Source: Escherichia coli
Lineage (GTDB): Bacteria > Pseudomonadota > Gammaproteobacteria > Enterobacterales > Enterobacteriaceae
Strand: one strand, 5' to 3'
Length of the DNA stretch: 64,000 nucleotides
NCBI RefSeq assembly: GCF_013122565.1
Contig: NZ_CP053258.1
Shown here: positions 1 through 64,000 of the stretch, piece after piece
How the letters are laid out: each line of letters opens with the position of its first letter
Numbering within the stretch: the stretch's first letter is position 1
Notes under the pieces: model-generated
What the model was told of the DNA's origin: nothing
Seen by the model: the letters and a program-made list of their open reading frames with translations, nothing else
Databases searched by the model: none
Translations under genes and position numbers: made by a program

Positions 1-309
1 ACGCTGTAAGCGGCCGATATCAATGGGAGCATCAACACCGGCACGGGTACAACCGCTTTGGCATAATTTCTCCGTCGGGCACACTCTGGCACAAACGGCA
101 CCGAGGGCATTATTTTCGCGAATTGTCTCGGCAGCGCCTTTAAAATTACGAAAGTAGATTGAGCGAATAAATTTCCCCGGATCGGTCTGTGCCGGGCAAG
201 CCTGACTACAGGGAGCGTCGTGACATAATAAACAGCGAGAGGCTTCTTTAATCGCCAGTAAAGGCGTAAAAGCCGGAGTGAGTTCATCCAGATAATTTTG
301 TTGCGGCAT
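1..309 (-). CDS. preT: N-terminal part of NAD-dependent dihydropyrimidine dehydrogenase subunit PreT (YeiT); gene continues beyond window start
   Basis: Minus-strand ATG at 309..307; translation MPQQNYLDELTPAF... with Cys-rich CxxC..C motifs typical of Fe-S binding; synteny next to yeiS-sanA-cdd. Truncated by window edge. Confidence 0.6.
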   Translation of the reverse strand, partial: MPQQNYLDELTPAFTPLLAIKEASRCLLCHDAPCSQACPAQTDPGKFIRSIYFRNFKGAAETIRENNALGAVCARVCPTEKLCQSGCTRAGVDAPIDIGRLQR

Positions 310-502
310 GTGATCTTCCTTAATGCTATGAGTAATTAAGGCGAACGCTAAATAAATATTGCGTGCTGATATTAAGGCTATGCGCGTGGGGAAATTTAAA
401 CTGTGAAAGGATTCACAAATAGCTGCGGTTCAGAATGTTATATCCGCAGCTTATTGAGTGAAGTAATAATTATTCTCAATAATTAACAGAAAAGAGAAAA
501 TA

Positions 503-2498
<1,996 letters not shown>

Positions 2499-2627
2499 GG
2501 CGTTGCCTCATAATCATGTAATGGGATAACAGTTTACGAACCCGTTATGGCTTTATATGTGATCTGAATCTCATTAATTATGCAACGCGTGAAACTTACA
2601 TCAAAAATGCGCGACGCATCGCAAATT

Positions 2628-3754
<1,127 letters not shown>

Positions 3755-3956
3755 TTAATTCGTAAAACGTGCTACCGATCACATTAAGAAATCAGCGCTT
3801 ATTTTTTCGCTCCCCGGTATTACGCAATGAGCAGCGAACTCAGGCATACATCAAGCATAGAGAGGGATTGCAGTTTGCAGCAATCCCTCTTTGCAGACCT
3901 TTAATCCGCTGACCATCGGCGCTAACATAGCGCCTCATTTTTTTGCGGGTGATGAT

Positions 3957-4907
3957 ATGCGTGTGTTACTGGCACCGATGGAGGGAGTGCTTGACTCTCT
4001 GGTGCGTGAATTGCTGACCGAAGTTAACGACTACGATCTGTGCATCACCGAGTTCGTCCGCGTGGTGGATCAACTGCTGCCGGTAAAAGTTTTTCATCGC
4101 ATTTGCCCTGAGCTACAAAACGCCAGCCGGACACCATCCGGTACGCTGGTGCGCGTGCAGTTGTTGGGTCAGTTCCCACAATGGCTGGCAGAGAACGCCT
4201 CCCGTGCGGTGGAATTAGGTTCCTGGGGCGTGGATCTCAATTGCGGCTGCCCGTCGAAAACGGTTAACGGTAGCGGCGGCGGCGCGACGTTACTCAAAGA
4301 TCCTGAACTCATCTACCAGGGTGCAAAAGCGATGCGTGAAGCTGTACCGGCGCATTTGCCCGTCAGCGTGAAAGTGCGTCTGGGCTGGGACAGCGGTGAG
4401 AAGAAATTTGAAATCGCCGATGCGGTTCAACAGGCTGGCGCTACGGAGCTGGTGGTGCATGGGCGGACGAAAGAGCAGGGTTACCGCGCGGAGCATATTG
4501 ACTGGCAGGCGATTGGTGAGATTCGCCAGCGGCTGAATATTCCGGTGATTGCCAACGGTGAAATCTGGGACTGGCAGAGCGCGCAACAATGCATGGCGAT
4601 CAGCGGCTGCGACGCAGTGATGATTGGTCGCGGGGCGCTCAATATTCCCAACCTGAGCCGGGTAGTAAAATATAACGAACCGCGAATGCCGTGGCCGGAG
4701 GTGGTTGCTTTGCTGCAAAAATATACCCGTCTGGAAAAGCAGGGCGATACCGGGTTATATCACGTAGCGCGGATTAAACAGTGGTTGAGTTATTTGCGTA
4801 AAGAATACGCTGAAGCAACAGAATTATTTCAGCATGTTCGGGTGTTGAATAATTCCCCTGATATTGCAAGGGCTATTCAGGCAATTGATATCGATAAGCT
4901 GCGATAA
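3957..4907 (+). CDS. dusC: tRNA-dihydrouridine synthase C, 315 aa
   Basis: Start at ATG 3957 ([13 protein letters not shown]...), Dus-family TIM-barrel motifs (LAPMEGV, catalytic Cys in NCGCP); upstream in-frame extension in ORF track rejected. Confidence 0.9.
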
Positions 4908-5294
4908 TAGTGGAATCGCAGCTTATCAGAGACAATGAATCGCTTATTCAGCTTCATCATCTTGTTGCGCTCCTTTCATGAACTAAGCCATATATTGCCA
5001 CTGGCGCAAGGAGCGCGCAGGGGGAGGACAATCGCCTCCTCCCCCTGCACCCCCGGGCTCTGGCGAACAAAATCGCCGCTGCGCGGTACCTTCAGCTTAT
5101 CCCCTTCGGCTACCGGGTCGGGCGCGAGGTAACGTCCTTGTAAGACGCGCCCTCAGCCCACATCCATGTGGGCTGTCCCGGCCTTCGGGGAACGCTTCAG
5201 CGATTTTGACGCCACCAACACCGGAGCTGTTTGCAAATCAAGTACACAAAATATCTAGTTCCTGACCTGACAACTTATATGCCATATCTGATTT

Positions 5295-5378
5295 TTAAAA
5301 TATCATCTTAAATACGCCAGTCACCACCAGTAGCCCAATCAGGAAAATAATCAATACAGCCCAGAGTATAATTTTCAT
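5295..5378 (-). CDS. yohP: 27-aa small membrane peptide (MKIILWAVLIIFLIGLLVVTGVFKMIF)
   Basis: Short minus-strand ORF below the ORF-track size cutoff, single TM helix; matches my recollection of E. coli small protein YohP between dusC and mdtQ. Not verifiable here. Confidence 0.5.
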   Translation of the reverse strand: MKIILWAVLIIFLIGLLVVTGVFKMIF

Positions 5379-5601
5379 TGGCGTTCCTTTATTTGTGAGT
5401 GCTGAATAAGTATAGGAAAAAACGAAGCCCTTTGCCGTTATCCATAAACGATTAAGATAAATCGGAAGATATCATTCACTTAGTGTATATTTTTCTGGAT
5501 ATGTCGTTTTATTGCTACTGATGTATTGCCACGCGAAACTAAAAAATATATCGCAACACACGGTAATCTCCCCGCACCTTTTCTTACCTGATTATTCCCC
5601 C

Positions 5602-7038
5602 ATGAATCGTGATTCCTTTTATCCAGCCATCGCCTGTTTTCCGCTGTTACTGATGCTGGCCGGATGTGCGCCTATGCATGAAACCCGCCAGGCGTTAAGC
5701 CAGCAAACGCCCGCTGCACAAGTTGACACCGCATTACCCACGGCGCTGAAAAATGGTTGGCCAGACAGCCAATGGTGGCTGGAGTATCACGATAATCAAC
5801 TCACTTCATTAATTAACAATGCACTACAGAACGCACCGGATATGCAGGTGGCTGAACAGCGCATTCAGCTAGCTGAAGCCCAGGCGAAGGCAGTTGCTAC
5901 TCAGGATGGTCCGCAGATCGACTTTTCTGCGGATATGGAGCGGCAAAAAATGTCGGCAGAAGGGCTAATGGGGCCGTTTGCTCTGAACGATCCGGCCGCA
6001 GGTACGACCGGTCCGTGGTACACCAACGGAACTTTTGGCTTAACGGCGGGCTGGCATCTCGATATCTGGGGAAAGAATCGGGCGGAGGTTACTGCCCGCC
6101 TGGGTACGGTTAAAGCACGGGCGGCGGAACGCGAGCAAACCCGCCAATTGCTGGCTGGCAGCGTAGCCCGCCTGTACTGGGAGTGGCAAACCCAGGCGGC
6201 GTTAAACACGGTCTTGCAGCAAATAGAAAAAGAGCAGAACACCATTATCGCGACCGATCGCCAGCTATATCAGAACGGGATTACTTCTTCAGTTGAAGGT
6301 GTGGAAACCGATATTAATGCCAGCAAAACCCGGCAGCAGCTCAACGATGTCGCGGGGAAAATGAAAATTATTGAGGCACGGTTAAGCGCACTTACAAATC
6401 ACCAGACAAAGTCATTGAAGCTTAAACCGGTCGCGTTGCCGAAAGTGGCAAGCCAGCTTCCTGATGAACTGGGGTACTCCTTACTGGCCCGGCGGGCAGA
6501 TTTGCAGGCGGCGCACTGGTACGTTGAGTCATCGTTAAGCACCATTGATGCGGCGAAAGCGGCATTTTATCCTGACATCAACCTGATGGCCTTCCTGCAA
6601 CAGGATGCGTTGCACTTAAGCGATCTGTTCCGTCATTCCGCGCAGCAAATGGGCGTTACGGCAGGCCTGACGCTACCCATTTTCGATAGTGGTCGTCTTA
6701 ACGCAAACCTCGATATCGCAAAAGCCGAAAGCAACTTGTCTATCGCCAGCTACAACAAAGCAGTGGTTGAAGCGGTGAATGACGTGGCGCGGGCAGCCAG
6801 TCAGGTTCAGACACTGGCGGAGAAAAACCAGCATCAGGCGCAAATTGAGCGCGATGCCTTGCGTGTGGTAGGTCTTGCGCAGGCGCGCTTTAACGCGGGC
6901 ATCATTGCTGGTTCCCGTGTCAGCGAAGCCAGAATCCCGGCGCTGCGTGAGCGGGCCAATGGCCTGTTATTGCAAGGGCAGTGGCTGGATGCCTCCATTC
7001 AACTCACTGGTGCGTTGGGCGGGGGTTACAAACGCTGA
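5602..7038 (+). CDS. mdtQ: outer-membrane efflux lipoprotein (NodT/OMF family), intact 478-aa reading frame
   Basis: Start at ATG 5602 gives lipoprotein signal MNRDSFYPAIACFPLLLMLAGC (lipobox LAGC); OMF-family coiled-coil/beta-barrel repeats; uninterrupted ORF. Confidence 0.8.
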   Translation: MNRDSFYPAIACFPLLLMLAGCAPMHETRQALSQQTPAAQVDTALPTALKNGWPDSQWWLEYHDNQLTSLINNALQNAPDMQVAEQRIQLAEAQAKAVATQDGPQIDFSADMERQKMSAEGLMGPFALNDPAAGTTGPWYTNGTFGLTAGWHLDIWGKNRAEVTARLGTVKARAAEREQTRQLLAGSVARLYWEWQTQAALNTVLQQIEKEQNTIIATDRQLYQNGITSSVEGVETDINASKTRQQLNDVAGKMKIIEARLSALTNHQTKSLKLKPVALPKVASQLPDELGYSLLARRADLQAAHWYVESSLSTIDAAKAAFYPDINLMAFLQQDALHLSDLFRHSAQQMGVTAGLTLPIFDSGRLNANLDIAKAESNLSIASYNKAVVEAVNDVARAASQVQTLAEKNQHQAQIERDALRVVGLAQARFNAGIIAGSRVSEARIPALRERANGLLLQGQWLDASIQLTGALGGGYKR

Positions 7039-7090
7039 TGATATGCGCCTTCTATACTTAACGTTTATTCAGCGTTAAGTGGAGAACTCG

Positions 7091-7852
7091 ATGGCACAGG
7101 TCGCGATTATTACCGCCTCCGATTCGGGGATCGGCAAAGAGTGCGCGTTATTACTGGCGCAGCAGGGGTTTGATATTGGCATTACCTGGCACTCAGATGA
7201 AGAAGGGGCAAAAGATACCGCGCGTGAGGTGGTTAGCCATGGCGTACGTGCGGAGATCGTGCAACTGGATCTCGGCAATCTGCCAGAAGGTGCGCAGGCG
7301 CTGGAGAAACTCATTCAACGGCTGGGGCGTATTGATGTGCTGGTGAATAATGCGGGTGCAATGACCAAAGCGCCGTTTCTTGATATGGCTTTCGATGAGT
7401 GGCGCAAGATTTTTACCGTTGATGTTGATGGTGCATTTTTATGCTCGCAAATTGCTGCCCGTCAGATGGTGAAACAAGGGCAGGGCGGTCGCATCATCAA
7501 CATTACGTCGGTACATGAACATACACCGTTGCCGGATGCCAGCGCCTACACAGCCGCTAAACATGCGCTCGGCGGGTTAACCAAAGCGATGGCGCTGGAG
7601 CTGGTCAGGCATAAGATTTTGGTGAACGCAGTCGCACCTGGGGCGATCGCTACGCCAATGAACGGCATGGATGATAGCGACGTGAAGCCCGACGCGGAGC
7701 CTTCGATTCCTCTGCGGCGTTTTGGCGCAACGCATGAGATTGCCAGCCTGGTGGTGTGGCTTTGTTCGGAGGGCGCAAATTACACCACCGGGCAGTCGTT
7801 GATAGTGGATGGCGGCTTTATGTTGGCGAATCCGCAGTTCAACCCAGAATAG
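7091..7852 (+). CDS. yohF: short-chain dehydrogenase/reductase YohF, 253 aa
   Basis: Rossmann motif TASDSGIGK and catalytic YTAAK seen; GGAG SD 6 nt upstream of ATG 7091. Confidence 0.85.
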   Translation: MAQVAIITASDSGIGKECALLLAQQGFDIGITWHSDEEGAKDTAREVVSHGVRAEIVQLDLGNLPEGAQALEKLIQRLGRIDVLVNNAGAMTKAPFLDMAFDEWRKIFTVDVDGAFLCSQIAARQMVKQGQGGRIINITSVHEHTPLPDASAYTAAKHALGGLTKAMALELVRHKILVNAVAPGAIATPMNGMDDSDVKPDAEPSIPLRRFGATHEIASLVVWLCSEGANYTTGQSLIVDGGFMLANPQFNPE

Positions 7853-7969
7853 CGCAGTGAGGTGCGTGGTTATTTCAATGGGGAATATTTTGGTAGGCAT
7901 GGTAAGACGCGCCAGCAACGCATCAGGCATGTTGGATGCGGCGCGAGCGCCTTACCCAAGGCAATGGTT

Positions 7970-8548
7970 TTACGCCTGATTATCCGGCTTTTTCTTCCCG
8001 CGCCGTTTCAGCCACCAGCGCACGCCTACCACCAGAACCACGACCAGAATCAACCAGACCCAGTGCTTCAAATGCTGATCGAGATTGTGCAACCACGGCG
8101 CAATCACCTGACCACCAGCGTAACCGATAGTGGTAAAAATCAACGCCCAGGCAAATGCGCCGAGGATATTCAGTGGCAGAAAGATTTTCGGCGGCAGCTG
8201 GCTGGCACCAATCAGCGTCGGGCCAATCACCCTAAAGCCATACATAAAACGCGTACCAATGACAAACAGATACGGATGGCGTTGGATAAGTTTCTGCGCC
8301 CGCTCAATTTTATCCTGATGTTTCGAGAAACGGCGTAACAGCTTGCCGCCAAACCGCCGTCCGCACAGATAGAGCACCTGGTCGCCAATCATGCCGCCAA
8401 GCGCTACAGAAAGTACCACCAGCGGGAACTTTAATAGCTCCTGATGTGCCGCAACGCCTCCCAGCAAAGTCACGGTTTCACCTTCCGCCAGGCTACCGAT
8501 CACCAGCGCGGCATAACCATATTGTGAGATGAGTGTATTGAGATCCAT
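7970..8548 (-). CDS. yohD: DedA-family inner membrane protein YohD, 192 aa
   Basis: Start ATG at 8548..8546 (MDLNTLISQYGYAALVIGS...); DedA-like hydrophobic profile. Confidence 0.85.
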   Translation of the reverse strand: MDLNTLISQYGYAALVIGSLAEGETVTLLGGVAAHQELLKFPLVVLSVALGGMIGDQVLYLCGRRFGGKLLRRFSKHQDKIERAQKLIQRHPYLFVIGTRFMYGFRVIGPTLIGASQLPPKIFLPLNILGAFAWALIFTTIGYAGGQVIAPWLHNLDQHLKHWVWLILVVVLVVGVRWWLKRRGKKKPDNQA

Positions 8549-8717
8549 AGGCCAGTCTGTCTCCCTTTGGTTGTCTGTAAGCATACACCCTGTGAATCAT
8601 TCACGCTGAAAAAGGACATACATCAGACGGTGCAAATTACATGGGTGAACAAAAAATAATCACAAGCTGGCTTATACTTGAACTGTCAGGTTCATGAACT
8701 CACAACAAGGGGGCGGT

Positions 8718-9305
8718 ATGAGCCATGTCTGGGGACTGTTTTCTCATCCCGATCGTGAAATGCAGGTGATTAATCGCGAAAACGAAACGATTTCTCACCA
8801 TTACACCCACCACGTTTTGCTGATGGCGGCGATTCCGGTGATTTGCGCCTTCATTGGCACTACACAGATTGGCTGGAATTTTGGCGATGGCACTATCCTG
8901 AAGTTATCCTGGTTTACCGGACTGGCGCTGGCTGTCTTGTTTTACGGCGTTATGCTGGCTGGGGTTGCGGTGATGGGGCGGGTCATCTGGTGGATGGCGC
9001 GTAATTATCCGCAGCGTCCGTCACTTGCGCACTGCATGGTCTTCGCGGGCTACGTTGCAACTCCGCTGTTTTTAAGCGGTCTGGTGGCGCTCTACCCGCT
9101 GGTCTGGTTGTGCGCGCTGGTCGGCACGGTGGCACTGTTTTACACCGGTTACCTGCTTTACCTTGGTATTCCGAGCTTCCTGAATATCAACAAAGAGGAA
9201 GGCCTTAGCTTCTCCAGTTCGACGCTGGCGATTGGCGTGCTGGTGCTGGAAGTGCTTCTCGCCCTAACCGTTATACTATGGGGCTACGGTTATCGTTTGT
9301 TCTAG
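8718..9305 (+). CDS. yohC: Yip1-family inner membrane protein YohC, 195 aa
   Basis: Start ATG 8718 (MSHVWGLFSHP...); polytopic membrane protein. Confidence 0.85.
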   Translation: MSHVWGLFSHPDREMQVINRENETISHHYTHHVLLMAAIPVICAFIGTTQIGWNFGDGTILKLSWFTGLALAVLFYGVMLAGVAVMGRVIWWMARNYPQRPSLAHCMVFAGYVATPLFLSGLVALYPLVWLCALVGTVALFYTGYLLYLGIPSFLNINKEEGLSFSSSTLAIGVLVLEVLLALTVILWGYGYRLF

Positions 9306-9478
9306 AAAGTTCTTTTGCGTTGCATTGCTGGCGTAAATGTCAGCAATGCAGCATTTCCTCACGATTCTCCTTTGACGATCGCACTTTTTGCTCGTTATGA
9401 TGGCGTCGCTAGCCTCAGTAAATCCTTACTCCGGCGGTGCGCAACCCGTGCGCGTGAACCACTATCTGAATGCTCATC

Positions 9479-10411
9479 ATGCCGAAATTTCGAGTTTCTT
9501 TATTTAGCCTGGCCCTTATGCTGGCTGTGCCTTTTGCACCGCAGGCCGTTGCGAAAACGGCAGCCGCTACCACCGCTTCACAACCGGAAATTGCCTCCGG
9601 TAGCGCGATGATTGTTGATCTGAATACTAACAAAGTGATCTATTCGAACCACCCGGATCTGGTGCGTCCGATTGCGTCTATCAGCAAATTAATGACCGCG
9701 ATGGTTGTGCTGGATGCACGACTGCCGCTGGATGAAAAACTAAAAGTGGATATCAGCCAGACGCCGGAGATGAAAGGGGTCTATTCGCGCGTACGACTGA
9801 ATAGCGAAATCAGCCGTAAAGATATGCTGTTGCTGGCGCTGATGTCTTCAGAAAACCGCGCGGCGGCAAGCCTTGCGCACCATTATCCCGGTGGTTACAA
9901 AGCCTTTATTAAGGCAATGAATGCGAAAGCGAAATCGCTCGGAATGAACAACACGCGCTTTGTTGAACCTACCGGATTGTCGGTGCATAACGTTTCAACT
10001 GCCCGTGACTTAACCAAACTGCTCATTGCCAGCAAACAATATCCGTTGATCGGTCAGTTAAGTACTACCCGGGAAGATATGGCAACCTTCTCTAACCCGA
10101 CGTATACGCTGCCGTTCCGCAATACTAATCATCTGGTGTATCGCGATAACTGGAATATCCAGCTAACCAAAACCGGCTTTACCAATGCGGCGGGCCATTG
10201 TCTGGTGATGCGTACGGTTATCAATAATAAACCGGTGGCGCTGGTAGTGATGGACGCGTTTGGCAAATATACCCATTTTGCCGATGCCAGCCGCCTGCGT
10301 ACCTGGATTGAAACCGGTAAAGTGATGCCTGTTCCGGCAGCAGCGTTGAGCTATAAAAAACAAAAAGCCGCCCAAATGGCGGCGGCGGGGCAGACGGCAC
10401 AGAACGATTAA
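9479..10411 (+). CDS. pbpG: D-alanyl-D-alanine endopeptidase PBP7, 310 aa
   Basis: Signal peptide [25 protein letters not shown], active-site SxxK (SISKLMT), SxN and KTG motifs seen. Confidence 0.9.
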
Positions 10412-10414
10412 GAG

Positions 10415-10600
10415 TAGGCAGGATAAGGCGTTTACGCCGCATCCGGCATTCGGAGCACAATGCCTGATGCGATGTTTGCGCATCTTATCAGGCCTACAAA
10501 CGTGACGCGTCCGTAGGCAGGATAAGGCGTTCACGCCGCATCCGGCATCCGGTGCACGCTGGCTGATAAGATGCTTGCGCATCTTATCAGGACTCCATCT
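10415..10600. repeat. cluster of REP (repetitive extragenic palindrome) units / BIME between convergent pbpG and dld
   Basis: Two copies of GTAGGCAGGATAAGGCGTTyACGCCGCATCCGGCA and two of the GCCTGATGCGAyGyTTGCGCATCTTATCAGG-type palindrome seen directly. Confidence 0.75.
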
Positions 10601-10622
10601 GCATCATGGCATCCAGCCGTAT

Positions 10623-12338
10623 TTACTCCACTTCCTGCCAGTTTTTCCGCTTACTGGTTTTACCGATCCCCGGATTCATACTGTTGGTCGGATCGTTCTC
10701 GCGATAAAACTTCTGCAACGTCTCCGGTGCTTTATACAAATGACCGACGTTATGCTCGGCAGGGTATTGTGCGCCGCGCTGCTGTAGCAGTTCCAGCATC
10801 TGTTCTTTCAACGCATGCACATCCACGCCTTTTTTAACGATGTAATCCTGATGGAAGACATAGCACATAAAATGGCCGTAATAGAGCTTGTGCACCAGCT
10901 GGCTGTCGATCTCCGGCGGTAAATGCTCATACCATTCGGTGTCGTTACGCCGCAGAGCGATATCCAGCGCCAGAATGTCTTCGACTTCATCGGAATGCAC
11001 CGCCTGATAACGAATTGCTGCGCCCGCAGCGGCGAAACGGTGTAAAAACGCTTTGCTGCCTTCCTCCGGCGTACAGACAAAGAAATCGCCCTCGGCCTGT
11101 TTGAAATAATCCACCAGCCACGATTTGGCTTCACCAACGCCATCGCCCGCCATTTTTAACAGCAGATGATGCTCGTATTTATCGCGCCAGTTTTTCATGC
11201 GCGGCGGTAAATGGCTGGGGAACAGGTGACCGAATTTTTGCATCGCACGGTCAGTAAAATGCGGACGGAAGAATTTCACTTTCTCCAGCATCGCATCGGT
11301 GCGTCCCTTGAGATTAAAGAAGAACGGCATCTTATCGGTGCCTAACTTATCAATCATCAGGAAGGTGTCTTTGCCGTATTTTTCCGCAATATCGTAGATA
11401 TCCCGGTGCATATATTCCCCGGCAACCGGCAGATTTTCGAAGTTAGCCAGAATATGACGGCGGATTTCGGTCAGCACTTCCGGCTGGTTGGTGCCGATAT
11501 AAAACACCTGCTGATTTTTTTCCGCTTCGAAGGTATCAAGACGTACTGCAAAGACGGCCAGCTTCCCGGCGCAACCAGACGATTCAAATAACCGATCCGG
11601 ATCGGCGTTATAACGTGCGGGCGTGTCGGCTTCAATATCACGAACGCGGTGGACATAGTCATAATCGTGGGCGTGACGACCATCGTGACGCACATCGTCA
11701 TCTTTGATGCGATCGTCATCCAGCTTGCTAAGGATCTGCTCCGGCGTTTCGCCCAGATCAATCCCCAGATGGTTCACCAGCGTCAGTTTGCCATCTTCAT
11801 TTATACGCGCGAATAACGACATTTCGGTATACGCCGGGCCACGTTGCACCAGCGAGCCGCCGGAGTTGTTACAAATACCGCCGATAACCGATGCGCCAAT
11901 GCACGATGAACCAATCACCGAGTGCGGTTCGCGTCCCAGCGGTTTGAGGGCTTTTTCCAGCGAATAGAGCGTGGTGCCCGGATAGGCCAGCACCTGTTCG
12001 CCCTTGCCAAGAACGTGCAGCTTGTCGAGACGCAGGGTGCTGATGATCACGATATCGCGATCATAATCGTTACCGTTTGGCGTCGATCCTTCGGTCAGGC
12101 CTGTATTGGCAGCCTGCATCAGAATAATTTTGTCGGCGGTGACGCAGGCTTTCAGCACCCGCCACAATTCCAGTAGTGAGCCAGGGAAAACGACAGCCAG
12201 CGCGTCGCCCTGACCAGAACGGAAGCCCTTGCGATAGCGGGCCGTTTTTGCGGGATCGGTGAGCAGGTGTGAATGACCGACCAGACGGGCAAGTTCATTC
12301 AAAAAGGCTTTATTATCAGTTGTTGTCATGGAAGACAT
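10623..12338 (-). CDS. dld: FAD-dependent respiratory D-lactate dehydrogenase, 571 aa
   Basis: Start ATG 12338..12336 (MSSMTTTDNKAFLNELARLVG...); length and sequence match my recollection of E. coli Dld. Confidence 0.9.
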   Translation of the reverse strand: MSSMTTTDNKAFLNELARLVGHSHLLTDPAKTARYRKGFRSGQGDALAVVFPGSLLELWRVLKACVTADKIILMQAANTGLTEGSTPNGNDYDRDIVIISTLRLDKLHVLGKGEQVLAYPGTTLYSLEKALKPLGREPHSVIGSSCIGASVIGGICNNSGGSLVQRGPAYTEMSLFARINEDGKLTLVNHLGIDLGETPEQILSKLDDDRIKDDDVRHDGRHAHDYDYVHRVRDIEADTPARYNADPDRLFESSGCAGKLAVFAVRLDTFEAEKNQQVFYIGTNQPEVLTEIRRHILANFENLPVAGEYMHRDIYDIAEKYGKDTFLMIDKLGTDKMPFFFNLKGRTDAMLEKVKFFRPHFTDRAMQKFGHLFPSHLPPRMKNWRDKYEHHLLLKMAGDGVGEAKSWLVDYFKQAEGDFFVCTPEEGSKAFLHRFAAAGAAIRYQAVHSDEVEDILALDIALRRNDTEWYEHLPPEIDSQLVHKLYYGHFMCYVFHQDYIVKKGVDVHALKEQMLELLQQRGAQYPAEHNVGHLYKAPETLQKFYRENDPTNSMNPGIGKTSKRKNWQEVE

Positions 12339-12533
12339 TTTCCACTCCTTGTGGTGGCGAAAAAATATCACAAACTAGAATAGCGCCTTGTATGACAATT
12401 CAGCGAGTGAATATTTTGAAAATTCAGACAATAAACTGAGCATTCTTTTTCTCTCTCCATCATGCTTATGGCAAACTACGGTTTTTGCACCATTTTCGCT
12501 GCCACGTCGGGCAACAAAGGAAGAAAAATCCAT

Positions 12534-14831
12534 ATGAAATGGCTATGTTCAGTAGGAATCGCGGTGAGTCTGGCCCTGCAGCCAGCACTGGCGGATGATT
12601 TATTCGGTAACCATCCATTAACGCCTGAAGCGCGGGATGCGTTCGTCACCGAACTGCTTAAGAAAATGACAGTTGATGAGAAAATTGGTCAGCTGCGCTT
12701 AATCAGCGTCGGCCCGGATAACCCGAAAGAGGCGATCCGCGAGATGATCAAAGACGGTCAGGTTGGGGCGATTTTCAATACCGTAACCCGTCAGGATATC
12801 CGCGCCATGCAGGATCAGGTGATGGAATTAAGCCGCCTGAAAATTCCTCTTTTCTTTGCTTACGACGTGCTGCACGGTCAGCGCACGGTGTTCCCGATTA
12901 GCCTCGGTCTGGCCTCGTCTTTTAACCTCGATGCAGTAAAAACGGTCGGACGTGTCTCTGCTTATGAAGCGGCAGATGATGGCCTGAATATGACCTGGGC
13001 ACCGATGGTCGATGTCTCGCGCGATCCGCGCTGGGGACGTGCTTCCGAAGGTTTTGGCGAAGATACGTATCTCACCTCAACAATGGGTAAAACCATGGTG
13101 GAAGCGATGCAGGGTAAAAGCCCGGCAGATCGCTACTCGGTGATGACCAGCGTCAAACACTTTGCCGCATACGGCGCGGTAGAAGGCGGTAAAGAGTACA
13201 ACACCGTCGATATGAGTCCGCAGCGCCTGTTTAATGATTATATGCCGCCGTACAAAGCGGGGCTGGACGCAGGCAGCGGCGCGGTGATGGTGGCGCTGAA
13301 CTCGCTGAACGGCACGCCAGCCACCTCCGATTCCTGGCTGCTGAAAGATGTTCTGCGCGACCAGTGGGGCTTTAAAGGCATCACCGTTTCCGATCACGGT
13401 GCAATCAAAGAGCTGATTAAACATGGCACGGCGGCAGACCCGGAAGATGCGGTGCGCGTGGCGCTGAAATCCGGAATCAACATGAGCATGAGCGACGAGT
13501 ACTACTCGAAGTATCTGCCTGGGTTGATCAAATCTGGCAAAGTGACGATGGCAGAGCTGGACGATGCTGCCCGCCATGTACTGAACGTTAAATATGATAT
13601 GGGGTTGTTTAACGACCCATACAGCCATTTGGGGCCGAAAGAGTCTGACCCGGTGGATACCAATGCCGAAAGCCGCCTGCACCGTAAAGAAGCGCGTGAA
13701 GTGGCGCGTGAAAGCCTGGTGTTGCTGAAAAACCGTCTCGAAACGTTACCGCTGAAAAAATCGGCCACCATTGCGGTGGTTGGGCCACTGGCGGACAGTA
13801 AACGTGACGTGATGGGCAGCTGGTCCGCAGCCGGTGTTGCCGATCAATCCGTGACCGTACTGACCGGGATTAAAAATGCCGTCGGTGAAAACGGTAAAGT
13901 GCGGTACGCCAAAGGGGCGAACGTTACCAGTGACAAAGGCATTATCGATTTCCTGAATCAGTATGAAGAAGCGGTCAAAGTCGATCCGCGCTCGCCGCAA
14001 GAGATGATTGATGAAGCGGTGCAGACTGCGAAACAATCTGATGTGGTGGTGGCTGTGGTCGGTGAAGCACAAGGCATGGCGCACGAGGCCTCCAGCCGTA
14101 CCGATATCACTATTCCGCAAAGCCAACGTGACTTGATTGCGGCGCTGAAAGCCACTGGTAAACCGCTGGTGCTGGTGCTGATGAACGGGCGTCCGCTGGC
14201 GCTGGTGAAAGAAGATCAGCAGGCTGATGCGATTCTGGAAACCTGGTTTGCGGGGACTGAAGGCGGTAATGCAATTGCCGATGTATTGTTTGGCGATTAC
14301 AACCCGTCCGGCAAGCTGCCAATGTCCTTCCCGCGTTCTGTCGGGCAGATCCCGGTGTACTACAGCCATCTGAATACCGGGCGTCCGTATAATGCCGACA
14401 AGCCGAACAAATACACTTCGCGTTATTTTGATGAGGCTAACGGGGCGCTGTATCCGTTCGGCTATGGTCTGAGCTATACCACTTTCACCGTCTCTGATGT
14501 GAAACTTTCTGCGCCGACCATGAAGCGTGACGGTAAAGTAACTGCCAGCGTGCAGGTGACGAACACCGGTAAGCGCGAAGGGGCGACGGTAGTCCAGATG
14601 TACTTGCAGGATGTGACGGCTTCCATGAGCCGTCCAGTGAAGCAGCTGAAAGGCTTTGAGAAAATCACCCTGAAGCCGGGCGAAACTCAGACCGTCAGCT
14701 TCCCGATTGATATCGAGGCGCTGAAGTTCTGGAATCAGCAGATGAAATATGACGCCGAGCCTGGCAAGTTCAATGTCTTTATCGGCACTGATTCCGCACG
14801 CGTTAAGAAAGGCGAGTTTGAGTTGCTGTAA
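12534..14831 (+). CDS. bglX: periplasmic beta-glucosidase, glycoside hydrolase family 3, 765 aa
   Basis: Signal peptide MKWLCSVGIAVSLALQPALA; GH3 motifs (KHFAAYG, GFKGITVSD) seen. Confidence 0.9.
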   Translation: MKWLCSVGIAVSLALQPALADDLFGNHPLTPEARDAFVTELLKKMTVDEKIGQLRLISVGPDNPKEAIREMIKDGQVGAIFNTVTRQDIRAMQDQVMELSRLKIPLFFAYDVLHGQRTVFPISLGLASSFNLDAVKTVGRVSAYEAADDGLNMTWAPMVDVSRDPRWGRASEGFGEDTYLTSTMGKTMVEAMQGKSPADRYSVMTSVKHFAAYGAVEGGKEYNTVDMSPQRLFNDYMPPYKAGLDAGSGAVMVALNSLNGTPATSDSWLLKDVLRDQWGFKGITVSDHGAIKELIKHGTAADPEDAVRVALKSGINMSMSDEYYSKYLPGLIKSGKVTMAELDDAARHVLNVKYDMGLFNDPYSHLGPKESDPVDTNAESRLHRKEAREVARESLVLLKNRLETLPLKKSATIAVVGPLADSKRDVMGSWSAAGVADQSVTVLTGIKNAVGENGKVRYAKGANVTSDKGIIDFLNQYEEAVKVDPRSPQEMIDEAVQTAKQSDVVVAVVGEAQGMAHEASSRTDITIPQSQRDLIAALKATGKPLVLVLMNGRPLALVKEDQQADAILETWFAGTEGGNAIADVLFGDYNPSGKLPMSFPRSVGQIPVYYSHLNTGRPYNADKPNKYTSRYFDEANGALYPFGYGLSYTTFTVSDVKLSAPTMKRDGKVTASVQVTNTGKREGATVVQMYLQDVTASMSRPVKQLKGFEKITLKPGETQTVSFPIDIEALKFWNQQMKYDAEPGKFNVFIGTDSARVKKGEFELL

Positions 14832-14842
14832 TGCTTTAGTAA

Positions 14843-14864
14843 GGGCGCGACGTTTGCGCCCTTT
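14843..14864 (+). terminator. hairpin GGGCGC-gacgttt-GCGCCC followed by TTTG, immediately after bglX stop
   Basis: Inverted repeat read directly; short U-tract. Confidence 0.5.
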
Positions 14865-14901
14865 GTAGGCCGGATAAGGCGCTCGCGCCGCATCCGGCAG
14901 G
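14865..14901. repeat. REP element (GTAGGCCGGATAAGGCGCTCGCGCCGCATCCGGCAGG)
   Basis: Canonical REP palindrome seen directly downstream of bglX. Confidence 0.65.
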
Positions 14902-15041
14902 AAACGCCGGACCGAATATGCCTCTTAAGTATTTATCTGATTCTGCAACTGATTCCTTCCGCTCAGGCTAACCCCGCCATTATCAACTATGCTTTTCTCT
15001 TAATTCGCTGAAAACAACAGTAAAAGAATGAGGAAAGCATC

Positions 15042-15959
15042 ATGCCACTCTTAAAGCTCTGGGCAGGTTCACTGGTTATGTTGGCAGCCGTGAGCCTGCC
15101 GCTACAGGCGGCTTCCCCCGTTAAAGTCGGTTCAAAAATCGATACCGAAGGCGCGCTGCTCGGCAACATCATCTTGCAGGTACTCGAAAGCCACGGCGTA
15201 CCGACGGTGAATAAAGTGCAACTCGGAACGACTCCTGTGGTGCGCGGGGCGATTACTTCCGGTGAACTGGATATCTATCCGGAATATACCGGCAATGGCG
15301 CTTTCTTCTTTAAAGATGAAAACGATGCAGCGTGGAAAAATGCCGGGCAGGGCTACGAGAAAGTCAAAAAGCTCGATGCGGAGCACAACAAGTTAATCTG
15401 GCTGACGCCCGCACCTGCGAATAACACCTGGACCATCGCCGTGCGTCAGGATGTGGCAGAGAAAAACAAACTCACTTCGCTTGCTGACCTGAGTCGTTAT
15501 CTGAAAGAGGGCGGAACCTTCAAACTGGCAGCCTCGGCAGAGTTTATCGAACGCGCCGATGCCTTACCCGCGTTTGAAAAAGCCTACGACTTTAAACTCG
15601 ATCAGGATCAGTTACTGTCACTGGCCGGTGGCGACACGGCGGTAACGATTAAAGCCGCTGCCCAGCAAACTTCTGGCGTTAATGCCGCAATGGCTTACGG
15701 CACTGACGGTCCGGTCGCGGCGCTGGGGCTGCAAACCTTAAGCGATCCGCAAGGCGTGCAACCTATCTACGCGCCTGCACCAGTAGTGCGTGAATCGGTG
15801 TTGAAGGAATATCCGCAAATGGCACAGTGGCTACAGCCAGTCTTCGCCAGCCTCGATGCAAAAACATTGCAGCAACTGAATGCCAGCATTGCAGTGGAAG
15901 GACTGGATGCCAAAAAAGTGGCTGCCGACTACCTGAAACAAAAAGGGTGGACGAAGTAA
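15042..15959 (+). CDS. osmF: periplasmic glycine-betaine-binding protein of the YehZYXW ABC transporter, 305 aa
   Basis: Signal peptide MPLLKLWAGSLVMLAAVSLPLQAA; first gene of a four-gene overlapping ABC operon. Confidence 0.9.
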   Translation: MPLLKLWAGSLVMLAAVSLPLQAASPVKVGSKIDTEGALLGNIILQVLESHGVPTVNKVQLGTTPVVRGAITSGELDIYPEYTGNGAFFFKDENDAAWKNAGQGYEKVKKLDAEHNKLIWLTPAPANNTWTIAVRQDVAEKNKLTSLADLSRYLKEGGTFKLAASAEFIERADALPAFEKAYDFKLDQDQLLSLAGGDTAVTIKAAAQQTSGVNAAMAYGTDGPVAALGLQTLSDPQGVQPIYAPAPVVRESVLKEYPQMAQWLQPVFASLDAKTLQQLNASIAVEGLDAKKVAADYLKQKGWTK

Positions 15960-15965
15960 TTTCCC

Positions 15966-17123
15966 GTGACTTATCTACGTATTAATCCTGTTCTGGCGCT
16001 GCTGCTGTTGCTGACGGCAATCGCAGCGGCGCTGCCGTTTATCAGTTACGCGCCTAATCGTTTAGTCTCGGGTGAAGGGCGACATCTCTGGCAGCTGTGG
16101 CCGCAAACGATCTGGATGCTGGTGGGCTTTGGTTGCGCCTGGCTGACAGCCTGTTTTATTCCCGCTAAAAAAGGCAGCATTTTTGCACTCATTCTGGCGC
16201 AATTCGTCTTCGTATTGCTGGTGTGGGGAGCTGGAAAGGCGGCGACCCAACTGGCGCAAAATGGCAGTTCGCTGGCGCGTACCAGCCTCGGCAGTGGTTT
16301 CTGGCTGGCTGCCGCGCTGGCATTGCTGGCCTGTAGCGATGCCATCCGCCGAATCTCCACGCATCCGCTGTGGCGCTGGTTGTTGCATATGCAGATTGCC
16401 ATTATTCCGCTGTGGTTGCTGTACTCCGGCATGCTTAACGATCTCTCACTAATGAAAGAATACGCCAACCGTCAGGATGTGTTTGACGACGCGCTGGCAC
16501 AACATCTGACGTTGCTGTTTGGTGCGGTGCTGCCTGCGTTAGTGATTGGTGTGCCGTTGGGCATCTGGTGCTACTTTTCCACTGCGCGGCAGGGGGCAAT
16601 TTTTTCTCTGTTCAATGTCATTCAGACCGTGCCTTCGGTAGCGCTTTTTGGCCTGTTGATTGCGCCGCTTGCCGCGCTGGTTACGGCCTTTCCGTGGCTG
16701 GGGAAGCTCGGCATAGCAGGAACCGGAATGACACCCGCACTGATTGCGCTGGTGCTCTATGCCTTGCTGCCGCTGGTGCGCGGCGTGGTAGTCGGTTTGA
16801 ACCAGATCCCGCGCGATGTGCTGGAGAGCGCCAGAGCGATGGGCATGAGCGGGGCGCAGCGATTCCTGCATGTTCAGTTACCACTGGCGTTACCGGTATT
16901 TCTGCGCAGCCTGCGGGTGGTGATGGTGCAAACTGTAGGTATGGCGGTGATTGCGGCGTTAATCGGCGCAGGCGGTTTTGGTGCGCTGGTTTTCCAGGGG
17001 CTGCTAAGCAGCGCCATTGATTTAGTGTTGCTGGGGGTGATCCCGGTAATTGTTCTGGCGGTGCTTACCGACGCGCTGTTCGATTTGCTTATCGCACTGC
17101 TGAAGGTGAAACGTAATGATTGA
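15966..17123 (+). CDS. yehY: ABC transporter permease YehY, 385 aa
   Basis: Polytopic membrane protein; overlaps yehX start by 8 nt. Confidence 0.9.
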
Positions 17124-18042
17124 ATTTAGCCATGTCAGCAAACTGTTCGGCGCACAAAAAGCCGTTAACGATCTCAATCTCAATTTTCAGGAAGGGAGTT
17201 TTTCGGTGCTGATTGGCACATCTGGTTCCGGCAAATCCACCACCCTGAAAATGATTAATCGCCTGGTGGAGCATGACAGCGGAGAGATCCGCTTTGCCGG
17301 AGAAGAAATTCGTTCGCTGCCAGTACTGGAGTTGCGCCGCCGGATGGGCTATGCCATTCAATCTATTGGCCTGTTCCCCCACTGGAGCGTGGCGCAAAAC
17401 ATCGCTACCGTGCCGCAATTGCAAAAATGGTCGCGGGCGCGGATTGACGATCGTATCGACGAATTAATGGCGCTACTGGGGCTGGAGTCAAATTTGCGTG
17501 AGCGTTATCCGCATCAGCTTTCCGGTGGTCAGCAGCAACGTGTGGGAGTGGCGCGCGCACTGGCTGCCGATCCGCAAGTCTTACTGATGGATGAACCCTT
17601 TGGCGCACTGGACCCGGTAACGCGCGGCGCGTTGCAACAAGAGATGACGCGCATTCACCGTTTGCTGGGGCGCACTATTGTGCTGGTCACTCATGATATT
17701 GATGAGGCGCTACGGCTGGCAGAACATCTGGTATTGATGGATCGCGGTGAAGTGGTGCAGCAGGGCAATCCGCTGACGATGCTGACTCGTCCGGCGAATG
17801 ATTTTGTCCGCCAGTTTTTTGGACGTAGTGAACTGGGTGTGCGCCTGCTTTCGTTACGTAGTGTGGCGGATTACGTGCGTCGCGAAGAACGAGCAGAAGG
17901 TGAGGCACTGGCAGAAGAGATGACGCTACGCGATGCGCTCTCTCTGTTTGTCGCGCGGGGATGCGAGGTGCTGCCGGTGGTGAACATGCTGGGCCAGCCT
18001 TGCGGCACGCTGCATTTTCAGGATCTGCTGGTGGAGGCGTAA
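17116..18042 (+). CDS. yehX: ABC transporter ATP-binding protein YehX, 308 aa
   Basis: Walker [13 protein letters not shown] signature LSGGQQQRV, Walker B LLMDEP seen. Confidence 0.9.
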
Positions 18043-18046
18043 ACGT

Positions 18047-18778
18047 ATGAAGATGTTGCGCGATCCGCTGTTCTGGCTCATTGCTCTGTTTGTGGCACTG
18101 ATTTTCTGGCTGCCTTACAGCCAGCCGCTGTTTGCTGCCTTGTTCCCACAACTGCCACGACCCGTTTATCAGCAAGAAAGTTTTGCAGCTCTGGCACTGG
18201 CTCATTTCTGGCTGGTGGGAATTTCGAGTTTGTTTGCGGTGATCATTGGTACTGGTGCCGGAATTGCAGTCACTCGCCCGTGGGGCGCGGAATTTCGCCC
18301 ACTGGTGGAAACTATTGCCGCCGTTGGGCAGACTTTTCCGCCTGTCGCAGTGCTGGCGATTGCTGTTCCGGTGATCGGCTTTGGTCTGCAACCAGCGATT
18401 ATCGCCTTGATCCTGTACGGCGTGCTGCCCGTCCTGCAGGCGACACTTGCCGGGCTGGGAGCGATTGATGCCAGCGTGACAGAAGTTGCGAAGGGTATGG
18501 GAATGAGTCGTGGTCAGCGACTGCGTAAGGTCGAGCTACCGCTGGCGGCTCCGGTGATTCTGGCGGGCGTGCGAACTTCGGTGATTATCAACATTGGTAC
18601 GGCGACAATCGCCTCAACGGTAGGGGCCAGCACGCTGGGTACGCCCATCATCATCGGGCTTAGCGGATTTAATACCGCGTATGTGATCCAGGGGGCGTTA
18701 CTGGTGGCACTGGCGGCGATCATCGCAGACCGCCTGTTTGAAAGGCTGGTGCAGGCGCTTAGCCAGCACGCAAAATAA
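18047..18778 (+). CDS. yehW: ABC transporter permease YehW, 243 aa
   Basis: Polytopic permease with ABC transmembrane signature; 4 nt after yehX stop. Confidence 0.9.
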
Positions 18779-18866
18779 AGGTATAACCTGCGAGCATGAC
18801 GCCACCAATTCCGCCTAACGCCATAAACAGGAACAGGGCGATGACCCCAATTTTAGCTATGCGCAT
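18759..18866 (-). CDS. yohO: 35-aa small membrane protein ([35 protein letters not shown])
   Basis: Short minus-strand ORF not in ORF track; single TM helix; sequence matches my recollection of E. coli YohO. Its 3' end overlaps the yehW 3' end (convergent). Confidence 0.55.
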
Positions 18867-18925
18867 AATGCACTCCTTATGTTAACGAAAGGATTGTACA
18901 GTAAAGCGCATTTGTTAACGAATCA

Positions 18926-19657
18926 TTAAATGCCGAGTGGGAAAATATCATGGCCTTGTTCTTGCCAACTGGTGAGTTGCTGCTGTTGGGCGGAGGTTCG
19001 ATTTTCACCGCACCACACCAGCAATGTACGGCCTTCGAATAGTTCAGGGCGTAGTTGATTGAGCGAGTGGGCGAGGACATCAATGCGCCATCCTTGTTGA
19101 CTGGCAATCCAGCCCTCCAGCCACAGACGGGTGGTATCCTGAATATTCCAGCCAACCACCAGCGCATCTTTACCCTGTTTTTTACGTGCCGAAGCCAGAC
19201 AAATGGCGATGTAGTTGATCAGTACGCCGTCGAGGATCGCCAGCAGCGCCTGGAGAGTCGGTTGTTGGCACTGAAGCCGTCGGCGCAGAGGAATAAACAG
19301 ATGCGTGGTGAGTGTCTGGGCGGGGTAATCCTGACCGCGCTCTTTGATCCACGTTCGCAGGCTATGCAGATTGCCGCTTTGCAGGTAAGTCAGTAATGTT
19401 TCTTGCTGATCGCGCCAGCCGTTCTGCACATCAACATTTTCATTACTGAGCAGCACTTTTACTTTGCTGACCTGCACGCCGTTGTCGATCCAGCGTTTGA
19501 TCTCGCGGATCCGGTCAATATCGGCATCGTTGAACAGCCGATGACCGCCGTCTGTCCGTTGCGGTTTCAGCAATCCGTAACGCCTCTGCCACGCGCGTAA
19601 CGTGACAGGGTTAATATCACAAAGCAACGCCACTTCACCAATTGTGTAAAGCGCCAT
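18926..19657 (-). CDS. mlrA: MerR-family transcriptional regulator MlrA (regulator of csgD), 243 aa
   Basis: N-terminal MerR HTH (YTIGEVALLCDINPVTLRAWQRRYGLLKPQRTDGGHRLF) seen. Confidence 0.9.
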   Translation of the reverse strand: MALYTIGEVALLCDINPVTLRAWQRRYGLLKPQRTDGGHRLFNDADIDRIREIKRWIDNGVQVSKVKVLLSNENVDVQNGWRDQQETLLTYLQSGNLHSLRTWIKERGQDYPAQTLTTHLFIPLRRRLQCQQPTLQALLAILDGVLINYIAICLASARKKQGKDALVVGWNIQDTTRLWLEGWIASQQGWRIDVLAHSLNQLRPELFEGRTLLVWCGENRTSAQQQQLTSWQEQGHDIFPLGI

Positions 19658-19878
19658 CGTCTCACCCTTGCTCGCGAGGTCCCGGTTTAACTTTAGACGC
19701 AGTTTTGCGAACCAGGTAGTTTTGCCCGTTTTTTGTGCATCTATAGGGTGATTTTATTTTTGCCAGGCGATTTTGAGTGATCGTACTCACGAATTCTCAT
19801 TTTTCTGCAAGAGTTCAAAGAAAGTTAAACGCAGGCAATGTATGTTACGCGTTTTAAAGGGAAGTGTGGTTTGCGGGT

Positions 19879-21564
19879 ATGTACGATTTTAATCTGGTGT
19901 TGCTGCTGCTTCAGCAGATGTGCGTTTTTTTAGTCATTGCATGGTTAATGAGTAAAACGCCATTATTCATACCGTTAATGCAGGTCACGGTTCGTCTGCC
20001 GCATAAATTTCTCTGCTACATCGTCTTTTCCATCTTCTGCATCATGGGCACCTGGTTTGGGTTGCACATTGACGATTCTATTGCCAATACCCGTGCGATA
20101 GGCGCGGTAATGGGCGGCTTACTCGGCGGTCCGGTCGTCGGTGGACTGGTTGGTCTGACCGGCGGGTTACATCGATATTCGATGGGGGGCATGACCGCGT
20201 TAAGTTGCATGATCTCGACCATCGTTGAAGGATTGCTCGGCGGCCTGGTACACAGCATCCTGATCCGCCGCGGGCGCACTGATAAAGTCTTTAACCCCAT
20301 TACCGCCGGTGCCGTCACGTTCGTCGCTGAAATGGTGCAAATGTTGATCATCCTGGCAATCGCCCGACCTTATGAAGATGCGGTGCGTCTGGTGAGTAAT
20401 ATTGCTGCGCCAATGATGGTCACCAATACCGTCGGCGCGGCGCTGTTTATGCGTATATTGCTCGATAAACGCGCGATGTTTGAAAAATACACTTCAGCTT
20501 TTTCTGCCACTGCGCTGAAAGTGGCGGCCTCGACGGAAGGCATTTTGCGTCAGGGGTTTAACGAAGTGAACAGCATGAAAGTGGCACAGGTGCTGTATCA
20601 GGAGCTGGATATTGGTGCAGTCGCGATTACCGATAGAGAGAAATTGCTGGCCTTTACCGGAATTGGTGACGACCACCATTTACCCGGCAAACCGATTTCT
20701 TCGACTTACACCTTAAAAGCGATTGAAACCGGTGAAGTGGTCTACGCTGATGGCAACGAAGTACCTTATCGTTGCTCTTTGCATCCGCAATGCAAACTGG
20801 GGTCGACGCTGGTAATTCCGTTGCGTGGTGAAAATCAGCGGGTGATGGGCACCATCAAATTGTATGAAGCCAAAAACCGTTTATTCAGTTCAATCAACCG
20901 CACGCTGGGCGAGGGGATTGCGCAACTGCTTTCGGCGCAGATCCTCGCCGGGCAATATGAGCGGCAAAAAGCGATGCTCACCCAGTCAGAGATCAAACTG
21001 CTTCACGCCCAGGTGAACCCCCATTTTTTGTTTAATGCGCTTAACACCATTAAAGCGGTGATCCGTCGCGACAGCGAACAGGCCAGCCAGCTGGTGCAGT
21101 ATCTTTCCACTTTTTTCCGCAAAAACTTAAAGCGGCCTTCGGAGTTTGTTACTCTCGCCGACGAAATTGAACATGTGAATGCTTATCTGCAAATTGAAAA
21201 GGCGCGCTTCCAGTCGCGGTTGCAGGTCAACATTGCTATTCCGCAAGAATTATCCCAGCAGCAATTGCCCGCGTTTACCCTGCAACCGATAGTGGAAAAC
21301 GCCATTAAACATGGGACATCACAACTGCTGGATACAGGGCGAGTGGCAATCAGCGCCCGACGTGAGGGGCAACATTTGATGCTGGAGATCGAAGACAATG
21401 CCGGTTTGTATCAACCGGTAACCAATGCCAGTGGGCTGGGGATGAATCTGGTGGATAAGCGTTTACGTGAACGGTTTGGCGATGACTATGGGATAAGCGT
21501 CGCCTGTGAGCCTGATAGTTACACCCGAATAACGTTACGACTACCATGGAGGGACGAGGCATGA
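19879..21564 (+). CDS. btsS: LytS-family sensor histidine kinase BtsS (YehU), 561 aa
   Basis: Start ATG 19879 ([15 protein letters not shown]...); 5TM-Lyt N-terminus, H-box NPHFLFNAL, HATPase motifs. Confidence 0.9.
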
Positions 21565-22280
21565 TTAAAGTCTTAATTGTCGATGATGAACCGTTAGCAC
21601 GGGAGAACCTGCGCGTATTTTTGCAGGAGCAGAGCGATATTGAAATCGTTGGAGAGTGTTCAAACGCCGTGGAAGGGATCGGCGCGGTGCATAAACTGCG
21701 CCCGGATGTGCTGTTTCTCGATATCCAGATGCCGCGCATCAGTGGTCTGGAAATGGTGGGGATGCTTGACCCGGAACATCGCCCGTATATTGTTTTTCTC
21801 ACCGCGTTTGACGAATACGCCATTAAAGCCTTTGAAGAACATGCCTTTGATTATCTGCTGAAGCCAATTGATGAAGCGCGACTGGAGAAAACGCTGGCGC
21901 GTTTGCGGCAGGAACGCAGCAAGCAGGATGTTTCGCTGTTACCGGAAAATCAACAGGCGCTGAAATTTATCCCTTGTACGGGGCATAGTCGGATTTATTT
22001 GCTGCAAATGAAAGATGTGGCATTTGTCAGCAGTCGGATGAGCGGTGTCTACGTTACCAGCCACGAAGGGAAAGAGGGCTTTACCGAATTGACATTACGT
22101 ACCCTGGAAAGTCGTACACCACTACTGCGCTGCCATCGTCAGTATCTGGTTAACCTCGCGCATTTACAGGAGATTCGTCTGGAAGATAACGGCCAGGCCG
22201 AGTTGATTTTGCGTAATGGCTTAACCGTGCCGGTCAGCCGCCGTTATCTGAAAAGCTTAAAAGAGGCGATTGGCCTGTAA
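21561..22280 (+). CDS. btsR: LytTR-family response regulator BtsR (YehT), 239 aa
   Basis: Start overlaps btsS stop (ATGA); receiver motif [11 protein letters not shown]...D; LytTR C-terminus. Confidence 0.9.
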
Positions 22281-22326
22281 AAGACTGCTAAAATGGCTTT
22301 TTGCCTCATCAACACCTGAAGGCCTC

Positions 22327-22797
22327 ATGCTAAGTAACGATATTCTGCGCAGCGTGCGCTACATTTTGAAAGCCAATAATAATGACCTGGTGCGTATTCT
22401 GGCGCTGGGTAATGTCGAAGCCACCGCGGAACAGATCGCCGTCTGGCTACGTAAAGAAGACGAAGAGGGTTTTCAGCGTTGTCCGGACATTGTTTTGTCG
22501 TCATTCCTCAATGGCCTGATTTATGAAAAACGCGGCAAGGATGAGTCTGCTCCGGCACTGGAGCCGGAACGTCGCATTAATAACAACATCGTGCTGAAAA
22601 AATTACGCATCGCGTTTTCGCTGAAAACCGATGACATTCTGGCGATCCTCACCGAACAGCAGTTCCGCGTTTCGATGCCGGAAATTACAGCGATGATGCG
22701 CGCACCGGATCATAAAAACTTCCGCGAATGCGGCGATCAATTTTTACGTTATTTTCTGCGTGGACTGGCAGCGCGCCAGCATGTGAAGAAAAGCTAA
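22327..22797 (+). CDS. yehS: DUF1456-family protein YehS, 156 aa
   Basis: Start ATG 22327 (MLSNDILRSVRYILK...); internal duplicated half-domains visible; upstream in-frame extension in ORF track rejected. Confidence 0.8.
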   Translation: MLSNDILRSVRYILKANNNDLVRILALGNVEATAEQIAVWLRKEDEEGFQRCPDIVLSSFLNGLIYEKRGKDESAPALEPERRINNNIVLKKLRIAFSLKTDDILAILTEQQFRVSMPEITAMMRAPDHKNFRECGDQFLRYFLRGLAARQHVKKS

Positions 22798-22806
22798 GAC
22801 GGGTAT

Positions 22807-22831
22807 GGCGGCCATGCGAAACATGGCCGCC
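22807..22831. terminator. 10-bp-stem hairpin GGCGGCCATG-cgaaa-CATGGCCGCC between convergent yehS and yehR
   Basis: Perfect inverted repeat read directly; no clear U-tract on either strand, so terminator role is tentative. Confidence 0.4.
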
Positions 22832-22837
22832 GACAGA

Positions 22838-23299
22838 TTATTTCACTTCTTTAAAACCAGCGGCTTTCATCACCAGTTCCATTTGCGCCATAGTGATACC
22901 TTTTTTGGCATCTTCAGCAGAAACGTTGATTCCTGAAATACCCTGCAGGGCTTTAAAATCCACTTTTTCCATATCGATAGTCACGTTTTCCTGCGCGTAG
23001 GTATCGGTATAGGTTAATTTTTCTTCAACACCCTCGATGTTTTTGTATTTGGCGCTTAACGGCTCAAGTGTCTTGGCAGCATCTTCTTTGGTGGTTGCAC
23101 CAATGGAGGCAAATTGAATTTTGGTTTCAGAAGATTGCTTAAGCACCTTGTCACCTTTGTAGATATAGGTAATGGCAATTTCAGTGCCGTTCAGATTGGC
23201 GCTGAATTTCTTCGATTCTTCTTTGTCACCGCAGCCAGCAAGAGAGAAAACCAGAACAGATGCAACAACAAGGGAAAACAGCTTATTGAAAGCCTTCAT
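22838..23299 (-). CDS. yehR: lipoprotein YehR (DUF1307), 153 aa
   Basis: Start ATG 23299; lipoprotein signal MKAFNKLFSLVVASVLVFSLAGC. Confidence 0.8.
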   Translation of the reverse strand: MKAFNKLFSLVVASVLVFSLAGCGDKEESKKFSANLNGTEIAITYIYKGDKVLKQSSETKIQFASIGATTKEDAAKTLEPLSAKYKNIEGVEEKLTYTDTYAQENVTIDMEKVDFKALQGISGINVSAEDAKKGITMAQMELVMKAAGFKEVK

Positions 23300-23423
23300 G
23301 TAAAACTCCATTTTATTTAATCAAGGAACTGGTGACTCTCACCAGGGGCTATATAGGATATGCCTAATACCGTGGCGTGAGCAGTCCGGAACTGGAGTAG
23401 AACTCTTAGTAAAAAGCACTATT

Positions 23424-25424
23424 TCATCCTTTTTGCTGAAGCATGGGGAATAATTGTTCGCACAGCAAAACACCGTTATTCATTGCTTCTACCCGTGCCT
23501 CGCTTTCTGTATTACGAAATTGTCCCAACACATGTGCCAGCCGATAAAAAACCACCGCGGTGAGGTCATTCGCCAGCAACTCTGCCTGACCAATAGCACT
23601 CTGTTCCTGATAGCGCCAGCCGTTATGGAGCAGTTGAATAAGTAACGCCTGGCAGCGCATCAGCAACTGATGAGCAGTAGACGGCACAGGCAGAACGCTG
23701 GCAGAAGGTAGCGGTGCCACAGGCGCAGTTTCTGCGTCCAGCGCCCAGGCGCGGGTTTTTGTCATCATTACCCGTGGTTCCAGTGTCAATTGCCCATCAA
23801 CAAAACTGACAAAGCCAGAAACCAGACACACGGGGTCCTCTGTTTGTTGCAAAAGCGCCGCCATGCGTTCAACGGCATAAGGCGCGCTGGCTGAGGCTGG
23901 TAGGGATAACGTCAGCACATTATCTTCCCCTTCGCCGCTAATGACCTGCGCATCCAGTGTCTGGCGGCTGCTATCCCAACCAAGCGAAATACACTCCGCT
24001 ACCGGCAGAATAAATAAGTTATCGACCTGGTTGAGTGGTCGTATGCAGGCGGGGGGACGCTGGCGTAAATATTCCCGCAAAGCCACAATGCCCGGCTGGC
24101 GCAACGGCGCGCTCAACATTTGCCAGGCGTCTGGCGACAACGGCACAACGCTGCTTAAGCGGTTGCGGGTAGCTAACAGCAGCTCGCCATCGGCACTGCG
24201 TTTTGCTGCTTGTGAAACAATTTGCCCACCTGCCAGTGCGCCAGCCTGAAAACTAAACAGCCGACGTTTTGCCGCGGGAGCGTTTTCTTGTTCGCTTCTC
24301 GGCCAACTACGCGAAAGATGCAAAATACTGCCGGTGTCGGGATCGGTGAACCAGATGCGTAAACCATACTGCTCAATATCCTGCCAGCAACGCATACCTA
24401 AAGACACCAGCCGCAGATGATCAAGCTTTGCTTCTCCGGCAATGCCAGCGCCAACGACCGTGCGCCACGGCACAGGAGGAACTTCACCGATACTGTCGCG
24501 CCGGGCCATCTCTTGTGCGCAATTTAATCGACTGTTTAATGCCGCAAGCTGACGTAAGCATTCTCCGGCATGATAGTGGCTGGCGCGGGCGTGGAAGGCA
24601 TCAACGCTGGCGCGCAGTTGCCGTAGCGATTCACTCACCCATCGCCAGTTGCAGCGTTCCGCCGCCTGCTGTGCGCGGCTGAAAGCGGCCTCGTAATGGA
24701 TTGGCGGCTGGCTGATGCCGCCCAGCCATAATGCCTGACTTAATTGCTGAACATATTGACGACACGCGTTGCCCTCTTCGCTGGCAAACGGATCGTCAGA
24801 TGATGTGACGTGTTCGCTGCGCATCTGCCAGATTAAATGAGTAAATTCCGCTTGCTGAGTTTTTGCCTCGACGAAGGCCTGCACAGCCAGTACGACATGT
24901 TCGCAAAGTGTGCCGTCAATACAATCACAACGGGCGAAACGAATACTGCTGCGGGAATAAAAACGCACATCGCTCATCGGTAAGCGGGCAGAGGGAATTT
25001 CGCCCGGCGTACAGAACAACTCAATGGTGATGCCTTTAGCGACCAACGCCTGTGCGCGTTTGCGGGTGGCATCGGGAAGGGTAGCCAGTTCTTCCAGCCA
25101 GATTGCCGGATCCCACTCTTCTTCTTTTTCCGTGGGCTGAACGGTGGCACAAAGTCGTTGATAACTTAACACCAGCATAACGCGATGACGGCACATGCCG
25201 CTGGCCCCGCAGGTGCACTGAGCCTCTTTCAGTGCCTGACCGTTCGCCAGCTGGGTACGGACACCGTCACTGAAGGTGGCGATTAAAGCGCCGTTCTCAT
25301 GGCTGATTTCCGGGACGTTGCCATTTTCCAGTTCCTTAAGGCTGCGCTTAACAAAACCGGCATTGCTTAACGCCGTCAGTGCCTGCGGTGTCAGTTCTAA
25401 TAATTCCGGGCGTAGTGAATTCAT
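23424..25424 (-). CDS. yehQ: SWIM zinc-finger protein YehQ, about 666 aa with the chosen start
   Basis: Two CxCx(n)CxH SWIM motifs seen (CTCGASGMCRHRVMLV; CDCIDGTLCEHVVLAV). Start set at ATG 25424..25422, which overlaps the yehP TGA stop (ATGA); an upstream ATG at 25448 is an alternative. Confidence 0.75.
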   Translation of the reverse strand: MNSLRPELLELTPQALTALSNAGFVKRSLKELENGNVPEISHENGALIATFSDGVRTQLANGQALKEAQCTCGASGMCRHRVMLVLSYQRLCATVQPTEKEEEWDPAIWLEELATLPDATRKRAQALVAKGITIELFCTPGEIPSARLPMSDVRFYSRSSIRFARCDCIDGTLCEHVVLAVQAFVEAKTQQAEFTHLIWQMRSEHVTSSDDPFASEEGNACRQYVQQLSQALWLGGISQPPIHYEAAFSRAQQAAERCNWRWVSESLRQLRASVDAFHARASHYHAGECLRQLAALNSRLNCAQEMARRDSIGEVPPVPWRTVVGAGIAGEAKLDHLRLVSLGMRCWQDIEQYGLRIWFTDPDTGSILHLSRSWPRSEQENAPAAKRRLFSFQAGALAGGQIVSQAAKRSADGELLLATRNRLSSVVPLSPDAWQMLSAPLRQPGIVALREYLRQRPPACIRPLNQVDNLFILPVAECISLGWDSSRQTLDAQVISGEGEDNVLTLSLPASASAPYAVERMAALLQQTEDPVCLVSGFVSFVDGQLTLEPRVMMTKTRAWALDAETAPVAPLPSASVLPVPSTAHQLLMRCQALLIQLLHNGWRYQEQSAIGQAELLANDLTAVVFYRLAHVLGQFRNTESEARVEAMNNGVLLCEQLFPMLQQKG

Positions 25425-26557
25425 GACTGAAGATTCTCCGCAAGCCATGATGCCAGCTCGCCCGGTGTCATGGCGGCTATTTGTGCGCCGATATTAACCA
25501 GCGCCTGGGCCGTATCGTGGTCATAGCAGGGTGTTGCGTTGCTATCGAGCGCCGCCAGTCCCAGCACTTTGATGCCGCTCTGGACACACTTTTTCACCTG
25601 ATGCGTCAGCAATGATGATGAACCCCCTTCGTAAAAATCGCTCACGAGGATAATGACGCTTTTTGCTGGTTGTTCAATAAGTTGCCGACCATACTCCACG
25701 GCACTGGCGATATTGGTCCCGCCACCCAACTGTACTTTCATTAATAACTCTACCGGATCGGCAACGTCTGCCGTGAGATCAACGACGCTTGTGTCAAACG
25801 CCACCAGATGGGTACGAATGCCGGGTAACTGCCACAAACAGGCCGCCATCACCGCAGAGTGGATCACCGAATCGACCATCGAGCCGCTTTGATCAACCAG
25901 TAAGACCAGTTGCCATTGTTCGCTTTGGCGTTTAATGCGGCTGTTAAAGCGGGGGGATTCGATATACAACTTGCCGTGTTGCGGGTGCCAGTGTTGCAGG
26001 TTGGCGCGCAGAGTACTTTTGAAATCAAAGTTTCGCGCCAGTGGAATAAATGAGCGGCGACGGCGATCGCGGACACCAGAAAAAGCCTGACGAACCTCCT
26101 TTGCCAGTTGTGCCATAATTTCTTCCACAACCTGGCGCACTATCCGGCGGGCGGCAGCCAGTACTTCGGGATTCATCAGATGTTTGGTGTGCAAAACGGC
26201 GCGTAGCAGGCTTTCAGAAGGCTGCATACGTTCCAGCACGTCGAGATTTGTCACCACATCTTCAATGCCGTAGCGCAGTACGGCATCGCTTTCCAGCCGC
26301 TCAATCACCTGTTGCGGAAACAGCGTGTGAATACTGTTGATCCACTCAGGAGTGGTGAGATTTGAGCCACCTAATCCACCGGAGCGTTCACCACGCTGGA
26401 GCCGTTCAGGATCGCGCCCATACAGCCACTCCAGCGCGTGGTCTATCTGCCGGGCGTTGTCATCCAGCCCACAAAGCGTCGTTTCTGCCGCTTCGCCAAG
26501 AATTAATCGCCAGCGTTGTAGTTCACGGGTGGTCAGAAGATCGTTCAGTTCAGACAT
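25421..26557 (-). CDS. yehP: von Willebrand factor A (VWA) domain protein YehP, 378 aa
   Basis: MIDAS motif DQSGSM seen; start ATG 26557 (MSELNDLLTTRELQ...); 76-codon upstream extension in ORF track rejected; overlaps yehM 3' end by 8 nt. Confidence 0.85.
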   Translation of the reverse strand: MSELNDLLTTRELQRWRLILGEAAETTLCGLDDNARQIDHALEWLYGRDPERLQRGERSGGLGGSNLTTPEWINSIHTLFPQQVIERLESDAVLRYGIEDVVTNLDVLERMQPSESLLRAVLHTKHLMNPEVLAAARRIVRQVVEEIMAQLAKEVRQAFSGVRDRRRRSFIPLARNFDFKSTLRANLQHWHPQHGKLYIESPRFNSRIKRQSEQWQLVLLVDQSGSMVDSVIHSAVMAACLWQLPGIRTHLVAFDTSVVDLTADVADPVELLMKVQLGGGTNIASAVEYGRQLIEQPAKSVIILVSDFYEGGSSSLLTHQVKKCVQSGIKVLGLAALDSNATPCYDHDTAQALVNIGAQIAAMTPGELASWLAENLQS

Positions 26558-28829
26558 GGAAAACTCCCCAGTGTTGCAGCGATGCCAGTGCCTGCTGTTC
26601 GAGTTGTTGATGATGTGCAATGGCTTGTGGTGGACAATGCAACGGCATTTGCAGAGCCGAAACGGGAAGTTGCGCCAGTTGATAATGTTCAAGCACCTGA
26701 TGCGCCAGCGTCCCGCGTTCTCGTGGCGGTAGCCAGGCCATCGCCGCGCGTAAATCGGGCAGGGCATTGATAAAATCGGCATCACTTAGTTGATTTAAAT
26801 GACTGCTGAAACCGGCGATAAATGCCGGCTGACAAGCCAGTTGATGACGGGCTAATGCCAGCAAACCGTGCAGCGCCTCGCCGGATTGGGCCGGGGATAA
26901 CTGCGTCAGCATTGTCAGCGCCGCTTCGGCACTAGCGTTGGGATGTTCCAGACGCATCAGTGCGCCAAGAGTCGCGCCGCGATCCAGCGCCGGGGCATGA
27001 ATCGCCTGACTGCGGCGCTCCAGTAAGGCTACCGCCGCAGAAAGCGAAACGCCGGATAAGTTAACGCCGCTATGTAGATCGCGCAGGATATGGCAAAGCG
27101 CTTGCCAGCTATGCAGGTGAGCGTGAAACTCCTTTTCATCCGGTCTGCCGTTGGATTCACACAGCCACAGCGTGCGATCGATAGCCGCGCATAACGTCGT
27201 TTGTAATATCTGCGCGCCTTGCATACCGCTAATTTCATCCAGCCGCCATAAGGCATATAGCACTTCCAGCGCCTGGCCCATTTCGGCAAATTGATTTTCC
27301 TGGGCGATTAATAATGTGAGTTGTTCCAGTAATTGCTCACTAAAGCTCGCCAGGCCCGCTAACGCCGCCTGGCTAAGACATGCGGTAATGCTGCCGATTC
27401 CACCCGCGTCCAGCATATCGGCTTCTAATTTATTGCGTGCGGCTTCCTGGAGTGTTGCACCAAAGCAGGCGGCCTCAATCAATGCCGCATGCTGGCTAAG
27501 CGGGCGGGTTAATTTCCAGCGTTCTTCACCGTTGCCTGCAAGTGTCAGTGTACTTCCCTGCTGGCGTACAATCCCTGGGATCTCCAGTATTGCCAGCCGA
27601 TGTAACACCTGACTTTGCGCTAGTCCATTGGGGTTAAAGCGATTTAAGGTAAGCTGCGCCGGAAGAGAGATTCCGGTACGTTCCAGTTCGCAGGTGACAT
27701 CTTTTGGCAGAGGCGGTTGTGGCGTGGAGGGGGCAAGTTTACCGAATCCGTCACCCGCTAATGTGTCTATCAACGTTAGCAGAATCGGATCGGTATCGGG
27801 ATGAATAACTCCGCGATAGCTCCACGGCAACGGCGCGTTCAAGGCTTCTTTAATCAGCGAGCCTGCTATGGCATCCAGCCAGTCAGTGCGTAACGGTAGT
27901 GTATGACCGCGCAACTGTGCCAGCGCCATCACATGCAGATGAGCGGCAGCCATATCAGCGGTAGAAGCGGGCAATTTGTGCTGGCGCAAACGGGCAAGGA
28001 TAGTTTTTAGCAGTTGTTCACCGGCCTGCTGTAAGCCCCACTGCCAGCACCAGTTTTGCCAGACCGGGGCAGGCATACCGGAAAGGTATCCAGCCAGCAC
28101 ATCAAGGCGCTTTTCACTGTAGGGGGTGAGATAACAACCTGTAACGGCATCTGCCAGCGACGGCAATTCTGGCGTGTTAATTTCCTGCGGACATTCGCGC
28201 CACATTTTTGCCAGTGCCGGAGCGTGCCAGCCACCGCAGACAACTAACACGTCGCCATTATTTTGCTGCATCGCCCATCCAATCCAGCGGGCCATAAAGG
28301 CTTCGCGCTGACGATTGAGTGCATCGCCGAGGAAATCGCCCCGCAGTTGGGCAAAATAGTGCGCCAGTGCAGAGGGTAATGCAGTTCGCTGGCTTTCATC
28401 TTCGAACAAGTGATCCCACAGGGTATCGCTGTTATCCATGCGGGTGGCACGCAGCAGCAAGGTCTGGCTTTCCTCTTGCGTATCAGGCGAATCGTCCTCT
28501 TCTTCACTCTGTGCCCAGCAAGGCAAATCGATGAAGTAAGTTTGTGCCTGAATACGACGAGCGGCTTGTAGCGCCTGCCACTCCGGCGAAAATTCAGCAA
28601 ATGGCGTCCAGGCACCACGCCCGGGGGCTGCACCGTCCTGATACTGGCAATAACTGTAAATAGCTACCGGAAGCTGGTGGGCTAAAAACAGTTCGTCTAC
28701 CCGGTCATTAAAATCAGCCGGGCCTTCAATCAACACGTATCGTGGCCGCTGGCTTTCGATTAACGATTTCACCAGCCGGGCGCAGGCCGGACTATGATGC
28801 CGGATGCCGACAATTAACAGCTCGCTCAT
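26550..28829 (-). CDS. yehM: large uncharacterised protein YehM, 759 aa
   Basis: Start ATG 28829 (MSELLIVGIRHHSP...); no recognised catalytic motif; second gene of the yehLMPQ cluster. Confidence 0.8.
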   Translation of the reverse strand: MSELLIVGIRHHSPACARLVKSLIESQRPRYVLIEGPADFNDRVDELFLAHQLPVAIYSYCQYQDGAAPGRGAWTPFAEFSPEWQALQAARRIQAQTYFIDLPCWAQSEEEDDSPDTQEESQTLLLRATRMDNSDTLWDHLFEDESQRTALPSALAHYFAQLRGDFLGDALNRQREAFMARWIGWAMQQNNGDVLVVCGGWHAPALAKMWRECPQEINTPELPSLADAVTGCYLTPYSEKRLDVLAGYLSGMPAPVWQNWCWQWGLQQAGEQLLKTILARLRQHKLPASTADMAAAHLHVMALAQLRGHTLPLRTDWLDAIAGSLIKEALNAPLPWSYRGVIHPDTDPILLTLIDTLAGDGFGKLAPSTPQPPLPKDVTCELERTGISLPAQLTLNRFNPNGLAQSQVLHRLAILEIPGIVRQQGSTLTLAGNGEERWKLTRPLSQHAALIEAACFGATLQEAARNKLEADMLDAGGIGSITACLSQAALAGLASFSEQLLEQLTLLIAQENQFAEMGQALEVLYALWRLDEISGMQGAQILQTTLCAAIDRTLWLCESNGRPDEKEFHAHLHSWQALCHILRDLHSGVNLSGVSLSAAVALLERRSQAIHAPALDRGATLGALMRLEHPNASAEAALTMLTQLSPAQSGEALHGLLALARHQLACQPAFIAGFSSHLNQLSDADFINALPDLRAAMAWLPPRERGTLAHQVLEHYQLAQLPVSALQMPLHCPPQAIAHHQQLEQQALASLQHWGVFHV

Positions 28830-28839
28830 GCATCTTTCC

Positions 28840-29928
28840 TCACGGCAGGCGGTGGCGGGCTTGATAATAAGCCTGCCAGTGAGCTTCTTTATGTGTGGCG
28901 ACTCGCTGTTCGAAGTAACGGCGCAGACGAGCGCGATCTTCTTCGTTATCTTTGACGATGGTTCCGGCAATACAGTCCACCAGATCGGCTGGCTCACCTG
29001 CGCGATTCGCTAAAAACCAGGCGCGGACGCCCACAGCGTGGGCCACGTTCACGGCTTCAGCGGTGGACATAATCGCTGTTAGTGTATCCATTGACGTTTT
29101 CTTTTCGCCGTTGGCACGCAGATCGCGGAAGGTGCGGACCAGTAACTCCAGTACCGCGTCAGGCACTTTATGCGGAATACCGCTATGGGCCAGCAAACGC
29201 GCCGAAGCACTGGCGACCAGTTCCAGCTCCTGAGCGAAATCCATAATCGGAAAGACAGTTTCAAAATCGAAGCGACGCTTTAGCGCAGCACTCATCTCAT
29301 TGACGCCGCGATCGCGCGTATTGGCAGTGGCAATAATATTAAAGCCTTCCCGCGCATAGAGTTGACTGGCTTCACCAGTGAGTTCCGGCACCGTCATCAC
29401 CCTGTCAGAAAGCATACCTAACAGACAGTCTTGCACTTCCAGCGGTGTACGCGTTATCTCTTCAAAACGGACGATTTTGCCGTCGCGCATTCCCTGGTAA
29501 AGCGGGGCAGGGACCAGCGCTTCCGTTGATGGACCATGATTGATAAGCAGAGCGTAGTTCCAGCCGTACTTGATTTGATCTTCAGTGGTAGATGCGCCGC
29601 CCTGGATGGTTAACCCGGCATCGCCGCTAATAGCGGTTGCCAGTAATTCAGACAGGAGAGATTTTGCGGTGCCCGGTTCCCCCACCAACATCAAACCGCG
29701 CCCGGTGGCAAGAGTGACTAACATACGTTCGACAGCAGAGGGACTAATCACGACTTTACGGCTAATATTTTGCGCGCTATCGCCAAGGATAAAAGCACGT
29801 GCCGCAGGCAAACTTAACTGCCAACCGGGCGGGCAAGGTGCGTTATCATTTTGTTTTAATTTTGCCAGTTCATCGGCGTATAACACAGCGGCAGGCGGAC
29901 GCTGCAGATGATTATTCTGCGGTGACAT
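28840..29928 (-). CDS. yehL: MoxR-like AAA+ ATPase YehL, 362 aa
   Basis: Walker A LVGEPGTAKS and Walker B-like hydrophobic-DE segment seen; start ATG 29928 (MSPQNNHLQRPP...); 10-nt gap to yehM. Confidence 0.85.
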   Translation of the reverse strand: MSPQNNHLQRPPAAVLYADELAKLKQNDNAPCPPGWQLSLPAARAFILGDSAQNISRKVVISPSAVERMLVTLATGRGLMLVGEPGTAKSLLSELLATAISGDAGLTIQGGASTTEDQIKYGWNYALLINHGPSTEALVPAPLYQGMRDGKIVRFEEITRTPLEVQDCLLGMLSDRVMTVPELTGEASQLYAREGFNIIATANTRDRGVNEMSAALKRRFDFETVFPIMDFAQELELVASASARLLAHSGIPHKVPDAVLELLVRTFRDLRANGEKKTSMDTLTAIMSTAEAVNVAHAVGVRAWFLANRAGEPADLVDCIAGTIVKDNEEDRARLRRYFEQRVATHKEAHWQAYYQARHRLP

Positions 29929-30037
29929 ATATTCATCCCTGAAATGTATTAATGAAATAAACGATATTTTACGCGCAATAAATGTTTGGTGCATTAGTTG
30001 TTTGAGCGAAAAATATCTGGAAAGCAGATCACAGTAA

Positions 30038-30120
30038 ATAAAAAAACCTGCTGGTGAGGCAGGTTCTTTTATTTACTACAGTGACGCTAACTTGCTGATT
30101 GTGCAACATTTCGTACCAAC
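30038..30120 (-). ncRNA. orzO: candidate OrzO-like antitoxin sRNA, copy 1
   Basis: Minus-strand -10 (TATAAT, plus 30127..30132) and intrinsic terminator (hairpin 30047..30063 with U-tract); its 5' region contains GCAACATTTCGTACCAAC, which matches zorO-1 5' UTR 30271..30288 at 17/18 positions as a direct repeat, so the RNAs are complementary. Ends are approximate. Confidence 0.4.
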
Positions 30121-30149
30121 GAATAAATTATAACCATATCCACACTCCA

Positions 30150-30177
30150 TTGCAATTCAGTGAGTGAGATTTATAAT
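30150..30177 (+). promoter_or_regulatory. predicted sigma70 promoter of zorO copy 1 (TTGCAA-16-TATAAT)
   Basis: -35 and -10 hexamers read directly; implies a 5' UTR of about 175 nt. Confidence 0.45.
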
Positions 30178-30358
30178 CCTGCCCGTTGGGAGGTTGTGCC
30201 GGATCGGACCAATTTTAAGTCCTGGCTGCCGGACGGGTGGTGCCGCAGGCGGTGCCCTGATCCGGAGAGCAACGTTTCGTACCAACATACGTAAACCAGT
30301 ATCGACAGGCAGTGTAAGGGTAAGGTGCTGGTGTTGCGCTCCTTAATAAGGAGAGCGG

Positions 30359-30448
30359 ATGGACACGCTGACACAAAAGTTAACCGTGCTCATTGCCGTA
30401 CTGGAGTTATTAGTGGCTCTGTTACGGTTGATTGATTTGTTGAAGTAA
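30359..30448 (+). CDS. zorO: 29-aa hydrophobic type I toxin-like peptide MDTLTQKLTVLIAVLELLVALLRLIDLLK
   Basis: Short ORF with strong SD (AGGAG) and single TM helix; organisation (tandem duplication, long UTR, divergent sRNA) matches the zorO-orzO locus described in E. coli O157:H7. Gene name is from memory. Confidence 0.6.
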   Translation: MDTLTQKLTVLIAVLELLVALLRLIDLLK

Positions 30449-30471
30449 CGGGCAAATTGAAACGCATCTAA

Positions 30472-30496
30472 GGGGGAATACCGTTTCCCCCTTTAA
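30472..30496 (+). terminator. intrinsic terminator after zorO copy 1 (GGGGGAA-taccgt-TTCCCCC + TTT)
   Basis: Inverted repeat read directly. Confidence 0.5.
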
Positions 30497-30644
30497 TAAA
30501 ATGATTACATCTTCCATTAATTCACCCGATAACTTTTTTCATATTTATAAATTCATCGATTTTATAATCAACGTACTATTTGGCCGGGATGTGAATAATC
30601 ATGGTGGGCTATTGGCGAAAAATATCTGGAAAGTAGATCGCAGA

Positions 30645-30729
30645 AAATAAAAGAACCTGCTGGTGAGGCAGGTTCTTTTATTTACTACTTTGATGTTAAG
30701 TTACTGATAGTGCAACATGGCATCTCAAC
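30645..30729 (-). ncRNA. orzO: candidate OrzO-like antitoxin sRNA, copy 2
   Basis: Same architecture as copy 1 (terminator hairpin 30656..30672; -10 at plus 30736..30741); pairing segment TGCAACATGGCATCTCAAC differs from copy 1 and matches the zorO-2 UTR (30881..30899) with 2 mismatches. Confidence 0.35.
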
Positions 30730-30758
30730 GAACGAATTATAACCACCTCGGGGCCGTG

Positions 30759-30786
30759 TTGCAATTAAGATAATGAGATTTATAAT
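30759..30786 (+). promoter_or_regulatory. predicted sigma70 promoter of zorO copy 2 (TTGCAA-16-TATAAT)
   Basis: Hexamers read directly. Confidence 0.45.
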
Positions 30787-30967
30787 CCTGACTGTTGGGA
30801 AGTTGCGCCGGATCGAACCCATTTCAAGTCCTGGCTACCGGACGGGTGGTGCCGCAGGTAGTGCTCTGATCCGGAGTGCAACATGGCGACTCAACATACG
30901 TAAACCAGTATCGACAGGCAGTGTAAGGGTAAGGTGCTGGTGTTGCGCTCCTTAATAAGGAGAGCGG

Positions 30968-31057
30968 ATGGACACGCTGACAAAAAAGTTAACCGTGCTC
31001 ATTGCCGTACTGGAGTTATTAGTGGCTCTGTTACGGTTGATTGATTTGTTGAAGTAA
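30968..31057 (+). CDS. zorO: 29-aa hydrophobic type I toxin-like peptide, copy 2 (MDTLTKKLTVLIAVLELLVALLRLIDLLK; Q6K relative to copy 1)
   Basis: As copy 1; one amino-acid difference. Confidence 0.6.
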   Translation: MDTLTKKLTVLIAVLELLVALLRLIDLLK

Positions 31058-31080
31058 CGGGCAAATTGAAACGCATCTAA

Positions 31081-31105
31081 GGGGGAATACCGTTTCCCCC
31101 TTTAA
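31081..31105 (+). terminator. intrinsic terminator after zorO copy 2
   Basis: Same hairpin as copy 1. Confidence 0.5.
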
Positions 31106-31238
31106 TAAAGCTATACTCGTCATACTTCAAGTTGCATGTGCTGCGACTGCGTTCGTTCACCCCGGTCACTTACTTTAGTAAGCTCCTGGGAATTCACTCG
31201 CTTATCGCCTTCCTGCAACTTGAATTATTTAGAGTATA

Positions 31239-31541
31239 TTATTCTATTTCTTGGTTGAATATATTCTGTAGTTCGCGATTAAAAATTGCTATTACCGTTT
31301 CAGGTGATTCACCTCGTAATTTCCGCTCATCAATACACTCATCTCTTATATAAATCAACGCATCATTTATTTGCGGGTCGGCATCATTAAATGTTGGATG
31401 TAGCCGGAATCGCTCCAGCCGGTAGACGGAACCTGTAAATAATTCAGAGCATTTATGGATCTCAAGTCTGAAGGAAAACGGATCTTCAGGTACAGGGACC
31501 TCATAATCGTAAATAGCAACCAGCTCTTTTTGCACGATCAT
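31239..31541 (-). CDS. yehK: uncharacterised small protein YehK (100-aa ORF here)
   Basis: ORF track; sits immediately downstream of yehI (59-nt gap), same strand. Confidence 0.65.
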   Translation of the reverse strand: MIVQKELVAIYDYEVPVPEDPFSFRLEIHKCSELFTGSVYRLERFRLHPTFNDADPQINDALIYIRDECIDERKLRGESPETVIAIFNRELQNIFNQEIE

Positions 31542-31600
31542 CGCTTTCCCGTTGGTAAGTCGTGTTGAAAACGGGCAGTCGCATCACTGCCCGTTGTGTT

Positions 31601-34600
31601 TTAATGGAAAATGACGTCGGGTGCGCTTAACGCCTCACTCAAATCAAACACATCAAGTTCGGCAAAAGTGACGGATTTATTGTCACGGTACACTCGAAGA
31701 GAACGGAAGCTCATTAACGCTTTGCTATCAACATTGTAGTGGTTAAAACCGGGTGAAAACTTAAGGACCAGCCGGTACTCGCCCAGGTCATAGACAAATG
31801 CATCCTCATAGCCTGACTCCCAGCCTTTGTATCGCATTCCCATAAGCTGCCCAACGGTAGCGGATTTACCTTCCCAGCGAGTCAGGCTGTTACTGGTTGA
31901 CTCGTCAGGTGTGAGCAGCACCGTGCGGCGCGACAACTGGCGAAAAGGCGGCATAATTTCGTAATCGGCAAAAAGCTGTGCAAATTCACTGCGCATTTCT
32001 GCTGTCATTTCTAACGGGTGGGCAATGCCAATCAGAGCATCCGCAGGCAGGTCAATGGGCTCATCTTGCGCATTGCAGAACTCACCCTCTGCGGCCACAC
32101 GAAAGGCGTTGAGTAAACGACGCGGTTCATTTGCTGGATACACGCCCCATATTAATCGCTGAGTAACCAGGCGGGTAAAGGGATGATTAACAAACAGAGA
32201 ATGAAAATCTGCCAGCGACCAGCGTCGGGTGGTACGTAGGGCTGCTTCAAGACGCGGGAGCAGGTTTTTGCTCACCTGGGTGGCATCTTTTTTTAGCCCT
32301 TTTAGTCGGGCCAGTGCCTCGGGCGCTTTCAGTTGATCGTCATCGGCGCGCAACCGGGGAACACTTTTCTGGCGAACGTTTTGTTGATCAAAGATAACCG
32401 GGTTGAGGTTTTCATCGAAGCGAACGGTAAACTGCCGGGGACCAAAATCAAAAATCAACGCCTGCGGATCATCAAGACCCAGTGTTGGGACTAATCTGTC
32501 CGCTAACTCTTCCTGGCTTAGCCCGCGATTTTCTGCGACCACCTGAAGAAATTCCGCTGCGTTTTCACGTAATGAAGAGGATTTCGCCCGTTGTGATACA
32601 TGATGCAGCTGTATCAGCGCCATATCATTATTCATCAGGGTAAGTATATTCAGACCACTGACAGCACGGGCAGATTTGCCTTCTTGTGGCCAGGCGAGGA
32701 TCTGTGTCGTTAGATCCCGTGCCGTGCTTTCGTCACCAAAGAGACTTAACGCCAGAAATGCCCAGTTGTCTTTTGCGGGGGCACCAGCTTGTTGCCAGGC
32801 GGTGAAGAGATCCCAGGCAAAAGCTGCCAGCGTTTGCGGCTGGCAGAACGATTTCAGTTGTTCCAGTCCGCTATAAAAACGTCCCCCCTGGGTAAAGCGC
32901 AGCATTTCGCCGATAATTTCCAGAGCGTCATCGGTAACAGGTTGATTATTAGTGATAAGTCGAGGCCTGGACCACATTGCCGGATGCCAGAAATCAGGGG
33001 CTTTTGGAATGCGTGCCGGGTAAATCTCTATTTGACTCTGTTTAAGTAATTGTTCCAGGGCAGGCCATACATCAGCGCGATCCCAGCGGTTTGCCACGGT
33101 TTGTAGTAATACGCCATGTCCCTGTTCATACAGTAAACGCAGGGCAAGTAATGCAGCTTCGCTATTATCGCTGGATTTGGTGAAGACAAGAGGGATAAGT
33201 GCAGTAGCCGTATGTTCCGGCCATTGTAAAATCCACTGGCGGGCCAGATCACGCTGCGCCGCGAAACGTCGCCAGACGCGGGCAACAGGCAGGGCCAGTT
33301 CTGTTGCGCCAAAATGAATCAGCAGAGGAAATATCTCTTTTGGATGTCGGGCAAAGGCGGTGTTTAATCCAGGCAAAGCATCGGTACCCAGCACACTTAA
33401 CAGATATTCCCCCCCGGTGTAATGAAAATCAGCCTCGACAATTTGTTGCCAGCACGATACCGCCATTTCGTGCGGCATCTGCGCGATAAGGTACAGATTC
33501 CAAATCCCCCAACGCTTTTTATTACCATAGTAAAATCCGTGCTGAAAAGTTCGCCACCCTCCCATCAGCGCAATGCTATCTTGTGCCAGTAATGCTTTGG
33601 TGGCTTCTTCCCGGTACTGTTTAGATTTGGCCTGATACGCGTGATAAGTACGCAATAGTCCTATTGATGTGTATTCTTGCAGTTGCTGAGCATCAAAGGC
33701 ATCCAACTGTCCATGAAGAAGACGCTTATTAAATTCCAGGCTATGAACGTCAAAACCTAATTCCCGCAAGAAGGTATCCGCCCCTCTCTTAGCAAGACGT
33801 TCGTCAAAAGACATGGCGCTAAAATGGTCAATTGCAGTTTGCTGTTCCGGCGTCCAGTGTTTATTCGGCGACCTGTACGTTTGCGGTGCAAGCGTAAGAT
33901 CAGGCAGCGAAAAGTGAGGTATGGAAGTCTTTTTCTTCCTCCCACGCCATGGTGGTGAAACGAGGATTTCAGGCATTTGGCTGTTATCGGTACTATCAAT
34001 AACCGGTTTGGGCGGTGCCAATAAATAACTATTCAGTACTGCCCGGGCTTGAGTACTTAACCACTGCATCACCTCTTCTGCCAGTTGTGGCTGCGATGCC
34101 ATCAGCGTTTGTAACAGCGTACGCCAGTATTCATCTCGAGCTTTTTGCTGGGCAGGCAGCTTTTTGTCTTCGATGATTGGATAACCAGGGCGGGCTGGTG
34201 GTTCTTTTAACGCCAGCAGTTCTGCCAGTGCCGCGAGCGTCGCGTGGGGGAAGTTTTTACTGTATTTAGCCACACGTTGCAGGCTGGGTTTGTTTTTATC
34301 AGCCACCAGTAGCAAGGTGCGGATGACCTGCGGATGGTTAATTTGTACCAACAGACTGCCGCAATCTTCTTTATGGGCATACATCGCGAGGCGCGGAATG
34401 GCTGCCAGTCCTTGTTCGCGCAAAAGGGCGGCGCAGGCCGCGTAGCCGAAGTGGTTTTCATGCGACATGTAGCTGGCTTCGCGATCGCTAAATATATCCT
34501 GACTCCAGTAGTGATCGAGTTTCCTCACCGCTGTGGGGTCATTAGCAACAACTTTTAGCCACTCCTTAGAATGATAATGAGTCCGTGGGCATTCAAGGCC

Positions 34601-35248
34601 TATCAACTCATTGGCGATTTCTGGTTTTTCCGGGAGGATCAGCGCAATAAAAGGGCGGCGAACTTTGGTTATTCCTGGCAGTGCGGCAATGAGTTTGTCG
34701 GCGCAACGCTGCCAGCAGCTTTCCTCTGCCAGAGAGAGATGCTTACGCAGTCGGAGATCGAATTCGTTATAGGTTTCTGATCGATAACCATAGCCATAGT
34801 CCTCGTTCTGATACTGCAATGTCACTACCAGAGGATCACTCTCATAACACCGCGCAATAAACTGGCGTGCAATCACCACCTCAGTCGCATATTCCAGCCC
34901 CTCTTGTTGGACGATTTCGTCGAGTAACTGTTGGCTGTCATTTTGCGCGATACAGGCTAGCGCCGCCATTGTCCGGGCCGGGATTGAGGGTTTGTGTTCG
35001 CCGATCAAGTTGATGGCCTGCGTGATGGCGGACTGCCACTCCAGTGAAAAATTCTCATAACGCCAGACAATGTTTTTTTTCTTCTCAGCTTTTTGTAGCA
35101 ATTCATCACCCAGTGTCTGAATGATGCTTTCAGTGATAACAGGCACTGGTTCGCCCGGCCAATTGCGATGGCTGAGTGGTGTTTTGCCTTTTTTATATTT
35201 CAGTTCCAGTTGGGCGTTATCCGCCAGCCACGGTAATTCCTTGTCCAT
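31601..35248 (-). CDS. yehI: giant MolR-like protein YehI (1215 aa), lacking the N-terminal WGR domain
   Basis: Shares conserved C-terminal blocks with the four upstream paralogs (FAQLFADYEIMPPFRQL, RRWSLADF...HPFTRLVTQRLIWGVY, LEYATEVVIA); begins at the LPWLADN motif that follows the WGR domain in the paralogs. Confidence 0.85.
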   Translation of the reverse strand: MDKELPWLADNAQLELKYKKGKTPLSHRNWPGEPVPVITESIIQTLGDELLQKAEKKKNIVWRYENFSLEWQSAITQAINLIGEHKPSIPARTMAALACIAQNDSQQLLDEIVQQEGLEYATEVVIARQFIARCYESDPLVVTLQYQNEDYGYGYRSETYNEFDLRLRKHLSLAEESCWQRCADKLIAALPGITKVRRPFIALILPEKPEIANELIGLECPRTHYHSKEWLKVVANDPTAVRKLDHYWSQDIFSDREASYMSHENHFGYAACAALLREQGLAAIPRLAMYAHKEDCGSLLVQINHPQVIRTLLLVADKNKPSLQRVAKYSKNFPHATLAALAELLALKEPPARPGYPIIEDKKLPAQQKARDEYWRTLLQTLMASQPQLAEEVMQWLSTQARAVLNSYLLAPPKPVIDSTDNSQMPEILVSPPWRGRKKKTSIPHFSLPDLTLAPQTYRSPNKHWTPEQQTAIDHFSAMSFDERLAKRGADTFLRELGFDVHSLEFNKRLLHGQLDAFDAQQLQEYTSIGLLRTYHAYQAKSKQYREEATKALLAQDSIALMGGWRTFQHGFYYGNKKRWGIWNLYLIAQMPHEMAVSCWQQIVEADFHYTGGEYLLSVLGTDALPGLNTAFARHPKEIFPLLIHFGATELALPVARVWRRFAAQRDLARQWILQWPEHTATALIPLVFTKSSDNSEAALLALRLLYEQGHGVLLQTVANRWDRADVWPALEQLLKQSQIEIYPARIPKAPDFWHPAMWSRPRLITNNQPVTDDALEIIGEMLRFTQGGRFYSGLEQLKSFCQPQTLAAFAWDLFTAWQQAGAPAKDNWAFLALSLFGDESTARDLTTQILAWPQEGKSARAVSGLNILTLMNNDMALIQLHHVSQRAKSSSLRENAAEFLQVVAENRGLSQEELADRLVPTLGLDDPQALIFDFGPRQFTVRFDENLNPVIFDQQNVRQKSVPRLRADDDQLKAPEALARLKGLKKDATQVSKNLLPRLEAALRTTRRWSLADFHSLFVNHPFTRLVTQRLIWGVYPANEPRRLLNAFRVAAEGEFCNAQDEPIDLPADALIGIAHPLEMTAEMRSEFAQLFADYEIMPPFRQLSRRTVLLTPDESTSNSLTRWEGKSATVGQLMGMRYKGWESGYEDAFVYDLGEYRLVLKFSPGFNHYNVDSKALMSFRSLRVYRDNKSVTFAELDVFDLSEALSAPDVIFH

Positions 35249-35257
35249 GCTCTTTCC

Positions 35258-38200
35258 TTATTCAAACAGGGCTTCAATATCATTAATTAACTCGCTGGTG
35301 GTGATGGCATCGAGTACGGAGAACTGCGCTTCCTGAGTTGAATTATTCCTCCAGCCATAGCTTTCTGCTTTGCCTTCCCATAGCCACAGCTTGCTTAAGA
35401 GCTGCTCGGCGCTAAGTTCGGCTGGCGACATACCCACAGCAAAGCCTTCATCGATTTCCATGATTAACGACCAGCGGCCCAGGGGTTTGATCATCCAGCA
35501 GATCCAGCCTCCATCCTGTGGTTCGCCCTTTATCCAGCCTTTATTCGCCAGCCCCATGACCCGACCACTCGGGCATTTTCTGCCTGCCCAGCGGGTCAGT
35601 TCGCTGGCGTTGCGCTCGGCTTCTGTCAGGGCGTAACTGTTACGGTCAAGCTGACGGAACGGTGGTAGCAGTTCGTAGTCGGCAAAAAGCTGACCAAAGG
35701 CGGCAGCATCCGTCGGTGATATTTCCAGAACGTGAGGAATACCAATAGAGATATCGCCTTCCGGCAGGGTGAAAAGATCATCGTCAGCGGTGCTGTAACT
35801 GTTATCTTCCGCCACGCGAAAGCACGCCAGCAGCTGGTTTTCGGCGCTATAAACGCCCCAAATCAGACGACGGGTTAAGTGGCGAACCAGCGGGTGCTCA
35901 ACCAGGAAAAGCTGAAAGTTTTCCGGCGACCAGCGGCGGCGCAGGCACATGGCGGATTCCAGCCTTGCTACCTGCTGGGCGGCGACGGTACGCGCATCTT
36001 TTTTCAGCAATTTGTAGCGGTTTACCGCCTCATCAGCCCGCGATTCATCATCGCTTTTATTGGGTTTAGGTAAGTCTTTCAGGCGGCTGCCGGAAACATC
36101 ACGCACAAACGGTTTTAAGGTTTCATCAAAGCTGACGGTGAACTGGCGTGAGCCGAAATCCAGCAGCAACGAACCGTTATCATCCAGACCGAGATCCGGG
36201 GCCAGGCGATCTTCTAGCTCCGCCACCGTGAGTTCGCGGCTTTCGGCAATGTCGGCAATTTTTTCTTTTGCCCGCTCCTGTAATGCTTTGAATTTCAGTT
36301 TCTGGGCGATGCCGTTAAGTTGCATCAAGGCGATATCACTACCGATAGTGGCGAGAATATCCAACCCAACGGTGGCGCGTTTATGCTGGGATTCACCAGG
36401 CCAGGCACGGATTAATGGCGTCAGTTTGCGGGCGGTGTCATCGTTACCGAGAACACCTAACGCGTTGAACGCCCAGCTCTCTTTCGACGGCGCGCCAGCG
36501 GTCTGCCAGGCGGTAAACAGATCCCAGGCAAATCCCGCCAGTGAGTCGGGGGTACAGGCATCTTTCACCTGCAATAATCCCGGATACAGTGCCTCTTCCT
36601 GAGGGAAGCGGAGCATTTCACCGAGGTAGAGTAGGGCGCTATCGGGCAGTGATTGGGCGTTTGCTTTTAATACCGGGCGCGTCCAGAGCGATGGCTGATA
36701 AAAGGCCGGAAGAGTGGGGATTTTTGTCGGGTGATTATCTAAGGGATCGAGCGCAAGCAGAGCGTTCACCGCGTCTGTTACTTCCGGCTGGTTATAACGC
36801 CGGGCGATTTCTTGCAGTAATGGCTGATGACCGTTTTCGGTAAGCATACGCAAGGCAGCGCGGGCGTTATCCTGTGCTTCACCGGCTTTGCCGAGCGCGG
36901 CAGGCAGCAGGCCGGTAATGGCGTGTTCCGGGTATTTCAACAGCCAGCTACGGGCGTCTTGTCGTAGGGTTTTGAGTTTGTTGAAGGCGCGGGCAATCAG
37001 TGGCGCTAATTCGATAGCCGCAAAATATTGTGCTATAGGCAGCGCTTCTTGCGGATAGCGAGATGCTGAGTGGATAAAACCTGTTAAACCAGCAAGTCGA
37101 AGATGCAACATTACTTGTTTTGCACCTGTATGTGGTTCTTTACTAAGGATGTTCCACATCTCGATAGCTTTATTAATGGGTAAAACATGGAGTGAAGAAA
37201 GATTCCATTCGCCCTGATAAGGGGAGTTATAGGACTTAAAAGCATCAATCAGCGCTGAATAATCTTCACGCTGCCAGGCATCCAGTGCTATTTCTGGAAC
37301 ATCAATATAGCCTCTATGTTTGTTCCAATCCCAGCGGTTGAATCCCAGGGAGGTCAGAAAAGCTTTTTCTCCCTCAGCTTGCTGATGAGGTTGCCAGTTA
37401 TGCTGCACTTGCAGTGTTTTGCTTTTTGTTTCATTTATTGTACAGAAGGATTCTAGGGATAATGGTGCTAAATCCAGCACCGAAATCGTCGATTTTTTCT
37501 TTTTAGCCAGCCAGGGCGGTGAGATTAGTACGGCAGGCAGCAAATCGGCGTTCGCATAAACTGAAGGTTGTGTCAGTTGTTGCAGGCATGACTTAAGTTC
37601 GGTAACCGCCGGAGCAGATAGCCAGGGAATTACCTGCTCTGCTAATGTTGGTTGTGAGATAAGCATTGTCATTAGCATCATGCGCCAGCGCTTTTCATCT
37701 TTTTGTGCCAGAAGTTCTGCTAATGCCGCCAGCGCTGCATGTGGAAAGCGAACGAAAGCCTTTGTCATGCGATCGTGGCAACGCTTTCCCTGCTCGCTTG
37801 CATGGATAAGTAGTGTAAGTGCCTGGGGGTGGTTGATATGCATCAACACTTCCCCACATGTGTCACCAGCAGCGTAAGGAGCAAAACGGGCCAGCGCAGC
37901 GACACCTTGCTCCTTGAGTATCGTTGCACACCAGATTTTACCGCCGTAATAATCATCAAATACCTGCCCAGGCTGTCCTGGATAGTATTTTCCCAGTTCT
38001 GCCAATACCTGCTCGTCGGTGGTCGTCAGTTTCAGCCATTCCAGCGCATATAACCCTTTTTGTCCACAAAGATGTCTGGCAATCTCATGAGCTACTTCTG
38101 GTTTTTCCGGCAACAATAGTGCAACCAGTGGCTGGTGCCACGTGGGCATGGTTCCGAGAGCGGCAATCAGTTTGTCGGCGCAGCGCTGCCATACATCGTC

Positions 38201-39016
38201 ATTTGCAAGTGAGAGATGCTTACGCAGGCGCATTTCAACCGAAGCGAAGCGTAACAGATAGCCAGGCTGCCTGTTATCCGGGGTAACCGTAATGAGATGG
38301 GCATCATAATCCCAGTCGAAGCGGATGAATTGCAATGCAATGACAACCTCAGTGGCATATTCCAGACCACCTTCCTGGACAATTTGATCCATTAGCTCTT
38401 CATGATCGTTACGATTGAAGCCTTGTTCCAGCGCAACCAGTACCGCCAGAACCATCGGTGGTAGCGTGGTGCTAATTGGCGAGTCGATAAGGCCTACGGC
38501 TTGTGTAATTGCCTGCTGCCAGTCCAGTGAACAGGTGCTGTAATCGAAGGTGAGCACCTTTTTAAAACGCCGGTGAGTATTCGCGGCGACGGAGCGTAGC
38601 AGGGTTAATTCATTCTCCTGTGGCACAGGAGCGCCAGGCCAGCGTCGATGACTTAGTGTGGTTGGCGCAACCTCTGTCGGTAAAATGATTTGGGTGTCGT
38701 CTGCCAGCCAGGGGAGGTGGTCTCCAGTAAATGCCGGTTTGTCTTGTGGCAAAGGGGTTATTTCCGGGCATTCGATAACCTTGCCGGGCGCAGATGTCGG
38801 TGTCATCACGGATACTTCTTCTACGTAGCCCTTTTTTGTTTTCTCCGTAATCAGCTTCAGTTCCGCTTTTTCCGCCGCTGCAGCATCTGCAAAGCTTTTT
38901 ACCTGGCTTTGCCCGTTAGTACCGACTTTGCCCCAGGTAATATGCAGCTCGTTTCCCTGCTGCTCCACCGCCCAGAATTTATGTGATTTTTCATCCTGAT
39001 AAATATAGGTTTTCAT
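35258..39016 (-). CDS. MolR-like giant protein, paralog 1 (1252 aa): N-terminal WGR domain plus YehI-like body
   Basis: N-terminus MKTYIYQDEKSHKFWAVEQQGNELHITWGKVGTNGQ (WGR signature); body shares blocks with YehI; 9-nt gap to yehI. The corresponding K-12 locus (molR) is a pseudogene by my recollection. Confidence 0.8.
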   Translation of the reverse strand: MKTYIYQDEKSHKFWAVEQQGNELHITWGKVGTNGQSQVKSFADAAAAEKAELKLITEKTKKGYVEEVSVMTPTSAPGKVIECPEITPLPQDKPAFTGDHLPWLADDTQIILPTEVAPTTLSHRRWPGAPVPQENELTLLRSVAANTHRRFKKVLTFDYSTCSLDWQQAITQAVGLIDSPISTTLPPMVLAVLVALEQGFNRNDHEELMDQIVQEGGLEYATEVVIALQFIRFDWDYDAHLITVTPDNRQPGYLLRFASVEMRLRKHLSLANDDVWQRCADKLIAALGTMPTWHQPLVALLLPEKPEVAHEIARHLCGQKGLYALEWLKLTTTDEQVLAELGKYYPGQPGQVFDDYYGGKIWCATILKEQGVAALARFAPYAAGDTCGEVLMHINHPQALTLLIHASEQGKRCHDRMTKAFVRFPHAALAALAELLAQKDEKRWRMMLMTMLISQPTLAEQVIPWLSAPAVTELKSCLQQLTQPSVYANADLLPAVLISPPWLAKKKKSTISVLDLAPLSLESFCTINETKSKTLQVQHNWQPHQQAEGEKAFLTSLGFNRWDWNKHRGYIDVPEIALDAWQREDYSALIDAFKSYNSPYQGEWNLSSLHVLPINKAIEMWNILSKEPHTGAKQVMLHLRLAGLTGFIHSASRYPQEALPIAQYFAAIELAPLIARAFNKLKTLRQDARSWLLKYPEHAITGLLPAALGKAGEAQDNARAALRMLTENGHQPLLQEIARRYNQPEVTDAVNALLALDPLDNHPTKIPTLPAFYQPSLWTRPVLKANAQSLPDSALLYLGEMLRFPQEEALYPGLLQVKDACTPDSLAGFAWDLFTAWQTAGAPSKESWAFNALGVLGNDDTARKLTPLIRAWPGESQHKRATVGLDILATIGSDIALMQLNGIAQKLKFKALQERAKEKIADIAESRELTVAELEDRLAPDLGLDDNGSLLLDFGSRQFTVSFDETLKPFVRDVSGSRLKDLPKPNKSDDESRADEAVNRYKLLKKDARTVAAQQVARLESAMCLRRRWSPENFQLFLVEHPLVRHLTRRLIWGVYSAENQLLACFRVAEDNSYSTADDDLFTLPEGDISIGIPHVLEISPTDAAAFGQLFADYELLPPFRQLDRNSYALTEAERNASELTRWAGRKCPSGRVMGLANKGWIKGEPQDGGWICWMIKPLGRWSLIMEIDEGFAVGMSPAELSAEQLLSKLWLWEGKAESYGWRNNSTQEAQFSVLDAITTSELINDIEALFE

Positions 39017-40450
39017 TGCAAATTCCTTTTAATCAAACAGTGATTCAATATCGTTAATCAGCTCGCTGGCAGTGATGTCGTCGAGCACGGAGAAGGGATA
39101 AACCGATTTGCGCGGCGTCAGTTTGTACAACTGAATGTGCTCAATTTTTTGGTTATCGCTGATTTCGGTGACGGGCAATCCAACACAGAAGCCGGGTGTC
39201 ACACTCAGTTCGACGTAGCCATCATCCACAGCTTTATAAAATGAGTAATAGCCGCCACCATCCAGAACATCGCCCCGTTGCCAGCCTTTATTCATCAGCC
39301 CGGCGACGCGCCAACTCGCTGCCTGGCGACCAGCCCAGCGCTGCAAATCGTTGCTGTTTTTTTCTGAATCAGAGAGCTGAGACCAGGGGCGATCAAGTTG
39401 ACGGAACGGTGGCAGGAGTTCGTAGTCAGAGAACAGTTGGGCAAATTCAGCAGCCTGTGGGGCCGGGATTTCCAGCACATGCGGGATACCGATACAGCCC
39501 TGCGCAAGGGTAAACGGGGTATCCTGACCGTCGCTAAAACTGCCATCCTCCGCCACGCGAAAACAGCAAATAAGGTGATTATCAGCGTCATAAATGCCCC
39601 ACATCAGACGTTGGGTGATATGACGAACCAGGGGATGCTCAACCAGAAACAGGCGGAACTGTTCTGCAGTCCAGCGGCGACGCTGACACATGGCGGCTTC
39701 CAGACGCGAAATCTGTTGTGCAGCTACCGTGCGGACATCTTTTTTCAACAACTTGTAGCGATTTACCGCTTCCTCAGCCAGCGTTTCATCATCGCTTTTG
39801 TTCGGTTTGGGCAGGTCTTTCAGACGGTTGCCGGAAGTATCGCGCACAAACGGTTTTAAGGATTCATCAAAGCTGACGGTGAACTGGCGTGGGCCGAAAT
39901 CCAGCAGCAGCGAACCGTTATCATCCAGACCGAGATCGGGCGCTAACCGGTCTTCCAGCTCTGCGACAGTGAGCTGGCGGCTTTCGGCAATCTGGGCGAT
40001 TTTAGTTCTAGCCTGATCCTGCAAGGCTTTAAATTTTAGCTTTTGCGCAATGCCGTTAAGCTGCATCAGGGCGATATCGCTGCCGATAGCAGCAAGAATA
40101 TCCAGCCCGACAGTGGCGCGTTTATGCTGGGATTCCCCCGGCCAGGCGCGGATGAGCGGGGTGAGTTTGCGGGCGGTGTCATCGTTACCCAGAATCCCCA
40201 GTGTGGTAAATGCCCAGTTATCTTTAGCTGAGCCACTGGCAGATTCCCAACTGAGGAAGAGATCCCAGGCAAAATCGGCAAGAGATTGCGGGGTACAGGC
40301 CTCGATTACCTGTGTAATTCCTGGGTAAAGGGTGGCTTCGCGGGGGAAAGAGAGCATGGTGCACAGGTGCAGGATGGCTGAATCTGAAAGTGCCTTGCCG
40401 TTACTGCGCAGAAGCGGGCGGTGCCATACTTCTGGCGAACACCACCCAGG
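39017..40450. repeat. about 1.4 kb direct repeat (copy A) spanning the 3' part of paralog 2 and its downstream junction
   Basis: Near-identical by eye to 42866..44300 (offset 3849 bp); only scattered substitutions over the first about 1.2 kb; spurious plus-strand ORFs recur at identical offsets (39196/43045, 39798/43647, 40050/43899). Confidence 0.8.
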
Positions 40451-42865
40451 GAGTTTAGCGATTTTCTGCGGATAGTTTTCCAGCGGATCTGCTGCTAAAA
40501 AGTCGGTAAGTGCAGTCATTACCTCAGGTTGTTGGTAACGGCTGGCAATTTTTTTCAGCAACGCGAGATGACCATTATTGGCCAGGTAGCGTAATGTCAT
40601 CCGGGCATCTTGTTGTTCTTTAACTGGTTTACTCAGCGCAATGGGCAGCAGCCCGGTAATGGCATGTTCCGGGTAGGTGGTGAGCCAATATTCAGCGACA
40701 TCTCGTACGGATTTTAACTGGCAAAATGCGCGGGCCATCAGCAGGGCAACTTCAGTGGAACCGAATTGAGCGGCGAGGGGAACCGCCTCCTTAGGGTTTA
40801 CCAGGGCATAACGCAACAGACCTGGTACCGTAGATAGACCAAATCGCTCAACCACTTTTTCAGCACCCACGAGGTGCATGTGTGAGAGTCCATTCCAGAT
40901 TGAGAGCGCTTTCTCTGCTGGTAGACGAGTGAGTATGGATACAGAAAAGGTAATAAAACCTTCATAATCATACTTTGGTCGGGTATTTAACAACGATTCA
41001 TAATCTTCCGTTTCCAGCAGACGAATGGCCGTTTTTGTTACGCCCCATTTAATATCAAATCTTTCTGGATCAGGATTATTCTCATCAAATGCTCCGCTTC
41101 TGAATCCCAGGCGGCGTAAGACTTCAGCAGTAGAAGGTATTTCTGCTTCGGGTTGTGGCTGAGGTTTGGGGCCAATGGACTCCAGAGGTAATACGGGTAA
41201 TGTAAATATCGTCGTGGCTGATTTATTCTTTTTCTTCAGCCAAATTGGATTAGTTAATATACCGGGTAACTCACAAGCATTGGCTATCTCTTCTTTAGCA
41301 TGCAATTGAGGGAAATAACTGAATAAAAGTTGTTTCTGTTCCTCACTCAACCAGGGCATTGTATTACGCAAGGTTTGAGCATTACCTAATACAATTTGTT
41401 CCATCAGGCGAGAATACCTCAGATTTTTAGCACTAAGCAAAGCTGCAGTAAGGGCATAAAGCGCCGATTCTGGGTACTTCGAAGCCGAAATTTCGACACC
41501 TATGGCACATTCCTCTTTGATAAACAACGTAACGACATCAGGATGGTTAATTTCCTGAAGTGCGTGTCTGACAGGATAACTATCGTTAACGCCCTCTTGC
41601 AGACGTGACAGCGCATTAAGACCTTGTTCACGCAGTAGGGTTTTAATACAACGCTTCGTCATATCGCCTCCCCATCCCGTTGTGAGTTCAAGTTGATGGA
41701 AATGCTTCAGCAGACACGTTGCTTGTGGGTCAGTTGTGACAAGGGAAAGCCACTCAATCTCTGGGTAATCATGCATAGGGGCAATTTCCAGGGCTATCTG
41801 ATTGGCAATATCTGGTTTTTCTGGTAGCAAAAAAGCAATTAATGGGCGTCTGCGGGCAGGCAGTGAAGGGAGAGCATCTATGAGTTTATTAGCACAGCGT
41901 TGCCAGGTTTCCTCATCTGTGTGCGAAAGGTGTTCTCGTAAACGTAACTCTATTTCGTCGCTGAATCCATATTTGTAGCGCATGTCGGAAATATCGTGGC
42001 TAAGGCTTACTACAGGTAGATAATAATTGTCTGCCATTTCCCCTCTTCTCAGCGCACTAAAAAGACTATTGTAATGAAGTTTTAAAGTGGCATTTTTTGT
42101 AGGATCGGTATTTGCGTCGTCAGTCATTTGTACATGCTGTATAGCGATAACTAACTCAGTGGCATACTCAAGGCCTCGCAGTTGCACTATGCTATCCAGC
42201 CATGTATGAGGGCGACCGGGGCAGCCGATAATTAATCTTGTTAGTGTCAATATGGCGTCGGAAAGCAACGATCCGTCTTGCTGTAATTTATGGATGCGCG
42301 AAATAGTTTCCTGTAACGCCAATTGCCATTCTGACTGGCATTGGCTGACATCGAGCTTTTGCAGACAGGCAAGGTAAAATGCTGCCCAATATGGGTACTT
42401 TTTTAGTTGCATCCAGAAGAAACCATCTTTATCAACAATGTCCAGAGGATCATTAATCAAGTGACGATGGCTAAACGGCGCGGGTTCATCATTGGCAAAA
42501 ATAACAATTGACTCACCGTCCTTCAGCCAGGGCGGCGTTTCCAACGTGGGCATCGCTTGTGGCTGTGCCGTTTCAGGCGTTGTGAAGTTTCCGGTTGGTA
42601 TTGCTAACTCTTGTACTGAAATTGTGCTTGATATCGGAGAATTTATGATGGTTTCTGGCGAACCATGCTTCACATATCCCTTCTTCATCTTCTCCGCAAT
42701 CAGCTTCAGTTCCGCTTTTTCCGCCGCTGCAGCATCTGCAAAGCTTTTTACCTGGCTTTGCCCGTTAGTACCGACTTTGCCCCAGGTAATATGCAGCTCG
42801 TTTCCCTGCTGCTCCACCGCCCAGAATTTATGTGATTTTTCATCCTGATAAATATAGGTTTTCAT
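39029..42865 (-). CDS. MolR-like giant protein, paralog 2 (1278 aa)
   Basis: Same WGR N-terminus; C-terminal about 470 aa near-identical to paralog 3; 12-nt gap to paralog 1. Confidence 0.8.
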   Translation of the reverse strand: MKTYIYQDEKSHKFWAVEQQGNELHITWGKVGTNGQSQVKSFADAAAAEKAELKLIAEKMKKGYVKHGSPETIINSPISSTISVQELAIPTGNFTTPETAQPQAMPTLETPPWLKDGESIVIFANDEPAPFSHRHLINDPLDIVDKDGFFWMQLKKYPYWAAFYLACLQKLDVSQCQSEWQLALQETISRIHKLQQDGSLLSDAILTLTRLIIGCPGRPHTWLDSIVQLRGLEYATELVIAIQHVQMTDDANTDPTKNATLKLHYNSLFSALRRGEMADNYYLPVVSLSHDISDMRYKYGFSDEIELRLREHLSHTDEETWQRCANKLIDALPSLPARRRPLIAFLLPEKPDIANQIALEIAPMHDYPEIEWLSLVTTDPQATCLLKHFHQLELTTGWGGDMTKRCIKTLLREQGLNALSRLQEGVNDSYPVRHALQEINHPDVVTLFIKEECAIGVEISASKYPESALYALTAALLSAKNLRYSRLMEQIVLGNAQTLRNTMPWLSEEQKQLLFSYFPQLHAKEEIANACELPGILTNPIWLKKKNKSATTIFTLPVLPLESIGPKPQPQPEAEIPSTAEVLRRLGFRSGAFDENNPDPERFDIKWGVTKTAIRLLETEDYESLLNTRPKYDYEGFITFSVSILTRLPAEKALSIWNGLSHMHLVGAEKVVERFGLSTVPGLLRYALVNPKEAVPLAAQFGSTEVALLMARAFCQLKSVRDVAEYWLTTYPEHAITGLLPIALSKPVKEQQDARMTLRYLANNGHLALLKKIASRYQQPEVMTALTDFLAADPLENYPQKIAKLPGWCSPEVWHRPLLRSNGKALSDSAILHLCTMLSFPREATLYPGITQVIEACTPQSLADFAWDLFLSWESASGSAKDNWAFTTLGILGNDDTARKLTPLIRAWPGESQHKRATVGLDILAAIGSDIALMQLNGIAQKLKFKALQDQARTKIAQIAESRQLTVAELEDRLAPDLGLDDNGSLLLDFGPRQFTVSFDESLKPFVRDTSGNRLKDLPKPNKSDDETLAEEAVNRYKLLKKDVRTVAAQQISRLEAAMCQRRRWTAEQFRLFLVEHPLVRHITQRLMWGIYDADNHLICCFRVAEDGSFSDGQDTPFTLAQGCIGIPHVLEIPAPQAAEFAQLFSDYELLPPFRQLDRPWSQLSDSEKNSNDLQRWAGRQAASWRVAGLMNKGWQRGDVLDGGGYYSFYKAVDDGYVELSVTPGFCVGLPVTEISDNQKIEHIQLYKLTPRKSVYPFSVLDDITASELINDIESLFD

Positions 42866-44300
42866 TGCAAATTCCTTTTAATCAAACAGTGATTCAATAT
42901 CGTTAATCAGCTCGCTGGCAGTGATGTCGTCGAGCACGGAGAAGGGATAAACCGATTTGCGCGGCGTCAGTTTGTACAACTGAATGTGCTCAATTTTTTG
43001 GTTATCGCTGATTTCGGTGACGGGCAATCCAACACAGAAGCCGGGTGTCACACTCAGTTCGACGTAGCCATCATCCACAGCTTTATAAAATGAGTAATAG
43101 CCGCCACCATCCAGAACATCGCCCCGTTGCCAGCCTTTATTCATCAGCCCGGCGACGCGCCCACTCGCTGCCTGGCGACCAGCCCAGCGCTGCAAATCGT
43201 TGCTGTTTTTTTCTGAATCAGAGAGCTGAGACCAGGGGCGATCAAGTTGACGGAACGGTGGCAGGAGTTCGTAGTCAGAGAACAGTTGGGCAAATTCAGC
43301 AGCCTGTGGGGCCGGGATTTCCAGCACATGCGGGATACCGATACAGCCCTGCGCAAGGGTTAACGGGTTATCGTGACCGTCGCTAAAACTGCCATCCTCC
43401 GCCACGCGAAAACAGCAAATAAGCTGATTATCAGCGTCATAAATGCCCCACATCAGACGTTGGGTGATATGACGAACCAGGGGATGCTCAACCAGAAACA
43501 GACGGAACTGTTCTGCAGTCCAGCGGCGACGCTGACACATGGCGGCTTCCAGACGCGAAATCTGTTGTGCAGCTACCGTGCGGACATCTTTTTTCAACAA
43601 CTTGTAGCGACTTACCGCTTCCTCAGCCAGAGTTTCATCATCGCTTTTGTTCGGTTTGGGCAGGTCTTTCAGACGGTTGCCGGAAGCATCGCGCACAAAC
43701 GGTTTTAAGGATTCATCAAAGCTGACGGTGAACTGGCGTGGGCCGAAATCCAGCAGCAGCGAACCGTTATCATCCAGACCGAGATCGGGCGCTAACCGGT
43801 CTTCCAGCTCTGCGACAGTGAGCTGGCGGCTTTCGGCAATCTGGGCGATTTTAACTCTTGCCTGATCCTGCAAGGCTTTAAATTTTAGCTTTTGCGCAAT
43901 GCCGTTAAGCTGCATAAGAGCGATATCGCTGCCGATAGCAGCAAGAATATCCAGCCCGACAGTGGCGCGTTTATGCTGGGATTCCCCTGGCCAGGCGCGG
44001 ATGAGCGGGGTGAGTTTGCGGGCGGTGTCATCGTTACCCAGAATCCCCAGCGCGGTAAATGCCCAGTTATCTTTAGCGGAGCCACTGGCAGATTCCCAAC
44101 TGAGGAAGAGATCCCAGGCGAAATCAGCAAGAGACTGCGGAGTACAGGCCTCGATTACCTGTGTAATCCCGGGGTAAAGGGTGGCTTCACGGGGGAAAGA
44201 GAGCATGGTGCACAAGTTCAGGATAGCTGAGTCAGGAAGTGCCTTGCCGTTACTGTGCAGAAGCGGGCGATGCCATACTTCTGGCGAACACCAGGTGGGG
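42866..44300. repeat. about 1.4 kb direct repeat (copy B) spanning the 3' part of paralog 3
   Basis: See copy A. Confidence 0.8.
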
Positions 44301-46618
44301 AGTTTGGCGATTTTCTGCGGAAAATTATCGAGTGGGTCGCAGTTAAGGACATCTAACAAACCTGTAAGCACTTCTGGCTGATTATAGCGGTGGGCAATTT
44401 GTTCCATTAACGGCTGATGCCCATGATGAGCCAAATAGCGTATTGCCATCACAGCATCCTCACGTTCACTGCCCGGTTTGCCGAGTACAGCAGGTAATAG
44501 ACCTGTAATAGCATGTTCCGGATAGGTTAATAACCAACGCTGTGCGACGTCACGTACAGATTTTAGCTGACGAAAAGCGCGTGCCATTAATAGCGCCACG
44601 TCGGTTGTACCAAAACGTGCGGCTAAAGGAATGGCTTCCTGAGGTACGACTAAGGCGTGACGCAGCAAGCCGGGTAATGTGGGAAGACCGTAATAGTCCA
44701 CTACTTCGCATGCGTTAATCAGATGTAGGTGAGTCAGTGCGTTCCATATTTTCAGTGCTTTATTTTCTGTTAGCTGAAGCAATACAGACACATTGACAAG
44801 GATATGACTTGCCCACCGAGGTTTATCCCAGATCTTTAATAAAGCTTCGTAATTGTCTTGCTCGAAAAAATCAATGGCAGCCTGAGGTATACCCCAACCA
44901 AGCTCTTCGCAATGGAAGTTCAACAAATCCAGGATATCTTTCGCTGATGGGGATGGCGCAGATGGCTCAGTCAGATTTTTTGTTGCGGGGATAGATTCCA
45001 GGGGGGAAAGAGGTAATACCCGGAGAGTGAGGTTGATACCAGCAACCTTTTTCTTTTTTTTCACCCATGAAGGGGCGATCAATATACTAGGTAACTCATT
45101 CTGATGAGCAATTTTTTCGCTGGACATAAGCTGAGGAAAATAACTAAATAAAATTTGTTGCTGTTTTTCGTCAAGGCAGGGTAGCGTTTTATGTAAGGCT
45201 TGCGCATTACCCAAGATGATGCGCTCCAGTAAACGATAATAGCGCGGGTTATTTGTGTGATTTAAGGCTTTTGTTAATGCATAAAGTGCAGCTTCTGGAT
45301 GTAAATTTGTTGCGCATTCCACTTCACTGATACATTCTTCTTTTATTAATATATTAATGGCGTCAGGATGATTAACTTGTGTAATTAGATTTTTAACTGA
45401 ATAACTATCCTTTATCCAACGCTGAAGAAGCGGAAGAGCTTTTACCCCTCGTTCGCGCAGTAATGTCGCAGTGCATTTTTCAGCCATCTGCCAGTCGTTA
45501 TAGCGCTTAAGTTGGTTAAGATTCATTAATTCATTGAGTGCCTGCGCATCTGTGGCAACGATATCCAACCATTCCATTTCTGGGTAATTAACACATTGCA
45601 CTAAATCAAGGACAATTTGATTAGCAATTTCAGGTTGTTCAGGCAAAAGAAAACCAATTAAAGGACGTTTACGTGGAGACAGGAAAGGCAACGCTTGAGT
45701 AAGCTTTTTCATGCACCGTTGCCATGTTTTTTCATCAGTGCGCGAGAGATGATTTCGCAAGTGAAAATCTACAGTGCTGAAGCCGAACTCAAAACGTTGT
45801 TCTGATATTGTGTTACTGAGAATAAGCGTTGGTACGGAATTATTTGTAAAAAAATTGTATTCCATGCGAACATACAAAAGGCATTTATTTAATGCATCAC
45901 AATTTCCTGGATCTTGATTTTGATCATCAGATATCTGAATTTGCTGCAATAGCAAGACTAATTCGGTCGCGTATTCTACCCCATGTTGTTGCACCAGATA
46001 ATCAAAAAGATCATTGACACTATCGCTATTTTGCATAAGTAACTTGACCAGCAAAAAGAATGCATCGGAGAAAATAGAACCGTCTATATTTTTCTGCTGA
46101 ACGCGCATGATTGCTTCATCCCGGCCTCGTTGCCATTCCGGGCGGCAGTCACTCACATCAAAATGCTGTAATTGTGCAAGAAAATAGTATTCCTCATATT
46201 TGTTTTCCCATAAGAATGACCATAACGAGATATCTTTAGCAAACGTGCTGACACTGTCTGCTGGGAATTTCCTACTGCTAAATACTCTCTTCGTTTCGAG
46301 AATAATTGGTTCAATGTCTGCAATCCACGGTGGTGTGTCGACATCAGTAATAATTGGATGTTGTTCGCTATCATCATCTGTGGTGGGAACAGCAATCAGC
46401 ATGTTTATATCGTCAGTCGATTTTACATACCCCTTCTTCACCTTCTCCGCAATCAGCTTCAGTTCCGCTTTTTCCGCCGTTGCAGCATCTGCAAAGCTTT
46501 TTACCTGACTTTGCCCGTTAGTGCCGACTTTGCCCCAGTTGATATGCAGCTCGTTGTCTTGCTGCTCAACCGCCCAGAATTTATGTGATTTTTCGTCCTG
46601 ATAGATATAGGTTTTCAT
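42878..46618 (-). CDS. MolR-like giant protein, paralog 3 (1246 aa)
   Basis: WGR N-terminus; divergent, AT-rich N-terminal/central coding region; C-terminus near-identical to paralog 2. Confidence 0.8.
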   Translation of the reverse strand: MKTYIYQDEKSHKFWAVEQQDNELHINWGKVGTNGQSQVKSFADAATAEKAELKLIAEKVKKGYVKSTDDINMLIAVPTTDDDSEQHPIITDVDTPPWIADIEPIILETKRVFSSRKFPADSVSTFAKDISLWSFLWENKYEEYYFLAQLQHFDVSDCRPEWQRGRDEAIMRVQQKNIDGSIFSDAFFLLVKLLMQNSDSVNDLFDYLVQQHGVEYATELVLLLQQIQISDDQNQDPGNCDALNKCLLYVRMEYNFFTNNSVPTLILSNTISEQRFEFGFSTVDFHLRNHLSRTDEKTWQRCMKKLTQALPFLSPRKRPLIGFLLPEQPEIANQIVLDLVQCVNYPEMEWLDIVATDAQALNELMNLNQLKRYNDWQMAEKCTATLLRERGVKALPLLQRWIKDSYSVKNLITQVNHPDAINILIKEECISEVECATNLHPEAALYALTKALNHTNNPRYYRLLERIILGNAQALHKTLPCLDEKQQQILFSYFPQLMSSEKIAHQNELPSILIAPSWVKKKKKVAGINLTLRVLPLSPLESIPATKNLTEPSAPSPSAKDILDLLNFHCEELGWGIPQAAIDFFEQDNYEALLKIWDKPRWASHILVNVSVLLQLTENKALKIWNALTHLHLINACEVVDYYGLPTLPGLLRHALVVPQEAIPLAARFGTTDVALLMARAFRQLKSVRDVAQRWLLTYPEHAITGLLPAVLGKPGSEREDAVMAIRYLAHHGHQPLMEQIAHRYNQPEVLTGLLDVLNCDPLDNFPQKIAKLPTWCSPEVWHRPLLHSNGKALPDSAILNLCTMLSFPREATLYPGITQVIEACTPQSLADFAWDLFLSWESASGSAKDNWAFTALGILGNDDTARKLTPLIRAWPGESQHKRATVGLDILAAIGSDIALMQLNGIAQKLKFKALQDQARVKIAQIAESRQLTVAELEDRLAPDLGLDDNGSLLLDFGPRQFTVSFDESLKPFVRDASGNRLKDLPKPNKSDDETLAEEAVSRYKLLKKDVRTVAAQQISRLEAAMCQRRRWTAEQFRLFLVEHPLVRHITQRLMWGIYDADNQLICCFRVAEDGSFSDGHDNPLTLAQGCIGIPHVLEIPAPQAAEFAQLFSDYELLPPFRQLDRPWSQLSDSEKNSNDLQRWAGRQAASGRVAGLMNKGWQRGDVLDGGGYYSFYKAVDDGYVELSVTPGFCVGLPVTEISDNQKIEHIQLYKLTPRKSVYPFSVLDDITASELINDIESLFD

Positions 46619-46630
46619 TGCTAAATCCTT

Positions 46631-49600
46631 TTAATCAAACAGTGATTCGATGTCGTTAATCAGCTCGCTGGCGGTGATGTCGTTGAGCACGGAGAAAGTG
46701 GGTGAGGATTGTTTACCATAGCGATCATAAGGGGCGGTGATTTTTACGCTTTCGACAGGCAGCAGGTCGCTATACCCCGTTTCGCCATAAATTAATGAAA
46801 AAGGTTCTGTTTCAAGTTCGAGAGCGCCATAAGGGGTAGATTTGCGCATCGCATAGATGCTGCCGCTTTCTTCCAGACGTTGCCAGCCTCTGCGTTCCAG
46901 CCCGACAATGCGTCCGGCCTGGCAGAGACGTCCGTTCCAGCGTGACAATTCATGGGCATCACGCTCGTTATCCGCAAGGTGGTAACTACCACGATCGAGC
47001 TGTTGGAAAGGGGGAAGCAGTTCGTAATCAATGTATATTTGCCTGAATGCAGCGGCGGATTCAGGGGGGATTTCCAGCACATGCGGAATACCGATGTTTC
47101 CTGCTGGCAGCGTGAATAGCTCATCCTGCGCATCGCTGTAAGTGCTGTCTTCTGCCACACGAAAACAGGTGATAAGGGCGTTTTCATCGTTATAAACCCC
47201 CCATAACAGCCGTCGGGTTAAGTGACGTACCAGCGGATGCTCCACCAGAAACAGGCGGAACTGCTCTGCCGTCCAGCGTCTGCGCTGGCACATAGCCTGC
47301 TCCAGACGATCAATCTGCTGGCTGGCAATGGCGCGCACATCTTTCTTCAATTGTTTAAAGAGGTTAACGGCGTCAGTTGCCAGTGTTTGATCATCGCTCT
47401 GGTTTGGTTTGGGTAAATCTTTCAGGACTTTGCCGTTTGCGTCGCGAACCACGGGTTTCAAGGTTTCGTTAAAACCAACGGTGAATTGACGTGGGCCGAA
47501 ATCAAGTGTCAGCGAGCCATTGCTATCAAGCCCTAAATCTGGAGCCAGGCGGTCTTCCAGTTCAGCCATAGTCAGCCCACGGTTTTCAGCAACTATGTTG
47601 ATTTTCTCGCGGGCATGTTCCTGTAATGCTTTGAATTTAATTTTTCGCGCGATGCCATTAAGCAGCATTAGCGCAACATCGCTGCCAATATCAGCTAATA
47701 CATCCAGCCCGGACACCGCCCGTTTATGCTGGGATTCCCCAGGCCAGGCGCGGATGAGCGGAGTTAATTTACGCGCGGTGTCGTCATTGCCTAAAATCCC
47801 AAGCGAAGTAAATGCCCAGTTTTCTTTTGCTGGGGCACCAGCTTCTGTCCAGGCGGTATACAGATCCCAGCCAAAGTCAGCCAGTGATTCGCGGGTGAAG
47901 GTTTCTCTAATGATATCCAGCCCAGCGTAGGCGGTAATGTCGCGTGGAAAGCTCAACATTGTGCCGAGGTGGCGCATAGCGTCATCTGGCAGAGGCAGGT
48001 TGTTACTTTTAAGCCGAGGTCTGTGCCATAAGGTGAACTGATAAAAGCCGGGCAGTGGGGCGATTTTTGCAGGATATTCTTCCAGTGGGTCGCTATCAAA
48101 TAATGTTGCCAGCGCAGCTAAAACATCAGGTTGATTATATCCTTGGGCGATTTCCTCAATCGTTTCTCGCTGGTTTAAATTCACCAGCAGGCGGAGCGCC
48201 TGGCGGGCACAATCACGATCTTTTCCTTTTTTGCCCAGGGCCACAGGAAGTAGCCCGGCGGCGGCATGGCGCGGATAATCAGTTAGCCAGTTTCGCGCAT
48301 CTTCATAAGACATTTTTTTCTGTAATTGTTGCGCCATCGGTAAGGCCAGTTCACTGACACCGAGGAAAAAGGGGAAGAAGCACAGGCGTCGTGGATCACG
48401 TTGCAGGCAGGTCATAAATGCAGGTATGGCGGCGCTACCAAAAAGTGCCAGAATATTTCCCTCACCAGAGTAGTTATCTTCTTTGACTATCTGGTTAAGA
48501 AAAGAAATGGCCTGTTGACCAGGCAGGTAACAGAGGGCAATAAGATTCCAGCTTTTGTATGCATTGTTATGGTATTGCACAAATTCAGCATTCAATGCTG
48601 GAAAATCGAAGCGTAGCAGGGCATCAACGGCACTTTGTGGCGCCGGAATTTTTTCGTATATTTTTTCTCCGCTCTCCCGCCATTTTTCAAAACCAAGATG
48701 CCACAGTATTTGTTGCTCCGGTGTAAGCGGTATTAAGTGTTTCTCCCAGCTTGCTTTTTTCATCGGTGCCAGGTCGGTAAACAATGTTTGTTTTGTCGCC
48801 TGCTGTTGGGCTATTTGCTGGAAGCGGGTGATAAGGTAAGTACGGGTCAGTTTTTTGGCAATCTCTGGAGTGATATCCGAAACAGAAGGAACTGGGAGCA
48901 CAGGAAGATCAAACACCGGCGTATTTTTCTTTTTCTCTTTGGTCATCCAGGGAGGCGAAACAAACAGCTCTGGCAACATATCCGCAGTGGCATATTCACA
49001 TTCTTCAGCGACTGACTGCGGACGACATTCAGATAAGATGCCAGCGGCTTTGGCATTAACCCAGGGAATGACGTCGCATACTAACTCTGGCGTGATGGTA
49101 ATCAGTTTGATAAGTGCGTTACGCCACTGTGCATCTTCATGTATTGCCAGCAAAGTAGCATAAGCGGCAAGAGCCGCAGCGGGATGTTTTTGACAGGCTT
49201 TGCTTAAGTATTCCAGGTGCTTTTTCTTGCCAATCACACCGAGGATCAGAATTTGAATCGCATCCGGGTGATTCGTTTTCCATAGCCATTTGACAAGATT
49301 TTCAGTCTCGCTGTTGCGCTCGAAAAGATAAGTGGGATTGTCAGAATGCTCTTCCGTAAACTCAAGAAGGATCTGGCTTACACCCCGAATTCCATTATTC
49401 GCCAGCAACATTGCCAGATAAGCGCGAAAATTACGAAAATCACGATACAACGGTGGGAAGTCGTATTTTTCCACTGTACTAAGAGCAGTATCATCGGTTA
49501 TCACCAGTCTTAACCAGGTCATCGCCGGAACGTTTTGGTCTGCATAGCGTAGAGCCATAGCATTGGCAATATCCGGGCGTTCAGGGAGCAGTAACGCCGC

Positions 49601-50437
49601 AAAAGGTTGCCGTGCTGGAGATAGCGAGGGAATAGCCGCGAGTACTTTATCTACACAGCGTTGCCACTCATCTTCTGAAGCGAGTGAAAGATGATGACAT
49701 AGACGTTGATGCCAACTAGGTAGCGATTCTGCTTCGTGATTAGGTGGAATGATGGTGGTTACTGCGCCTTTTACTGGTTTATATCTAAGTTGAATAGCGA
49801 GAAGGGCAATTTCAACGGCGCTTTCCAGACCACAGCGAATGACTAAGTCATCGACCAGTTCATCTGCAGAGTAAGAGTTCCAGAAACTCCAGAGCAATGC
49901 TGCATCAGATTGCGCACTCCCTGTCTGTTGATTACCCTGAACTCGCATTTGTAACTCAGCAAAAGCATGCTGCCAGTTTTCTGGATAAGAACGGTAATTG
50001 TTGTCGGGATCATATGCCCTGGTGTTATCTGCAATACGCTTCCATATCTCACCGTCTTTGCGCAGATAATTGATCTCTCTGGGGCGAGAGCGATGAGGGA
50101 AAGCAAATCGATTAATATCGTCAGTTACCGGAATGACTGCATCATCAGCCAGCCATGGGCGTTTGTTTTTACTCTCAAGGGAAGTTTCAACTTCAGGAGT
50201 GGCTTTGGTGCTGGAGATATGCACGTTTGCTGAAGCATCTTCCACATAGCCTTTTTTCGTTTTCTCTGCGATAAGCTTTAGTTCCGCTTTTGCCGCTGCC
50301 GCAGCATCCGCAAAACTTTTTACCTGGCTTTGCCCTTGGGTGCCAACTTTTCCCCAACTGATATGCAACTCGTTTCCCTGTTGCTCCACCGCCCAGAATT
50401 TATGTGATTTTTCGTCCTGATAGATAAAGCGTCTCAT
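46631..50437 (-). CDS. MolR-like giant protein, paralog 4 (1268 aa)
   Basis: N-terminus MRRFIYQDEKSHKFWAVEQQGNELHISWGKVGTQGQ (WGR); most divergent of the four but retains conserved blocks (TARKLTPLIRAWPGESQHKRA, DYELLPPFQQLDR). Confidence 0.8.
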   Translation of the reverse strand: MRRFIYQDEKSHKFWAVEQQGNELHISWGKVGTQGQSQVKSFADAAAAAKAELKLIAEKTKKGYVEDASANVHISSTKATPEVETSLESKNKRPWLADDAVIPVTDDINRFAFPHRSRPREINYLRKDGEIWKRIADNTRAYDPDNNYRSYPENWQHAFAELQMRVQGNQQTGSAQSDAALLWSFWNSYSADELVDDLVIRCGLESAVEIALLAIQLRYKPVKGAVTTIIPPNHEAESLPSWHQRLCHHLSLASEDEWQRCVDKVLAAIPSLSPARQPFAALLLPERPDIANAMALRYADQNVPAMTWLRLVITDDTALSTVEKYDFPPLYRDFRNFRAYLAMLLANNGIRGVSQILLEFTEEHSDNPTYLFERNSETENLVKWLWKTNHPDAIQILILGVIGKKKHLEYLSKACQKHPAAALAAYATLLAIHEDAQWRNALIKLITITPELVCDVIPWVNAKAAGILSECRPQSVAEECEYATADMLPELFVSPPWMTKEKKKNTPVFDLPVLPVPSVSDITPEIAKKLTRTYLITRFQQIAQQQATKQTLFTDLAPMKKASWEKHLIPLTPEQQILWHLGFEKWRESGEKIYEKIPAPQSAVDALLRFDFPALNAEFVQYHNNAYKSWNLIALCYLPGQQAISFLNQIVKEDNYSGEGNILALFGSAAIPAFMTCLQRDPRRLCFFPFFLGVSELALPMAQQLQKKMSYEDARNWLTDYPRHAAAGLLPVALGKKGKDRDCARQALRLLVNLNQRETIEEIAQGYNQPDVLAALATLFDSDPLEEYPAKIAPLPGFYQFTLWHRPRLKSNNLPLPDDAMRHLGTMLSFPRDITAYAGLDIIRETFTRESLADFGWDLYTAWTEAGAPAKENWAFTSLGILGNDDTARKLTPLIRAWPGESQHKRAVSGLDVLADIGSDVALMLLNGIARKIKFKALQEHAREKINIVAENRGLTMAELEDRLAPDLGLDSNGSLTLDFGPRQFTVGFNETLKPVVRDANGKVLKDLPKPNQSDDQTLATDAVNLFKQLKKDVRAIASQQIDRLEQAMCQRRRWTAEQFRLFLVEHPLVRHLTRRLLWGVYNDENALITCFRVAEDSTYSDAQDELFTLPAGNIGIPHVLEIPPESAAAFRQIYIDYELLPPFQQLDRGSYHLADNERDAHELSRWNGRLCQAGRIVGLERRGWQRLEESGSIYAMRKSTPYGALELETEPFSLIYGETGYSDLLPVESVKITAPYDRYGKQSSPTFSVLNDITASELINDIESLFD

Positions 50438-50539
50438 TCTGCATCCCTGTAATTTTATCCAGTTGAATGCAGATGCTACCAGTATTTATGCGGGTTAGAG
50501 AGAGACAAAATCGCAAGAAAACAACTTTAGGAATTTATA

Positions 50540-50566
50540 AAGAAAAGGCGCTGTCGATGCAGCGCC
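50540..50566 (-). terminator. intrinsic terminator of metG (stem GGCGCTG/CAGCGCC, U-tract on minus strand)
   Basis: Inverted repeat 50547..50553 / 50560..50566 with AGAAAA (plus) giving UUUUCU downstream on the minus strand, 12 nt after the metG stop. Confidence 0.55.
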
Positions 50567-50577
50567 TTGAAGGGGGA

Positions 50578-52611
50578 TTATTTCACCTGATGACCCGGTT
50601 TAGCACCGGCATCCGGGCTTAGCAGGAAGATATCTTTCCCGCCAGGACCAGCAGCCATTACCATGCCTTCGGAGATACCAAAGCGCATTTTACGCGGCGC
50701 CAGGTTAGCCACCATAATGGTGTGACGACCAATCAGAGCCTGCGGATCCGGGTAAGCAGAACGAATGCCGGAGAAAACATTACGTTTTTCACCGCCGAGA
50801 TCCAGTGTCAGTCGCAGCAGTTTGTCAGAACCTTCAACAAACTCTGCATTTTCAATCAGCGCCACGCGCAGGTCAACTTTAGCGAAGTCGTCAAAGGTGA
50901 TGGTTTCCTGAATCGGATCGTCTGCCAGCGGGCCAGTAACTGGCGCGGCAGCTGCTTTCACTTCTTCTTTAGAGGCTTCCACCAGTGCTTCAACCTGCTT
51001 CATATCGATGCGGTTATACAGCGCCTTGAACGGATTCACTTTGTGGCCCAGCAGCGGTTGCTGGATACCATCCCAGGTCAGTTCCGTATTGAGGAATGCT
51101 TCTGCACGCTCGGTCAGTTTCGGCAGTACCGGCTTCAGGTAAGTCATCAGCACGCGGAACAGGTTTATGCCCATTGAGCAAATTGCCTGCAGGTCGGCAT
51201 CGCGGCCTTCCTGTTTCGCCACAACCCACGGAGCCTGTTCATCGACATAGCGGTTAGCCAGATCAGCCAGCGCCATGATTTCGCGCACGGCTTTACCAAA
51301 TTCGCGGCTTTCCCACGCTTCACCAATCACTTCAGCGGCATCAGTGAAGGTTTTGTACAACTGCGGGTCAGCCAGTTCGCTTGCCAGCACACCGTCAAAA
51401 CGCTTGTTGATAAAGCCCGCATTACGAGAGGCCAGGTTAACCACTTTGTTAACGATATCGGCATTCACGCGCTGAACGAAATCTTCCAGGTTGAGATCGA
51501 TATCATCAATGCGCGAAGAGAGTTTCGCAGTGTAGTAGTAACGCAGGCTGTCAGCGTCAAAATGATTCAGCCAGGTGCTGGCTTTAATAAAGGTACCGCG
51601 AGACTTAGACATCTTCGCGCCGTTCACCGTCACATAGCCATGAACAAACAGGTTGGTCGGCTTGCGGAAGTTGCTGCCTTCCAGCATTGCTGGCCAGAAC
51701 AGACTGTGGAAGTAAACAATATCTTTACCGATGAAGTGGTACAGCTCGGCGGTGGAGTCTTTCTTCCAGTATTCATCGAAGCTTACGCTGTCGCCGCGCT
51801 TGTCGCACAGATTCTTGAAAGAACCCATATAGCCAATCGGCGCATCTAGCCAGACGTAGAAATATTTACCCGGCGCGTTCGGAATTTCAAAACCGAAGTA
51901 CGGCGCGTCGCGGGAGATATCCCACTGTTGCAGGCCGGATTCAAACCACTCCTGCATTTTATTTGCCACCTGCTCCTGCAACGCACCGCTGCGGGTCCAT
52001 GCCTGCAACATTTCGCTGAAAGAGGGCAGATCAAAGAAGAAGTGTTCAGAATCACGCATTACCGGCGTAGCGCCAGAAACCACCGATTTCGGCTCGATCA
52101 ATTCAGTCGGGCTGTAGGTCGCGCCGCAAACTTCGCAGTTATCGCCGTATTGATCCGGGGATTTACATTTCGGGCAGGTGCCTTTCACAAAACGGTCCGG
52201 CAGGAACATGCCTTTTTCCGGATCGTACAGCTGAGAGATGGTGCGGTTTTTAATAAAACCGTTTTCTTTCAAGCGAGTATAGATAAGCTCAGACAACTGG
52301 CGGTTCTCTTCGCTGTGCGTCGAGTGATAGTTGTCATAGCTGATGTTAAAGCCTGCGAAATCAGTCTGATGCTCCTGACTCATTTCGCCAATCATCTGCT
52401 CCGGGGTGATACCAAGCTGCTGAGCTTTCAGCATGATCGGTGTACCGTGGGCATCGTCGGCGCAGATGAAGTTGACCTCGTGGCCGCGCATTCGCTGGTA
52501 ACGGACCCAGACATCAGCCTGGATGTGCTCCAGCATATGGCCGAGGTGGATTGAGCCGTTAGCGTACGGCAGTGCGCACGTCACCAGAATTTTCTTCGCG
52601 ACTTGAGTCAT
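50578..52611 (-). CDS. metG: methionyl-tRNA synthetase, 677 aa
   Basis: HIGH-region ([14 protein letters not shown]), KMSKS motif, Zn knuckle CPKC...CEVC; start ATG 52611..52609. Confidence 0.95.
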
Positions 52612-52742
52612 AGTAGGCATTACTTCTTAATAGTGAAAAGGGGTTAGATAGTACCAAATGGGAAAATGTTAAGTAAGTACTTCTCTATATTCTTCAGGTA
52701 AACTATCAGCTGATGGTTTATCTATACAAAAAAGGAGTCGGG

Positions 52743-53852
52743 ATGAACGAACAATCCCAGGCCAAATCACCAGAAGCCTTGCGCGCAATGGTCGCCGGGA
52801 CACTGGCCAATTTTCAGCACCCAACCCTGAAGCATAACCTCACCACGCTGAAAGCGTTGCACCATGTCGCCTGGATGGACGACACGTTGCATGTGGAACT
52901 GGTTATGCCATTCGTCTGGCATAGCGCGTTTGAAGAGTTAAAAGAGCAATGTAGCGCCGAACTGCTGCGTATCACCGGGGCGAAAGCTATCGACTGGAAA
53001 CTGTCGCACAATATCGCCACCTTAAAACGCGTGAAGAATCAGCCGGGTATTAATGGCGTGAAGAACATCATTGCGGTCAGTTCCGGTAAAGGCGGCGTGG
53101 GTAAATCCTCCACGGCGGTAAACCTGGCGCTGGCACTGGCGGCGGAAGGGGCGAAAGTCGGCATTCTGGACGCCGATATCTACGGCCCATCAATTCCCAC
53201 CATGCTGGGCGCAGAAAATCAGCGTCCAACTTCGCCGGACGGTACCCATATGGCACCGATTATGTCTCATGGCCTGGCAACCAATTCAATTGGTTATCTG
53301 GTTACTGACGACAATGCGATGGTGTGGCGTGGACCGATGGCGAGCAAGGCGTTAATGCAGATGTTGCAGGAAACCTTGTGGCCGGATCTCGACTATCTGG
53401 TGCTTGATATGCCGCCAGGCACCGGTGACATTCAGCTGACGCTGGCGCAGAACATTCCGGTGACTGGTGCGGTAGTGGTCACCACCCCGCAGGACATCGC
53501 GCTGATCGATGCGAAAAAAGGCATTGTGATGTTCGAGAAAGTCGAAGTTCCGGTGCTCGGTATTGTCGAGAACATGAGTGTGCATATTTGCAGTAACTGT
53601 GGTCACCATGAACCGATTTTCGGTACCGGTGGTGCAGAGAAACTGGCTGAAAAATACCATACACAGCTGCTGGGGCAGATGCCGTTACACATCTCCTTAC
53701 GTGAGGATCTCGATAAAGGCACGCCAACGGTTATCAGCCGTCCGGAGAGCGAATTTACCGCTATCTACCGCCAGCTGGCTGACCGCGTTGCAGCTCAGCT
53801 CTACTGGCAGGGTGAAGTCATTCCAGGCGAGATTTCCTTCCGCGCGGTCTAA
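52743..53852 (+). CDS. apbC: Fe-S cluster carrier ATPase ApbC/Mrp, 369 aa
   Basis: Deviant Walker A GKGGVGKSS and CxxC (CSNCGHH) seen; start ATG 52743. Confidence 0.9.
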   Translation: MNEQSQAKSPEALRAMVAGTLANFQHPTLKHNLTTLKALHHVAWMDDTLHVELVMPFVWHSAFEELKEQCSAELLRITGAKAIDWKLSHNIATLKRVKNQPGINGVKNIIAVSSGKGGVGKSSTAVNLALALAAEGAKVGILDADIYGPSIPTMLGAENQRPTSPDGTHMAPIMSHGLATNSIGYLVTDDNAMVWRGPMASKALMQMLQETLWPDLDYLVLDMPPGTGDIQLTLAQNIPVTGAVVVTTPQDIALIDAKKGIVMFEKVEVPVLGIVENMSVHICSNCGHHEPIFGTGGAEKLAEKYHTQLLGQMPLHISLREDLDKGTPTVISRPESEFTAIYRQLADRVAAQLYWQGEVIPGEISFRAV

Positions 53853-54114
53853 CGCCTATTAACCATTCTGGTTATTCTTCATACACCGCAGAGATGTTAC
53901 ATTGATGCGGTGTATTTGTTTTTGCCGCATTAATGAACACTTATTTAATACTGCGAATATTCTGCGGACCTTCGTCCGAAACTCTACAAAGTCGATTGAT
54001 CATACAGGCAATGCGTCATTATCATCCTTCGTGGCTGTGTAGTGGATGTACAGCTATAGTTTGTTATGCACTCATTCTATCCAGGCATAACCTTTACTAC
54101 AGGGATAACGTTCA

Positions 54115-54396
54115 ATGAATAAGTATTGGCTGTCAGGAATTATTTTTCTTGCCTATGGATTGGCTTCTCCCGCATTCTCTTCAGAGACTGCCACATTAGC
54201 GATTAATGGCAGGATCAGTCCCCCAACATGCAGTATGGCTATGGTTAATGGTCAACCTCAACAGCATTGTGGTCAGTTAACGTATAATGTTGACACCCGT
54301 CATCTGTTTTCTTCGCCCGTCAAAGGTGTAACGACAGAAGTGGTTGTTGCAGGTAGCGATAGCAAACGTCGAATCGTGTTAAATCGCTACGATTAA
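54115..54396 (+). CDS. yehE: small secreted protein YehE (DUF2574), 93 aa
   Basis: Signal peptide MNKYWLSGIIFLAYGLASPAFS; position upstream of the yehDCBA fimbrial genes. Confidence 0.7.
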   Translation: MNKYWLSGIIFLAYGLASPAFSSETATLAINGRISPPTCSMAMVNGQPQQHCGQLTYNVDTRHLFSSPVKGVTTEVVVAGSDSKRRIVLNRYD

Positions 54397-54688
54397 TTTG
54401 GCAACCTGATTTTAATTGCATTTAGAAAGCCGAAATCATTTATATAAATGATCTCGGCTTTTTTATTGATATCAACAATACCATTTACATAAATCTACAT
54501 TAATTGATAGATGCGATAAATAGTTAATACTCTTAAATATTTGTTGTATTTATATTGCAATGGTTAATTTGTTTTAAATCAATAAAACAATATGTTTACA
54601 TTGCGGCAACTTTTTTGATGTGAGAAATTTGTTTCCAAGAGATACAGACTATTAACAACCAAAAATAAATTTTATTAAGGAACATATT

Positions 54689-55231
54689 ATGAAACGTTCA
54701 ATTATTGCTGCCGCTGTCTTTTCTTCTTTTTTTATGAGCGCTGGAGTATTTGCTGCAGACGTTGATACCGGAACATTAACTATTAAGGGGAATATTGCAG
54801 AATCTCCGTGTAAATTCGAAGCGGGTGGTGATTCAGTAAGTATTAATATGCCAACTGTACCAACCACTGTCTTTGAAGGTAAAGCTAAATATTCTACCTA
54901 TGATGATGCAGTCGGTGTAACCAGTAGCATGTTAAAAATTAGCTGCCCGAAAGAAGTTGCTGGTGTAAAACTCTCGTTGATTACCAACGATAAAATAACT
55001 GGTAACGATAAGGCGATAGCCAGTAGCAACGATACTGTGGGTTACTATCTCTATTTAGGTGATAACAGCGAAGTCCTGGATGTTTCTGCACCTTTTAACA
55101 TTGAGAGTTATAAAACAGCGGAAGGTCAATATGCTATTCCGTTTAAAGCAAAATACCTGAAACTGACAGATAGCTCAGTGAATTCAGGTGATGTGTTATC
55201 TTCTCTGGTTATGCGTGTGGCGCAGGATTAA
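54689..55231 (+). CDS. yehD: fimbrial major subunit-like protein YehD, 180 aa
   Basis: Signal peptide plus conserved Cys pair and pilin-like C-terminal beta-strand; first gene of a chaperone-usher cluster. Confidence 0.8.
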   Translation: MKRSIIAAAVFSSFFMSAGVFAADVDTGTLTIKGNIAESPCKFEAGGDSVSINMPTVPTTVFEGKAKYSTYDDAVGVTSSMLKISCPKEVAGVKLSLITNDKITGNDKAIASSNDTVGYYLYLGDNSEVLDVSAPFNIESYKTAEGQYAIPFKAKYLKLTDSSVNSGDVLSSLVMRVAQD

Positions 55232-55310
55232 TAAATAAAATTGTAAGTTTCTCCAGGTAATAAACATGGCCGCTATCCCATGGCGGCCTTTTAATTTAAG
55301 AGGCATTAAA

Positions 55311-55985
55311 ATGAAAGGATTATTATCTTTACTCATTTTTTCTATGGTCCTTCCTGCACATGCCGGAATTGTTATCTACGGGACGCGCATTATTTACCCG
55401 GCAGAAAATAAAGAAGTGATGGTGCAGTTGATGAACCAGGGAAACCGTTCTTCGCTGCTGCAGGCGTGGATTGATGATGGCGATACGTCATTACCACCAG
55501 AAAAAATTCAGGTTCCTTTCATGTTAACGCCACCAGTGGCAAAAATAGGGGCAAATTCCGGGCAGCAAGTAAAAATCAAAATTATGCCGAATAAACTGCC
55601 CACTAATAAAGAAAGCATTTTTTATCTGAATGTTCTGGATATTCCACCAAATAGTCCAGAGCAAGAAGGTAAGAATGCACTGAAGTTTGCGATGCAAAAC
55701 AGAATTAAGTTGTTTTACCGGCCAGCGGGTATTGCTCCGGTAAATAAAGCGACATTTAAAAAATTGCTGGTAAATCGCAGTGGCAATGGTTTGGTGATAA
55801 AAAATGACTCAGCTAATTGGGTGACGATTTCGGATGTCAAAGCTAATAATGTCAAAGTCAATTATGAAACTATTATGATTGCCCCCTTAGAAAGTCAGAG
55901 TGTTAATGTCAAAAGTAATAATGCAAATAACTGGTATCTGACCATTATCGATGACCACGGCAACTATATTAGTGACAAAATTTAA
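55311..55985 (+). CDS. yehC: periplasmic fimbrial chaperone YehC (PapD-like)
   Basis: Start chosen at ATG 55311 (signal peptide MKGLLSLLIFSMVLPAHA, GAGG SD); ORF track allows an upstream start at 55266 (239 aa). PapD-like motifs (RIIYP, KLFYRP). Confidence 0.8.
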   Translation: MKGLLSLLIFSMVLPAHAGIVIYGTRIIYPAENKEVMVQLMNQGNRSSLLQAWIDDGDTSLPPEKIQVPFMLTPPVAKIGANSGQQVKIKIMPNKLPTNKESIFYLNVLDIPPNSPEQEGKNALKFAMQNRIKLFYRPAGIAPVNKATFKKLLVNRSGNGLVIKNDSANWVTISDVKANNVKVNYETIMIAPLESQSVNVKSNNANNWYLTIIDDHGNYISDKI

Positions 55986-56000
55986 TTGCAGGAGCTGCCT

Positions 56001-58481
56001 ATGTTGAGAATGACCCCACTTGCATCAGCAATCGTAGCGTTATTGCTCGGCATTGAAGCTTATGCAGCTGAAGAAACCTTTGATACCCATTTTATGATAG
56101 GTGGAATGAAAGACCAGCAGGTTGCAAATATTCGTCTTGATGATAATCAACCCTTGCCGGGGCAGTATGACATCGATATTTATGTCAATAAACAATGGCG
56201 CGGGAAATATGAGATCATTGTTAAAGACAACCCGCAAGAAACATGTTTATCAAGGGAAATTATCAAGCGGTTAGGCATTAACACCGATAACTTCGCCAGT
56301 GGAAAGCAATGTTTAACATTTGAGCAACTTGTTCAGGGCGGGAGTTATACCTGGGATATCGGAGTTTTTCGTCTCGATTTCAGTGTCCCGCAGGCCTGGG
56401 TGGAAGAACTGGAAAGTGGCTATGTTCCACCGGAAAACTGGGAGCGGGGTATTAATGCGTTTTATACCTCTTATTATGTGAGTCAGTATTACAGTGACTA
56501 TAAAGCGTCGGGTAATAGTAAGAGTACATATGTACGTTTTAACAGCGGGTTAAATTTACTGGGGTGGCAACTGCATTCTGATGCCAGTTTCAGTAAAACA
56601 AATAACAATCCAGGGGTGTGGAAAAGCAATACCCTGTATCTGGAACGTGGATTTGCCCAACTTCTCGGCACGCTTCGCGTGGGTGATATGTACACATCAA
56701 GCGATATTTTTGATTCTGTTCGCTTCAGCGGTGTGCGGTTGTTTCGTGATATGCAGATGTTGCCTAACTCGAAACAAAATTTTACGCCACGGGTGCAGGG
56801 GATTGCTCAGAGTAACGCGCTGGTAACTATTGAACAGAATGGTTTTGTGGTTTATCAGAAAGAGGTTCCTCCTGGCCCGTTTGCGATTACAGATTTGCAG
56901 TTGGCCGGTGGTGGAGCAGATCTTGATGTCAGCGTGAAAGAGGCGGACGGCTCGGTTACCACCTATCTGGTGCCTTATGCAGCGGTGCCAAATATGCTGC
57001 AACCTGGCGTATCGAAATATGATTTTGCGGCGGGTCGTAGCCATATTGAAGGGGCAAGCAAACAAAGTGATTTTATCCAGGTGGGTTATCAGTATGGTTT
57101 TAATAATTTATTGACGCTGTATGGTGGCTCGATGGTCGCGAATAATTACTACGCGTTCACTTTGGGGACTGGCTGGAATACACGCATTGGTGCCATTTCC
57201 GTCGATGCCACGAAGTCGCATAGTAAACAAGACAACGGCGATGTGTTTGACGGGCAAAGTTATCAAATTGCTTACAACAAATTTGTGAGCCAAACGTCGA
57301 CACGTTTTGGTCTGGCGGCCTGGCGTTATTCGTCGCGTGATTACCGGACATTTAATGATCACGTTTGGGCAAACAATAAAGATAATTATCGCCGTGATGA
57401 AAACGATATCTATGACATTGCCGATTATTACCAGAACGATTTTGGCCGTAAAAATAGCTTTTCTGCCAATATGAGCCAGTCATTGCCAGAAGGCTGGGGT
57501 TCTGTGTCGTTAAGTACGTTATGGCGAGATTACTGGGGACGTAGCGGCAGCAGTAAGGATTATCAGTTGAGTTATTCCAACAACCTGCGACGGATAAGCT
57601 ATACCCTCTCGGCAAGCCAGGCTTATGACGAGAATCATCATGAAGAGAAACGATTTAATATTTTTATATCGATTCCCTTTGATTGGGGTGATGACGTTAC
57701 GACGCCTCGTCGGCAAATATATATGTCTAACTCAACGACGTTTGATGATCAAGGTTTTGCCTCAAATAATACGGGATTATCAGGAACCGTTGGAAGCCGG
57801 GATCAGTTTAACTATGGGGTCAACCTGAGTTATCAGCATCAGGGAAATGAAACGACAGCTGGAGCTAATTTGACCTGGAATGCGCCGGTTGCGACAGTGA
57901 ATGGCAGTTATAGTCAGTCGAGTACTTATCGACAGGCTGGAGCCAGGGTTTCAGGGGGCATTGTCGCCTGGTCGGGTGGCGTTAATCTGGCGAACCGTCT
58001 TTCCGAAACGTTTGCTGTGATGAATGCACCTGGCATTAAAGATGCTTATGTCAATGGGCAAAAATATCGCACAACAAACCGTAATGGAGTGGTGGTATAC
58101 GACGGAATGACACCTTATCGGGAAAATCACCTGATGCTGGATGTGTCGCAAAGCGATAGCGAAGCAGAATTACGTGGCAACCGGAAAATTGCCGCCCCTT
58201 ATCGCGGCGCGGTTGTACTGGTTAATTTTGATACCGATCAGCGCAAGCCATGGTTTATAAAAGCGTTAAGAGCAGATGGGCAACCATTAACGTTTGGTTA
58301 TGAAGTCAATGATATCCATGGTCATAATATTGGCGTTGTCGGCCAGGGAAGTCAGTTATTTATTCGCACCAATGAAGTACCGCCATCGGTTAATGTGGCA
58401 ATTGATAAGCAACAAGGACTTTCATGCACAATCACCTTCGGTAAAGAGATTGATGAAAGTAGAAATTATATCTGTCGGTGA
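56001..58481 (+). CDS. yehB: outer-membrane fimbrial usher YehB, 826 aa
   Basis: Start ATG 56001 (MLRMTPLASAIVALLLGIEAYA); usher-family length and beta-rich sequence. Confidence 0.85.
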   Translation: MLRMTPLASAIVALLLGIEAYAAEETFDTHFMIGGMKDQQVANIRLDDNQPLPGQYDIDIYVNKQWRGKYEIIVKDNPQETCLSREIIKRLGINTDNFASGKQCLTFEQLVQGGSYTWDIGVFRLDFSVPQAWVEELESGYVPPENWERGINAFYTSYYVSQYYSDYKASGNSKSTYVRFNSGLNLLGWQLHSDASFSKTNNNPGVWKSNTLYLERGFAQLLGTLRVGDMYTSSDIFDSVRFSGVRLFRDMQMLPNSKQNFTPRVQGIAQSNALVTIEQNGFVVYQKEVPPGPFAITDLQLAGGGADLDVSVKEADGSVTTYLVPYAAVPNMLQPGVSKYDFAAGRSHIEGASKQSDFIQVGYQYGFNNLLTLYGGSMVANNYYAFTLGTGWNTRIGAISVDATKSHSKQDNGDVFDGQSYQIAYNKFVSQTSTRFGLAAWRYSSRDYRTFNDHVWANNKDNYRRDENDIYDIADYYQNDFGRKNSFSANMSQSLPEGWGSVSLSTLWRDYWGRSGSSKDYQLSYSNNLRRISYTLSASQAYDENHHEEKRFNIFISIPFDWGDDVTTPRRQIYMSNSTTFDDQGFASNNTGLSGTVGSRDQFNYGVNLSYQHQGNETTAGANLTWNAPVATVNGSYSQSSTYRQAGARVSGGIVAWSGGVNLANRLSETFAVMNAPGIKDAYVNGQKYRTTNRNGVVVYDGMTPYRENHLMLDVSQSDSEAELRGNRKIAAPYRGAVVLVNFDTDQRKPWFIKALRADGQPLTFGYEVNDIHGHNIGVVGQGSQLFIRTNEVPPSVNVAIDKQQGLSCTITFGKEIDESRNYICR

Positions 58482-58491
58482 GAGGTGGAAT

Positions 58492-59526
58492 ATGATGTTC
58501 AGAAATGGAATGTTACTAATATTTATTTTATGGGCTAATTTTACCTGGGCTGGATGTCGTACCACTGCATCATTAAATATTACTGATAGTATTAATGTGG
58601 GGGAGATTTTAGCGAATGAGGTTTCCTTTAGTAAAAATGTCGTGTTTACTGGGATATCTTGTGATACGAGCACGGATAAAATAGTTTATAAAAATATCCA
58701 AAGTGATTGGGTTGAAGTTGGGCCTTTTGGTAATGGCGAAAAATTAAAGGTTAAAATAGATTCTTTAGGTAAAAACAGTGAGACGATTGGGAAATCCAGC
58801 AATGCGCAGGCAGAATTACCCTATGTGGTTAAAATTGCCAGAGGTACACTTGATTTTACTGGAGAAAGAAAACCAACCTGGTTTCTTTCAGATACTGTGA
58901 TTGCAAATATTGGCGGTGAGTCATCTACATCTATCGACTTTTGGTTGGGAATTTGTAAGACATTGAAGATTAACTGGTGTGTAAGTTATCTCACCAGTAA
59001 ACTGGCGGGGGATACATTTACGCTTGGGTTAAGTATTTCCTATTATCCTAAAAATACGACCTGTAAGCCTGAAAACACAATAATAAAAGTAGATGATATT
59101 GCCTTGTCCCAGCTCAGAAGTCAGGGAAAGATTACGGCGAACAGTAAGGAAGGAATAATTTCGTTGAAATGTGATAATCTTTTCGGCGACAAAAACCAAG
59201 CATCGAGGAATATGGTCGTATATCTTTCCAGCAGTGACTTAGTTACAGGAAGCAATACAATTTTGCGTGGCAACATAGATAATGGTGTAGGATTTGTGTT
59301 GGATCTAAAAGAACCACCAAAAGGAACTGAAGCTGCCATCAAAATTTCTGCTAGCGGCAATCAGGGCGCGGCGACATCATTATGGAAAACAGATAAACCA
59401 GGGGCTTCTTTAAATAGCAATATTATTAATATACCAGTTATGGCCAGTTACTACGTCTACGATACAAACAAAGTTAAATCTGGCGCACTGGAGGCAACCG
59501 CATTAATCAACGTGAAATACGACTAA
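58492..59526 (+). CDS. yehA: fimbrial adhesin-like protein YehA, 344 aa
   Basis: Start ATG 58492 with GAGG SD; signal peptide MMFRNGMLLIFILWANFTWA; longer overlapping ORF in track rejected. Confidence 0.8.
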   Translation: MMFRNGMLLIFILWANFTWAGCRTTASLNITDSINVGEILANEVSFSKNVVFTGISCDTSTDKIVYKNIQSDWVEVGPFGNGEKLKVKIDSLGKNSETIGKSSNAQAELPYVVKIARGTLDFTGERKPTWFLSDTVIANIGGESSTSIDFWLGICKTLKINWCVSYLTSKLAGDTFTLGLSISYYPKNTTCKPENTIIKVDDIALSQLRSQGKITANSKEGIISLKCDNLFGDKNQASRNMVVYLSSSDLVTGSNTILRGNIDNGVGFVLDLKEPPKGTEAAIKISASGNQGAATSLWKTDKPGASLNSNIINIPVMASYYVYDTNKVKSGALEATALINVKYD

Positions 59527-59582
59527 TAACAAGCAAGACGAGCAAGTGGCTAATAATAAAAAATAACAAGGTGTCTGCATTT

Positions 59583-59609
59583 CCCCCTCATGATGAGGGG
59601 GCTTTTTTT
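59583..59609 (+). terminator. intrinsic terminator after yehA (CCCCCTCAT/ATGAGGGGG + T7)
   Basis: Inverted repeat and U-tract read directly; overlaps the rcnB stop codon on the opposite strand. Confidence 0.6.
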
Positions 59610-59946
59610 AGCGATGATAAAAAATCTCACCGTCGTAGGCTTTAATGATTTTACCGTCGGTGTCGCTGATCAACACGTACGCGCCACCCATATAGGTCCA
59701 GTGCGTCCCGGCATCAGGCGCGGGCAGGTTACGTAACTGCCACTGCTTAATGTTGTACTCATCGGTGCGGTACATCTCTGGGACGGTATCGCCTGGTTTG
59801 AAATGCTTAAAGTCAGCAATGAAACTGCTTAACTCATACTTGGAAATTCCCGAGGTATTGGTCGAACCCGCGGTGGCTGGTGCGGCCCAGGCGGCACTGG
59901 TAACCAGCAAAAGCGCACCCAGCAACATCTTATTTTTAATGGTCAT
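59608..59946 (-). CDS. rcnB: periplasmic Ni/Co homeostasis protein RcnB (YohN), 112 aa
   Basis: Start ATG 59946..59944 (MTIKNKMLLGALLLVTSAAWA signal peptide); ORF-track upstream extension rejected. Confidence 0.85.
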   Translation of the reverse strand: MTIKNKMLLGALLLVTSAAWAAPATAGSTNTSGISKYELSSFIADFKHFKPGDTVPEMYRTDEYNIKQWQLRNLPAPDAGTHWTYMGGAYVLISDTDGKIIKAYDGEIFYHR

Positions 59947-60164
59947 AAACTCTCCACTTTGGGGATCTGTAATATCAGTCGCATATCTTTCCTGCCATAC
60001 AATATAACTGACAAGCGATATTTTGTTAGTGATCCCATGATTTCGTAAAAAGTGTAAATGAAAGGATGCCCTAAAAGCATCCTTAGCGAGCAGAGAGTCA
60101 GCGGAAATAGCTGATTTAAGAATCATCCTGGGCTGAAGATAACATGCAAGCCTAAAGGATTGAG

Positions 60165-60989
60165 TTATCGCATTATGCCCATGAAGCCATGTACGCCCAT
60201 ATACACACCAACTAAGCCAATCAACAGACTGGAAAAATAGGGGGCGCGTTTAGCGAGAGTGTTAAATCCGCTCCAGCGTTTTGCGACCTGCTGAACGCTG
60301 ATTGCTGCGCCAACGCCTACGGTGACAAGCGTTAACGCCAGGCCAATGCTAAAACTTACGACCAGTGTTGCGCCCAGTGTCAGGGCTTTCAACTGAATGC
60401 AAATCAACAGCACGGTAATTGCTGCCGGGCAGGGGATAAGGCCACCGGTTAAGCCAAATAACAAAATTTGCCAGTTGGTGACCTCTCTACCATCAAAGCG
60501 TCGTTTAATGTCATTAGCATGGGCTCGTGCATGAGCATCCTGATACTCGCCATGTTCGTGATGGTGATGATGCCCATGGTCGTGGTGATCTTCGTGATCG
60601 TGGTGATGATGTTCATGATCATGCTCGTGCATATTCTCCAGCCAGTTGCGTTCGCCGCGCCAGGTACGCCAGAACATCCAGAACGCGGTGCCAATAATGA
60701 TCACTGCAGAAATCAACTGGAGCCACGGTTCTGCAGATTGAGCAGTAAAGCGTTTGCTGATCACCATCCCGCCAAAGGCAATCAACCAGACCACCGCGGT
60801 ATGCGAAATGGTTGCTGCCAGTCCGAGCATCACCGCCTGTTTAATGGTGCCTTTGATGGCGATGATAAACGCCGCCATCATCGTTTTTGAGTGCCCTGGT
60901 TCCAGGCCATGAAGCGCACCAAGTAAGATGGCGCTGGGGATGAAGAACCAGGCGTTTCCTTGCTGAAGAAGAGTTGTAAATTCGGTCAT
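60165..60989 (-). CDS. rcnA: nickel/cobalt efflux protein RcnA, 274 aa
   Basis: Membrane protein with His-rich loop HEHDHEHHHHDHEDHHDHGHHHHHEHGE seen. Confidence 0.9.
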   Translation of the reverse strand: MTEFTTLLQQGNAWFFIPSAILLGALHGLEPGHSKTMMAAFIIAIKGTIKQAVMLGLAATISHTAVVWLIAFGGMVISKRFTAQSAEPWLQLISAVIIIGTAFWMFWRTWRGERNWLENMHEHDHEHHHHDHEDHHDHGHHHHHEHGEYQDAHARAHANDIKRRFDGREVTNWQILLFGLTGGLIPCPAAITVLLICIQLKALTLGATLVVSFSIGLALTLVTVGVGAAISVQQVAKRWSGFNTLAKRAPYFSSLLIGLVGVYMGVHGFMGIMR

Positions 60990-61026
60990 GATAATAATTC
61001 TTAGTATTAATTCGGCAATCTGATTC

Positions 61027-61061
61027 TACTCCCCCCCAGTACCTGATACTACCCCCCAGTA
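61027..61061. promoter_or_regulatory. two tandem RcnR operator sites (TACT-C7-AGTA and TACT-AC6-AGTA) in the rcnA-rcnR divergent intergenic region
   Basis: Sequence TACTCCCCCCCAGTA (61027..61041) and TACTACCCCCCAGTA (61047..61061) read directly; matches the published TACT-G6-N-AGTA RcnR site on the opposite strand. Confidence 0.65.
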
Positions 61062-61109
61062 GATTAATAGTGCTATGATTTTTCATGTTCTTGTTAACCA
61101 GGTGTTGCC

Positions 61110-61382
61110 ATGTCTCATACAATCCGTGATAAACAGAAACTGAAAGCGCGTGCCAGTAAGATTCAGGGCCAGGTCGTGGCGCTCAAGAAAATGCTCGACG
61201 AACCGCATGAATGCGCTGCAGTTTTACAACAGATTGCTGCTATCCGTGGCGCGGTAAACGGTCTGATGCGGGAAGTGATTAAAGGTCATCTGACGGAACA
61301 CATCGTTCACCAGGGGGATGAGCTAAAACGTGAAGAAGATCTGGATGTCGTTCTGAAGGTGCTGGATTCTTATATCAAATAA
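61110..61382 (+). CDS. rcnR: Ni/Co-responsive transcriptional repressor RcnR, 90 aa
   Basis: 90-aa CsoR/RcnR-family ORF ([21 protein letters not shown]...). Confidence 0.9.
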
Positions 61383-61477
61383 TTTATTAACGCGATTGTA
61401 AAACTGCCGTTTTTCCTCGTTTACAACGCGTGCGCTGGACATTACCATCCTCCTCTGCGATTTATCATCGCAACCAA

Positions 61478-61598
61478 ACGACTCGGGGTGCCCTTCTGCG
61501 TGAAGGCTGAGAAATACCCGTATCACCTGATCTGGATAATGCCAGCGTAGGGAAGTCACGGACCACCAGGTCATTGCTTCTTCACGTTATGGCAGGAG
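61478..61598 (+). promoter_or_regulatory. TPP riboswitch (thi-box) in the thiM leader
   Basis: Contains GGGGTGCCCTTCTGCGTGAAGGCTGAGAAATACCCGTATCACCTGATCTGGATAATGCCAGCGTAGGGAA, the classic E. coli thiM aptamer, followed by the SD-sequestering platform ahead of ATG 61605. Confidence 0.85.
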
Positions 61599-61604
61599 CA
61601 AACT

Positions 61605-62393
61605 ATGCAAGTCGACCTGCTGAGTTCCGCGCAATCTGCGCACACGTTACACCTTTTTCACCAACATTCCCCTCTTGTGCACTGCATGACCAACGATGTG
61701 GTGCAAACCTTTACTGCCAATACCTTGCTGGCGCTCGGTGCATCGCCAGCGATGGTTATCGAAACCGAAGAGGCCAGTCAGTTTGCGGCTATTGCTAGTG
61801 CCTTGCTGATTAACGTTGGCACGCTGACGCAGCCACGCGCACAGTCGATGTGTGCCGCCGTTGAGCAAGCAAAAAGCTCTCAAACACCCTGGACGCTTGA
61901 TCCAGTAGCGGTGGGTGCACTCGATTATCGCCGCCGTTTTTGTCTGGAACTTCTGTCTCATAAGCCAACCGCCATACGTGGTAATGCTTCGGAAATCATG
62001 GCATTAGCTGGCATTGCTAATGGCGGACGGGGAGTGGATACCACTGACGCCGCAGCTAACGCGATACCCGCTGCACAAACACTGGCACGGGAAACTGGCG
62101 CAATCGTCGTGGTCACTGGCGAGATGGATTATGTTACCGATGGACATCGTATCATTGGTATTCACGGTGGCGATCCGTTAATGACCAAAGTGGTAGGAAC
62201 TGGCTGTGCATTATCGGCGGTTGTCGCTGCCTGCTGTGCGTTACCAGGCGATACGCTGGAAAATGTCGCATCTGCCTGTCACTGGATGAAACAAGCCGGA
62301 GAACGCGCAGTCGTCAGAAGCGAGGGGCCAGGCAGTTTTGTTCCACATTTCCTTGATGCGCTCTGGCAATTGACGCAGGAGGTGCAGGCATGA
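61605..62393 (+). CDS. thiM: hydroxyethylthiazole kinase, 262 aa
   Basis: ThiM-family sequence; stop overlaps thiD start (ATGA). Confidence 0.9.
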
Positions 62394-63190
62394 AACGAAT
62401 TAACGCTCTGACGATTGCCGGTACTGATCCGAGTGGTGGTGCGGGGATTCAGGCCGATCTTAAAACCTTCTCGGCACTTGGCGCTTATGGTTGCTCAGTT
62501 ATTACTGCACTGGTGGCGCAAAATACCCGTGGCGTACAGTCGGTGTATCGCATTGAGCCTGATTTTGTCGCCGCCCAGCTCGATTCGGTGTTCAGCGATG
62601 TGCGAATCGACACCACTAAAATCGGTATGTTGGCGGAAACCGATATTGTTGAAGCGGTGGCAGAACGGTTGCAACGTTATCAGATCCAAAACGTGGTACT
62701 CGACACCGTTATGCTGGCAAAAAGCGGCGACCCGCTGCTTTCACCTTCGGCGGTTGCTACGCTGCGCAGTCGATTATTGCCACAGGTTTCATTAATAACG
62801 CCAAACTTGCCCGAAGCTGCTGCCTTGCTCGACGCGCCACACGCGCGCAACGAACAGGAAATGCTGGAACAAGGGCGATCGCTGTTGGCGATGGGCTGTG
62901 GCGCAGTGCTAATGAAAGGTGGTCATCTGGATGATGAACAAAGCCCGGACTGGCTGTTTACTCGTGAGGGAGAACAACGATTTACTGCACCGCGCATTAT
63001 GACCAAAAACACCCACGGCACTGGTTGTACGCTCTCTGCGGCGTTGGCTGCACTACGCCCGCGCCATACAAACTGGGCTGACACCGTACAGGAGGCAAAA
63101 AGCTGGCTTTCATCGGCGTTAGCCCAGGCCGACACGCTGGAAGTTGGTCACGGTATTGGTCCGGTTCACCACTTCCACGCCTGGTGGTGA
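62390..63190 (+). CDS. thiD: hydroxymethylpyrimidine / phosphomethylpyrimidine kinase, 266 aa
   Basis: Ribokinase-like motifs [16 protein letters not shown] and anion hole GTGC seen. Confidence 0.9.
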
Positions 63191-63245
63191 GCACCGTACT
63201 ATAGCTGCTTTGGTTATTGTCAGTCTTTGGCGCTGACATTCAGGG

Positions 63246-64000
63246 ATGAAACCAATGCAGCTAAGAATTACCAGTCGAAAAAAACTCACCGCTCTATTAT
63301 GCGCTCTTGGGCTAATTTCCATCGTTGCAATTTATCCGCGTCAGACGGTGAATTTTTTCTATTCGACAGCAGTTCAGATTACAGACTACATCCACTTCTA
63401 CGGTTATCGCCCGGTTAAATCTTTCGCTATTCGTATTCCTGCCAGTTACACCATTCACGGAATAGATGTTTCGCGCTGGCAGGAGCGGATCGACTGGCAG
63501 CGGGTGGCAAAAATGCGCGATAACGGTATCCGCTTACAATTTACCTTTATCAAGGCGACGGAAGGCGAAAAGCTGGTGGACCCCTATTTTTCGCGTAACT
63601 GGCAACTAAGCCGCGAAAATGGCCTGCTGCGCGGGGCGTATCATTATTTCTCCCCGTCGGTATCCGCTTCAGTTCAGGCGCGATTATTTCTGCAAACGGT
63701 GGATTTCTCACAAGGCGATTTACCTGCCGTGCTGGATGTAGAAGAACGGGGAAAATTATCGGCAAAAGAATTACGCAAGCGGGTAAGTCAGTGGCTAAAA
63801 ATGGTCGAAAAAAGTACGGGAAAAAAGCCGATTATTTACTCAGGAGCCGTTTTTTATCACACCAATCTGGCGGGCTATTTCAATGAATATCCGTGGTGGG
63901 TGGCTCACTACTATCAACGTCGTCCGGACAATGACGGCATGGCCTGGCGCTTCTGGCAGCATTCCGACCGTGGACAGGTAGATGGCATCAATGGTCCGGT
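63246..64000 (+). CDS. yegX: GH25 (lysozyme-like) family protein, N-terminal part; continues past window end
   Basis: Open frame from ATG 63246 (or 63255) to the window edge; TM/signal segment then GH25-like region (IDVSRWQ...FTFIKATEG...GAYHYF). Not in ORF track because it has no stop in the window. Confidence 0.6.
   Translation, partial: MKPMQLRITSRKKLTALLCALGLISIVAIYPRQTVNFFYSTAVQITDYIHFYGYRPVKSFAIRIPASYTIHGIDVSRWQERIDWQRVAKMRDNGIRLQFTFIKATEGEKLVDPYFSRNWQLSRENGLLRGAYHYFSPSVSASVQARLFLQTVDFSQGDLPAVLDVEERGKLSAKELRKRVSQWLKMVEKSTGKKPIIYSGAVFYHTNLAGYFNEYPWWVAHYYQRRPDNDGMAWRFWQHSDRGQVDGINGP

Follow-up and report, generated by a model that had tools for sequence, protein, structure and literature searches.

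The two C-rich repeats that fill positions 61027 to 61061 of the window, by which we mean the whole 64-kb stretch of Escherichia coli DNA analysed here, are almost certainly (probability about 0.96) the already known RcnR operator pair, a tandem of type 1 sites shared by the promoters of rcnA(B) and rcnR. E. coli K-12 has exactly the same 35-bp element, and it is on the K-12 element that the binding of RcnR has been shown in published work: the metal-free protein binds the DNA, and Ni(II) or Co(II) releases it. The RcnR protein encoded in the window is likewise 100% identical to the K-12 protein (WP_000019944.1). Since both the operator and the repressor are identical to those of K-12, electrophoretic mobility shift and footprinting experiments have already been carried out on precisely this DNA and this protein. 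The characterisation of the K-12 rcnA-rcnR operator is reportedly due to Iwig and Chivers, in 2009, and to Blaha et al., in 2011. Nothing in the present analysis contradicts the reading of the element as an RcnR operator.

Sequence and genomic setting of the operator pair

The element lies in the 120-bp intergenic region between the divergently transcribed genes rcnA and rcnR. The genes and sites to which we refer throughout the text are the following, with positions counted along the window.

59608-59946, minus strand: rcnB, accessory gene downstream of rcnA (Pfam RcnB PF11776, E = 7e-19; RefSeq rcnB)
60165-60989, minus strand: rcnA, Ni/Co efflux pump of 274 aa with a His-rich loop, the regulated target (Pfam NicO PF03824, E = 6e-70; RefSeq rcnA)
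60990-61109: intergenic region of 120 bp
61027-61041: RcnR operator site 1, reading TACTCCCCCCCAGTA on the plus strand and TACTGGGGGGGAGTA on the minus strand, which is the rcnA sense strand (motif match, K-12 identity)
61042-61046: 5-bp spacer CCTGA between sites 1 and 2, conserved in length and not in sequence
61047-61061: RcnR operator site 2, reading TACTACCCCCCAGTA on the plus strand and TACTGGGGGGTAGTA on the minus strand (motif match, K-12 identity)
61110-61382, plus strand: rcnR, 90-aa repressor of the CsoR/RcnR family (Pfam Trns_repr_metal PF02583, E = 3.5e-21)

Read directly from the plus strand of the window, the order is ATTC, TACTCCCCCCCAGTA, CCTGA, TACTACCCCCCAGTA and GATTAATAGTGCTATGAT, so that the two sites with their spacer occupy 61027-61061 exactly. 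Each site carries seven bases between its TACT and AGTA arms and contains a single unbroken tract of six or seven C residues. The central tract is asymmetric, with the C residues on the plus strand in both sites, and the palindromy is limited to the 4-bp arms; because the C-tract is on the same strand in both cases, the two sites form a direct repeat of a single asymmetric unit. The distance from the start of site 1 to the start of site 2 is 20 bp, approximately two helical turns, from which we infer that both sites are in the same helical phase; the placement of the two RcnR sites on a common DNA face has been stated in the literature (PMC5146963).

The initial annotation had described the element as two TACT-(C6-7)-AGTA palindromes spaced 20 bp apart in the divergent region between rcnA and rcnR, and had related them to the known RcnR pattern. 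The placement is confirmed, as both sites are inside 60990-61109 and are flanked by Pfam-supported rcnA and rcnR genes, and so is the match to the pattern, as described below. The remaining terms need some refinement. Two sites of the general form are indeed present, but site 2 is TACT-A-C6-AGTA and not TACT-C6-AGTA; the word palindrome applies to the 4-bp arms and not to the asymmetric C-tract between them; and the value of 20 bp is correct as a start-to-start distance, whereas the actual gap between the sites is the 5 bp of 61042-61046.

The published RcnR motif, TACT-G6-N-AGTA, is written as TACTGGGGGGNAGTA in a paper that has Iwig and Chivers among its authors (PMC5146963). This motif matches sites 1 and 2 on the minus strand with no mismatches, and none of 100 shuffled versions of the window contained any match. 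When up to two mismatches were allowed, no additional site was found anywhere in the 64-kb window. The loose pattern TACT-N7-AGTA also has two matches in the 64 kb, which are sites 1 and 2 only; 0.29 matches are expected, and two or more were obtained in 3 of 100 shuffles, a result that is modestly unusual when taken alone.

The comparison of the intergenic region with that of K-12 MG1655 reveals a single difference across the 120 bp, at position 61087 (G here, A in K-12), which is outside both sites and coincides with the nucleotide mapped as the rcnR transcription start. The two systems share the 35-bp tandem, the RcnR protein, the gene order rcnB-rcnA <> rcnR-thiM and the intergenic length. 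The residues His3, Glu34, Cys35, Glu63 and His64, which together with the N-terminus make up the Ni/Co ligand set of RcnR (PMC7055735), are all present in the translation of the rcnR gene of the window. Reviews describe RcnR as the regulator of RcnAB, that is, with rcnB regulated together with rcnA. Of 5426 complete E. coli genomes queried with 181 bp of this region, 5361 have the matching stretch annotated by RefSeq as rcnA and rcnR.

Some features of the neighbourhood vary within the species. RcnA, which is 274 aa long here as in K-12, has 281 aa in an O157 strain and 267 aa in a further one, and the change in length is probably located in the His-rich loop. Downstream of rcnR, thiM is preceded by a TPP riboswitch at 61474-61570 on the plus strand (Rfam RF00059, 71 bits), upstream of thiM-thiD and in the same RefSeq position in other strains; in the O157 strain, a gene for an outer membrane protein replaces the riboswitch and thiM. 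The rcn locus as a whole is 98.5% identical to that of K-12. The best match for 44000-64000 among the 5426 complete E. coli genomes is approximately 97% identical over the 20 kb, and 758 genomes cover at least 80% of it; the region appears to be mosaic or variable, and the strain has no close representative in that collection.

Other elements were recorded elsewhere in the window. The presence of two copies of the OrzO-P antitoxin sRNA on the minus strand, at 30040-30113 and 30649-30722 (Rfam RF02083, 89-90 bits), suggests that a zor-orz type I toxin-antitoxin locus is duplicated here. A Peptidase-S11 RNA motif (RF03039) at 9394-9474 and two naRNA4 elements (RF02564) at 10417-10494 and 10516-10593, all on the plus strand, reached the Rfam gathering score.

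Position relative to the divergent promoters

The transcription start sites, which had been derived by experiment, were taken from Table S1 of Kim et al. 2012 (PMC3415461), which describes K-12 and not this strain, and in which the read counts for these starts are low (11, 12 and 25). The 50-nt upstream string of the main rcnA start maps exactly onto the window. The second rcnA start was placed by the length of its 5' UTR only, because its upstream string spans the difference at 61087. The resulting positions, with the promoter elements that we assign to them from geometry, are listed here.

61016, minus strand: main rcnA transcription start (K-12 TSS 2183912, 5' UTR of 27 nt, 25 reads)
61023-61028, minus strand: putative -10 hexamer TAGAAT of the main rcnA promoter, at -12 to -7 from the start at 61016
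61037, minus strand: second, weaker rcnA transcription start, inside the G-tract of site 1 (K-12 TSS 2183891, 5' UTR of 48 nt, 12 reads)
61071-61079, plus strand: putative extended -10 element TGcTATGAT of the rcnR promoter, with TATGAT at -13 to -8 from the start at 61087
61087, plus strand: rcnR transcription start (K-12 TSS 2183841, 5' UTR of 23 nt, 11 reads)

According to these coordinates, site 1 runs from -25 to -11 and site 2 from -45 to -31 relative to the main rcnA start; relative to the rcnR start, the corresponding ranges are -60 to -46 and -40 to -26. On the main rcnA promoter the two sites jointly occupy -45 to -11 and reach into the -10 hexamer, as TAGAAT shares two base pairs (61027-61028) with the AGTA arm of site 1; on the rcnR promoter they extend from -60 to -26, with site 2 located over the -35 region. 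Both putative -10 elements are conserved in other species: a ATTCTACT block is maintained at the rcnA -10 element, and at the rcnR -10 element the TGnTA...T columns are at least 80% conserved, with TGCTATAAT in many other species. A consensus promoter scan had proposed other hexamers, namely TTGCCG-16-TATTAT, whose end lies 1 bp before the ATG of rcnA, and TTAACC-18-TACAAT, which overlaps the ATG of rcnR. Neither pair is compatible with the published starts at 61016, 61037 and 61087, and both were rejected for this reason.

From the position of the sites relative to the start sites, it follows that two bound tetramers would occlude both divergent core promoters, in agreement with the published account, in which rcnA and rcnR are repressed through one shared operator. 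In the mechanism that we propose, one RcnR tetramer would occupy each TACT-G6-N-AGTA site when metal is absent, a stoichiometry that comes from the literature. Published work indicates that the unbroken G/C tract confers a partial A-form character on the DNA, that the contacts of RcnR are made at the TACT/AGTA arms and that the DNA flanking the sites may be wrapped; RcnR would accordingly read both the arms and the unusual, partly A-form shape of the tract. Judging from the geometry, RNA polymerase would then be kept off both the rcnA and the rcnR promoters. The binding of Ni(II) or Co(II) to RcnR would lower its affinity for DNA, as reported in the literature and as quantified for the Salmonella protein, in which metal weakens DNA binding 90-fold or more (PMC5709419). 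Release by the metal would turn on the efflux genes rcnA-rcnB and would also derepress rcnR itself, in a form of autoregulation.

Conservation and natural variation of the operator

For the cross-species comparison, a scan with one genome per species yielded 80 loci encoding an RcnR that is 76-100% identical to that of the window. The loci come from many genera of the Enterobacterales, among them Escherichia, Citrobacter, Salmonella, Raoultella, Kosakonia, Rahnella, Hafnia, Erwinia, Edwardsiella and Morganella, and from one Vibrio, and they are related to one another, so that the counts given below are not independent events. A divergent rcnA homologue is present in all loci but one, which ends at a contig edge. 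Two TACT-N7-AGTA sites are found just upstream of rcnR in 66 of the 80 loci. When only strict sites, TACT-N-C6-AGTA, are counted, 56 loci retain a pair, which in every case is TACTCCCCCCCAGTA and then TACTACCCCCCAGTA, with a spacing of 20 bp in 55 of them and of 21 bp in the remaining one. In the rest of these loci, amounting to 392 kb, no strict site occurs and the loose pattern is found four times.

The alignment of 80 unique upstream sequences (the window and 79 loci), in which identity is scored to the window base, gives a mean identity of 0.96 for the sites, 0.39 for the 5-bp spacer and 0.52 for the remaining intergenic region. Because the three values come from one alignment, the difference between the sites and their surroundings cannot be attributed to shared ancestry. 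Site 1 is nearly invariant and is identical in all 56 loci with two strict sites; site 2 varies more and tolerates interruptions, as in TACTATCCCCCAGTA and TACTACCACCCAGTA.

The operator of the window is the standard form and not a variant, and the five sampled E. coli loci other than that of strain EC590 have an identical operator. Several departures from this form were observed. Site 1 has six C residues rather than seven in E. coli EC590 and in Citrobacter sp. R56, and eight in Enterobacter sp. R1 and in one Morganella locus (L081); the tract of site 2 is shortened to A+C5 in locus L028 and lengthened to C7 in locus L040. These variants in tract length could be real alleles or homopolymer sequencing errors. 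A single site, together with an intergenic region that is exactly 20 bp shorter, is found in Enterobacter sp. CC120223-11, Erwinia psidii and Edwardsiella anguillarum, as if one repeat unit had been lost or had never been duplicated. In the Morganella loci (L079-L083), site 1 is kept and site 2 is present as a decayed remnant. It is conceivable, and in our opinion rather unlikely, that the C6 and C8 tracts, the interrupted forms of site 2 and the single-site forms constitute a functional allelic series that resets the induction threshold for nickel and cobalt by lineage, in which the tandem and single forms could interconvert by unit-length recombination.

Two further loci have rearrangements at the operator. 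In E. coli ETEC4085 (NZ_CP122634.1, 2194-2999), a transposase gene of the IS5 family interrupts the stretch from the rcnA start codon to the operator, at the equivalent of approximately position 61004 of the window; the insertion cuts rcnA off from its promoter and from the RcnR sites, which rcnR retains. In Escherichia whittamii Sa2BVA5, a deletion of approximately 140 bp, corresponding to about 60957-61095 of the window, has eliminated both RcnR sites together with the two promoters and the 5' end of rcnA, and the rcnA coding sequence now abuts the rcnR ATG directly. This deletion is internal to its contig, and its junction has an ambiguous overlap of approximately 11 bp with similar GTTNCC motifs.

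More distant homologues show how the arrangement changes as the repressor diverges. An rcnR-rcnA copy on an IncHI2 plasmid, whose RcnR is 92% identical, has an identical site pair with the 20-bp spacing. The rcnR-rcnA locus of Ralstonia, with a homologue that is 62% identical, has a single site, TACTCCCCCCTAGTA, of the form TACT-C6-T-AGTA. The Halomonas homologue (58%) has two degenerate sites, TACTGCCCCCTATTA and TACTATCCTCCAGTA, and is located upstream of the CDF transporter gene dmeF rather than divergent from an RcnA-type pump. Along this series, the sites become fewer and their tracts less pure.

Alternative explanations and significance

The arrangement of the element as a repeat raises the question of whether it arose by chance or by a neutral 20-bp tandem duplication with no regulatory role. 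The units 61027-61046 and 61047-61066 agree at 16 of 20 positions, which is what a duplication would give, and the loose pattern reaches two or more matches in 3 of 100 shuffles. However, the specific RcnR motif was absent from all 100 shuffles, the pair is found at a fixed spacing in many genera and on plasmids, and the binding of RcnR to it has been published. A neutral duplication would be expected to decay evenly across sites and spacer; because a contrast of 96% against 39% is observed inside the same supposed unit, this origin is effectively refuted, and we regard it as extremely improbable. The C-tracts might also be seen as phase-variable homopolymers in which slipped-strand mispairing alters the promoter spacing and switches rcnA or rcnR on and off, and the variants in tract length described above (EC590, R56, R1, L081, L028 and L040) would be compatible with such a behaviour. 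We nevertheless consider this very unlikely because tracts of six to seven bases are short for a phase-variable element and those seen here hardly differ in length between loci: site 1 has C7 in 56 of 56 loci with two strict sites, the 20-bp spacing is kept in 55 of 56, and the E. coli operators sampled other than that of EC590 are all the same. The isolated variants, moreover, could reflect sequencing errors in homopolymers.

Repressors of the same family provide the closest points of comparison with the RcnR operator. The FrmR sites in the E. coli frmRAB promoter also consist of a tandem of G/C tracts with AT-rich inverted arms, located over the core promoter; they differ in having ATAC/GTAT arms around a 9-bp GC-rich tract, and FrmR senses formaldehyde rather than Ni/Co. 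The type 2 operators of CsoR (for example in Streptomyces lividans, M. tuberculosis and B. subtilis) are bound by proteins of the same fold and consist of G-tract pseudopalindromes with a GTA dyad, recognised in part through DNA shape; they differ in having two short interrupted G/C tracts, approximately 11 bp between the arms, two tetramers per site and Cu(I) as the inducer. The element of the window was assigned to neither class, as its arms are TACT/AGTA with a 7-base centre, and each site has one unbroken C6-C7 tract with 7 bp between the arms.

These relationships bear on whether the sites could serve mainly another regulator, such as the paralogue FrmR, which also uses tandem type 1 sites, or Fur. 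A Fur-box-like 19-mer is indeed located nearby, at 60984-61008, and RcnRA is connected with iron homeostasis in the title of Koch et al. 2007. The FrmR sites, however, have 9-bp GC tracts flanked by ATAC/GTAT and not by TACT/AGTA, the Fur-like sequence is outside 61027-61061 and would be an additional site rather than an alternative one, and the motif travels with rcnR across species and plasmids; we therefore give almost no credence to a main role for another regulator. Considered in its own right, the Fur-box-like sequence, which extends over the start codon and 5' UTR of rcnA, agrees with GATAATGATAATCATTATC at 14 of 19 positions on both strands, and only 10 positions in the window, counting both strands, score equally well or better. 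Finally, the 4-bp inverted arms around a 7-base centre in each site could suggest a hairpin, a cruciform or an RNA structure that acts as such. The segment 61015-61075, however, folds at only -2.8 kcal/mol (z = -1.0), a value equalled or surpassed by 31 of 200 shuffles; no Rfam family matches at the operator, and most of the element is upstream of the main start sites. A structural role is accordingly of negligible probability, and the RcnR operator pair is the reading that we retain.

The element adds no new biology, as it is already described in the literature. Its value is that of a positive control, a real regulatory site that can be recognised from the DNA sequence alone, and the RcnR operator has already been reused in engineered cobalt-inducible circuits. 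The comparison across species gives, as a modest by-product, a picture of the operator family in which site 1 is near-invariant and site 2 looser, the 20-bp phasing is fixed, and some lineages have a single site. For the organism, the operator is the cis-element that gives rcnA-rcnB and rcnR their response to nickel and cobalt.
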